From NCBI RefSeq assembly GCF_000315625.1, contig NW_005434653.1, forward strand, positions 39,373 through 103,372: DNA of 64,000 nucleotides, in the 5' to 3' direction. A program made the translations under genes and the position numbers. This document shows, piece after piece, positions 1-64,000 of the stretch. Source of the stretch: Guillardia theta CCMP2712 (lineage: Eukaryota > Protista > Cryptophyta). Position 1 is the first letter of the stretch; each line of letters begins with the position of its first letter. Below the pieces are notes generated by a model that saw only the letters and a program-made list of their open reading frames with translations, searched no databases and was not told the origin of the DNA.

Positions 1-1634
1 GTTTGAAATCTGTTCTCCTCGGAGTCTGAATCAAGACAGGTTCGGACTGCTGACCTTCAACCTCAATTTCAATGCTAGCCATGAACGTTCTCACCGCCCC
101 TTCGCCGCCGGCCTCCCCTCAGCAGCCTTCTTGTCTCCTGGCCATCAAATGAAACTCTACGATACTCTCATCACTGCGTACTGCCGGCGTGCAGCACTAC
201 CTAGGCTACTTCCTAGGACCCAGATCATCGGCCCCCCCCTAGGTACCCTATCGGCATCTGGTTTTACCCAAGAATGTTTTCTTTGTCAATAATGAAAATT
301 TGCTATAAAAGTATTGTATGAAATAAATAGAAAGTACCCGTCTGTAGTCCTGCTAAAAGTACCCCACTAGCTCAGCAGCATTCCCCCGGTACGTTGTTGA
401 TCACGGATCACTGACTTTAAAACAATGTTAATGTCTCTAAAACGTTTTGAAGACATTTACATATTTATTGCCCAAACTCGTGAAGCATCAGATAGTCGAG
501 CCCCACCCCCCCAACTGAGCATATCAGCAAGGGGAAACCACCCCTTCAACAAGCACCGGCGCAATTTTCGGAGACTTGTGACGCACATCAAGCCGCGATA
601 AGTGTACAACTCTTGATTCCTCATCCCCCTCATACTCAAGTTTTGACCGTTAATTGCTGGTTGACTGGCCGTTGGGCCGCGACGTTGAGGCTCTTCCGGT
701 TCGTCTTTGTGGAGCAGAACTAGTGGCCGTCCTATGTCAAGCTGAAAACTACTTGACCCAGTGAAACTCTCCCGCCCTGCTCAAGAAAAATGGGCGAGCA
801 CCATTAGTGAAGGATGATGGCTGCATCACTGAAGCATATATGCCCTACACTGACTGAAGATGTTGGATCGTTGTGTTTTAGCCAGGAGTCGGGCGATGTA
901 TGAAAATGAACGATGAAAGTACACTCCAATTTCATGCTGGCAACCTGTGTCTTCAAAACTGAAGAATGGTTCAGACATTTGTTCAGACAGCCTCGGTTTG
1001 GTTTACTGTGGCCTTGACTGAAGTTACAGCAAACCAATACAAACACATGTTGAAAACAATGACAAGACAGCTGTTTTGAATGATGAGAAGATGGAAAAAG
1101 TGAATCATCTCTGAAACTTGTCTGAGAAAATATGGTCTCAAGGGATAGGTGAGGATGTGCTGTGAAAACAATTCATTGGAAGTCATCATACGCATTCCTT
1201 TTGAAAACAGCCCATCAAGAAACCAAATCGGAATCTCGTGCCTCCTGTGTGCATTTTCCACATTGCAGAGACATGCGATGAAAAGCAGCATGGGGTCGAA
1301 TTCTCCTGAGACACCAATTCCTCGGAATTTATCATGCATCATCATCTCATGTTTCAGCCAGCTGATTTATTGAATACTGCTGCTGCCGCCGCCGCCGCAA
1401 CTGTTGCCGACTGCTTCAGCTGATACTTTTCTCGTGTAGCGAAGTGGTGCGACAGGTGGTTTAGAAGATTGCAATCCATGACAATGCAGAGTTTAACAGA
1501 ATTTTTTTTTGACAGCTCTCAATACCAATGCGTACTTTAAGTGAGCCTTTATGATTTGACCGATACTTTCAACAAACTTAACATGCTATGTACAATCTAA
1601 AGAATAACTATTTACAGCCGTCGCTCTCATCGGC

Positions 1635-1898
1635 CTACCGCACAAAGATGCTTTCATGTCGCACGCAGCTGATCTCCGAAAGCTTGCAAGCTTTCGACGC
1701 AGCCTGAGAAATGCTCTGCAGCACCAGCTCTCCCTTGCCGTCGTCCTTCCGATGGCTCAATGACGTCCCGGGACGTTGACTCGCGAGATTGTCGACGTAT
1801 GCTTGCTGTGCCGCATTGAGGCGGAAGGCCTTTCTGGCGATACCGCGAGACGGGAGGGACAGGCGCTCGTTGAGGAGGACAAAGGAAGCGGAAGTCAT
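1635..1898 (-). CDS. Small hypothetical protein (87 aa), copy A of an unrecognised microprotein family
   Basis: Intronless ATG-TAG ORF, identical in protein to 2492-2755 and homologous by eye to 15405-15695. Confidence 0.75.
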   Translation of the reverse strand: MTSASFVLLNERLSLPSRGIARKAFRLNAAQQAYVDNLASQRPGTSLSHRKDDGKGELVLQSISQAASKACKLSEISCVRHESIFVR

Positions 1899-2491
1899 GG
1901 CGAGTTGAAAGGAGGAGAAGAGATGATCACGACGGGAGTATGCGTAGGAGATGAGTAGGAGGTGCAGTATTTACTACAGGGAAGAATGGTGTAGTAAACG
2001 TACCATGCGGCTCCTTGCAATCTCAGTGACAGCACTCTTTACTACAGTACAGAAACTGACCGGATCCCTGATCAGCACGGACCTTCTTTACAATTTGAAC
2101 GGCTGAGCAACAGATCCTTTAAACGGACGCACAGTAATTGGTGGGGGTGGAAAGACTGATTTGCAGGGGTAGTAGCGATTCCCAAATAAATTGACATCCT
2201 GATTCTGATAGCTTGTCACTTCGTTTGAATTGGCGCAATATTCGGCTTTTTTTAGCATCTTCTCCCTTCGATCATGGGCTAGCTCCCCGTTGCTGACATT
2301 GCTGACATGGAAGATATGTAGTAAAGAGCTGTAGGTGTGCTGTATGGGTGCGAGATGCTGTCACTGAGATTGCAAGGAGCCGCATGGTACGTTTACTACA
2401 CCATTCTTCCCTGTAGTAAATACTGCACCTCCTACTCATCTCCTACGCATACTCCCGTCGTGATCATCTCTTCTCCTCCTTTCAACTCGCC

Positions 2492-2755
2492 ATGACTTCC
2501 GCTTCCTTTGTCCTCCTCAACGAGCGCCTGTCCCTACCGTCTCGCGGTATCGCCAGAAAGGCCTTCCGCCTCAATGCGGCACAGCAAGCATACGTCGACA
2601 ATCTCGCGAGTCAACGTCCCGGGACGTCATTGAGCCATCGGAAGGACGACGGCAAGGGAGAGCTGGTGCTGCAGAGCATTTCTCAGGCTGCGTCGAAAGC
2701 TTGCAAGCTTTCGGAGATCAGCTGCGTGCGACATGAAAGCATCTTTGTGCGGTAG
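2492..2755 (+). CDS. Small hypothetical protein (87 aa), copy B
   Basis: As copy A. The visible difference between the copies is synonymous (Leu CTC/CTA). Confidence 0.75.
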   Translation: MTSASFVLLNERLSLPSRGIARKAFRLNAAQQAYVDNLASQRPGTSLSHRKDDGKGELVLQSISQAASKACKLSEISCVRHESIFVR

Positions 2756-3496
2756 GCCGATGAGAGCGACGGCTGTAAATAGTTATTCTTTAGATTGTAC
2801 ATAGCATGTTAAGTTTGTTGAAAGTATCGGTCAAATCATAAAGGCTCACTTATAAATCGCAGACGGAACTCGATTGTCGAATTCGTTATGTTTTGAAGCT
2901 TATTTAGATGTCACAATCAACGACAATTTGATACGAATTTGTCCCGAGACTGTTGACAGGAACACTGGAGGAGTTGCAATTTATTAGGTTTGTTTGTTTG
3001 ATCATGTTTGGACGGGGCTGTTGAGTTAAGGATACCCAGAGATGATATGCTTGGAGAAGGTCTGTCGCTAGTCGCTCAAAGCTGACGTGTACATACCATC
3101 AGAGTGATCGCAACAATTATAGCTAAAAGGCTCGAGAAGGTTTCGGATTCCGTACTTCGTGTACTTCATTTCGGTACACCACATTTAGACGGCTATATCG
3201 TGCTGTTATCCTTTCAAGCATGTATATGATAGATTCAGTTCCAGTACGAATGCTTGTTCGCTCGGCTATCATGCCAAGCTGTTTTGAGGAGTCCCCGGTG
3301 ACGCTTTTTCAAGCCTCAGCCCGCCCTTTTCCTTTCTGACAGTACACACGGTTGACAAGTTTGTTTTGTAACAACTGTGTCTGATGACAGGGAGATCACA
3401 TCGGATTCGAGGAGGCTGAGGCATTCTTACCGGGATTTTCAAGGTGTTCTTGCTTGATTGATGCATCCCAGGCGCACTGGCAGGCTGGCCATAAGC

Positions 3497-5050
3497 CGAA
3501 CTTCGAAGTCTGAGGACTCCAGAGAAATAAAGAGGCCCCAGTGAGTCCGACGCCGCCGCTTCTCAAGTTCCGAGCCCAGGCCGCCCGGCGGCGGCCGGGA
3601 GTCCGAGTCCGACCCGACTCGCGGCGAGTCGAGTGCGGCGCCCGGGACTCCGGGAGCCTCCGAGTCTGGAAGTCTGGCACCCTGGGCCCGCCCGGTTCGG
3701 CCGCGCCGGGCCCGCCATAAGTTCTGATACGTTCAGTGGGGTGCTAATATAAAACTCTTGATCCAACTTGTAATAATAACTCTCGTATGAATCACATTTT
3801 AAAATATTGTAATTTTGAGAGGCCGTAATGGAAATGGAGTACTGGGCCAGGAAACTCTGGACATCTCAAATCATTTTTAGATAACAATTATGATAATTTC
3901 AAATTACCCTGAAATTTTTGAATCCAACTTCCTTATTTTGCCACAACGTTTCACACGAATGGTCGTAAATGCTCCTAAACAATTGCACCCTACCCATATC
4001 ACAAATGAGTTTAAAACTACTTTTATACCCCTGAAGATGAGGAAACCACCCCACCCGTCCACCATCTCACTACACACAGGGTGCTCTCTGCGTCTCATAC
4101 TTGCGCTACCCACCCCACTTTACTTGCTACTGGCAGCACCCAGTCACACAGTATACCCCCTCTGAGGGTCAGAACCCCACCAACCCTATCACTAATCACC
4201 CCTCACTAGATTCTGATCCGGAAATATCAAAAAATTTCTGTGACGAAGATCGAATGTGGGGTGGTCTTTCTGAATTTTTTGATGGAATGAGACCCAACTC
4301 AGTGAAATGTTTCTCCTAACATTTGATCTGTCCACGAACATTCATCCAGATTTCAACATAATCATTGAACTGTTCCTGTGGTTAAAGAGAATACAAGGGG
4401 TTGCTTTCCGACCAGCAATTTTATAGGTCCGCCTCAAAACCAGAAACTACCCCTGTACCCCAAGTCACCTGAGACCTACCCCAGGAATTCATGACTTGAA
4501 TGATACCCCCTACCCTACAGCATAAAGTTTACTACCTACCCTGGCTATCCCTTGCTTTACCACCGCAGCTACCCCTTCTCTGACTACTCAACCGAAGCCC
4601 GACTACAATCTGGACCCCGGGACCCACCCCCTCGGTGCAAAATATTCCAACGAAAGGAGGGGGTTATGAACAAGCGGGGTGATAGGTAGTCACAGGTACC
4701 CCTTGGAATGATAGAGGAAGGACCCGTACACACTCCCTGCAACCCTTGCAACCCAAGGAACCCCTACCCTTTCGACCCTAATAACCTTACCTGACAAGAA
4801 CGCTTTCTACCACCCCTTGTTCCTATAGACACTACCCTTGGAAATCACAGCAACCTCCACCTCTCTGATGTGCCTCCTCGAGGACTACCCTCGCTTACGA
4901 CTCCTAGTAACTTGTATTTCCTATGATTGTGACTAGCACCTTCCTATGGCCCGACTGGCATACCACCACTGCCCCACCCCTACCCTACCCCCCGTTTCCC
5001 ACTCCAACCAACTGCGCACCCCAGCATTGCCCTTCCCGCCATGGCTGCCA
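3497..5050. other. Non-coding motif island (GC-rich CCGG/GGCC/GAGTC core ~3540-3720, then a TACCC-rich arm)
   Basis: Dense ccgg, ggcc, gagtc/gactc and aagtt words, followed by many tacc(c)c words. No credible ORF. Lies upstream of the gene at 5447. Confidence 0.6.
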
Positions 5051-5446
5051 GCTCCGTTTGAGCGCGGGAGGGTTGAACATCCTCCTGTGATCAAGAGCTG
5101 TTGGATTCCGTCAGCCCTGAGGTGCGATCGAGACAGATTCCTCATCCTTAGCTGGGCATTCTTTTCCCATCGAGTGGTTGGTCTTGGTAAATAGACCAAG
5201 AGCAAGGTTGGGGCTGCTTCGCCCTGGTCAGGACCACAATCTTTCCGGTCATTCGGTTGAGTCGATCGCTTACCCAAGCGTATCGTCGTTGTATTCTTTG
5301 TATTTCTCGTTCTTTTTCCAGCTCTGCTCTCTGGTTATCGGACTAGTTCAACTCGCCTTTTTCTGTTAGTTTGGGCACATTTGCGTTCGCAGCACTACCG
5401 CCCTGCTCTTCTCAAACATTTTGTTTCATAGCCGCCGCACAAGTGG

Positions 5447-6993
5447 ATGTCACCAGTAGACTGTCCAGTGATGTTGGCAAATCCTACACCTTGTCATGGT
5501 ATGTGGTCGAACTCAGTGTTTGATATGGGGGGTTCTACCCCCCAAGGGTGCGCAAGTGAGTACCGGGCTCCAAGCACGGGCAACGGAGCCATTCATAAAT
5601 CAGCACGACAATCGCTTCGTCTTGCTGTCAAGAGTGCGAGCGACATAAGAGTCAAAGGAGAGGTCCAGAGCGCCTATTGGAAGCCCCTTTTCAGTCCCAA
5701 GAAGCCAGTCAAGAAGGATGACTCAGCAGCGACGAAGCTCAAGACCCCTTCGCGAACAAACAATCGCACGCAAGATGCCGATGGCAAGGGAATGGCTGGG
5801 AAACGCAAGCGAAACTCGTCACTAGAATCAATTTTATCTCAGTCTTGCTTGAATGTCAATGAGGGAAAGAACATCAAGAAAGAAAAAGAACACGATAAAT
5901 ATTGTCATTTTTGTCAGGTCAAATATCTGTGTTTGAAAGCTCCATCATGATGTACTTGTGCAGCACGTCAAGGTCAATATGCTGGCGTGCGAGTCGCCAG
6001 ATTGTACTCATAGGTTGGAAGTATCTGCTTGTGAAAGATAACCTGACTGTTGTGTAGATTTTGCACGTATTGTTTGGCTGTTCACTTAGGAGACAATACC
6101 GATCCTTCTTCAAGTTCTTCATGGAAGATGGGGCATTGGTCGTGTCCGACCTGCCGTCAAGAGTAAAACACATCTTTGTTAAACTGGGAAATATTCATGA
6201 TGGTTTACAGGTGCTGTTGCTCCTTGTCGGAATGCAGTAAGTCCCATCGCCACTGCAAAGCGTTCCGATACAGGTGAGCACGCTTTTTGCTTGTTTCTTG
6301 GATTTATTCCCCTCCAGATGTCGAAGAGCCAATGCAGCAAACTTGAGAATGTCTGCTGCACATGCATTGGTTTCATTGGGTGTTTCAGGCAATGAAGATC
6401 CTAAGAACAAGGCCTGCAAGTCTCAGAAACTTTCTACTTCTGGGAAGACCAAGAAAACCAACATTGGCAGTGAAACAGGCTCGGCTGTTCCGTTAGGCCC
6501 CCCGGAAGGTTCGGAAACCCGCGCTCCAGGGAACAACCCACACGAACACGAAGATCAAAAGGCGATGATGCAAGCACAAGCGGATCGTGTGCTTGGGCTG
6601 CTGTGCATGATCACAGCCGAACAAGCCAATGTATGCCTCTATATTCCTCTACAAGTGGATCGTGACCTTATATACCAGGAGGAGACTGAGGAAAGCCTTC
6701 ATTCTGATTGCAGCAACGAGTCCGATTCTCCATCTCAGGATTGTGACGAAGAGAAGGAGGTTGCGGAGACGACAGCCGAGAGCTGCACCAGCTCACTGGA
6801 AGAACTTGCTCTGTTTGCCTTACAGTCTCTCGCAGCTATCCCGGGGGAGGATTTGAAAGCGGCTCCTGTGGGTCCAGAAACAACAGGCAGGACAGGAGAT
6901 GTCTCCCCCGGTAGACCAACAGCAGAATGCTCTCCTTGTACACCTCGAGAGGATCTCTCGTACGACAGTGCTTCCCCAGAACACCATGTCTAG
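5447..6993 (+). CDS. zf-4CXXC_R1 (CDCA7-type) zinc-finger protein, 5 exons
   Basis: Removing four ~45-nt GT-AG introns gives KYCHFCQ-HVKVNMLACESPDCTHR-FCTYCLAVHLG...WSCPTCRQE-CCCSLSECSKSHRHCKAFRYR-CRR. The N-terminus is basic (KRKR) and the C-terminus acidic. Confidence 0.8.
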
Positions 6994-7112
6994 AGCATAA
7001 TGCTTTTGCCTTACACACGTGAATCTAAAGTGATGGTGAAAAGAGATAATAATTAGAGCCGCTGGGAATCTGAAAACATGTTTATGAATTCAGAGTATAA
7101 TCTCAGGTTTCT

Positions 7113-8504
7113 CTATAGCCTATGGCCTACCGATCCCTCTGACGGTGATATCTGAATCTAATCTGAAAGTCAGCGATATCCTGCAGGGTCAGAGCTGGAG
7201 AAGTTTAAGTCTCACCTCATAGCTCCACACAGAGCGAGGTTGAACGTGGAGGTTCCAGTACTGTTCGGCAATGTGCGCAGGGTCCATGAGCGGGACGTTG
7301 GTGCCCCATCCCTTGGTGTTGGGCGATTCGATGACTCCGTCAATGATGACATGGCCAACATGAACTCCTTGAGCAGCGAGCTCCTGGAACAGCGACTGCC
7401 CGTAGGAACGCAGCGCTGCCTTGACCGGAGCCACCGACCCGAACTTCTTACCTCCTCTGAGAGACACCAGTCAAGGAAGGGGAGGCAGCGGAGAGAGCTA
7501 ACCTCAGAGAAGCAGTAGCGCCGGAAAGGAGGATCGTTCCCTTGCCCTGAACCTGAAGATGAGCGGTGGAGGAAGAGGGGAACAAGGAGCCAGGGGGAAG
7601 ACTCTACTGGCCTGCTCGATCATCTTGGGGACGACTTGACTGTTGCATCGAAGGCAGCCAGTGACTCCGATGCTGCTCAGATCATCAGAACGAGGATGAA
7701 GGAGGAGAGGGGATGAAGATTTTGGAATACTTAAAGGCAGAGTCAAAGAACTGCGGGTCGATGTCATGAGCAGCAGGGAGGTTGGGGAATTCGTGTCCAG
7801 GAGGAAACGGAGGAGCCACGTTGTAAATCATGACCTGAGAGCTGCGAGATGAGACGGGAGAAGAACAAGCACGGGAAGGGAGCACCTCCACCTTGCCGAG
7901 CGAGAAGATCTGTTTGAAGGCGGTAGAGACGCTCTCCATGTCCGTGACATCGCAGCAGATGGAGGTAGCAGTTCCTCCTGGGGTTCCGTGAGAATGGAAG
8001 ACAGGAAGGGAGGGGAAAGAGAGGAGGGAGAAGGAAAGTTGTCGTACCTTGATTCCTTACCTCCTCCGCTACCGCCTGTAAACTAGGTTCAGTCTTCTCT
8101 TCTCACTCCTCCCTCCCCTCCTCCCTCCCCTCCTCCCTCCCCTCCTCCCTCCCCATTCCCCCGCTCCATTTCCTCTCTAGTCACCTCAACCACATCCTTC
8201 CGTCTAGCGAGGAGCGCAACGTGATATCCGCCTGCCAGCCTTTCACTCCTCTCGGCCTCCCTTCACATCCTCCACCTTGAGCAAACCGCAGGGACAAGGC
8301 ACCTCCCAGGCCCTGAACGAGCTCGTCACTACCTTTCAGTTTTCCCTCGCCCCTCACCCATCGGGAGGAGGGAGGGATTTCCTTCATGGACCCTCCTTTG
8401 TCGTGCTTCGACCCTGCGCGTGCTGACCTCAGCAACGAGCCTGTCAACTAGCGTGATGGTGGGTGACCTGGGCCGACGATGACAGCGATTGGCTTGCTCG
8501 ACAT
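7113..8504 (-). CDS. Short-chain dehydrogenase/reductase (SDR), multi-exon
   Basis: MSSKPIAVIVGPG...RWGLGGALSLRFAQGGYHVALLARR; VMIYNVAP; SLRGGKKFGSVAPVKAALRSYGQSLFQELAAQGVHVGHVIIDGVI...HIAEQYWNLHVQPRSVWSYE. Confidence 0.9.
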
Positions 8505-8512
8505 GGCTCGAC

Positions 8513-8876
8513 TTGCAAACGAAAACTCAACTAGAACAAAACTAGAGCAACAGGGTCAAGGCAGGCAGCACAAAGTCTCCCCGGCTTCTCTCCTACATGC
8601 TGCAGCATCATCATTCACTATTGCTCCCTCCTCACTGCAACTACAAGCATCTCATCCCCTTAGCCATGGCGGGCATGACATCACACGACGATCATTGCAA
8701 ACGAAAACTCAACTAGAACAAAACTAGAGCAACAGGGTCAAGGCAGGCAGCACAAAGTCTCCCCGGCTTCTCTCCTACATGCTGCAGCATCATCATTCAC
8801 TATTGCTCCCTCCTCACTGCAACTACAAGCATCTCATCCCCTTAGCCATGGCGGGCATGACATCACACGACGATCA
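8513..8876. repeat. 182-bp direct tandem duplication (8513-8694, 8695-8876)
   Basis: Both copies run ttgcaaacgaaaactcaactagaac...catcacacgacgatca and appear identical. Confidence 0.95.
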
Positions 8877-9218
8877 TCGCAAGCACAAGAGACGCACAGG
8901 CCATGCAAGAGAAGAGGCCTGAGAGCGTCGACTGTCCTGCCGACGCGCATGGCAGACGCTGGTGAGAGGAGGGGCTCGACAAGTCAGAGAGACAAGAGGT
9001 GCGATGCTGAGATGCTAAGAGGGAGAGGAGACCGGGAGAGACGAGGAGGAGAAGAAACCGGGAGAGACGAGGAGGAGAGCAAAGAGGAAAGAGGGGAAGA
9101 GGAGAAGGGTATGCGTAAAAGCAGGGGATGCTCAGATAGTATCGCACTTTCTTTCTTTCTTTTTTTTCTATTTTTTTTCTTGTAGGGTTCGCGATCCGCC
9201 TCAGACCGTGGTGCGTCT

Positions 9219-10869
9219 ATGGACTTCAAGAATGCAGGCAAGCAGATCGAGGGACTGGGGTCCTGCGGCTCTTCCCGCCAACCTCCCATCTAGTTGCCCG
9301 TCTCCTCTCCTCTCAATCCTCTCGCTTCCCTCTGCTGCCCTGCTTGCCCTCGCCGTCCGTCCTTCCTTCCTTCATGCATTCCTCCCTCCCTCCCTCCCTC
9401 CCTCCCTCCCTCCCTTCCTCCTAAATACGGCCGTTACTCCGTTCACCCTGTCTCCTTCCATCTGTTTCTCCTCTGTGCCATTTGTTTATACCACATGTTT
9501 CTCGCTTGTATTCCTTGCTCTGTGCCTATCTCAGTCCCTCTCACTTGTTCTCCTCACCTTATCTCATCTCCTCGGTTTTAAGACCCTTCTTCAGCAAATT
9601 ACATTCGCAACCCGCCGACATCGTTGAGCAGGTGATAACTTGGATAATCGGAGGCCTCCGCTGACCTGCTGTGTTTCGACCATCACAGCGAACAGCAGCT
9701 GAGGCTGTATGCTCTCTACAAGCAAGCGACAGTATCATGCTTCTTCTCGCTCGCTGCAGCATCAGTGTGACATCGGCCCAGGTGGGCAAGTGCGATGCCC
9801 CGAAGCCAGGATTTCTCGATTTCGTCGGAAAGGTGTGATGGTAGGTGACTTTCAATGCTGATGTTGGAAGCAAAGGCGAAATGGTCGGCATGGAAGGAGC
9901 TTGAGGGAATGACGCAGGAGGAGGCAGAGGAAGAATATGTGAGGACAGCAATCAAGCATATGGTTGACTGAGATCATGTCCAGGTGAAGGAGGTTGACAG
10001 CATCTGTCCTCAGTGGAGAGGGAACACAGGGCAGGTGGAACCAAACAGGGATGTCCATGAGGAGATCGAGTTTCTCCTAGAGCGAAAGGACGACAATAGA
10101 ACAAACGCTACCATGAAACTCGGGCCGTCGGTGAGCACCATGCGCAGTCAGTGCGAAGATGAAGTGAGAGTCGTCCGGAACGCCATCACATGCTCAGTTG
10201 CTTACACGATGGTGTGTAGGATGTCGCGAATGATCTTGACGTATTCGACCTCTACGGGAGAGGGAGGAAAGATGAACTGACGGTCAGCAGGAGGAGGATG
10301 AGGAGGAGGGGTCCCAGGAGACTGACGGTACCTGCAGCTGCTCCTCAAGGATGGCTCGCGTGTCAACCAGAAGGACGAAGATGGACAAGTAGCTCTCTTG
10401 TACCTCAATCATCCGAATGATGTCCACATGCAGACTCTCCTCCACTTCGCTGCAGACGCTGGAGACGCCGACCTCGTCACGATACTTCTGCAAGTACCGA
10501 GATCGTTGCCAGGAGTTTCTTCTTTGTCTGATATCCATGCAGGCCAAGGCGGAGGTCAACGCTGCAGCTTCGGATGGTCAAACTGCGTTGCATTGCGCGT
10601 GCGCATCCGATCGGCTGGAAGTTTGCAAGCTCCTCAAGGTAAGTTCACGCGCAACCCTATCCCTGTTGCCTTGCGTCCAGGGGTGTGATCTCAAATCGCT
10701 CAGGCTCATGGTGCTGATTGCTCCCTCAAGGATGAGGACGGGGTTCTACCTTGTGGTGACTCTTGCTGAACCATGTGTAGCTGCTTTTGACGTTTCTGCA
10801 TGTCAGAACTTACAACATCTCAAGCGATCCGAGATGTTCTATCTTGATATCAATCTGGTCCGGAGCTAA
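9219..10869 (+). CDS. Acyl-CoA-binding protein with ankyrin repeats (ACBD6-like), multi-exon; ends approximate
   Basis: Spliced: MDFKNAANYIR...[53 protein letters not shown]. Ankyrin repeats DEDGQTLLHFAADAGDADLVTILLQ and DGQTALHCACASDRLEVCKLLK. Confidence 0.92.
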
Positions 10870-10981
10870 CTTTTTCGTTGTTTCATTCATTGCTGAAGTA
10901 TAAGTTGGAAGCCGTAAGGGTTAAAGAATTTACAGGATTGCAACCTGCAAACAAATCAGACAAACGAGACGAACATGCCAA

Positions 10982-11715
10982 TTAACGCACCGGTGCAGCA
11001 TAAGCTCCGCTATCACCCTGAAACTGAGGAGCAAGCCAGTCAATCTGCAAGTGCGTCAATTCACCGGCCATTGTCTTCATCCCCTTCCTACCCTTGGTCC
11101 GTTGTTGGTCATCGGAGCATCAGGGCAGATAGTAACAGCACCCATGTCCTAACATGCAAGAGGTCAGAGTATGCAGGGGTAAGGCATCGTGTACCTCATC
11201 AGTGTTTCCAGTGGCAGCACATCCGAAAACGCCGGATACAAATCCATAAGCAAGCTTTTGGGTGGGAGCAATCTGGAAACGTGTTTAACGATTGATGAAA
11301 ATACATTGTTCATGAGAAAAAAATGCTCCTGCTGTGCTTCTTTCACAATAAAGTGCTAATATACGCGAACCAAATCTCTTACAACGATCTCAACTTGTGC
11401 GAATCACTCGGCCTTGAGCTTTACGCGCTCACTCAGAGATTCCGACTTGATCGTCTTCAATACTTGATAGAAACTTGTTCAACCATCATATAGTTGGTCT
11501 AATAGTATCATTGCTCTTGAGACAACTTCCGTCCCCTAGTACTTCAACCACTCTGTCATGTATGGCTGAACATCTGCACAGGCTGCTCTGTTCGAATTCT
11601 CTGACATACATGTCCTGCTATCTTGCCCTCTTGCCCTTGATCCTGAACCCTCTTCCTCTCTCTGCATTCGTTCTGCTCATTTGCCCGTTTTCCCCGCACG
11701 CACCTGGAACAGCAT
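10982..11715 (-). CDS. Hypothetical protein (~130 aa, 8 short exons)
   Basis: A phase-consistent chain of short GT-AG introns gives MLFQREEEGSG...YVQPYMTEWLNFYQVLKTIKSESLIEIVVRDLVRQEHFFLMNNIAPTQKLAYGFVSGVFGCAATGNTDEDMGAVTICPD...AYAAPVR*. Confidence 0.65.
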
Positions 11716-11926
11716 TGTCGCGCCTCTTCGCAGCGTCTTTCCACCTGACGGTTATTTCAGCTAAAACGGTCAATTGGCAGTTAGATGTAACGGCACTAAT
11801 AATAATAAGAGGCAATTTCCCCGGAAAGTTTCAGGTCTAAAAGTTGAAGTTTAGAGGGTTTTTTAAGTTGAAGTTTGAAAGTTTCATCATGGCTCAGTAA
11901 TGGACGGATCTGGAGCACGGGGGGGT

Positions 11927-12010
11927 AGGACAGGACAGGACAGGACAGGACAGGACAGGACAGGACAGGACAGGACAGGACAGGACAGGACAGGACAGGA
12001 CAGGACAGGA
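11927..12010 (+). repeat. (GGACA)n pentanucleotide microsatellite
   Basis: Direct reading. Confidence 0.97.
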
Positions 12011-12142
12011 GTCTCAGACGTCATAGGTGTTGACATATTGAATGGGTTTTGTGACCGGGCTGCGTCCAGGAAGTCACCCACCGTCAACATTCTGGGTGAT
12101 CTTCACCTCCTCGTCCTCGTCATAGCTCTTTGTTCTTCCTCC

Positions 12143-14767
12143 ATGGCATCTGAAGAGCGGCAGGCGCCCACCAAGAAGCCGACGGGTGAGCTGGACCCTG
12201 AGAGAGAGGCTCCTTGCCGTTTGACCTGAGGGCAGGGAAGAGGAACGACCCTTCCAACAAGAGGCCGCAGGACAAGAACCGTTTCCTGCATCCTGCAGAA
12301 ACCTCATGCTGGCAGGTCACCTGCCGTCTCCTGCAAGCGACTCCCTTACAGATGTGCAGAACGAGGTCAAGGAATGGACCTTCCATTACACGGAGAGGTT
12401 TCGAGTTGTTCCCCCCTACCGGTTCGAGTTCGGCACGTCGATCAAAGTCAGCCGGTGAGACTCTGTGAGGAGTCCACTGACAATGTGGATGCAGGCGAGA
12501 TGGGTGGGAAGGCTGCTCCTGGAGGTGTTCTCGCAGGTCAGACGAGGAGGAGGAGGTGGAGGTGGCAGCAGAGGGCTGACTTGACCCCACCAGGAATTTC
12601 CGTACTTTGAGGACTCGCTGCAGTACTACACCGAGGTGTGTGAAGAGGAGGAGGAGGAAAAGGAGGGAGAGGAAGAGGGAGGAGGAGGAGGAGGAGGAGG
12701 AGGAGGAGGAGGAGGAGGAGAAAACGAAGACGCGATAGATTGACTTGCCTTCAAGGCCATGGAGCTCGGCAGGCTGAGAGTGAACGACGAGAAGGCGAGC
12801 AAAGGTTAGTCATGATGGCCTCTTGATACAGGTAGTCCAACATGAGCCTTGTAGATTACCGGTGTCGGGATGGAGATGTTATCACGCATCATGTCCATCG
12901 GCATGAGGTGNNNNNNNNNNNNNNNNNNNNNNNNNNNNNNNNNNNNNNNNNNNNNNNNNNNNNNNNNNNNNNNNNNNNNNNNNNNNNNNNNNNNNNNNNN
13001 NNNNNNNNNNTCTCCTTTCTTCGCCTCGGCTCGCCTCCGCCTCCTTCTCCTCCTCCTTCCCCCGCCATATCATTCTCTTTCTCTTTCTCTTTCTCTTTCT
13101 CTTTCTCTTTCTCCTCCTCCTCCTCCTCCTCCTCCTCCTCCTCCACTACCAACCCCAACCCTCTCTCCCATCGCCGCCGCTGCCACCACCACATCACCAC
13201 TTCATCATCAGCATCAACATCATCATCGTTGTCAAGTCTCCTTAGCTCATGCGAACACATCACTATTCTTTCCCTTCAATCTTTCACTTCATCTGCTCAT
13301 TTAATTTTGTTCGCCTTCAGCCGCCCGTCACGAGTGAAAAGATCGTGATCATCTCAGATAGCGATGGGATTTTGGCAGTGAACAAGCCCTCATCCATTCC
13401 CATCCATCCAGGCGGAAGGTCAGTCAAGTTCTGCTGAGATAAGGCCTCAGACGTCTTATCAGGTATCGCCGAAACTCGCTGCTCGCTATCCTTGCCAAGG
13501 TGAAGAACCTCCTGGTCGATGTCAGCGACGATGATCGGGTAACGACAGGAGCACAACATGTTTGACCTCCATACGGTTCATCGTCTTGATCGTCTGACCT
13601 CTGGCCTCTTGCTTTTCGGTCCGTGCCTTTCGTCCCCGTCCGCTCTCGCTCAGTCTCCTTCCAGGTCGATCGAAGGCTGTCGCAGAGATGTTCCGGCGTG
13701 AGTTCGAGGACGGCAACGTGCAGAAGCAGTACCTCGCTCGAGTTGCCTGCCCTGCCTCTCTCCCCTCCTCTCACCTTCACCAGGTCCTCGGGCATGTGCC
13801 CCCGGGAACGACGCTGGTGGATCAGCCGTTGGCTTGCAAGAACCACCGGGAGGCCATACATGAGATCAGCTCCGACGTGAGTCGAACGCGGGAGGGGCTG
13901 GTGCTGATGACATGCCAGGGGAAACCTTCGCAGACTCGCGTCACGCTGCTGGCGACTGGTGTAGGCGAGCTGGAGGGACAGTCGCTGGTGCTGTGTGAGC
14001 CGTTGACCGGTCGAACTCATCAGATTCGCCTCCACCTGCAGTAGCTGAACAAGACGTCGGTCGCCCTGTGCTCACCATCGCCCAGGTGGCTCGGATGCCC
14101 CATCGCCAATGATCCGCTCTATGGCCCTGCTGGAGTCGGAAGCACGTCCACAGCAGAGCAGTCTGCTGATCCGCCAGGCGAGCATGAAGCGACTTGCTCT
14201 GTCGGAGAGGCAGACAGCCAAGACGCTGTGGGCAAGCGAGACCTTGACACTGCTCTACCTCGAACGAACAAGAAGAGAAGAACAGAGCTGGGCATCATCT
14301 CCGAGGTCTTTCTCCTCCATCTCTCTCCCCCCGCTCGCTCACCTGCAGCTCTGGCAGGAATCAGCTCGCCATGACGAGTCGTTGAACCTCGACGCCAACG
14401 GGTGGATGGATGCAGGAAGGACTTGAGGCTGAGGCAGAAACTCCGCTGACTGAGGTGGCTCGTGCAGACTGCATCCACTGCCGCGCTTGTCGTGCTGAGG
14501 GCTGCAAGGGATACTATGTTCCCCTCAAGAAGAAGGTGGGAAGGAGGGGGATGAGAATTAGTGACATCAACCCAGCATGATGACTCCAACGCCATGCTCA
14601 TATGGCTTCATGCCTTGACAAACAAGGTGGCGAAAGGAGAGGAAGAGGACTGCGAATTTATGCTGATGCAGGGGGCGACGTGGAGCTTCAGGACTCCTTT
14701 CCCATCATGGGCCGAAGAGTTTGAAGGTGCTGGAAACTGTTTCAGGTTGATTGCAAACTCAATATGA
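12143..14767 (+). CDS. RluA-family pseudouridine synthase (RPUSD2/Pus9-like), multi-exon
   Basis: HHVHRHE-PPV, AVNKPSSIPIHPGGR, catalytic HRLDRLTSGLLLF, KQYLARV, PLTGRTHQIRLHLQ, PIANDPLY, IWLHAL. Confidence 0.95.
12911..13010. other. Assembly gap (100 N) within an intron
   Basis: Run of n next to a CT-rich microsatellite. Confidence 0.99.
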
Positions 14768-14839
14768 TGAACAGAAGCATCGCAGTTGCTGTCAAAGATC
14801 GATAAGCTTGAACAGGCAAAATGAACTCTGGCATGCAAG

Positions 14840-14983
14840 ACTGGCATCCTTTATGATATCCTTTCTCTTGTTCCCTTTGGTTTCCTACTGGCATCCTTCT
14901 GATATCCTTTCTCTTCTTCCCTTTCGTTTCCTACTGGCATCCTTATGATATCCTTTCTCTTCTTCCCTTTCGTTTCCTACTGG
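14840..14983. repeat. ~46-47-bp tandem repeat, 3 copies
   Basis: Unit actggcatcctt(a/c)tgatatcctttctctt(c/g)ttcccttt(c/g)gtttcct. Confidence 0.9.
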
Positions 14984-15404
14984 ATTTACTCCTGGCAACA
15001 TGATCGTCCTACGGTCCTCGCCAAACTTGTTTCAGCAAACCTCCCCTGCCGCAGCATCGCTGTTGTTTCTCCTGCATTTGATCTTCGTCTTCCTGCTGCC
15101 AGCTGCGAGCGAGCAATCGCAGCTGCGCGAAGATGACCGCGTTTGCTGGCTTTCTACATAAGACTCGTGAGCTCTCCGGTTCCTTCCTAGTCGCTGACAG
15201 CAAGTCGAGAAGGAAAGCTCAAGGTGGCAGATAGAAAGGACAGAGAGAGTATAGTGCTGTATGGTAACTGAAATGCAACAGACCTCTTTGATTGTTGATC
15301 ATCATTTTTAACTTAGGAATACAAGTAGTTATCATATGCAACATTTGGATCACTTAATCTTGCATTTACACATGTCACTGCTGCAAGGATTGTCGAGAGT
15401 AAAG

Positions 15405-15695
15405 TCAGTCTGGAGTAAATTTCAAAGGCTGGGAGGCAGTTGCGAACTCTGTGGATGACACGCTCGCGTGTTTGGCTCTTGCTAACTGAATGCTTCTGAG
15501 AAGAACCTTCCCTTCCCCGTCATCCACCGAAGGCCTTCTGCAAGATAGACGGCTGAGCGCTTGCGAGTTGAAATGTTGTCTTACGTAAGCCCGTTGGGTG
15601 TGATTGAGGTGAAAGGCTCTTGTCGGCCGTGAGGAAGTTGTCTGAGAGTCGCAGTGCTCCAGGAAGAGAATGTAGGATGAGGGTGCAGGAGACAT
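15405..15695 (-). CDS. Small hypothetical protein (96 aa), diverged paralogue of the 87-aa pair
   Basis: MSPAPSSYILFLE...RAFHLNHTQRAYV...LSCRR...DDGEGKVLLRSIQLA aligns with SFVLLNE...KAFRLNAAQQAYV...LSHRK-DDGKGELVLQSISQA. Confidence 0.75.
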   Translation of the reverse strand: MSPAPSSYILFLEHCDSQTTSSRPTRAFHLNHTQRAYVRQHFNSQALSRLSCRRPSVDDGEGKVLLRSIQLARAKHASVSSTEFATASQPLKFTPD

Positions 15696-15709
15696 TGGAA
15701 GACAATCCA

Positions 15710-15856
15710 AAGTTGCAACACCAACCAGAACGCAATGCTGTACGGTTGTTGAACACACAAGTGGCAACACCAATCAGAACGCAATGCTGTACGGTTGTTG
15801 AACACACAAGTTGCAACACTAATCAGAACGCAATGCTGTACAGTTGTTGAACACAC
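15710..15856. repeat. 49-bp tandem repeat, 3 copies, immediately upstream of the 15695 ATG
   Basis: Unit aagttgcaacaccaaccagaacgcaatgctgtacggttgttgaacacac at 15710, 15759 and 15808. Confidence 0.95.
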
Positions 15857-15859
15857 AAC

Positions 15860-16620
15860 CTCCGGTACCTCGGATGACCAAGAGTAGCGGGAGCAACGGT
15901 ACGAGATAGCACGAAAACAGCCACGTTGATTGTTTCGAAACTTATTTTAAAAATGTCAGCATTGCCCAACCTAAGGGTGGGGTGGTTTTCATAGTCTGTG
16001 GCAGGGTACTTCGGACTGAGCAAGAAATGTACTTCGAAGGGGGGTACGGTCGTCAGTGGGGAATGAGGGGGGTAGGGGGTGGCCGAAGCTGCGCCGTGAC
16101 GCCAGTTGATTGGCCCAAGGGTCAGCAGGGGACGAGCCTCCGACCTCCGAAGCCTCCGAAGCCTCTGAGGAGCCCGGGATCAAGTTGCGGGCTCGCCGCG
16201 GCCGACCCGGACCCGGAGTCGACTCAGGAGTCGACTGAGCTCACTGAGTGGCACTCCGAAACTCAGGCTCCGATGGCCGGGCCGGGCGGCACGCGGCGGC
16301 GCGGCCTGCCGCAGTGCCGCAGCCTCCGAGACACACTGGCAGTCACTGAGTGCCCCGGCGACTCACTGTCAGCGCCGGCCCCCCCCGTCCCGCCCCTGAC
16401 AGTGAGCCGGGCGCGCCGGGGCCCGGGCTGCCGCGGCGCGGGCCGCCGGCACTGCAGATGCCGCCTCAGTGGCCGCCGGGCGGCGGCGGGGGAGATGCCA
16501 GTTTGTGAGAAGAAGAACCACTGCGATCAAACGATCGAGGATGTCGGAACATTTCTATCCAACTAGGAGCATTTCACACCCCCGGCCCGAGGCTTCGATC
16601 ACAGGATCAAGTTGACTGAC
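15860..16620. other. Non-coding motif island (GGGTA arm + GC core)
   Basis: Same vocabulary as the other islands: ccgg, ggcc, gagtc, cactg/cagtg, ctcag, tcaagtt. Confidence 0.6.
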
Positions 16621-17414
16621 CTTTAAACACAGGCCCTCTCAACAAGAACTAGCGCTGAAATTTCTCTACTGAGAGGAAAGCAGAGTGACAAGAAGGAGAT
16701 CTATCTCTCTTTATCCTCACAGACAGAGCAATGTCAGAAACAATATGTGATTTGAATAAACTTAGCCTGAATGACCCGGCCCACCGGGGTTGTCTGACTG
16801 AGCGTAGTCTTATGTGCATCAAGTGTGGTAGACTTTGACCAACTCTGACGAAGTGACATGAGATTGTCCGGAGCAAGGGTAATACAGTGCATCAGTCCAT
16901 TCACACGATAAGCGAGAGGACAGCTGAATGCATATCGGTAGTATCTGTGGAATCATGTTTATGATAATGGATCATCATCATGCCCTAATGCACTCTTGCC
17001 ATGCAGTCAACCGTAGGAGTGGCAGTAGGCAGCAAAGAGAGCAAAAAGAGTTCAACCTTGCATAACTTGCCATCACGCCATCGCATCCTAGTTGAGTTGT
17101 AGTTCAAACAGACAGGACATCATCATCGTGCTTACGAATACAGATTTCTCGACTACTTGGACCTGCTTTCCGAAGAACAAGAGCCTCGGACATGTTCTGA
17201 TCACGCAGCTATCAATGCTTCAACAGACTCTTACAATCGAGGTATTTATTCATAATCTCAGTACAAAATTGAAGATCAGTCGGTCCTGTGACTGACATGA
17301 CACAGGCATGGAATGGATGCAAAGAAAGCAGCACCGTAAGCCAAAAGTTTAGTGTACAATCAAATCATTGATTCGAACAAAAATACAACAAGTGATAAAG
17401 TTGGCCACTCCACT

Positions 17415-17672
17415 TCACAAAGCAACCTCGATCCCCATGCAGTTGGTAATTGTCGCGTGATTTTGGATGAGATGAATAGCAGATCTGAGGCATCGTAGCT
17501 GCTTCTGCCGCGAAGGTCCCTCAAGGTCGAGGTCTAGTTTGCCTCTTCTACGCTGAGGTGAACTTCTTGCATCCTCGCTCGACCCCATCGAGGACATCCA
17601 GTCCAACACTCGTCCATCGTCCAAGACTTCAGTGTCAAGGGAAAACGATTCTTCAAAATCCCTTTGCGCCAT
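17415..17672 (-). CDS. Possible small intronless hypothetical protein (85 aa, MAQRDFEESF...)
   Basis: ATG-TGA ORF with protein-like composition, positioned downstream of an island like its neighbours. No homology recognised. Confidence 0.45.
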   Translation of the reverse strand: MAQRDFEESFSLDTEVLDDGRVLDWMSSMGSSEDARSSPQRRRGKLDLDLEGPSRQKQLRCLRSAIHLIQNHATITNCMGIEVAL

Positions 17673-17859
17673 GAAGTGATCTGTGGGAGGTAGTCGAGCC
17701 TTGACGCGCAATTCAAAGATGATGCCTGAGGGTAGAAGCAGCAGCAAGAGAAGCAGCAGCAGCAGCAGCAGCAGCAGGGACAAGGCAGCAGGGGCAAGAA
17801 GGCAGTAGAAGGAAGTGGAGGAAGAAATAAAGATGAGGGGGGCAAGGGTTTCTCTATTT

Positions 17860-18980
17860 CACAGCTTAAAACCGCACAATCTTTACAGCTGTTGCAACCC
17901 TTTATTGAACTACCCCACCCCTCCTTCGACAGAGAGACCGAGGGTGCATGAGGGGTACTGCTGCAAGGGGCTCGTTTGGGTCACAACTCAAATGATGAGT
18001 TACGGCAGATGACTTGAAGTCCCCCCCGGGCCCGCAAACCGTTTAGGTTATCGTCCGATGAGTGAAAAAGAACTGAAGTGACTGGTACTAAGGCACTGCC
18101 CTGTAACTTGAATCAGCCTGTCTCCAGGCACGGTACAGCATGACCGTGAAGGAGGCTGGTCACGCCGCCGGACACACCGTCCATGCGCTCGTACGGTCAC
18201 GGCGCGCGGCGGCGACTCACAGCCGCTGAGCGGCGCCCGGGCCCGACTCCGTCGGACCGCCACTGTCAGCGGGCAGGCCGCCCGGGGGCCCGGGCCCGGG
18301 TCGGGCCCGCGGGGGAGGGGGGGGCGGTCATGATACCGGCGTACGGCAGTACGGTACGACGGTACGCCGGTCACTCCGTAGTACCGTCGCCGGCGCCCAA
18401 ACTCGGGGATTCCCCCGCGGCCCGGGCGGCGAGCCTCCGAGTCATCCCCAGTTAGCCGCTACTACTACCGCCTGCCAGTCACGATGATGAACTGCCGCAG
18501 CCCCCCCGTAGTGCACTGAGCCGCCGCAGTGCACGGACTCATCCGGGAACTCGGAACTGCGGGCCGGCCCGGCCAGTTGACTCAGTGAGTTCGCCCGGAC
18601 GGTTACGGTAGAACGGTAGTACTGAGCGTCACTACTACTAGAGTCAGTCACGGCACCGGGGGCTCAGTGAGCCTCGGCGGCGGCTCGCCGGGCGGCGCAC
18701 ACGAGCCTCTGAGGCCGCAGGATCTTGGTCTGCTGATCAAGTTGGTTGACGCCTAGTACTCTAGTAGTTCACAGTCTGCTACCGCAGTGTACAGACGTAG
18801 AACACTGAGTGGCAGAGTCAGAAATGATTCCAATAGACTCGCTGAGCACTCGGGCCGGCGGCGGCGGTTCAGCTGCCGCCCTTCCGGGCACGGTTGGTAT
18901 GAACTAACATTTATCACCGTGATCGATCACCGGATCACACCAACTTAGTGGGTATGAATATGGATATCGATCACGCTAAT
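17860..18980. other. Non-coding motif island
   Basis: GC core with cccggg, ggcc, gtacgg, actact, gactc, cagtg and tgatca words. Confidence 0.6.
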
Positions 18981-18983
18981 GCT

Positions 18984-20213
18984 TCATCGTTCGTCTAGGT
19001 CTATTAGTCGCAGAAGGTTTAAAAGAGTCTGGACCTCCGCCACCCGTGCAGCATCGCCGAAATGATTTTCAGTGTCGCCAGTGATTCTGTTGCTTCCCTG
19101 AGAGCGATCGAGCAAGAGCTGCTCGTGATCCAGCAGGTAGATGTTCAGCTTCCTCTTGGACCTGCCTCTCTCGCCGCAGCAAGCTTGCATAGCCCTTACG
19201 GCTCGATCAGCAGTCTGCCGTGAGACCCCAAACGAGGTGATGCTCGGAGAAGCTTTCCAGCTAGCGATCTTGGCACTTTCCCACACCGAACCATTCACGA
19301 AGAGCAGACTTTTTGCGATGTTGTTTACGGCCCTGATAGCAGGAACAATGTTGCTCCCAGACGAATAGGGCGCAGTCCTCCATATCCCGTGCGGTGTCTT
19401 GCCCATACTGCACAAGTCACAGACCGCAGTCTGCAGGCAGAGGACGAATCTGTCTGGACACTCCCCGACGCATCGAGACCCGTGATCGATCACGTGATGC
19501 AGACCGTAACCCAACATGACCTGAGTGTACGCCTCCCCCGCTCGACGGACCACATGGCATTTCCCTGGTCCGTGCACATACACACCCTCGTTCCAAAAGA
19601 AATGTAGAGAGCTGCTTCTATTGCGCTGCTTGTATTCTCTGTGCAGCTGGTCGTGCCATCCTGTGGACAGCTTGCTGTTAGCAATGCTGCGAAACCCTTT
19701 CTGACTTGAAAGCAAGACATCGAAAGTGTTTGTTAAACGACGAGTCAAAGAGTCCCCGTTAAGCGACAAGTGCTTTCCATTCATAATTTCATGTGCTTGA
19801 CGCCAGTCAAACATTCGAAAACCGCATTTGAGGGGTGACTGAGACACAAACACATCTGCAAGCCAGTACCCCTTGGTGATGCTCGAGATACATGCTCGCA
19901 CGTCATGATCCTGGAGCAATCTAGAGAATGACTTTAACCCTGGACGCATCCAACTATTGGCCAGCAGAGTAGTCAACCTTGTCTTATCTAGAGGCAAGCT
20001 CTTATTCTGAGCCGATTCTGCATCGAGCACCTCCGCTGCCATGGATGGAGATGAGCTATGTGACGTGTTTGATCCCGTCTGGTTGATCGGATACAGACGC
20101 GAGGAAGCCTCAGGCTCATGGAGAGCTGACTCACCCTCACGGGGCCCTAGCCTCGCCATAACGATGACGCCAACGACTACTCCAGCCATGAATCCTACCC
20201 CGCTGCGCGCCAT
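18984..20213 (-). CDS. Intronless SGNH/PC-esterase-like protein (putative acyl-esterase/O-acyltransferase) with N-terminal membrane anchor, 409 aa
   Basis: N-terminal hydrophobic helix. CGFRMFDWRQAHEIMNGKHLSLNGDSLTRRL matches the C-x-F...GDS block of the PC-esterase/NXPE/Cas1p-like families. C-terminal GDTENHF is a candidate Asp-His motif. Confidence 0.75.
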   Translation of the reverse strand: MARSGVGFMAGVVVGVIVMARLGPREGESALHEPEASSRLYPINQTGSNTSHSSSPSMAAEVLDAESAQNKSLPLDKTRLTTLLANSWMRPGLKSFSRLLQDHDVRACISSITKGYWLADVFVSQSPLKCGFRMFDWRQAHEIMNGKHLSLNGDSLTRRLTNTFDVLLSSQKGFRSIANSKLSTGWHDQLHREYKQRNRSSSLHFFWNEGVYVHGPGKCHVVRRAGEAYTQVMLGYGLHHVIDHGSRCVGECPDRFVLCLQTAVCDLCSMGKTPHGIWRTAPYSSGSNIVPAIRAVNNIAKSLLFVNGSVWESAKIASWKASPSITSFGVSRQTADRAVRAMQACCGERGRSKRKLNIYLLDHEQLLLDRSQGSNRITGDTENHFGDAARVAEVQTLLNLLRLIDLDER

Positions 20214-20219
20214 GAAGAG

Positions 20220-20880
20220 ACCCAGTAGGGTTTAAAGTTGATAGGGAAACACCCCTCCTCAGTACGCTAACTACTACTAATAGTTACTACTACAGCAAAA
20301 ATGAACAGCGTAGTGCCCACTTTAGTTAACCATGAGGAAGGGGTTAAAAAGATTAGGTTACCCAGTTTAATTTTGATCGTTTAACTTGAAGAATGATCTA
20401 GGTTGGGGTGGACAGCAGTCGGCAGGATTCGGTTTTGGTTCTCGCTGTCTTTTCTCTTCTCGCCGTTTGGCCGGGGCGGCCCTGTGACTGGCGGCGGCGA
20501 CAGTGTCAGGGTCAAGCCTCCTCGACTCTCCTGATTGTCCTCGTACTGATTTTAACTTAACTTTGAGTAAAGGTGATCCGGAGGCTAGTTGAAGAATGAT
20601 CTAGGTTAGGCTAGTGGCCCAGGCTCGGATCACTGGGCCGATATCAACTTGGCTGGCAAGGTCACGCCGGGTGCTATGCCAGTCCGACCGTGGGTCTTTG
20701 TGGGTCACTAGTGACTCAGTCCGACTGTCCGATCAAACCGTCCGAACGGTCAGAGCCTGTGGCAAGTTCCGAAGTTGAACTTCAACGGCCAAGTTGGCCG
20801 CCGCCGGCCGGCAGTTGACCGGGCCGGCCGACCGGAAGTTCCGAGCGACCCGGGTACTGAAACGGGCAAATGCCGGAATT
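20220..20880. other. Non-coding motif island
   Basis: Same vocabulary. Contains an internal 19-bp direct repeat ttgaagaatgatctaggtt (20386, 20589) and a 32-bp segment shared with 45354-45386. Confidence 0.6.
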
Positions 20881-20912
20881 AGATCATGGAGGGCAGGAGG
20901 GAGGCGTTGGTA

Positions 20913-21657
20913 GAGGCGAGGGATAGTAGAGGCGAGGGATAGGAGAGGCGAGGGATAGGAGAGGCGAGGGATAGGAGAGGCGAGGGATAGTAGAGGCGAG
21001 GGATAGGAGAGGCGAGGGATAGTAGAGGCGAGGGATAGTAGAGGCGAGGGATAGTAGAGGCGAGGGATAGTAGAGGCGAGGGATAGTAGAGGCGAGGGAG
21101 GGATAGTAGAGGCGAGGGATAGGAGAGGCGAGGGATAGGATAGGCGAGGGATAGTAGAGGCGAGGGATAGTAGAGGCGAGGGATAGTAGAGGCGAGGGAT
21201 AGTAGAGGCGAGGGATAGGATAGGCGAGGGATAGTAGAGGCGAGGGATAGTAGAGGCGAGGGATAGTAGAGGCGAGGGATAGTAGAGGCGAGGGATAGTA
21301 GAGGCGAGGGATAGTAGAGGCGAGGGATAGTAGAGGCGAGGGATAGTAGAGGCGAGGGAGGGATAGTAGAGGCGAGGGATAGTAGAGGCGAGGGATAGTA
21401 GAGGCGAGGGATAGTAGAGGCGAGGGATAGTAGAGGCGAGGGATAGGATAGGCGAGGGATAGGAGAGGCGAGGGATAGGAGAGGCGAGGGATAGGAGAGG
21501 CGAGGGATAGTAGAGGCGAGGGATAGTAGAGGCGAGGGATAGTAGAGGCGAGGGATAGTAGAGGCGAGGGATAGTAGAGGCGAGGGATAGTAGAGGCGAG
21601 GGATAGTAGAGGCGAGGGATAGTAGAGGCGAGGGATAGGAGAGACGAGGGATAGTAG
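20913..21657 (+). repeat. 16-bp minisatellite (GAGGCGAGGGATAG[T/G]A), ~46 copies
   Basis: Direct reading. Variants include TAGGCG and a GAGG insertion at ~21097 and ~21357. Confidence 0.97.
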
Positions 21658-21727
21658 GTCAGGAAGGGGATCAGTTGCACCAGACTACTATCACCTTTCT
21701 AAATTGCCTCTGACATGAAGTGAGAAG

Positions 21728-24007
<2,280 letters not shown>

Positions 24008-24327
24008 ATGAGCGAGGGAGGAAAAAGGATGAGGAGGAGGAGGAAAAGGTTGTGGTGGAGGGGACAAGGGAGAAGGAGGGGAGGAGTTGGAACAAGTTTC
24101 AAGTGGTTAGATGGCCGCGAGACGGGTCAGCTGTGATCGATGTGAATCGATAGGGGAGAGCGCGGAGTTGATGTGTCTGAATGAGATCAGGGGGAGCGAG
24201 GGAATGGACTTGCGGAGGATGAGCAGGAGGATGGAGCTGGTGGCGTTGGGGATGAAAGAGATTGAAACAGGAGGAGGAAGATCAAGAAGGAGAGGAGGAC
24301 TGAGAGTACTCTGGATGTTTTATTAAA

Positions 24328-26733
24328 TCACAAGTGCCATTTGTCAGTCACTTTGATTGGCCCGCTCAAGCTCGCCTGCCACGAGGAGACTCAGAAGAGG
24401 AGAGGCGAACAAGAAGGCGACACGATCAACATGAGGCAGGAGGTTCAGGAAGAAGAGTTGAGAGGTTAGCAGAATAAGACATACGAGGAGGGGGAGGAGG
24501 GGAGGAGGGGAGGAGGACGTACCTCCTTGGCCTTCTGCTTAGTCTGGAGATCTTTGAGCTCCTTCTCCTCTGTCTTAGCGAAGAGTGAATGCTTCCCCTG
24601 AAACTGCCGCATGAGCTGCGCCCGCTCCTGTACCACACTCGTCATCCTTCCCGCTCCTCGCAGTCTTCGTCTCCCTGTCTCCCTCCCCACATCGCCCTCC
24701 TCTCTCCCCCCTCCCCTTCCTCACCTGAGCGAGGGCCTTAGTTCCCTTAGTCAGCTTAAGCTGCACCTGCAGGAACATCACCACGAGCAGATAGAGCAGG
24801 ACGACCACGTAGAGGGAGAGGGAGAGGGAGAGGGAGAGGGAGAGGAGGATAAAGGGAGGTTACAGACACGGCAAGGAGGAGAAGGCTGGAAGGGAGCGGA
24901 AGGAGGGTTAACCTTGTGCTTGATTGCTTCCTCTAGCTGGTCTTTGGTTGTTTTTGCGAACTTGTGCTTCAACACTCTTGCAGTCGAATCGAACTTGTGC
25001 TGAGCGTTCTTCTCCTGCTCTCCCCTCGTCAGTTCCTCCTCTTTCTCGTCTTCCTCTGACCTTGCTCATCAGACGCTTCGAGAAAGTGAGCATGGCATCT
25101 TGATAGGAAGGCTTCTTGCTTGAGGAGGAGGAGGAGGAGGAGGAGGAGGAGGAGGAGGCAAGCTTCGCCTTTGCAGCTTCCCGCAGTTTCTTCATCATCT
25201 ACAGCCCGTCAGCTCCGCATGTCTCTGTCTGTCGCCTCCTCGTCTACCTCCTTCTTGTGCTTAAGTTTTGGCTCATCCAGCTTCGCTCTCTTGAGGTTCG
25301 ACTGCAGCATCGCCTGCTCAAACGTCATCGACATCCCCAACAACAGTGACCTGATGCCTTCCTCCTCCTCCTCCTCCTCCTCCTCCTCCTCCTTCCCTCG
25401 CTCACCTTCTCCAACATGTCGATCCCATGGACCTTCTTCTGCTCCTCCACCTTCACTTTGTGATGCAGTGACTTATGAAGTAGCCTGGCAAACTGTCACC
25501 CTCCACAACCTCTACCAACCTCCTTCCCTGTATCCCCCTCCCCTCCTTTCCCAACCCTTGTCTCTGTTCATCCTCCGCCTCCTCTACCCTACTCACGTCA
25601 TGTCCTTGGACTGCGGCTTGGTCAGCTCCAGCTCCCTCTTCATGATCATCTCCGCCTCTTTGAGATCATCGGAGCTAACAGCAAGTCAGGAGCTGGGAAA
25701 ATGAACCTGCGCCCTCCCCACCTGTCGTTCTCATCCTTGGATCTTCCCAGGTCCCTTCCTCTCATCCCAGGAGACGAGCTGAGAAACGAGCTGATCGACT
25801 TCTTGTACAACCCCTACCAGCATCTCAGCAAAAATTCTCCCCTTCCCTCTCCCCTCCCTGATCTTCCCCCCTTCCCTGCATCCTTCCTCTTCCTCCTTCC
25901 CCAGTCCCTCCCCTTCTCTCTCGCGTGTCTCCAACTGCCTCCCTCACCTCCTGCTCGGTCCTCGTCTTCTTGTTCAGCTCATCCCTCAGCTGGGCCTCGA
26001 GCTGCGATTCTGAGATCTGCGAGCCCTTGGCAATATGCCCGGCGTACTTGGCGGCCCCATCGTGGATTCCCTTTATCTTCTTGAGGAACGGCTCTGCCTT
26101 TCTCAGCATCGCGTCCTCCCTTTCCTTCGCCTCCTCGTCCAGTCGCTTCCTCAGCGCCAGCTCCTCGCTCGCGTCCCCGTCCGGCGAGCTCGCGGCGTCA
26201 GTGACCTTGATCTTCTCCCTCTTCGCCTCCTCCGCCTCCTTCTCCTCGTCCCGCAGAGACTTGAGGTCCTTGCTTGCCAGCGAGAAGGCGTGCGCCTGCT
26301 TCTGCTTTACGTCGTTGTCCAGCTCATTCTTCAGCTGAAGCTCCTCCCTGTTCTCCTTCAGCACATCAGCTGGGATCTTCGACTTGGCCATCCTCTTCTC
26401 CGCCGCCATCTTCGCGCTCGCCAGCGTCTGCTCGTGGGAGCTGCCCAGCACCTCCTCGGAGCCACCGGACGAGAAGTGAGGGGAGCGAGCAGCCTTGCTC
26501 CTCTCAGAGGTCCCTGGCTTGAGCGAGTTGGCAAAGTGAAGGTCGCGGAAGGCAGCAGACTTTTGCTGCAGGCTTGTCGGGGTCACCTGCTCCTCCTCCA
26601 CTGCCGACAGGGCAGCAAAGGCCAGCAGGCCGACAGCGAGCACCATGAAGATGGCGCTATGGCGCGCTGTGGTCGCCTGAGCTCCGTTCCTCTTGTCATC
26701 TCCAGCCCTCAAGGTGCCGCCTGCCTCCACCAT
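24328..26733 (-). CDS. Membrane-anchored K/E/A-rich coiled-coil protein, multi-exon
   Basis: MVEAGGTLRAGDDK...AIFMVLAVGLLAFAALSAV followed by a long charged exon 1. Later exons MMKKLREAAKAK..., ERAQLMRQFQGKHSLFAK, ending TDKWHL*. Confidence 0.75.
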
Positions 26734-26830
26734 GATCGCTGGGCAGACAGGCTGCAGCACAAGCGTGTTAGCAAAGTACGAGGGAGAGAGATGGAGAGAA
26801 ACTTTAAGAACATGCAGCTATAGCATCATT

Positions 26831-26963
<133 letters not shown>

Positions 26964-27416
26964 ATAGAGTTCATTATCGAGCTCTTTCTCCTGCTACTTC
27001 TCCTCCTCCTCCTCCTCCTCCTCCTCCTCCTCATGCTAACTTCGTGATACAGGTACATTTCCTGCTGCTTCTGCTGTTTCTGCTTCTGCTTCTGCTGCTG
27101 AATTGATGGTAGAGCTCCTGCTCCTGCTACTTCTCCTCCTCCTCCTGCCGCTCCTTCGCCTCCTCGTCAATGCATGCTATGTGGCCAGCATCGATGATGA
27201 ACGGGTAGTATGACTCTTCGTTCTACAACGGAGTGTAACGCCATGAGTAACGTATATAACGATATCAAACGGTATTTGTAACGGACTTCTGTCCCGAAAT
27301 AGAGAAGCAAAATGTGGGGGATGCCCGCTAGGAGATAGCGGGGGAAAGAGAGGGAGAGAGGGCGAGAAGAGAAGAAAGTGAGAGAGGAGAGGAGAGGAGA
27401 GGAGAGGAAACGAGGA

Positions 27417-27551
27417 GGACAGGACAGGACAGGACAGGACAGGACAGGACAGGACAGGACAGGACAGGACAGGACAGGACAGGACAGGACAGGACAGGAC
27501 AGGACAGGACAGGACAGGACAGGACAGGACAGGACAGGACAGGACAGGACA
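27417..27551 (+). repeat. (GGACA)n microsatellite, ~27 units
   Basis: Direct reading; ends ~18 bp before ATG 27569. Confidence 0.97.
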
Positions 27552-27568
27552 GACCCCAGACAGCATCC

Positions 27569-28186
27569 ATGGCGACAGTGGCAGCAGCTGCTGCTGATCG
27601 CGTGTGCCCTGCTGCTGCAAGGAAGAACAGGAACGAGCACAGGAGTGCTGCTGCTGTGGTCCTGTCTGCACTGCTCCTCGTGCTCCTCTCGTTTCATATA
27701 GGAGAAGGACAGGGATCGCCGAGGAAAGAGCTGCTAGCAGGAGGATCAGCTGTGGACATCTCAGCCCTTCCCAGTGCAGCAGAGCAGCAAGCATTGACGC
27801 ACTTACACTTGCATGCGGCGCCTGAGAAGGCGGGTTATGACTCGCTGCTGTCGAACGGTCCCTTCGTGCCCCCGAGGACCAAGATGCTGGAGAAACTCTC
27901 GAGGAAGAGCATGCTGGGAGGATCCATCGGCATCGATGGCAGCGTCCACCTCCTCCGGTCCGCCAAACAGATCCTGCAGGACAGGCTGCGATCGCCAGGA
28001 GGAGGTATGAAGCAAGTTCCGGCTCCATCAGGCAGGCAGACTGTGGACGAGGCGGCAGGAGAGGAAGGAGAGGATGCGGAGGAGGCGCTGCGGGAGCAGA
28101 AGAGGAGGCTGGCAGCGAAGCTGAAGAAGCTGGAGGAGGCGGCGGGGGCCAACGAATTTTACAGCATCAAGGAGCTGAATACTTAA
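27569..28186 (+). CDS. Hypothetical membrane-anchored protein (205 aa) with C-terminal coiled coil
   Basis: Single ORF with hydrophobic AAAVVLSALLLVLLSF and EEALREQKRRLAAKLKKLEEAA. Confidence 0.7.
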   Translation: MATVAAAAADRVCPAAARKNRNEHRSAAAVVLSALLLVLLSFHIGEGQGSPRKELLAGGSAVDISALPSAAEQQALTHLHLHAAPEKAGYDSLLSNGPFVPPRTKMLEKLSRKSMLGGSIGIDGSVHLLRSAKQILQDRLRSPGGGMKQVPAPSGRQTVDEAAGEEGEDAEEALREQKRRLAAKLKKLEEAAGANEFYSIKELNT

Positions 28187-28290
28187 CGCTCGAAAGGAGC
28201 TCAAGCTGCTGCAGAAGCAGGGAGGAGGAGGAGGAGGAGGAAGAGAGTGATGGACAGTGAACGAGGAGGAGCCGAAAGGCTGCATCGTCT

Positions 28291-28500
28291 TTGTTTGATT
28301 GCAGTACAAGCTACACGCTTTTGTTTGATTGCAGTACAAGCTACACGCTTTTGTTTGATTGCGGTACAAGCTACACGCCTTTGTTTGATTGCGGTACAAG
28401 CTACACGCCTTTGTTTGATTGCAGTACAAGCTACACGCTTTTGTTTGATTGCAGTACAAGCTACACGCTTTTGTTTGATTGCAGTACAAGCTACACGCTT
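28291..28500. repeat. 30-bp tandem repeat, 7 copies
   Basis: Unit ttgtttgattgc(a/g)gtacaagctacacgc(t/c)t, no spacers, between convergent 3' ends. Confidence 0.97.
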
Positions 28501-28507
28501 TCTACTC

Positions 28508-31500
28508 TCACGCTCCCCTCGCGCTGCTCAAGTCGTTGGGGGTGTAGCTATCACGATCCTGAGCGAGAGTTAGAGAAGAGAAGGGGAGGGGAGGGACTGA
28601 GAAAGAGCGACCAATGCCGAGGGGGAGGGAACAGGAACACTCCACAGAGGGAATCAAGTGAGAAGGTTGAAAGGGGAGGAGAGAAAGTAGGGAGGAGGAG
28701 GAGTGAAAGGACGGAAGTGGGGGAGTGCAGTAGATGGAGGGCACCTGGGGAAGGAGCTGGTCAGGGAAGATCTTATAAGTCGTCTTGCCGGGCTCGATAT
28801 CTCCTCCTCCAGTCTCCACAAGTCCTCTCTGTTGTTAGGTCAGGATGCCGCGGGAGAAAGCGGAAAATGGAGAAATAACAGCAGAGAGGAGACGAGAGGA
28901 GACGAGAGGACGAGGAGAGGAAGGGGAGGGGAAGTGGAGGGGAGAGGATTCAGGGATCAAGGAAGGGATGGAGGAGAGAAGGAGAGCGACAGAGGTAGTG
29001 GCACCTTGAGGATGACAGACTTTGTCTTGCTGTCGTAGATGTAAACACGCTGGTAGCCCACAAGCGTCTTGTCGTTCCAAAGCTCAAGCCTGGAGGATGA
29101 AACCATCACAAGATTCTCATCTCCCGCGCCTCCTTGTCTCACTTGTAGCCCGAGTAGAAGTTTTCTTCCTCCGACAGCTTCGGCATATCCTTGTCTCCCA
29201 TGCTCGGGTCACTGGCGCCTAGCACGAGGACCTGGCTGCGCTCGGGGTAGAGGTGCCACCCGATCTTGGCCTTGACGGGGCTGAGGCTGGAGCCCTTGGG
29301 AGGGGCGAGGGTGACGGAGGAGCTGTAGCCCATCTCCGGCTCCATCCCCAAGTTCTCCGTGAAGGTGAGCACGTGCCGAAGTCCCAAGTTGGACTGATGG
29401 CGAGCGACTACGAGGGTGACTGTCTTGGCCGAGGACGTCAGGATGTCAACGGCCTCTACAGTAGCCGTCCAGCCCTTGTAGCCGTCCTCCATGGCGTTGA
29501 GCGCCTCTCCCTCCATGGGCTCGATCACCACCTGCTGCTGCACGGCCACGAGCTTGCCCTTGACCTCGGGGAACGGCTTCAGCTCCACCTTCTGCTTCCT
29601 CAGCAGCGTTCGCATCGCCATGATGTCTTCCCTGTTGCCGGTAGCGATGAAGCGCCCTTGCACGACCGGCAGGTCGGCCTCGTGCTTGTCCGCGATCTCC
29701 CGCAACTTGTTCTTCCCTTCCTCGTCCTCCTTCCCGATGCCGATGGCGTCGAGGTTGATGCGGGAGTCCAGCTCCCGCTCGTTCATGATGTAGTTCTTGA
29801 GAGCTTTCTTGCTCGCCTCCGTCGTGTCCTCCACCTGCACCCAGTCCAGCAGCGTGTAGACGATCCACATGTGCATCATGTACATGAACATCTCGCAGCG
29901 AGGAGCCATCTCGTCCTGAAGGAAGGTGGGGTGGTCAAAGGGAGAATAACCCCTCTTGCATCCTGTACCTGCTCCTGGTTCTCGATGGCCTTGTCGTACT
30001 GTGCGCGCTTCTTGGTCAACATGTCGCTCGCCTCGCGGATGGCGTGGAACTTTGAAAGCTTCTCCTTGTCGTCTCCAACCTGACACGGCAGATCAGAGGA
30101 GGAGCAAGGAGAGGAAGGAGAGAGAGGAGGGAGGAGGGAGGAGGGAGGAGGGAGGAGGGAGGAGGGAGGAGGGAGGAGGGAAGGAGGGAGGAGGGAGGAG
30201 TGAAGGAGTGAAGGAGGGAGGGAGGGAGGAGGAAGGAGGGAGGAGGGAGGAGGGAGGAGGGAGGAGGGAGGAGGGAGGAGGGAGGAGGAAGGGAGAGAAT
30301 TGATTTCACCTTGTCAGGATGGAGCTCGATCGACAGCTGCCTGAAGATTCTCTTGATAGTCTTCATGTCAGTGTCCGGCGACACCCCTGATATGTGAAAG
30401 TAAGATTGACAACACCAGCAAGAGCAAGAGCAAGGGCAAGGGCGAGGGCAAGGGCGAGGGCAAGGGCGAGGGCAAGGGCGAGGGCGAGGGCGAGGGCGAG
30501 GGCGAGGGCGAGGGCAAGGGCGAGGGCAAGGGCAAGGGCAAGGGCGAGGGCGAGGGCGAGGGCAAGGGCGAGGGCAAGGGCAAGGGCAAGGGCAAGGGCA
30601 AGGGCAAGAATATTAATGTCTCACCCAACACGGCATAGTAATCTTTCACTCTTGGCCTGGCATTTGCGAAGATGCAAAGGGTCTTGAAGAAAAGCATCAG
30701 ACGAAGAAAACAAGAGAAACACAAGGAAAGGAGCGGAGCAATAAGGAAACGACACGAGAAGAGAAGACGATGTTGAGGTGAAAAGAGCGGGGAAGGTGTG
30801 ATATGCCAGGTCAATACCAAGAAAAAACGGAAGAAGGACACAAACAAGAGCGAAAGAGGCAAAGAAAGAAAAAGCAAGTGGAGGAGGAGGAGGAGGAGGA
30901 AGAGGAGGCGGCGGCGGAGGAGGAGGAGGCGGCGGCGGCGGAGGCGGAGGAGGAGGCGGAGGAGGAGGAGGAGGCAAGTCGGAGGGGGAAGGAGGGGTTT
31001 ACCCGGTAGAAGGACTTGGGGAAGTACTCGAGGTAGGTGGGGAAGAACCTCGAGGAGATGCCGACGCTGAGGAATGGCAGACAAACCAACTAGAACAACG
31101 TGAGACCGAGCGAGAGCGATGGAGGAGGGGGGAGAAGGCAAGAAGGATGAGGAGTGAGGAGTGAGGAGTGAGGAGTGAGGAGTGAGGAGGAGAGAGTAGA
31201 AAGTGAAGGCAAGGACTGATACCATGATCGCGCAGATCAGGTAGAAATGCTGTGTTGGCTTCCACCAGAAGCGATCCTGAATGGTGGGAATGGCCTGTAA
31301 CGATGTTAGGAAGAGCAGGGTGGGAGAAGAGGAGGAGGGGAGGAAGGGGAAGTTGAAGAGGAGGAGGCAGAGGGGAGGATTTTCGTACCAGCAGGAAGAG
31401 GAAACCGAGGAAGAGCTGGTCCATTCCTTGAATCTTCCAGGAGGCGATCAACCCCGCAAAGATGAAGACCTGACAGACCCGAGTCAGTGACGGATACGCA

Positions 31501-33024
31501 AGACGAGGGAGTGGAAGAGGAGGAGACGAAGGAAGAGGAGGCAAAGAAGGAACAAGAGGTAAGGGGGAGAAGAGATAAGGAAAGAGGGAGTACAGGGATG
31601 GAGAAGGCAAAACAACGGGGGAAAGTAGAGGAGAGGAGGAAGATAACTGAAGGAGGGAGTAAAGGAGGAAAGCACTGACATGGGCAAGAACTTCTCCCCA
31701 AGTTGTATCCCACATTCTAGTGCCGTTCTTGAGGGGCCTGAAAAGCAACAGATCGTCAAATACCTACTTGTCTCTGCTCCTCCTCCTTCATCCTCCTCCT
31801 CCTCCTTCTCCTCCATCCCTCTCCCTCCTATCATCCTCCTTCCTCCTCTCTTACCCCTTTGTTCTGCCTGGGAAGCAGATACGAATCATCGGCACAAGGA
31901 ACGAGGATAGGTAAAAATTTCCTGACAAATCGATCAGAATCTTCTCCTTTCCTCCCTCTCTCAGTCAATCTCAATCCTCCTCATTTCACATGCATGTGAA
32001 ATTCTTGTGCGCACAAGAATTTTCTCCTCCTCTTCCTCCTTCATCCTCCTCCTTCTCTCCCCCCATTCGTCTTCATGTTCATCCTCTCACCAAGGACACG
32101 CGTGTCGTTCTCGTTCCAGTAGCAGAAGGCCAAGAAAATCCACACAATGATGGTGTCTCTGATGGCACTGAGAGGAGGCAAACATCAGTGGAGAATCCAC
32201 ATGAGGGTGGAGGGATAGGAAGAGGAGTGGACGACATGACAAAGACGATGACAACAAGGAGAAAATCAAGAATGAGAAGGGAAAGATGATGATGAGAAGG
32301 AGTAAGAGGACGAGGGAGGCAGGAGGGAGGCAGGAGGGAGGCAGGAGGGAGGCAGGAGGGAGGCAGGAGGGAGGCAGGAGGGAGGCAGGAGGGAGAAGCG
32401 TCGAGGCAATTTTACCTGTAGGTGAAGGACACATAGTCTTCCAGGGAAATCTTGAGTTGGACCTGACATAGGAAGTCAGAAGAATCTAAATGATCTTGGA
32501 GGAGGAGGAGGAGGAGGAGGAGAAGTAGAATGAGGAAAAGAGGGAGATTGGCGGGGAAATGGGTGGGTTGGGGGGAGGAAAGCAGAAGGAGGGAGGGAAT
32601 TGGGGGTAGGAAGGGAGATGTGAAGGTTGGCGGGTGAAACAAGCGGGAGATTAGTTTGGTTCACCTTCACATCGTCTTTCTTGTCATGATAAGCCTGAAA
32701 CTGATCGACAACTCGTTTGAGAAGAGGACCTGGTACAGTTCCATCACTTGCTATCCTCCATTCCCTCCTCCTCCCTCACCCCCGCCCCCCTTCACCCTTC
32801 ACCCCTTCCCCGTCTCCTCCCTTCCCCCCTCTCCTTCTCTTCTCCTTTCTTCTCCCCTTACCAAAGATGAAGGGAAGGTAGAAGCTAAAGAACTTGAGAT
32901 CTCCGCGGATGAAGGCGGGGATGAAGAGGAAGGCGAGGCGGTACCAGTTCCAGCCGTGAGTGACTCGCTGAAACCAGGCGATGAAGGGCTGGAAGCGCAC
33001 GAGCGCCCTGTTGAGGGCGTCCAT
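28508..33024 (-). CDS. Multi-pass membrane DnaJ (J-domain) protein, multi-exon; start may be 33132
   Basis: Spliced [64 protein letters not shown] (HPD motif). Hydrophobic exons upstream; long C-terminal exon ~29143-29920. Confidence 0.85.
30427..30607. repeat. (G/A)AGGGC hexamer repeat in a DnaJ intron
   Basis: Direct reading. Confidence 0.93.
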
Positions 33025-34237
33025 GACTGAGGCCAGGAGCTGCGTCTTAGCGTCAGGGGGGTTGAGGATGCAGCAAAAGGCAGGCAGAGAAACGTTTGTG
33101 AAAATTGTGCACCACTGCCTCACAACGACCATGCTAGATCTCTCCCCCTCTCGCTCCCCCTGCCTTGATTTAGTTTCGGCTAACTCGTGCTCAGTCTGTA
33201 CGAGCTGGACTTGTGAGCGCTCCTATCATACCTCCCCCACTTGACATGCACGTGTACCATGGTTTGCATCGACTTGAACTTCTCTTGACAACGCTGTCCC
33301 TCGTAGCCTCCACCTGCTTCTCCACCTGCTCCTGGCTGTCCTCTCTATCATCGAACCTCTAGCTCCAAGCTTGTCTCCTCCTCCTTCCCCTCCCCCCCTC
33401 CTCCCTCCAACCTCCTCCTCCCTCCATGCCAGAGTAGACCTGGAGGAGGCCGCCGGCACCCAGGAACGAGACCACCCTGAAAAAGAGTACCCTCATCTTG
33501 ACCAAGATTTTTAGGTTATCATCAGGGGTACTAATAGATCTTTTTTTCATTTATTGTACTAGCTGGAGATCTTCTTTTTGTACCTATGGTACAAAAGCGT
33601 CCCAGAAAAGAAATGAAAACTGTTAAAAACATTTTAAATGAAGAACTGTTGGGATAGCGATCTCTCCCTTACCCCCCAGCCCTTTTGAGTGTGAAAGCCT
33701 TGGACGGATACTCGCGGATCCTCTCGCGGATCCTCTCGCGGATACTTTTGTTTCGGATCACCGTGCAATGCCTGGCCATCATTCCATGGTGAAAGCTTCA
33801 AAATACTCGAGAAGATTTCAAATTTCGAAGGTCTAAATTTGAAGTTTGTGAAAATGTCCACAAGGATGTTTGATCGGAGGCTTTTTCATGGCCATCAGTC
33901 GTGAGCGAAAGGGTGGTGGTGGTGGAGGAGGAGATGAAGGAGGATGAGCAGGAGGAGAGGATAATGAAGAGAGGAGAAGAAGAGGAGGAGAAGAGGAGGA
34001 GAAGGAGAGGAGGAGAGATCAGGGGCAGAGGAGGAGGAGGAGGAGGAGGAGGAGGAGGAGGAGGAGGAGGAGGAAAACGGGGAAGCGGAGAGGAGTAGTA
34101 GTAGCAGGGATCAAGGGCAGAGGAACTACCCATAAGGATCCAGATCCTGCAGAAGCAAGAGACAGCAGAGGGAGAGCAATTGAACAAGTCTAAGCAAATG
34201 CAAGTAACTTGAGAAACTTTGATGACGTGTCGAATAG

Positions 34238-39455
<5,218 letters not shown>

Positions 39456-39959
39456 CGGAATGTGTTGACTTCTAACAAGACGTGCACTGTTGCTCGTCTC
39501 TTTAAATGGACCTCTGATATCGTGTGAATCATAACAATCCCCCTTTCGACACAGCGGATTTCTCTTTCACTTCCTCCTAATGTTAATTCCCCTTTCCGCC
39601 GTGAGATGTGATTGTTATTGTAAGAAAGCTCCAATTGCTGAGGCCTTCAGTGATGCAGTATCATTCCCAGGCCTCGGCAGGCCAAACAGTTTCAAGATGA
39701 AATCTACCAGGCCACTTGAGGATTCTCAAGGTAGTGGGAACTCGTTCACGCCTGTTGAGCGAAATAGGAAGCGAGGGAGGATCACGAGGAGGAGGAGGAG
39801 GAGGAGGAGTAGAGAGGAGAGGAATGTTGGGTGGAGGGGAATAGAGATCGGTGTCCAAACAAGAGGATAAACAAGCACAGGGACGGGAACAAGAGGAATA
39901 AGTAGTATACAAGGGATCAGGAGCAGGGATGAAGGGTGATTAGAAGGCCACTTCCAAGA

Positions 39960-41040
39960 GGCTTTATGTAAGTTGCAATGAGGGTGGGGGGTGGAAGTTT
40001 GTTGAAACAGACAAAATATCATGAGCAGGGTAGGGTCTAGGGCTATTTATATTAGAAGATTATTAGAGATATCTGTGAGCTGAAGGGGACTGCGAAAAAT
40101 GTTTGCCGTGTAGTGTCTGTGTGGTTAGGGGTCGGTAGGTGGGGTGGTCAGGATCCTTGTCAGCGAGATTCCTTTTTAAAAGAAAAAATATATGTTTGAG
40201 ATCGCAGAGTTCGAAGAATTGTCTTTTGGAAGAAAAGAATTCCATACGATCTCCAATACTTAAAGCAAGATTTATCCGAATTCTTGGGAGTGGCTGAGGA
40301 AATTTGAATTAATCACATTGGCGTTCAAACTTGAATTTCAAGGTAGAGACTGCTTCATTGGAAGATACCGAGGAGATTTCATAGCGAGGGGTGGTTGACC
40401 AGGGGGTGGTTGATGAAGTGCCGATTGTGATTTCAATGTGTTACAGAGACTATGGGGTAGTGGGATGGAGTTGAGGGGGTCCGGGTGCTGTCACCTCATA
40501 CGTAGTTAAATGACGCCAGCAGCGATGGGGGGTGGTTTTTCAGTCAAGCAGGGGTGGGGTAGGTGCTACAGTTTATTCCTGACGACAGTGAGGCTTGCAA
40601 GAACCGAAACCACGTTTTTTCGACTCAGTGACGTCCCTTTGCCCCCCCGTGGGGGCATTCAGGCCCGCCTCAATATCCCAACAGTCATGGTCTCTCGTCC
40701 CTCGGCGGGGCTACCACCGGTCCTCTCCCCCCGGGTTAGTAGTAGTAACTGGCTGTCACGAGGGGCAGGTTTTGAGATCGGATCAGGGAAAGCCAAACGG
40801 TACTGGGGCCGGCCCGGGAGTCCGTTTTTCCGAGTTCAAGTTTACAGCCCACCGGAGAGGAGGCTGAATTTATTACTCATCAAAGTTGAGTTATCTTTAG
40901 ATTTACAGTATACAGTCAGGTTTAGTTATTCATTATAGCAGTCACGAGTGTGTGCCACCGGACTTGGACTCCCGACTCGGCCCGGCCGGCCCATGGGAGC
41001 TGCTGGGGCGGACTCGAGGTGGCTGATTCACCCGGCTTTC
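39960..41040. other. Non-coding motif island (GGGTA/GGGTG arm, then GC core) upstream of 41065
   Basis: Same vocabulary as the other islands. Confidence 0.55.
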
Positions 41041-41064
41041 GCGGTTTTGCTAAGGGTTTGTGGA

Positions 41065-42367
41065 ATGCGCCCGCTGATCCTAGTGATGCTCCTGGCGATA
41101 GGGGCAGGGGCAGGAGAGCAGGGGAGGCAGCACATGCGCCATGGTACTCGGGCATCGGTATCTGCTATGGTGGTGTGCCTGCGAGGAGGGACAGAGGAGG
41201 AGGGGAGGGGATCTACACTGCTGCACAAACGCGCGCTGGAGGTCGAGGGGGTGGAGGAGGAAAGTCGCGCTGGCGTGTTGAAGAAGCAAAGGATCCTGCA
41301 GGACAAAACCGAGCAGGACGCGTATGGTCTGGGAAAACCTCCTCCCTCGAAGCACAGAGATGAGATCGAGTCCATGCACGAGGTGGAGCTCTGCACTCTC
41401 GCTGCTGCCACCTGACCCATCCATGCCCCACAGGTCCTCAAGGTTCTCAAGAACGCCAGCAGGCTGGAGAAGATGGCAAAGAGCTCGCTTGAGGACCCGA
41501 AGATCAAGAAGAAGCACAGGAGGTTTGCAACTACCACCCAAATTATCAGAGTCAGCCCTTCATTCCTGGGGGTCCCTTCATTCCCGGAGGTGTACGAGAG
41601 GAGGGTCGAGCTCTGCTTCGACGAGTCCGAGGTGCATGATAAGGAATCTGCTCTCCGTGCTGCCGAGAAAATCATAGAGCAGGTGAGTTGAACCTCACTG
41701 CAACGAATGGAGAGCGGGGGTTTGGAGGGGGGGGGGGTGGCGGAGAGATCGTGGAGCGATTAGTTCACCACTGGCTCGTCCTAGGCTGTTCATTCCTCCC
41801 TTTCTCTCTCTCTCTCTCTCGTACTCCCTCCTCCACTTCTCATCATCTTTCATGGATTTCTGCTTGTCATGTTGTGCGCTTCCTCGACCTCCATGTCATT
41901 AACGTGCATGGGGCAGGGGGAGATGTACAACGTGCGCAGCTATGGAGGGTGGAGCTCTCATTTCCCCTTCTTTGAGAGCGCTGAGCGAAGTTTCCGCGCT
42001 GTTCTGCGCTACGACCCCGACAACGTCAAGTTCATGTCCCTCCTTGGCGCCGTGATCTCCCGCAAGGGGCCTGCACAGCTCGTCGGATCATCGATGGGGC
42101 TGAGGAGGGGGGAGGAGGAAGCAAGGTGTTGGCAGCGGGAGGCGCTGAACCTGACGGGGGAGGCCTTCCTGCGAAGGAGCGAAGACATGTCTCTGCTGCT
42201 GCGGTACATCGCAGTCCTTCGAGACCTCGATATCAACGATGAAGCTGCCAGGTCGCCGCCTGTCGGTTTGTTAGCCTCGCTGTTAACGTTGATATTGCAG
42301 AGAACTTGGCCTGAGGATGCAAGTGGATAAAATGCTGTTTGCAATCCGAGGAGCAGCAGGAGCAACG

Positions 42368-42425
<58 letters not shown>

Positions 42426-44600
42426 TGGCGGGAGCCACGGGAGCAGTGGTAGAGGCAGAAGCAGGAGGAGCAGGAGGAGCTGCGGCAGAGACCAGAGCAG
42501 GAGGAGCAGCAGGACAAAGTGTACCTGGTGGGGAAGTGGACACAGACCTTGATCTGCTCCTCGGAGGACCGAGCAGACCCGTGAAGGTGAAAGATATCTG
42601 CCTCGAACAAATCTTCAACATGGTCAACTACTCTTCGTTGGATGCAACCCTCCTTGCCGAGGTGAGATCATGCGAGACGTGAAGATGTAGAAGATGTTGT
42701 GTTGAGATGCAGCCATGACTAAGAAGGCTGGTGTTCTTCACTTGATACGCACCATGGTCACATAACTTTCAGTTCTACCTGTCGCAAGGGCATTGGCACG
42801 ACGAGCGTGAAGACTTGGCCTCGGCATACACTCAGTTCAAGAAGGCCTATGTCACCATGAACAACAACACCAACGTAGCCTGCAGCTACGGTGAGGCCGC
42901 GCGCCTGCCCTCCTCCCGCCTTGTTTGATCCACAGGCAGGCCACTGCGTCACGTGCGTATACCTGATGCTCAGAGAGCTGCGAGCGAGGATGGCGGAGGA
43001 GATGGACAAACTCGGGCAGACGTTGAGGATAGCAGAGAAGGTGATTGAGGACGAGCAGGAAAGTAAACGAATGACATGCAGAATCAGGGTTACTTCAAGG
43101 GGAAAAGTGGGAGAAGAATCCCCGTGCTGAGGAGAGAGGCACTGATATCGAATGTAGCAAGAAACTCGTTGTCTTTTCCCTGTTGCTGATTGTCTGGGAA
43201 GGTTACAGAAGGGCTGAGTGAGATGGAACTGTTGCGGGTGCGGATGGGAGAAAAGATGAATGAGATGTACCGGGAAGGTTTTCAGGTACTCAATCACTCA
43301 AAGATGGTCGACAAGCGAAGTCCGAGGCCTCTCCTCTACCTCTCAGGTGAGAAGTGGACTGGCTGATACAAACACAGTGGTAGACGAAAGAAACAGATAC
43401 AGAGACAGAGAGTAACAGGAAGAGGAAGAGGGAGGGGGAGAGGGAGAGGGAGGGGGAGAAACAAGGAGAGGGAGAGGGAGAAACAAGAATAGTGATTTGA
43501 TATTTCCGTTCTTCAACTCAATTTCCCCCGGCAGAGCTCGAAATGTTGCATCATTCAGACGATCTGAGCAAGGCAGAAGAATGTCTTCAGGTCCAATGCC
43601 CTTTCCTGCTTGTCCTTCAACCTCCCTGAAGACCCTTGCCAAAATTCTCAGATTTGAATTCGATCCTCTCCCATTCTACTCTCCTTCCTTTCCTCTTCCC
43701 TTCCCCTCTCCTCCCTGTCTCTTTCCTCTCCTGCCCTGTTCCTTCCTTTCCTCTTCCCTCCNNNNNNNNNNNNNNNNNNNNNNNNNNNNNNNNNNNNNNN
43801 NNNNNNNNNNNNNNNNNNNNNNNNNNNNNNNNNNNNNNNNNNNNNNNNNNNNNNNNNNNNNCCTGTCTCTTTCCTCTCCTGCCCTGTTCCTTCCTTTCCT
43901 CTTCCCTTCCCCTCTCCTCCCTGTCACTTTCCTCTCCTGCCCTGTTCCTTGCCCCTTCCCTGCTCTTCTCTTCTCTTCTTCTTTCCTTCCCATCCCTTCT
44001 CTTCAGCATTCACGCCATGATCCCAACAACGCACTGAGTGGTGACAAAACTTTTGACAGCAAGCGCTGGAGAGGGATTCTACCTCTCCTGATATCTTCGC
44101 ATCCTATGCCATCTTGCTTGAGAACATGAAGGACAGTGGAGGTGCGGAGCTTATGTACAAACAAGCTCTTGCTCTGGACCCTACCAATATCCGGTAAAAC
44201 CTCCTGACTATCCTTCTCAGCAGTCTTGCCTCCAACTCTTTGTTGTTCTCCTCCTTTGGTTTTGACTCATTTACAGCGCCCTCTGCGGATATGCTGGTCT
44301 GTTGAAGGCTCTTGGGAAGAGACAAGAGGGTTTACGGCTGTAAGACCCTGTGTCTATCTCTCATCTGTACACAACGTCTCATATCTTCTTTTCCGCGCCC
44401 TTTGCCCTCCCTCCAAGAGGCTAGCTCTTCTCTCACCTATGCCTGCTCCCTGCCCTCTCCATCCCGCAACTCTCCTCTTTCCCTCCTCCCTCCTCCCTCC
44501 TCCCTCCTCTCTCCTCCCTCCTCTTTCTAATGCCTGCTTTTCTGCTCGTCTCTATGCTCTCCCTGTATTCCTTTCTCATGTTCCTCCCAGACTCGCTCTA
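41065..44600 (+). CDS. TPR-repeat protein with signal peptide + LRGG leader, multi-exon; 3' end approximate
   Basis: MRPLILVMLLAIGAGAG...VVCLRGG. TPR-like AERSFRAVLRYDPDNVKFMSLLG, KAEECLQ-QALERDSTSPDIFASYAILL and AELMYKQALALDPTNI-ALCGYAGLL. Confidence 0.8.
43762..43861. other. Assembly gap (100 N) in a CT-rich intronic repeat
   Basis: Run of n. Confidence 0.99.
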
Positions 44601-45139
44601 GCTCGGCAGCAGAGTGAAGGAAGCCAGCTCCTCGCCGACGTTGCCCAGCAAGCCTTCCGATATTGAGACAAGACCGAGGCAACACAAGGTGACAGGACAA
44701 TATCAATGTGCTCTCCTGCAGTTTCCACTATTCGCTCCTTCGGGTGTCTCGAAGCACGTTTTCCTCACTCTTTGTGCCTCCCTCAGGCTGCCATGGCTGC
44801 CTCCCTGGCTTCTACTAGTCATGTTCGTCCTGTCAACTCACTTGCCGGAGAGCGTGACAAGCTGTCGGTATTTAGATTCTTCCTTTTCTTCCGCAGCTTA
44901 TTGCTCGGCTCAGTCATCAGTGCGAGTTATGATCTAGCGCTGAAGCTAACTCAGGTACGTTCTTCACTGCTGCAGCTAGTAGCAATGATACATGTCACCG
45001 AGCCTCCCCCCGCTCACTGCCAGTGACAGTCAGATGAGCTTTACCGTCTCTTGCCTCCTAACTGAGCATCGGAGAGCTGTCGGGCTGCCGCAGTGCAGCT
45101 GATCGGATGCCAGGATTCTCTTCCCCTGCAGCAGCGATC

Positions 45140-46700
45140 CACCGTGACTTCAGCCCCGGCCCGGGCCAAGCGAAAACTGAGCGGCGCCGATGATGGATCG
45201 AGATCTGCCGCCGAGCCAACAACTTTCAAGTTTGCATTCTGAAAGGTAAGCTGCAAGCAAACTGAAAATCATCATAAGAAAGGCCGTTTCATAGACTCGG
45301 AGGAGAGAATCATGTCAGTGCCGCGTTGCCGCAGGAACCGTGAACAACGGACTTCGTACTGATTTTTAACTTGACTTTGAGTAAAGAAAGACTCCAGGAG
45401 TTGGCAACCGCCCGGCACTGCACGGGCCCGAGTCAGGTCCTCGGACAGAACGGGCCCGAACTTGAACTTCGGAAGCCCACTGTGCGGCCCTTGGCGCCGG
45501 ATGCCCGGCTTAGTGACCGTGAGTGACGGCGGTGACGGTGACGGTGCCCGGCGCCCGCCGCGCGCGGGCCGCCGGGGGCTAGTAGAGGCGGGCCGAATCG
45601 ACGTTAACCAGCAGTAACGGTAGTTTCTTGCACCCAATACCCCACCCACCCACCCACCCACCCATACTCGCAGACCCTTCTGAGGTTTGTGGCCCCCACC
45701 TACTTCCACCCCCCTGCCTTCACGGTCCCCAGCGTTTCCCTGAGGATGACCCTACCACCCCACCCCCTTGTGCCCTGCAATGAATAGTGACCCTTGCTTC
45801 AACGTAAACTAACTTGGCAATACCCAGTCAGCGACCGGTACAATTTCAGTACTGCACGGTTAGAGATCACAGACGAGAAAATGTACGAAATTTTGTACCA
45901 TGGTCCACTCTGCCAGTACTTGAAGACTGAAAATCAAATCATTATACATTTGTTTTATTAGGTAGTGGTATCATTTACATTGTTGTAAAGTTAAATAATA
46001 ATTTAGGCTGGTGCGATGTAGGTCACCCCGGCATGTCTTCCAGGCCTGTGGGGGTGGGGTGATATCAGACGATACTGTCGCCGCTGAATGAAGTTACGGC
46101 TCTGGAGGGGTGGGGTGGTTGCGCCTCAGTGCTTCACATGGGTCCCCCGGGGCTATTCCGGTTGAGCATACTACGGGTGGAGACAGACTCTGTTTGGTAC
46201 CCTGTCTAGGTAGGGTACTCCATGAAAGAGCGGGGCATATGGGGGTAGGGTCCCATCAGGGTTGATGAGTTGTGTAGTAGCTCGTCGCCTTAAAGCCCAT
46301 AGGAGGAAGGGTGGGTAGGCTTGCAGAAGGTAGGGGTCAGTGGTGCTTCGGACCGTGTGGTAGCACAGAAACTGTTCGGTTGATGATGGGTGGGGTGGTT
46401 ATTTGTATCACTTTTGGTGTGGGTGGTTGGCATCTAGGAAGGAACTGCCGTACGGTGGGGGGTACCACAATGATGATACCAGGGGTATTCTGAAGCTGAC
46501 GAATAGGGCCGGAGAGTAAGGGATAGGGTAGGGGTGGTACTTCTGGCGGTTTGGCCGGGGGTAGTTTGCCCTGCCTCCGGCTTCTTTCTGCCGTCCCCTT
46601 CTTTTTTGCTTTTTTGGAACTTTTTTTTCTCTGGTACTAACCAGATCACAAACGACATCTTCAGTTGATACTTTTTAGAGAACGCAGCAGTTGTTGTACG
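45140..46700. other. Non-coding motif island (GC core, then TACCC and GGGTA arms) upstream of 46922
   Basis: Same vocabulary; shares a 32-bp segment with the island at 20541. Confidence 0.6.
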
Positions 46701-46921
46701 CAAGATTTTGCCTTGATTTTAGGAGGGATACAGAGGGGGTACAGTGAACACAAAGTCAGTGAATAAGGTCATGAGGATGTTGAAAGAAACATTTCTCTGT
46801 TGATGACACAAGTGAATGGAGTGTGGTCATTGTCTGTCTTTACATATTTCAATAGCCATCAATCTGTCCTTACGCACATGATCGGAATGGAACTTGTTGT
46901 GCCCGCTGACATTGGTGGCAG

Positions 46922-49496
46922 ATGAAAAAGCAATCTTCACCAAACGCCTCGGCGAGTCACGACGAGCCATACAACAACTACATGAAAGCATATCGAGTGG
47001 CAAGGGCAAGGATGAAGACACCCAGTAAGGACGGATTAAGCATTGAGGCGTCGTTTGGAAGCCCGCTGAAGAGAACCATCACGGAATCGAGCAGTAAAAT
47101 CAAAGCTGACGCATCTGGCAGCAAGAAAATGCCTCGAGCAATCTCAGACTCTGACAGCTCAGACGTTGATTCAATCGACTTTGAGATCAGATCTGTCGGA
47201 GATGTTACGATCAAGGAGGTAAGAGTAAGAGTAGCCTGCCCCCTTTCGAATGCTCACCGTTACCCGATAGATGCACCCTCGACGATTGTCTGGTCGGAGA
47301 AACATCCAGTTGTCAGCTAGTCGATTCGGAACAACACCCGACGACATGGTCGGCCAAGATGAGAAGTCAGTCACTGAATCTGAATATGTGGAAGTGAACA
47401 GGTTTGATTTTGTTCTCTTACTGCGATTGCTTGCGACCTCACACACGTCTCGATACCTCAGGGTCAACCAGGAGTTGTCGAGCACGTTGAACTCTCTGCA
47501 GAAACTTTCGAAAGAACAAGACAATGGGGGTGCAAAGCCCATGGAGGTCAGCGAGACAGCAGCTCGCAAACCAGCAGCTGGCGCAAGCAACCCAGACGAC
47601 TCGCAGGAGCATGAAGTCGTGATTGAGGCCGACGTGGGACTGAAAGGTCGAGGATTGTTCAGTCCGATAGATGCCAAGGGAGAAAAGAATCCTTTCAGCC
47701 CTGGGTACGAGAACCATGCAACCGAGGTAGGGGAAGAGCTTGAGATGTCGATGACTCGGCCTGATCTGATGTTGTAGAATGGGACTCGATCGTCGCGCTC
47801 TCGTACGAACCTGAGCTTCCAGGAAGCAAAGGATGGTATCAGAAACGAATTGCAGTCGATGCACCAGCAATTGTCCGTGGCTGACTATGAAAGGAGCTCC
47901 AACGACGAAAGCTCGAGAGTGGAACAGCATCTGTCAAAGGTCAAGTCACAACTGAATTCATCCGTCGAAGACCAGGAGCAGTGGCAGCATTCTGATCAGG
48001 TCCTCTCGCCTACCTCCTCACACAGCCCTGCCTGGTCCTCGAAGAAGGAGAAGCTCAAGGCCGAGCTCCAGAAGTATACAGCCCAGCTCCGGATGGCCAA
48101 GAATGCCAGGAAGAACAGAGAGAGCGAGGATCTAGCGCGCATTCAGCACGAGCGGACGACAGATGAAGTCTCTTCCGCGCAGATCAACATGGAGCTTGTC
48201 AAGGACGAAGACCCGTACTCGTTCGTCGGCTCTGACAAAGAGAACCGGGAGGAGGGGATGACAGACTTGGAGCTGAGCAGCAGAGATCACATTGCAAAGC
48301 AGCAGGAGTACATCAAGGATGAGATCAACCAGCAGCTCGAGAGCCTGGAGAGGCTCGAGGGAGAGACGAAGAAGAGCGTCAGCAAACACGATCAGTCGAG
48401 CTCTTTTGCTGGCGTGTTTGGCATGAACGATCCGGCTCCCTTGGCTGAATCCACCAACAAGATCTCAGTCAAGTCTTCTTCCTTCGGCAACGCTGAAGAC
48501 AAGACCATGGAGATAGCGGGGGATGCGCCACCAGAGCACGCGCAGCCTGTCTGCTGTGGGTTTCTAGCGGCGTACTCGAGGCTGCCGGTCTCAGGCATCT
48601 CCTTCGACTGGAGGGACACCAAGAGTGGAGCGAGGAACCGGCTCCTCGTGTCCTTCAGCTACGTCTTTGTCTATGTCGCCATCATCGTCCTGTTCGCCTT
48701 GCTCTCCTTCATCTTCGGGCTTTTCACTCCCTGGGGTTTTCCCACCTGGGCCATCACGCTGCCGTCGCTCTTCTTTGGCTTCTTCTACGTCAAGGCTCAG
48801 CCCCGGCAGGTCAGAGGTGAGTTCACGTTGCCCGGGCCCGTGCAGGCCTTCTGGGTCTTTTGCAGCTGGAACACGGCCATGACCTTTCTCGCTGCTATCC
48901 TCTCGGCCAATGCAGCTCGGTCAATCCAGCCGCTGCTGTCAACGAGTTACTGTGACGGCAATGCGGTGGTGTACAACTCCACGAGCAGCAGCATTGAAAC
49001 AACGTATCATTCGCCCTCCGACGTGCTCAACCTGGCCGTGTGTGAATCATGGAACATGTGCAAAGGAGACGGGATCAAGATGGCATCTTGCGGAGGCATG
49101 TATGGCATGAACGTGTTCAACACCCTCTTCTTCCTCTTCTCCTCCTTCGCATTTCTGTTCTGCTTGATCTACTTGTACTACATCGTCAACGTCCGACACC
49201 GCGAGTACCTCGAGGCTCTCCATGGCAAGTTGACAACCTATGATGACCTCACCCTGGGCGCTTGCTGGGACAAGTTCCGCCAGTCAGACTTCTTCCTCTT
49301 CATCACCGGCGACACGTCAGCGTTCGAGAAGGAGTCAGTGGAGAGCGAACAGGAGGAGCGTGATCATGGCCATGGCCATCAACAGCTGGAGATCGTGACG
49401 CACGAGCACATCAGCATTGGCGACTCGAGAAACTCGGCGAGAAGCTCTCGGGTCATCGACCCGAAGCTCCAGAGCCCATCTGAGAACATGTGTTGA
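46922..49496 (+). CDS. Hypothetical polytopic membrane protein (long hydrophilic/coiled-coil N-terminus, several C-terminal TM helices); start uncertain
   Basis: Three short introns join the upstream ORFs to the 548-aa ORF. Hydrophobic blocks FSYVFVYVAIIVLFALLSFIFGLF, WAITLPSLFFGFFYV and NTLFFLFSSFAFLFCLIYLYYIV; Cys-containing loop. Confidence 0.8.
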
Positions 49497-49682
49497 GACA
49501 TGTGCAGCAACAAAATGTGTTAAGCCTTTGAAAGTTCATTTGTAAACTTAAGAGAAGCGTGTCGTCTGATCCCCAGCCTCTCCTCGCTCCGTCCCCACCT
49601 AGACGATGGCAGCGGCGAAATGCGCCATGCGGGAAGGAAGGTAGACCTGCAAGCATGTGTCAGGGCGAGCGGAGGTGACAGA

Positions 49683-52281
49683 TCAGGTCACATCATGCTC
49701 CAGGTTCCACTGGTCAAGACGAGGATCATAGCTCTCGATGGCTGAAATGGCATGAGTCAAGCAAGACAGGCTTGCTGGAGATCAGCCGAGGTCTCACCCG
49801 AAAGATACTTCAAGCCATCGTATCCTCCGATGGCACAGAGCTTGTGATTCAACTGCAGAAGCCTCTCACCACCTCGAGGGCCCTCTACCCTGCAACTCAC
49901 CACATGCAGCGCCAACCCGCTTCTCTTCTTCTGCATCTTAGCCACCAGCTGCCAGGTGTTTGTCTTGGGGTCAAGTTTCTCAACCGTTGCGAGGTCGTGC
50001 TTGCTGTCGAAGCCGCCAGCGACATACAGAACGCCATCCAAGACCTGCGGCCCGGCGGTCAGTCCGACCGGTAGCCTCGATCCCATTAGGCGGCGAAGCT
50101 TCACTTACCGCCATGGCATGGTCGCGACGAGCGTGATTGAGAGGAGGCCCCTCGACCCACTTCACTGAGCCAATAACATCAGAGAAACGCAACAGCTGAG
50201 AGAGCAGGGGGCGTACTTGAGACTGAGTCAAAAATCTCCACTGTGTTCAAGACCTGGCACGGTGTCAACTGGCACAGCACATTCATGCTGGTAGAGTTAC
50301 GTTCTTGCCGTCGAAACCACCGACAGCGTAGAGATGATCTCCAAGGACAGCAAGGCGGGCGCCGGATCTAGCATGCTGTGAAAGTGTGAGCTGGGAGACG
50401 GACGAAGAGGAGAACAGGTGACCGGCATCGGAGCCATCTGTTGCCAGACTTGCATGGTACGATTGAGAAATTCACAGCTTGACAGATGCCTGGGGCAAGT
50501 CAACGACACCGGCACAAAGTCTCTTCAATGTCATTACTTGTGCCCATCGTATCCACCAGCAGCACAAATCATTCCTCCCAAGTTTGCCATCCCAAAGCTT
50601 CCCCTGGCTGTGAGCATTGGCGGCCCCTTGGTGGAGACGTTAGTAAAGGCGTCAAGTTGTCAACATTCACTCATACCTTCTTCCATGAGTTGCTGCTCAG
50701 ATCAAACATTTCAACCGATCGGAGGTACTTGTGACCGTCCCATCCCCCAGCAACGTACACGATCCCGTCAGCCTCTGCCGCCGATACTTGCTTCCTTGCG
50801 ATGTGCATTTCGTCGAGAACGAACCCTTCTCCCGTGATGCTGTCGATCATGAGCGCAGACTTGAGCGCATCTGAATTCTTTCCTTTCCTTCCTCCGGCGC
50901 ACACCAGATACCTGCCCTTGCTGCCAAGGCGGACTTTAGTCTGAGAGCTCTCCAGCATCTGCTTCTGCTCAGGAGTGCTGCCCACGTAGGCAATGGCTGC
51001 ATTCAGCATCGCCTGCCACTGTGGGTTGTTGGCCAAGTGCTTGTGGATAAGGGGCGCAGCAGCCACTTTCTTCGCCAGGGTGTCGAGGGGGAGGAGGCCG
51101 AAACGGATCTGACCCATGAGGCGGAGGAGGCTGGAAGATCGGTTGGCCTCGTTGAACTCCACCCAGCGGATGACGGAGTCAAAGATGACCTTCTCGGACT
51201 CGACGAACAAGTCGTCGCTCCCGATGATCTCATAAAGGGCGTCCTCAGTGAGGTCGTTGAAGCTCTGAGACTTGCTCACTGCAACGAAATCGTGCATGAT
51301 GAACCTGTTTGCGGCATCCAGGAGCTCGTGGCATTCGAGCGTCTTGCCAAGGTGCCGCATCCTGAGGGCGTTGGAGGGCTTCAGGTCTTTCATCAGGTGG
51401 AAGTAACAAGTATCCTTCAATCCGGAGATTCCGAGCTTCTGGCTGATGCCAAGGATGTCAGGGAGCTTCTCCTCCGAAACCTTGATCTTGCGAGCATAGA
51501 TGTAATCGAACACGACCGTCAGACTTTCACCATCCATGCTCTGCATGTCGAGCTCCTTGGTTCCCGCTGGAAGATTTTCGAGCATTTTTTTCAGCTCGGG
51601 GCTCGCAGCTGCAAGGATTGCCTGGTGGGCTGCGATCTTCACACCCCCTTGCCCCTTGATGGTGATGTCTATCAGCTTCGAAGATTCCTGCAGCTCCCGC
51701 AGGCCCTTGGCAAGGTATTGGACATGGCCCTCGGATGAGATGGTGAGGATGTTTTGGCCCTCAGCCTCAGTCTCGTCGCGCGTTTCAGTATCGCGGAGAG
51801 CGAGCGGCTTCTTTCCCTTGCCGAAGGCATGGTCATAGTCGAAGTACTCATGGGCTGAGCTGTCATCGTCGTAGCCTTCCTCTCTGTTGTGATCTCTTTC
51901 ATCCAGAGCCTTCGCGTCCTGGTCTTCGTCCGAGTACTCGGTCTCGTCGTACTCCGTCGAAGTGTAGGACGACGTCAAGCTATCGGCAGAATCTGACATG
52001 TCTGTCACGTCATCGCTGTCATCATCGTACTTGGAGTGCTTCGCTTTCCTCTTGCCTCCTCGCAGCCTCTGCAAGCACGGCAGTCCCAGGCTGCCCATCA
52101 ACCCAGGGCCCTTTTGATCCTTTGTCAGCTCATAGAGCATTCCGAATCTGGATTGGATCCTCTTGCTGTGAACCATGCGAGCATCGTTGATCAGCATGTT
52201 TGCAGCGCCATGGTGCTCGGCTACAATCAGCGCCACCTGCAGCGAGCACAACAACACAATCCGAGGGATCGCAAGCAACAT
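49683..52281 (-). CDS. BTB-BACK-Kelch (KLHL-like) protein with signal peptide + LRGG leader
   Basis: BTB: LIDITIK...IAAHQAILAAASPELKKM...FDYIY. BACK: DDLFVESEKVIFDSVIRWV...QIRFGLL. Kelch repeats YVAGGWDG, CAAGGYDG, YVAGGFDS, CAIGGYDG and SYDPRLDQW. Confidence 0.95.
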
Positions 52282-52819
52282 CGCAAACAGATCAGCCAGA
52301 CGCTATGAAAATCGTGAAGCCTCTCTGCTCAAACAAACGCAACTTGGTCAGTAAACAATCAAGCTATGAATAGGTTTGAGTAAGAATGTGTTCGTGCGTG
52401 TTGTCTCTCAAGGCTGTCGATACTGTTTACACTGAAAATCATATTTCTTTATAGTTTGTTCTACGCAATCTGGCTGCGAGCATTCTCACGCAGCGATGTG
52501 TTCGTTCCTCCACCATTGGAATATCTAACATTTCAATTACATGCTTAACTGCTACTTATCATCTAACAACATCCTGATCTTTTGTATTGCACGTCTGCTG
52601 TTCGCTGCAAAGGTCCCTCGGTCCAAAAGAAGAATTCTTTGACGAACATGGAATCTACTCCCTCCCTATCTTAGCCTTAGTCGTCCTTGTAGGAACGATT
52701 CTATCATCTAAGAGACATTCAGAGACAGGATTCTTTCTTCCTTCCACCATTCCCTCTCCTCCGCCGCTCAGTCTTGCATCCCTCGTTCTTTTCCTCGGCA
52801 TTTTCGAATTCCGCCAAGA

Positions 52820-54560
52820 CTACCTACCCCAAATGACCCCTGCGACGTTCCTACCCCTGCGATTCCTAAAGAAGGCCCTACCCAGACCTGTTCGATGGAT
52901 TTTATTTGATGTACCCGTCTTTATCAAGACCCACCCCGTTGAAAACCAGAAAATAAGAGGAAAAGACCCGGATATTCTCCAGGCTCGGAAACCAAGATGT
53001 GGTAGGGGTAGTGTGTCTCCCCAGAGAACCCTCTCGATAGCATCAAAGATCTCTGAATAGGTAGCCCTACCCCATCAACGACCACCCCTACCCTGAATTT
53101 TTTTGCTTCACTTTCCGCCCCATCACGAGGCTCCCGCTCAATTGACCCCACCTGGTATAATCTGAACATTTACTTAGAAAGGTACCGGTACTTGATCCGC
53201 CAATCCAATCCAGATTTGGGATCGGCCCCTCAAATGAACTACTTGGAAATTGAATACTTTCAAATCATTCTCCCAATATGTTAACTTAACCCGGTGATCC
53301 GACGGACTCGCCGGCCCGGGAGTCCCAGGCCCGGCCCGGCCCGTGCCGCCGGGGCCATCCCGGACTGCGGCGGGCCCGATCGCCACCGTCTCAGAGTCTC
53401 GACTCAGACCGGACGGTCGGACGGCGGGCCCGGGGTACCGCTCTCAATTGACCCCTGTGGCGCAGTAAACCCGTGGCACCGTGACGCCACCGTCACGGCG
53501 TGTCACCGTCAGTGACTGCCACTCACGGGGGGGCACGGTGGCGCCACGCCGGCGGCGCGGCGGCGGACCGTCTTGAAACAAGCCGGCTCAGCCTGGCTAG
53601 TACGCGGCCGGTAACCCGGGCCCACTGCCTGCATCATGACTCATGATGACCGGGCATCCAGACCGTACTCGCCATGACTCGGCCATGGCCGAGTCGGACC
53701 GGGCCGTCTCCGAGGTCTCGCTCGGACCGGCGCCGGGGTCACGAGGCTCCCGGCGTCCGACGGTCGGCCCGGAGGCTGCCCGGCAGAGTCACGCCGAGTC
53801 GCAACGGCGGGCCGTCGCCGAGTGGCCGCGCGAGGCAGTCCGAGTGGCACTGCGGCGGCCGCACCGGGGTCCGACCGTCAGTCCGCCGAGTGAGTCAGTG
53901 AGAGTTCAAGTTCAACGGTTAGCGTAAGTTAGCGACTTCCGAAGTTCACTGACTGAGTCAGTCGAGGCCGGCCCCCCGGGCCCGGCGGGGCGCCGCGGCG
54001 CCCCCGCGGCACTCAGTCCGATGGGGACGGTGACAGCCTGCCGCAAATCAGTGATTGAAGTTTACCCCGGCCTACGGAAGTCCGCGGGTCACCGGGTTAC
54101 ACCATATGGGTTCAAATCTCAATGATTCAAGGTTGATTCGACAATGCCCGGCCGGCCCGGCCCGGGCCCGCCCGCGGCGGGCCGGCCCCGGGGGCCCCGC
54201 GACTCCCGGCGATGACGTCATCTGCCACCCATCAGTGATGGACTATTTTTATTAATGATTGGCAGACCGTCCCACGCCGTTCGTGCCCGGACGGTGGGCG
54301 GCCACAAAGTCTTCTCAATGTTTGGAGGCGGCGTAATGAGCAAGGCTGGTACGGGGTTTGGGTGAGACTAAAATGTTTTAATTTGTACACAAATCTTCTT
54401 TTGTTGTTTTTAAAGAGGTACTATTGTGTTGATAAGTGAATAATTATACACTAAAGTTGTACCATGAATTGATATAATGTTTTATATCTATATCTTTATT
54501 GAGGTACTTGGGGAAAATCAGGGTGGAAACCAGGGGAACGTGGTCGGGTGGGGGCAGGTT
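52820..54560. other. Largest non-coding motif island, between divergent genes 52281(-) and 54869(+)
   Basis: TACCC arm, then a ~1-kb GC core of ccgg, ggcc, gagtc, gtcac, ccgtc, cagtg and aagtt words. Confidence 0.65.
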
Positions 54561-54868
54561 GCGGAAGGAAAATGGACAGACAAGAACGGAAGAGGAAGGG
54601 AGGGATAGAAGAAAAGGAGAAGTGAGACTCGATCGGGAGGATGACAGTGATAGGAACAAAGTTCGCCAGTAGGGAGAACAGCAGGATAGCAAGGAAGGTA
54701 ACCATGTGCAGGGCAGGCTCGAAACGGTACAAGCGACATGAAGAGTTGGTAGCGCGCAGGAGGAGCAAGAGCAGGAGAGGGAAATCGGAACGTGAAATCA
54801 CATCCGAGACGATCACATCACACGATACATGCACGTGAAGCAAGCATCTGACCGGCTCGTTGCGCAGC

Positions 54869-56142
54869 ATGAACAATCTACGAGGGTATATGAGGTCGAG
54901 TCTGCAGGCGACAAAGAAAGTCATGCACCTGCCCAATGTCGCGGCAAGGAAACCCAGTGAGAGGAGGGCACCGAATGCTCCGGTGCCAAATGCTCTCTCG
55001 CGCATCAGCGTCTCTCAGCTACTTCCAAGACACAACAAGCAGGTCGAGGTTCCTCGAATGACCCACGAGCCCCAGCCCTTCATTCTTCCCCAGTACTTCC
55101 GAGAAGGAGCCCCCCTCCCCCTCACCATCCCCAAGCACTTCACCATGCAAGAGGAGAGCGTCAAGTTCGACCCCGAACGTCACCTCAACATCTGCAAGGA
55201 GATCGCCGTCTCAAGATCGCATGGGAGCGTCTACACCAAACCCTTCCGGTTGCTGAGCGAGGAGGGCGTGGAGGTCCTGCGGCGAATCATCGAGGCCAAC
55301 GAGGAGCATGCGAAGCAGATGGTTCGCTCACCTAAGTGTCTCCGCGGCCTCGGCTATCGCTCCCAGTTCGTGCGGGACCTGTCGACATACAGGCCCCTCC
55401 TCGATCTCCTTTCCTCCCTCGCAGGCGAGCCCATCTCCCTGCATGCTCATGGGATGAACATCGGGTAAGCGGGAGGAGCGGGCCGTCTGATCCCCCTGCT
55501 GACCTTCAGAGCAGGCACACCAACTTCGGGGAGGTCGGGGGCGCAGCAGCTGAGAAGTGGCACGTGGACTCAGTCGACTACGTGCTCATCGTCATGCTGT
55601 CGGACCCGGTCGGCATGCAGGGAGGAGACCTGCAGCTCTATCTGCCGCAGGCAGCAGCTGACGCTCACTCGTCCTGGGACCAGCTCTCGGGGGGCACTGC
55701 GAGGAAGGAGGACGTCCGTAGCCTCCAGTTCCCCTCCGCAGGGTACGCGACGTTCGTGCAAGGCTCCAAGATCTTCCATACGGTCTCCCCTCTCCTCGCT
55801 GCTAAGGGGCCCCGCATCACCCTCGTCAACTCCTTCACGTCCAACAATGTCTTCAAGCCTGACTCCACGCGCTTCTCCTCCTACAAGGACACCTTCCTCG
55901 ACCCCCCCGACGTCGTCGACATCGAGTTCTCCCGCCATCGCGCCGCCAGGGCCATCGGGCAGCTGGAGCATCTCCTCAACGCCTCCTGGGACACGCCAGC
56001 GGTCGAGCTTGCGTCTGTGTTGCAGCTGGCGGGACAGGAGCTGCTGATGACGTCACGGCTACTGCGAGGGGAGGAGAAGGACATGCTGAGCTGCAACTCA
56101 GCAGAGCAGAAGAGGATCGGAGGAGACGTGAAGGCAGGATGA
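54869..56142 (+). CDS. 2OG-Fe(II) oxygenase-superfamily protein, one intron (~55465-55515)
   Basis: WHVDS (HxD), VMLSD..MQGGDL, QGSKIFHTV (distal His) and RITLVNSF. Confidence 0.85.
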
Positions 56143-56317
56143 GGGCAACGAGGAGGATAGGGAGGGCGGGGGCATGTAAGATACGTTCTGGTTATTGATT
56201 GAAGGGATTTTAGTGCGGAAAGAATAACAAGGGCGAAAGAATAAATGAAACAAGAGGGGCCATGGCAGCCGATGCTGATCACCATACTGACATGTTAATG
56301 TTCTGCCGCCAAGAACA

Positions 56318-58397
56318 TCACCCTGGAGCAGAGGAAATAACATGCAAGCAATGCTCACCTGGCACGTAGTCGTCTAAGGACTTGTCTGGATCTACACGGT
56401 AGAAAGAGTTCGCTACCCGCTCTGAGCAGCAAGTCACGCTAGTCACGGAGCAGCAGCAAGTCAGCTCTGACCTGCTTGGATGTCTCTCAAGGTCAGCGCT
56501 CGATCTCTTATCCCGTATGGCTGCCCGTCCTGGTGCCCCAAAGAGCTCAGGGGAGAAGCGAGGAGAAGACAAGCGAGAGGAGCATGGAAGGAAGCAGAGT
56601 CCCAGGACCAACGACAGAGAGGGCGGACGACAGGAACGACGAGGTCGAAGAGGGAGCTGGAAGTAGCCAGAGATGGGAAGGTATCTCAAGACAAACAGCG
56701 TGCACGACGAAGAGAGGAAGGAACGAAGCAAGAGAGGAGGAGGTAGAGGAATAGCGGAAGTAAAGGAGAGGGGGTGAGAAAGGAGCGAGCGAGGAGCTGG
56801 AGCAGGCATGAAGGGAGGAGGGATTGGAGGGAGAGAGGAGGAGAATTTCTCACCTCTCCGAGATTAGACAAGTAATCCTCCGAGGGGATCTTGACCTGAC
56901 CGCAAGTCACATCCCCGCGCGGGCCCAACGTCAGCTCACGTCAGAGAAGAGTCCCTGAATGTCGTAGTCCGTGTGCAGCCTGTGCTCCCTAGGCGCAGCT
57001 TGCTCTGTGGACTGAGCCTGAAGATGGAGGACAAGTGAGAGGAGGGCCGGAGATAGAGGAGGGAGAGGAGAGGAGAGGAGGGGAGAGGAGAGGAGGGGAG
57101 AGGAGAGGAGAGGAGAAACCTGAGAGAGTGGAGGAAGGAGGGAGGAGAGGAAGGGGAAGCTGGAGGAGAGCAGCAATGGGAGAATCTTACCACGAGATCA
57201 TCGTGAAACAAATTATCTCCAGAGTCATCGTCATGCGGAACGCTCACAAGATCGGAGGAAGACAGGTCCGCGCTCTCTGTCCGCACGTACACATCCTGCC
57301 CATGTATTGCATCCTCTTCCGAGTCTCCTTCGACTGTCAAAAAAAGTGTTGTCACGGCAAAGCAGAGTTTCCGTCTAACTGTAGCTCCTCCTCCTCCTCC
57401 TCCTCCTCCTCCTCCTCCTCCTCCTTCTCGCTCTGAATCTCTTCCTCTTCCTCACCTTTGTCAGGAAACCCTCGGTACGTGTCTGATTCTAATTCGTGCG
57501 CACGCGCCAAAGTTTGAGGGGTCTGAACAAGAAAGTCACATGCACCCCAAACATCATCTCAGCTCTGACCGAGCTCACTAGAGCATCCCTCCCGAGCGGA
57601 AACCACCTCTCCCTCCCCTTCTCCTCCACCGCCGGCTGCTGCACCACCTGACGCATCAATGGATCAGAAGGAGGGCAGGGGGAGAGGGAGAGGGCGAGCT
57701 CAGCTCTGACCTCGGCGTCAGACGTCACCCTATCCAGCAGCTCCGCCAGGTCGTCCATGACTCTGATCGCCCCCTTGTCCTCGCCCTCCATCCCCGTCGG
57801 AACATCCGACCAAGACATCTCCTCATGGTACTTGCTGGGAAGAAAAGGGCGAGCTCGCTCAAACCCTGGCGAACCACTCACGGACATGTCCACCTCATCC
57901 CCCCCCTCCTGCTTCTCCTCGCCCCCTTGCCCTCTCTGCGCCTTGCCCTCCTCCCCGTCATTCTCAGCTGCTGAGCTGTTGACATGGGAGTTCGTCGTTG
58001 CCTCTCTTGTCTGATTCAGTGCTAGCTGCAACATCTTCACATGACTCCCATGCCTCGGCTTGCCCCGGATCAGCTCCTTCAGCGCAAGCTTGCTGCCAGA
58101 TCCTTGAACCAAAGTTTCCCTCCCGATCCCTCCCCCCACTGCAGCATCTGCGCGACGACGCATCGACATCTCAGCTGAAGTCTTCAACGATCGCACGAGC
58201 GAGTGGGCAAGGAACTTAGCAAGCATCCACCTCCTCTCTCCTGATTTCTGCAGCAGAGAGTCTCGTTGCCACCCTGCCACAAGGGACCCTCCGGCACGCT
58301 GCTGCCCAACATTTTTGCCCGCTCTATCGAGGTTCGCTCCTACGACCAACACAGCAACAAGGAGCAGCACAGCAGCGCCAGTGGCTGTCCTCGCCAT
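56318..58397 (-). CDS. Hypothetical secreted or membrane-anchored protein, multi-exon
   Basis: MARTATGAAVLLLVAVLVVGA and a long first exon. Downstream exons SEEDAIHGQDVYVRTES..., IPSEDYLSNLGE and RVANSFYRVDPDKSLDDYVPG*. Confidence 0.7.
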
Positions 58398-59136
58398 GGA
58401 GCGTTTTGTCCTTGCGGGACATTTCGCTACAACGATGCTCCTGTCCCCCACCAAGCACTCGGGCAAGAGAGGAATGGAATGATCTCCCAGGATCATCGTG
58501 CAGGTCACTTGGACGACGAGAACTCATGCAGTGGGCAAGACATCTGCGCCGCAATGTCACGTCAAAAACATGCGAAGGTTGACGCAGACAATTGTAACAA
58601 GACAACGAGGTTATCAAGCAGTATTCGTACGGCCGACAACACTTTTTTCTTGAAGCTCGTCATTTACATCCCTCCCATTCTTGCTTGTTCCTCTCTCCAT
58701 GAGCCTCTTTCACGCCTTCATCTTCACTTCCAGCACCTCTTCCTCCTCTCCTTCTCTTCTCGTCCTCCTTCACTTCCTTTTCTTTCTCCTCCCTTTATCA
58801 CCATCATCATCTCTCTTCCCTTCATCTTCATCTTCATCTTCCTCTTCTCTACTCCTCCCTCTCTTTCATCTCCCCGTCGCTCTCCGTGAAATCTTCGTTA
58901 GTTTCGCCATACAATGCCCGAATTAGCGACTACCCCTATACCCCACCCCATGAATTATCCTCGTTTCGACCGGTGAGTAATTGCGATGAACGGGTACTAT
59001 TCAAATGTCTGAAGGGGGTAGTACGAACAACAGTATCGGTTACTGTACGTTACAATTGTAACGTATCGATTTGTGTAACCGCCCACGCAAGCGCGCTCTA
59101 ATGATTCTAGAAGGGCCCACACGCGGCAAGGCGGCG

Positions 59137-61614
59137 ATGGAGGAGAGGAGGAGGCAGAGGCAAGGGAAGATGATGAGGATGATGCTCTCCATCCTCCTCC
59201 TCCCTCTTGCCTCCATGTCTCAGACTCTTCCTTGCGTCTCGACCAGACTGCGCCAGGCTCCTGTCCTGCGCGATATGCTCGGAGGTGAGGATTCGCCTGC
59301 GATGAGCGAGAAACCGGTCGAATTCATGAGGCATGCGCTTCATGACGGATCGATCGCGGACCCTGACTGCTTCTCCACCTTCCCCACCTGATCGTCCTGA
59401 TCGCGTTGTGACTTGCTTCGCAGAAACGGGATCGTGCACGCATGGATCTTTGTTGCTATTGGAAGACTGGAACAAACGTCTTTCGCATCCTTGGCTCCTG
59501 AAACTCAGAGGAGGAGGAGGAGGAGGGAAGGACAAGGCAACTCGTACCCCTGAGGTGAACACCCATAGAAGATGTTTGCTGTTGACTGTGAGACGCAGAG
59601 CAAAGGAGCAGCCGGACGTTCCAACAACCGATCCCCGTCCAGTTCCCTCCAGTCAGAAAGTGCTTCTCTCATCGAGTCCACGAGCGAGACTGAAGAGAGC
59701 TCGGGAGGAGACGAGGACAGCGACCATGCTGCGGGCATGGACGAGGTCGGTGCCTTCACCTAGGAGCGGATTCTGTGCATGACAGCCTGGCTAGGAGCAA
59801 CTTCGATCCAAGAAGCAGAAGCTGGAAGATGAGCTGAGAGAACTCGAGGACTGGTGACATGCCCTGAGCCTCTTGGTTGGTGCCATGACAGCTCTGCTGC
59901 ATTGCCAGGGAGAAGCGTCTGAACGAACAGAAGGGGAGCGGCAAGGGAGGGCAAGGCGGAAAGAAAAAGGTGTGGGAGACATGCTTGTCTCTGTGATGCC
60001 AGTCGGATGGCGTCCGCTGCTGGCTGACACGAGTGATTACGGCAGGAGAAGCACAAGGGCAGCGCTCGGAAACGAGGGTCTGGCGAGGTGAGGGCCTGCT
60101 GAGCCTGCGATGTTTGTGCATGCTCACCTGCTGGTAGCAGGAATCGTCCGACTCGGACGACAGAGAATCTTCAGAAGTGTCTGACAGTGACCCGACCAGC
60201 GAAGAAAGATCCAGCAGCGAGTCCAGTGAGAGGAACAGGAAGTCCCAGGTGAGAGGATGGGATTACTCGACGTGATTGCTGACCAAGAGAAGGGAAAAAC
60301 GGGAAGGAAGCCAGCGAAACGGTCCAACGATGACCGATCGAGAACTTCAAGGGACACGCTGAGCAAGAAATCAAGTGATCGCAAGTCCAGTGAAAGGAAG
60401 GGAGACGACGAAAAGCGCAAACATTCTGAGCTGCATCAATCATCCAAGAAGAAGCGAAATCATCCAGGGGACTCTAGTGAAGGTTCTGACGAGTCTGAGT
60501 CGATGTCAAGTGAGTTTGATGGGAGCGAAAGCTCCAGCGCAAGTGCAAGGAGCCGCAACTTGAAAAGGTTAAGGACAAGTGGTGTCGAGGAAAACCAGCA
60601 CCCATCAGCATCCAAGCGAAATTCAACCAAGAAGAAGAGGCAAGAGGGGAAGAGAGGAAGGGGGTACCATGAGGATACCAGCGAGGAAACTGATAGTGAT
60701 GTCGGTGAGAGAAAGAAAAGCACTTCCGGCCATGGACGAGGATCTGCTACGAGCTCAAGAAGGAACAAAGGGCTCTCAACATCCAAATCCCGCCCCAAAC
60801 GTCATGAGAGGGAAGAAAGTTCAGAGTTGAGCGAGGAGAGCAGGTCAAGTGAAGAAGAATCGGGGTCATCCAACGATAGCAGCAACTCGGACGAAGATGA
60901 CAGCGAATCATCGGGGGAGACACGGCGGCAATCCAAGAGGTCCAGAGAATCCGGAAAGAAGTTGGCGGTGCGGAAGAGCAACGTCCAGTCTTCATCAGAA
61001 GAACGAGGAGGTAGTGAAAGCGAGTCAGGAAGGAGCGAGAGCGAGTCTTTGAAAGAGAGGGAGAATCGGGGATCGAAGAGAAACCGCGGACATTCGAAGA
61101 AGGATGACAGCGCGTCAAATGATGACAGCAGCACGAGCTCATCTAGGATGCAGGATGATGATGATGAGGAGGACGAGGAGAGCCGGTCCAGGAGCGGGAG
61201 CAGCAGATCGAGTGAAGATGAGAGCGGGTCTAAGGAAGATCGCAGCAGTTCATCATCAGCATCGAGCCGGTCGGACAAGAACAGGAGCAGCTCATCCGAA
61301 GACGAGGAGAGCAAGTCCAGGAGCGGGAGCAGCGGGTCAGGAAGCAACGAGTCGAAGGAGGAGACTGATTCCAAGGACGACGAGGACGAGGACGAGGACG
61401 AGGAGGACGAGGAGGAGAGCCGGTCCAGGAGCGGGAGCAGCAGATCGAGTGAAGATGAGGGCGGGTCTAAGGAAGATCGCAGCAGTTCATCATCAGCATC
61501 GAGCCGGTCGGACAAGAACAGGAGCAGCTCATCCGAAGACGAGGAGAGCCGGTCCAGGAGCGGGAGCAGCGGGTCAGGAAGCAACGAGTCGAAGGAGGAG
61601 ACTGATTCCAAGGA

Positions 61615-61666
<52 letters not shown>

Positions 61667-62325
61667 GAGAGCCGGTCCAGGAGCGGGAGCAGCAGATCGA
61701 GTGAAGATGAGAGCGGATCTAAGGAAGATCGCAGCAGTTCATCATCAGCATCGAGCCGGTCGGACAAGAACAGGAGCAGCTCATCCGAAGACGAGGAGAG
61801 CCGGTCCAGGAGCGGGAGCAGCGGGTCAGGAAGCAACGAGTCGAAGGAGGAGACTGATTCCAAGGACGACGAGGACGAGGACGAGGACGAGGAGGACGAG
61901 GCGGTCCAGGAGCGGGAGCAGCAGATCGAGTGAAGATGAGAGCGGGTCTAAGGAAGATCGCAGCAGTTCATCATCAGCATCGAGCCGGTCGGACAAGAAC
62001 AGGAGCAGCTCATCCGAAGACGAGGAGAGCCGGTCCAGGAGCGGGAGCAGCGGGTCAGGAAGCAACGAGTCGAAGGAGGAGACTGATTCCAAGGACGAGG
62101 ACGAGGACGAGGACGAGGAGGACGAGGAGGAGAGCCGGTCCAGGAGCGGGAGCAGCAGGTCGAGTGAAGATGAGGGCGGGTCTAAGGAAGATCGCAGCAG
62201 TTCATCATCAGCATCGAGCCGGTCGGACAAGAACAGGAGCAGCTCATCCGAAGACGAGGAGAGCAAGTCCAGGAGCGGGAGCAGCGGGTCAGGAAGCAAC
62301 GAGTCGAAGGAGGAGACTGATTCCA

Positions 62326-62366
<41 letters not shown>

Positions 62367-62414
62367 AAGGAGGAGGATGGGGAAGAGAGCAGCAGCGAGT
62401 CGTCAAGCAAATAA
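59137..62414 (+). CDS. Signal peptide + LKLRGG leader, Ser/Asp/Glu/Arg-rich low-complexity repeat protein; frameshift at ~61901
   Basis: Phase-consistent exons MMRMMLSILLLPLASMS...DMLG-ETGSC...WLLKLRGGGGG...TPE-SKGAAG... lead into ORF 60257-61933. The same peptide repeat resumes in another frame up to 62414. Confidence 0.75.
61178..62400 (+). repeat. Coding tandem repeat, five ~230-250-bp units (~79 aa each)
   Basis: Units start at ~61178, 61415, 61667, 61901 and 62130. Unit length varies mainly in the (GAGGAC)n tract. Confidence 0.95.
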
Positions 62415-62727
62415 GTCGAAAAAGTAGTTTGAATCCAGATGTTATCATGAGAAGGAGGAGAGCAGGTCTAGCGGCGATGTGGGCGAGTCAAGATTCTGAG
62501 AACTCGAGGATGATGACAAAGAGAGACTCTAGAACTGCTAGTCACGGAGCATGGAGCGACTGAGATAAGTCGGAGAACAAGGAGGAGGATAGATGATCCG
62601 ATCACTTGCGAGGACCTGGGGAGGTTGTGGTGTTGAGTGAGAGGGCGGGCGGGAGGAGCGGGAGGAGAGGAAGGGCAGAGACAGAATCAGCTAAGCTTCT
62701 GACGCCTTCATTGAATATTCTTGCTTC

Positions 62728-64000
62728 TCAATCCACGTGCTTCCCTTGGTAGTTGTCGGGAAGTCCGAAAGGAGGAGACACGCGGTCTGCTAGAATGTCA
62801 AGAAACCTGTCCCTGGCCCTCAACCGGCCCTCGCTCCCCCTGATATGCTTTCCTCCTCTCTTCCTCTGATTCCCTTCCTCTCTTCTCCTTCTCCTCTTTG
62901 CGCCTCATCTCGCTCGCCTCTCCTTCCCCTCCCTCCCTCCCTCTTCCTTACCTGCATGTCTCCAGATTCTCACAATCCACTTCTCGTCCCTAGAAAGCAT
63001 CAGGGCAGGTGCGGGAATGGAAAAGAGGATGTGAAGGTGCGGGGGAGGATGAGGAAGGTAAAAACTCACATGGCCTCGCATCCTTCGTGCTCTACGCCTG
63101 CGCAGCAAACTCAGACTCATGAGAAAGAGCAGTAAGAGGAAGGGAAAGGACCAAGTGAGGAGGGAGGAGGGAGCAGGGCAGAGGGAGCAGGGCGGACGGA
63201 GGAGGGGAGGGGGAGAGGCTTGCGGGATGGGGAGGAGGGGAACGAGTCTCTTACGCTCATCAAATTCTCCGGTTGCTGTAGCAGGGAAGAAAAGTAGTCC
63301 TTGACCCTTCTTGGGACTGACCTGCTCCAACATTAAATCTGCTCCTCCTCTCCTCCGCCTCCTCACCTCCTCTTCCAACCCGCCCTTTTACTCCTTTACC
63401 CTTTTCTTCTTACTCTTCCTCATTTTCTTCTTCCTCTTCCTCCGCCTCCTCCTCCTCTTCAACCCCGATCCCCATCCATTTCTCTTTACGCTACTCCTCT
63501 GCCTCCCCGTCAACCCTCCACCACTGACCTTGACTCCAAGCTTCCCGAAGGCAGTTTCACCTCCTTGCGTCGAGTCGCTGAGATACACCTGAGACAGCGA
63601 GCACAAGGTGAAGAATCAGCGAAGAGATCGAGAAGGCGGAGGAGGCGAAGAGGACGAGAAAGCAAGTCATAACCAACATGAGAAACATTATCAAGCTATA
63701 ACAGATGTAACAAACATTATCAAGTCACAACAATCGTTAGATACATGATCAAGTCATAATAGTCTTTTTCTTGGTTTCATCTACCAGGAGGGTCGCGAGG
63801 GTCTGCCCTCCCCTCGTCGCGTCTTCTACTTCCGCTCCTCGATTAGCGTCGAAGTGAGGAGCAAGAGACTGAAGCAAAGATCCGTGAGATGCGACATGCA
63901 TAAAGGAGGAGGGAATGAGGGAGAGGAGATGAGGAGGGAGGAGGGAGGAGGGAGGAGGGAGGAGGGGGAGGGAGGGAGGGGGAGGGGAGGGGGAGGGAGG
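62728..64000 (-). CDS. Prolyl 4-hydroxylase-like 2OG-Fe(II) oxygenase, 3' part (5' end outside the window)
   Basis: Spliced VYLSDSTQGGETAFGKLGVK-VSPKKGQGLLFFPATATGEFDE-RVEHEGCEAM-DEKWIVRIWRHA-DRVSPPFGLPD...*. Confidence 0.88.

What the first reader, a model, noticed from the sequence alone, without database searches (positions are those of the whole stretch)
41065..59515. Three unrelated genes share a signal peptide + linker + LRGG (ubiquitin-tail mimic) leader: candidate deubiquitinase-cleaved targeting presequence
Seen: the TPR protein has MRPLILVMLLAIGAGAG...VVCLRGG (LRGG at 41179-41190, ending at residue 42). The BTB-BACK-Kelch protein has MLLAIPRIVLLCSLQVALIVA...LQRLRGG (52054-52074, minus strand, ending at residue 76). 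The S/D/E repeat protein has MMRMMLSILLLPLASMS...LLKLRGG (59498-59515), and this leader is contiguous only after a phase-1 intron is removed. In all three, the sequence becomes highly charged and low-complexity right after GG. Known: ubiquitin ends in LRLRGG and is cleaved after GG by deubiquitinases. Algae with red secondary plastids import signal+transit-peptide proteins into the periplastid compartment through the ubiquitin-dependent, ERAD-derived SELMA translocon. TPR and BTB-Kelch proteins are normally cytosolic. Inference: LRGG is a processing site by which a DUB-like protease removes the presequence from proteins sent to a cytosol-like second compartment. I cannot confirm from here how far this has already been described.
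Basis: partly seen in the sequence, partly recalled or inferred. Interest (0 to 1): 0.85.

Follow-up and report, generated by a model that had tools for sequence, protein, structure and literature searches.

The report
Ubiquitin-tail motif ending periplastid targeting leaders
In the cryptophyte alga Guillardia theta, three unrelated genes in this window, and many others, end their import leader with LRGG or LRLRGG, the last residues of ubiquitin, which suggests that a ubiquitin-type protease trims proteins entering the remnant cytoplasm around the plastid.

Summary
All three leaders sit at the stated coordinates. An orthologous transcript supports the BTB-Kelch start. A close relative's DNA supports the first gene's start. 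Spliced transcript contigs from two studies confirm the phase-1 intron of the third gene. The window is Guillardia theta CCMP2712, scaffold JH992985.1.

The motif is not chance. RLRGG is the only invariant block in BTB-Kelch leaders from five cryptophyte taxa that are otherwise 22-27% identical. An unrelated aldo-keto reductase family keeps LRGG in the same way. A marine cryptophyte contig has two more cases, where LRGG sits directly before the ancestral start Met.

Published G. theta periplastid (PPC) reference proteins carry it at the leader/mature junction: EF-1alpha, 14-3-3, RRM1, cyclophilin, Ubc8, Cdc48 and starch synthase. Counts are 7 of 17 signal-peptide-bearing PPC entries against at most 2 of 101 cryptophyte plastid proteins. 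Unselected positions P6 and P5 also match ubiquitin L71 and R72. Some diatom PPC proteins have LRGG or IRGG too.

Cleavage after GG by a DUB-like enzyme fits but was not shown. One relative has LQGG, and some reductase leaders have Phe at +1. No searchable paper describes the motif. First-stage readers noted it 19 times elsewhere in this genome.

The parts
41065..41115 (+). Gene 1 signal-peptide-like segment (MRPLILVMLLAIGAGAG)
   Evidence: mean hydropathy 3.2, no charge. The start is supported by relative L001: there is a 2-nt indel just upstream of the ATG, and only 3-nt indels after it.
41116..41178 (+). Gene 1 transit-peptide-like linker, basic, 21 aa
41179..41190 (+). Gene 1 LRGG (CTG CGA GGA GGG)
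   Evidence: It reads LQGG (CGA to CAA) in a 91% identical relative.
41383..41433 (+). Gene 1 intron 1 (51 nt, GT..AG, phase 0), inferred
   Evidence: Inferred from the reading frames; not checked with reads.
43762..43861 (.). Assembly gap inside a CT-rich repeat tract, probably intronic
   Evidence: copies at 43682-43744 and 43888-43950 are 98% identical.
44057..44194 (+). TPR-repeat exon; its link to leader 1 is unverified
   Evidence: TPR_17, E=1.8e-7.
52219..52281 (-). Gene 2 signal-peptide-like segment (MLLAIPRIVLLCSLQVALIVA)
   Evidence: The same start is found in the complete MMETSP ORF P0001.
52066..52218 (-). Gene 2 transit-peptide-like linker, 51 aa
52054..52065 (-). Gene 2 LRGG, part of the invariant RLRGG
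50671..52053 (-). Gene 2 mature part in this exon: basic and acidic tract, then BTB, BACK and the first Kelch repeat. Further Kelch repeats lie in downstream exons.
59170..59284 (+). Gene 3 exon 1 coding part, with hydrophobic core LSILLLPLA. In-frame upstream ATGs at 59101 and 59139 also lie inside the mRNA.
59285..59423 (+). Gene 3 intron 1 (139 nt, GT..AG, phase 1)
   Evidence: the joint is seen in contigs of runs X1 and X3, which come from two studies.
59424..59554 (+). Gene 3 exon 2; LRGG at 59504-59515, followed by a GGA run
60257..62420 (+). Gene 3 Ser/Asp/Glu-rich body, including a 237-bp tandem array at 61152-62372
   Evidence: No Pfam family was found.

Best explanation
LRGG, with fuller consensus [L/M]-[R]-L-R-G-G, is a conserved motif at the C-terminal end of the transit-peptide-like part of bipartite leaders. 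These leaders take nucleus-encoded, cytosol-type proteins into the periplastid compartment (PPC, the remnant red-algal cytoplasm) of cryptophytes. The three window genes belong to this class.

Proposed mechanism:
1. The signal peptide brings the protein into the ER lumen around the plastid and is removed.
2. The transit-peptide-like segment carries it through the ubiquitin-dependent SELMA translocon.
3. In the PPC, a cysteine protease of the deubiquitinase or ubiquitin-like-protease type reads the leader's end as a ubiquitin tail and cuts after GG. This releases the mature protein and discards the leader, together with any ubiquitin attached to it.

Shown: the motif, its position at the leader/mature boundary, its conservation, and its association with PPC-type rather than stromal proteins. 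Inferred: that cleavage occurs, that it is after GG, and the class of enzyme.
For: (1) All three leaders are present and transcribed as read.
(2) Conservation against diverging leaders. BTB-Kelch orthologs from a Hanusia-type MMETSP transcript, Geminigera, a Tara contig and a 25%-identical relative all keep RLRGG, the only invariant run in the first 200 residues. Aldo-keto reductase orthologs and paralogs keep LRGG with unrelated leaders.
(3) Boundary position. LRGG is followed at once by the ancestral Met of the aldo-keto reductase and the M1 aminopeptidase. In G. theta PPC EF-1alpha it is followed by GKEKHH, the normal EF-1alpha start after Met removal.
(4) PPC specificity. 7 of 17 signal-peptide-bearing G. 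theta entries of the published PPC matrix carry it. These include 14-3-3, RRM1 and cyclophilin, for which the passages I read name GFP-fusion localisation in a diatom. At most 2 of 101 cryptophyte plastid proteins carry it (Fisher 1e-5).
(5) Ubiquitin mimicry beyond the selected four residues. P6 is L/M/I/V in 12 of 13 families and P5 is R/K in 8 of 13, matching L71 and R72.
(6) The PPC has its own ubiquitin system. The G. theta PPC ubiquitin precursor itself needs cutting after ...RVRGG|M and ...LRLRGG.
(7) The PPC leader peptidase is postulated but unidentified (PMC5756292).
(8) The three leaders share no DNA similarity outside the motif codons.
Against: - There is no direct cleavage evidence (no N-termini).
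- Canonical DUBs normally need the ubiquitin fold, and no ubiquitin domain is detectable in the leaders (Pfam at E up to 10).
- ptDUP is reported absent from cryptophytes.
- A 91% identical relative of gene 1 has LQGG, so R is not essential, at least there.
- Several aldo-keto reductase leaders may have Phe at +1 after the signal peptide. By the usual rule that predicts stromal targeting, not PPC.
- Many PPC-matrix entries lack the motif.
- At site 3, RGG runs into a GGA microsatellite.
- SignalP could not be run.
Confidence: 0.6

Rival explanations
1. LRGG is the recognition site of a different, non-DUB leader peptidase, such as an M16 enzyme related to the stromal or mitochondrial processing peptidases. 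Such an enzyme would cut L-R|G-G (Leu at -2) or L-R-G|G (Arg at -2).
For: Diatom stromal transit peptides are cut with a strong Leu preference at -2, and Met is often at +1 (PMC3774753). G. theta phycoerythrin alpha leaders were modelled the same way. Some LRGG leaders have Phe at +1, which is typical of stromal import.
Against: M16 sites are degenerate, whereas here four residues are invariant and two more match ubiquitin. At most 2 of 101 cryptophyte plastid-set proteins have LRGG. GKEK follows GG in EF-1alpha, and the ancestral Met follows GG in two enzymes, which places the boundary after GG.
Confidence: 0.17
2. The motif is not cleaved. It acts as a sorting, retention or docking signal. 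For example, it could be bound by a ubiquitin-tail-binding component of SELMA or the PPC, or serve as a flexible hinge, while the leader is removed elsewhere or kept.
For: The motif is associated with PPC proteins without any cleavage data. The PPC contains ubiquitin-handling factors.
Against: Its exact placement at the start of the mature domains fits a cut site better than a docking site. Known ubiquitin receptors bind the globular surface, not the tail (my own knowledge, not tested here).
Confidence: 0.1
3. The motif is a historical relic. Leaders were copied from a PPC-targeted ubiquitin gene (signal peptide, transit peptide and ubiquitin tail) by exon shuffling, and LRGG persists without present function.
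For: The G. theta PPC ubiquitin precursor has a signal peptide, a transit peptide, a degenerate ubiquitin-like domain ending in RVRGG, and then ubiquitin.
Against: Leaders show no similarity outside the motif at DNA or protein level. The motif stays invariant across genera while the rest of the leader has diverged to 22-27% identity, which indicates purifying selection.
Confidence: 0.05
4. Chance, or a side effect of GGA/GAG-rich simple sequence in this genome.
For: The site 3 motif abuts a (GGA)n run. Six-frame LRGG counts in the window, 11 in 128,000 codons, are only modestly above my rough estimate from amino-acid composition, about 6.
Against:: P is about 4e-5 for 3 of 10 leaders in the window and about 1e-11 for 7 of 17 PPC entries. 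The motif is also conserved in orthologs.
Confidence: 0.02

Closest known systems
Bipartite targeting sequences of periplastid (PPC) proteins in algae with red complex plastids: a signal peptide plus a transit-peptide-like segment lacking an aromatic residue at +1, imported by SELMA
   Same: An N-terminal hydrophobic signal-like segment is followed by a 20-55 residue basic or hydroxylated linker. Residue +1 after the likely signal cut is E, E or Q at the three sites. The cargoes are cytosol-type proteins. The published G. theta PPC proteins carry the same LRGG motif.
   Different: Descriptions and predictors (ASAFind 2.0) use only the 25 residues around the signal-peptide cut. A defined C-terminal motif of the leader is not part of the known signal, and no paper I could search mentions it.
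C-terminal tail of ubiquitin, ISG15 (LRLRGG) and NEDD8 (LALRGG), cut by DUBs and ULPs from linear precursors
   Same: The consensus [L/M]-R-L-R-G-G is identical to ubiquitin residues 71-76. The residue after GG is variable and is never Pro in the 13 families. The PPC's own ubiquitin precursor must be processed at the same sequence.
   Different: No ubiquitin fold precedes the tail (Pfam negative). The leader is 25-55 residues of low-complexity sequence.
Tail-only LXGG proteases: coronavirus papain-like protease and adenovirus protease, consensus (M/I/L)XGG|X
   Same: These recognise a short linear LXGG site without a ubiquitin fold and also act as DUBs. The LQGG variant in the relative fits LXGG. 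This comparison is from my own knowledge, not from a tool.
   Different: They are viral enzymes. No such protease was identified here, and no homology is claimed.
Stromal processing peptidase site of diatom transit peptides (Leu at -2, Met at +1; Huesgen et al. 2013)
   Same: It is a leader-end motif with a conserved Leu, often lying just before the ancestral Met.
   Different: It is far more degenerate, has no GG, applies to stromal proteins, and involves a metalloprotease in the stroma.
Acidic C-terminal part of PPC-targeting leaders in chlorarachniophytes
   Same: A charged stretch lies at or after the leader end on PPC proteins of a nucleomorph-bearing alga. This comparison is from my own knowledge.
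   Different: The plastid is of green origin, there is no SELMA, and no LRGG is known. Here the acidic tract is not general.

Membership tests
PPC-type bipartite targeting sequence (cryptophyte) | N-terminal ER signal peptide | tested here: inconclusive
   All three sites have an uncharged hydrophobic core of 9-15 residues after a basic start, followed by small residues. SignalP or TargetP were not available. Site 3 may start at upstream ATGs, which would give a long n-region.
PPC-type bipartite targeting sequence (cryptophyte) | Transit-peptide-like segment without Phe/Tyr/Trp/Leu at +1 after the signal cut | tested here: inconclusive
   The likely +1 residues are E, E and Q at the three sites, and E or A in BTB orthologs. 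Cut sites are judged by eye only. Some aldo-keto reductase leaders with LRGG may have F at +1.
PPC-type bipartite targeting sequence (cryptophyte) | Cargo of cytosolic or nuclear type | tested here: met
   BTB-BACK-Kelch. Other LRGG carriers: aldo-keto reductase, M1 aminopeptidase, EF-1alpha, 14-3-3, RRM, cyclophilin, Ubc8 and Cdc48.
PPC-type bipartite targeting sequence (cryptophyte) | Experimental localisation to the PPC | not testable with these tools
   There is none for the three window genes. For other LRGG leaders (14-3-3, RRM1 and cyclophilin in the passages I read), the ASAFind 2.0 supplement cites GFP fusions in P. tricornutum (Gould et al. 2006). EF-1alpha, Ubc8 and starch synthase sit in the same G. 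theta matrix block, but I did not read their evidence rows.
Ubiquitin / ubiquitin-like C-terminal processing site | LRGG tail, extended match to L71-R72-L73-R74-G75-G76 | tested here: met
   P4-P1 are invariant by selection. The unselected positions also match: P6 is L/M/I/V in 12 of 13 families and P5 is R/K in 8 of 13. RLRGG is exact in gene 2 and its orthologs.
Ubiquitin / ubiquitin-like C-terminal processing site | Ubiquitin beta-grasp fold N-terminal to the tail | tested here: not met
   No Pfam family was found in four leaders, even at E up to 10. The linkers are 21-55 residues. So these are not ubiquitin-like proteins; at most they mimic the tail.
Ubiquitin / ubiquitin-like C-terminal processing site | Hydrolysis of the peptide bond after GG by a DUB or ULP | not testable with these tools
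   This needs N-terminomics or in vitro cleavage.
SPP/MPP (M16) presequence cleavage site | Degenerate site with Leu at -2 (diatom SPP) or Arg at -2/-3 (MPP); stromal or mitochondrial cargo | tested here: inconclusive
   L-R|G-G would formally fit Leu at -2. Against this, the motif is far more specific, is rare in the cryptophyte plastid set (at most 2 of 101), and the boundaries point to a cut after GG.

The most novel reading that the evidence does not exclude
The long-postulated but unidentified peptidase that removes leaders from periplastid proteins is a deubiquitinase-type enzyme. In cryptophytes, and for some proteins in diatoms, the leaders have evolved a ubiquitin C-terminal tail (LRLRGG). 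One cut after GG then removes both the leader and the ubiquitin attached to it during SELMA translocation. This would couple import, deubiquitination and maturation, and would stop onward import into the stroma.
Probability: 0.4. Interest if true: 0.9.

Novelty: new variant of a known kind. Interest (0 to 1): 0.8.

Why it matters
How periplastid proteins are separated from stromal proteins, and how their leaders are removed, is an open point in the cell biology of complex plastids. Reviews postulate a leader peptidase that nobody has identified. They also note that cryptophytes lack the one known periplastid deubiquitinase, although they have periplastid proteasomes.

A ubiquitin-tail motif at the leader end has three consequences:
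- It gives a concrete, testable candidate mechanism and enzyme class.
- It gives a simple sequence mark that could sharpen prediction of the cryptophyte periplastid and nucleomorph proteome. Current predictors look only near the signal-peptide cut and recover about a quarter of known PPC proteins.
- It is a possible example of an organelle presequence processed by the ubiquitin system.

The motif sits in published sequence sets without being remarked on in any text I could search.

Tried and rejected
1. The leaders are not degenerate ubiquitin domains. Pfam finds nothing at E up to 10.
2. The three leaders do not share a leader cassette. DNA similarity is confined to the motif codons.
3. The LRGG at 32168 (+) lies in non-coding-looking sequence. 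The one at 7461 (-) lies at the start of an internal exon of what looks by eye like a short-chain dehydrogenase (no domain search run). Neither is a leader.
4. G. theta AKR P0089 is a leaderless paralog. An upstream ORF with MKGG is out of frame, and I left it uninterpreted.
5. The metagenome scan for BTB-Kelch loci gave only five short contigs, one of them informative (L009).
6. A first, loose hydrophobicity test had a 22% background and was not significant. I replaced it with a stricter test.
7. The representative search with gene 1 exon 1 found only one close relative, so there is no deep conservation test for gene 1.
8. RNA raw-read run X15 gave almost no coverage. The evidence comes from Logan contigs whose RNA label is a guess, but they are spliced.
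9. Gould et al. 2006 (MBE) is not held, so I could not check whether those authors noticed the motif.
Full report
**What is there**

All three leaders are in the sequence as described.
- Site 1 starts at ATG 41065 and reads MRPLILVMLLAIGAGAG, then a basic 21-residue linker, then LRGG at 41179-41190.
- Site 2 starts at ATG 52281 on the minus strand. LRGG is at 52065-52054 (residues 73-76). One ORF (50671-52281) carries BTB, BACK and Kelch domains.
- Site 3 starts at ATG 59170, and LRGG at 59504-59515 is in frame only after an intron is removed.

The window is Guillardia theta CCMP2712, assembly GCA_000315625.1, scaffold JH992985.1, at about 39373-103372.

**Gene models**

- Site 2. A complete MMETSP ORF (P0001, 86% identical over the first 200 residues, from a Hanusia-type relative) has the same start and the same LQRLRGG.
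- Site 1. A metagenomic relative (L001, 91% nucleotide identity) is collinear from 42 nt upstream of the ATG. It has a 2-nt indel just before the ATG and only 3-nt indels after it, which supports this start. There the motif reads LQGG, by a CGA to CAA change.
- Site 3. Spliced contigs from two studies (runs X1 and X3) join 59284 to 59424 (139 nt, GT..AG, phase 1). They continue with the exact expected length across the masked GGA repeat to a second intron at 59555-59598. The mRNA also contains in-frame ATGs at 59101 and 59139, so the true start may lie further upstream. The hydrophobic core is unchanged either way.

**The gap**

The gap at 43762-43861 lies in a CT-rich tract between 98% identical 63-nt repeats, 2.57 kb downstream of leader 1. 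It does not touch the leader. However, the only Pfam TPR hit (44057-44194) lies beyond it. Calling gene 1 a TPR protein therefore assumes a join that I could not test.

**More than chance**

- I compared LRGG with the other 11 orderings of L,R,G,G in long six-frame ORFs of the window plus a 30-kb cryptophyte contig. LRGG is preceded by Met plus an uncharged hydrophobic core in 4 of 9 cases. The other orderings give 2 of 37 (Fisher p=0.009; binomial 4e-4 against a 4.5% background). Two more of the nine are intron-split leaders.
- With the window's own background rate, 3 of about 10 signal-like starts carrying LRGG has P of about 4e-5.
- The three leaders share no DNA similarity beyond the motif codons.

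**Conservation**

- BTB-Kelch orthologs come from Geminigera cryophila (P0003, 48% identical overall), a Tara Oceans cryptophyte contig (P0004, L002) and a 25%-identical relative (L009). Their leaders are only 22-27% identical to G. theta, yet all end in RLRGG. This is the only run of invariant columns in the first 200 residues.
- On the Tara contig, two more unrelated genes have a hydrophobic leader ending in LRGG, directly before the ancestral start. One is an aldo-keto reductase (...SMALRGG|MEMPPIMYGTAWKK). The other is an M1 aminopeptidase (...SRLSLRGG|MAEEKPELLP).
- Reductase relatives keep LRGG with unrelated leaders: P0034 from Geminigera, plus P0035, P0066 and P0162 from unidentified environmental or assembled sources.

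**Link to the periplastid compartment**

The supplement of ASAFind 2.0 (PMC12136025) holds the full sequences of its PPC scoring set. The G. theta entries are:

| Protein | Junction |
|---|---|
| EF-1alpha | ...SMLRLRGG\|GKEKHH |
| 14-3-3 | ...ALRLRGG\|VDGE |
| RRM1 | ...PLRLRGG\|FRGD |
| Cyclophilin | ...ALRLRGG\|GLPY |
| Ubc8 | ...IPLRGG\|ANPT |
| Cdc48 | ...MRLRGG\|NVAM |
| Starch synthase | ...MSLRGG\|AGSD |

- At least 14-3-3, RRM1 and cyclophilin are listed there as localised by GFP fusion in a diatom, citing Gould et al. 2006.
- That makes 7 of 17 signal-peptide-bearing G. theta entries. The entries without the motif look ER-type, were inferred by BLAST, or have F/W at +1.
- In the same paper's set of 101 cryptophyte plastid proteins, LRGG occurs in at most two entries. 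One of these is, by my reading of its sequence, an FBPase-like protein, and its leader has no aromatic residue near the likely signal-peptide cut. Fisher p=1e-5.
- In EF-1alpha, the residue after GG is the normal mature start. This places the boundary after GG.
- Several Thalassiosira PPC proteins also have the motif: sDer1-1 (DLRGG), thioredoxin h (SLRGG), sSec14 (QIRGG), and the two Cdc48 copies (GRGG, ARGG).

**Ubiquitin mimicry**

Across 13 independent cryptophyte families chosen only for LRGG, P6 is L/M/I/V in 12 and P5 is R/K in 8. The consensus is therefore L-R-L-R-G-G, which is ubiquitin residues 71-76.

The G. theta PPC ubiquitin is itself made as signal peptide, transit peptide, a degenerate ubiquitin-like domain ending in RVRGG, and then ubiquitin. 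An enzyme that cuts after this tail must therefore work in the compartment.

The leaders are not ubiquitin folds.

**Mechanism and its limits**

My best reading is that a DUB or ULP-type protease in the PPC cuts after GG and removes the leader. Reviews postulate a PPC leader peptidase without identifying it, and they note that cryptophytes lack ptDUP (PMC5756292; PMC12412216). Short LRGG peptides are used as DUB and viral-protease substrates (my own knowledge).

Points against:
- There are no cleavage data.
- Ordinary DUBs need the ubiquitin fold.
- One relative has LQGG at site 1.
- Some reductase leaders may have Phe at +1.
- Many PPC proteins lack the motif.

The main rival is an M16-type peptidase cutting L-R|G-G. 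That would fit the diatom rule of Leu at -2 (PMC3774753). It does not explain a six-residue match to ubiquitin, or the motif's rarity in stromal proteins.

**Novelty**

Ten full-text searches found no paper that links LRGG with Guillardia, periplastid, transit peptide or plastid. The ASAFind text does not mention the motif. Gould et al. 2006 is not held, so prior notice in subscription literature cannot be excluded.

First-stage readers of this scan noted the same motif 19 times elsewhere in this genome, on eL22, an importin, Rpn13 and others. I did not test those loci.

Noticed in passing
L001:1-853 against window 54292-55167 (-), and L001:1466-1909 against window 41023-41461: In a 91-93% identical relative, the 5' end of the leader-1 gene lies about 600 bp from sequence that is 13 kb away and inverted in G. 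theta. This is either a rearrangement between close relatives or a chimeric metagenome contig.
   Followed up: partly
window 57457-58545 (-): A spliced neighbouring gene (introns 57523-57569 and 57646-57708 seen in transcript contigs) has a strong signal-anchor-like start, MARTATGAAVLLLVAVLVVGA. It has no LRGG (QRAGG instead) and no Pfam family.
   Followed up: partly
window 61152-62372 (+): A 237-bp tandem array (5.1 copies, 92% matches) encodes the Ser/Asp/Glu-rich repeats of gene 3. The protein resembles acidic nucleolar phosphoproteins, so it may be a nucleomorph protein.
   Followed up: no
window 59101 and 59139 (+): Two in-frame ATGs upstream of the assumed start of gene 3 lie inside the transcript contigs. 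The signal-like core may therefore follow a long basic n-region.
   Followed up: partly
ASAFind 2.0 supplement (PMC12136025, file 19), entry gt_155024: G. theta PPC-targeted ubiquitin is encoded as signal peptide, transit peptide, a degenerate ubiquitin-like domain ending in LRVRGG, and then canonical ubiquitin. This is a possible evolutionary source of the tail motif.
   Followed up: no
L002:7978-8298, and proteins P0162 and P0153: Aldo-keto reductase leaders that end in LRGG may have Phe right after the signal-peptide cut (AQS|F, CFG|F, AVS|F). The usual rule reads this as stromal targeting, which conflicts with a PPC-only reading.
   Followed up: partly
L012:17611-17622 (+), G. theta scaffold JH992985.1: Another hydrophobic stretch followed by FLRGG lies on the strand opposite to the called gene. 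It could be a missed leader exon.
   Followed up: no
window 43682-43950: The assembly gap sits between near-identical CT-rich 63-nt repeats, so its true length is probably set by repeat collapse.
   Followed up: yes
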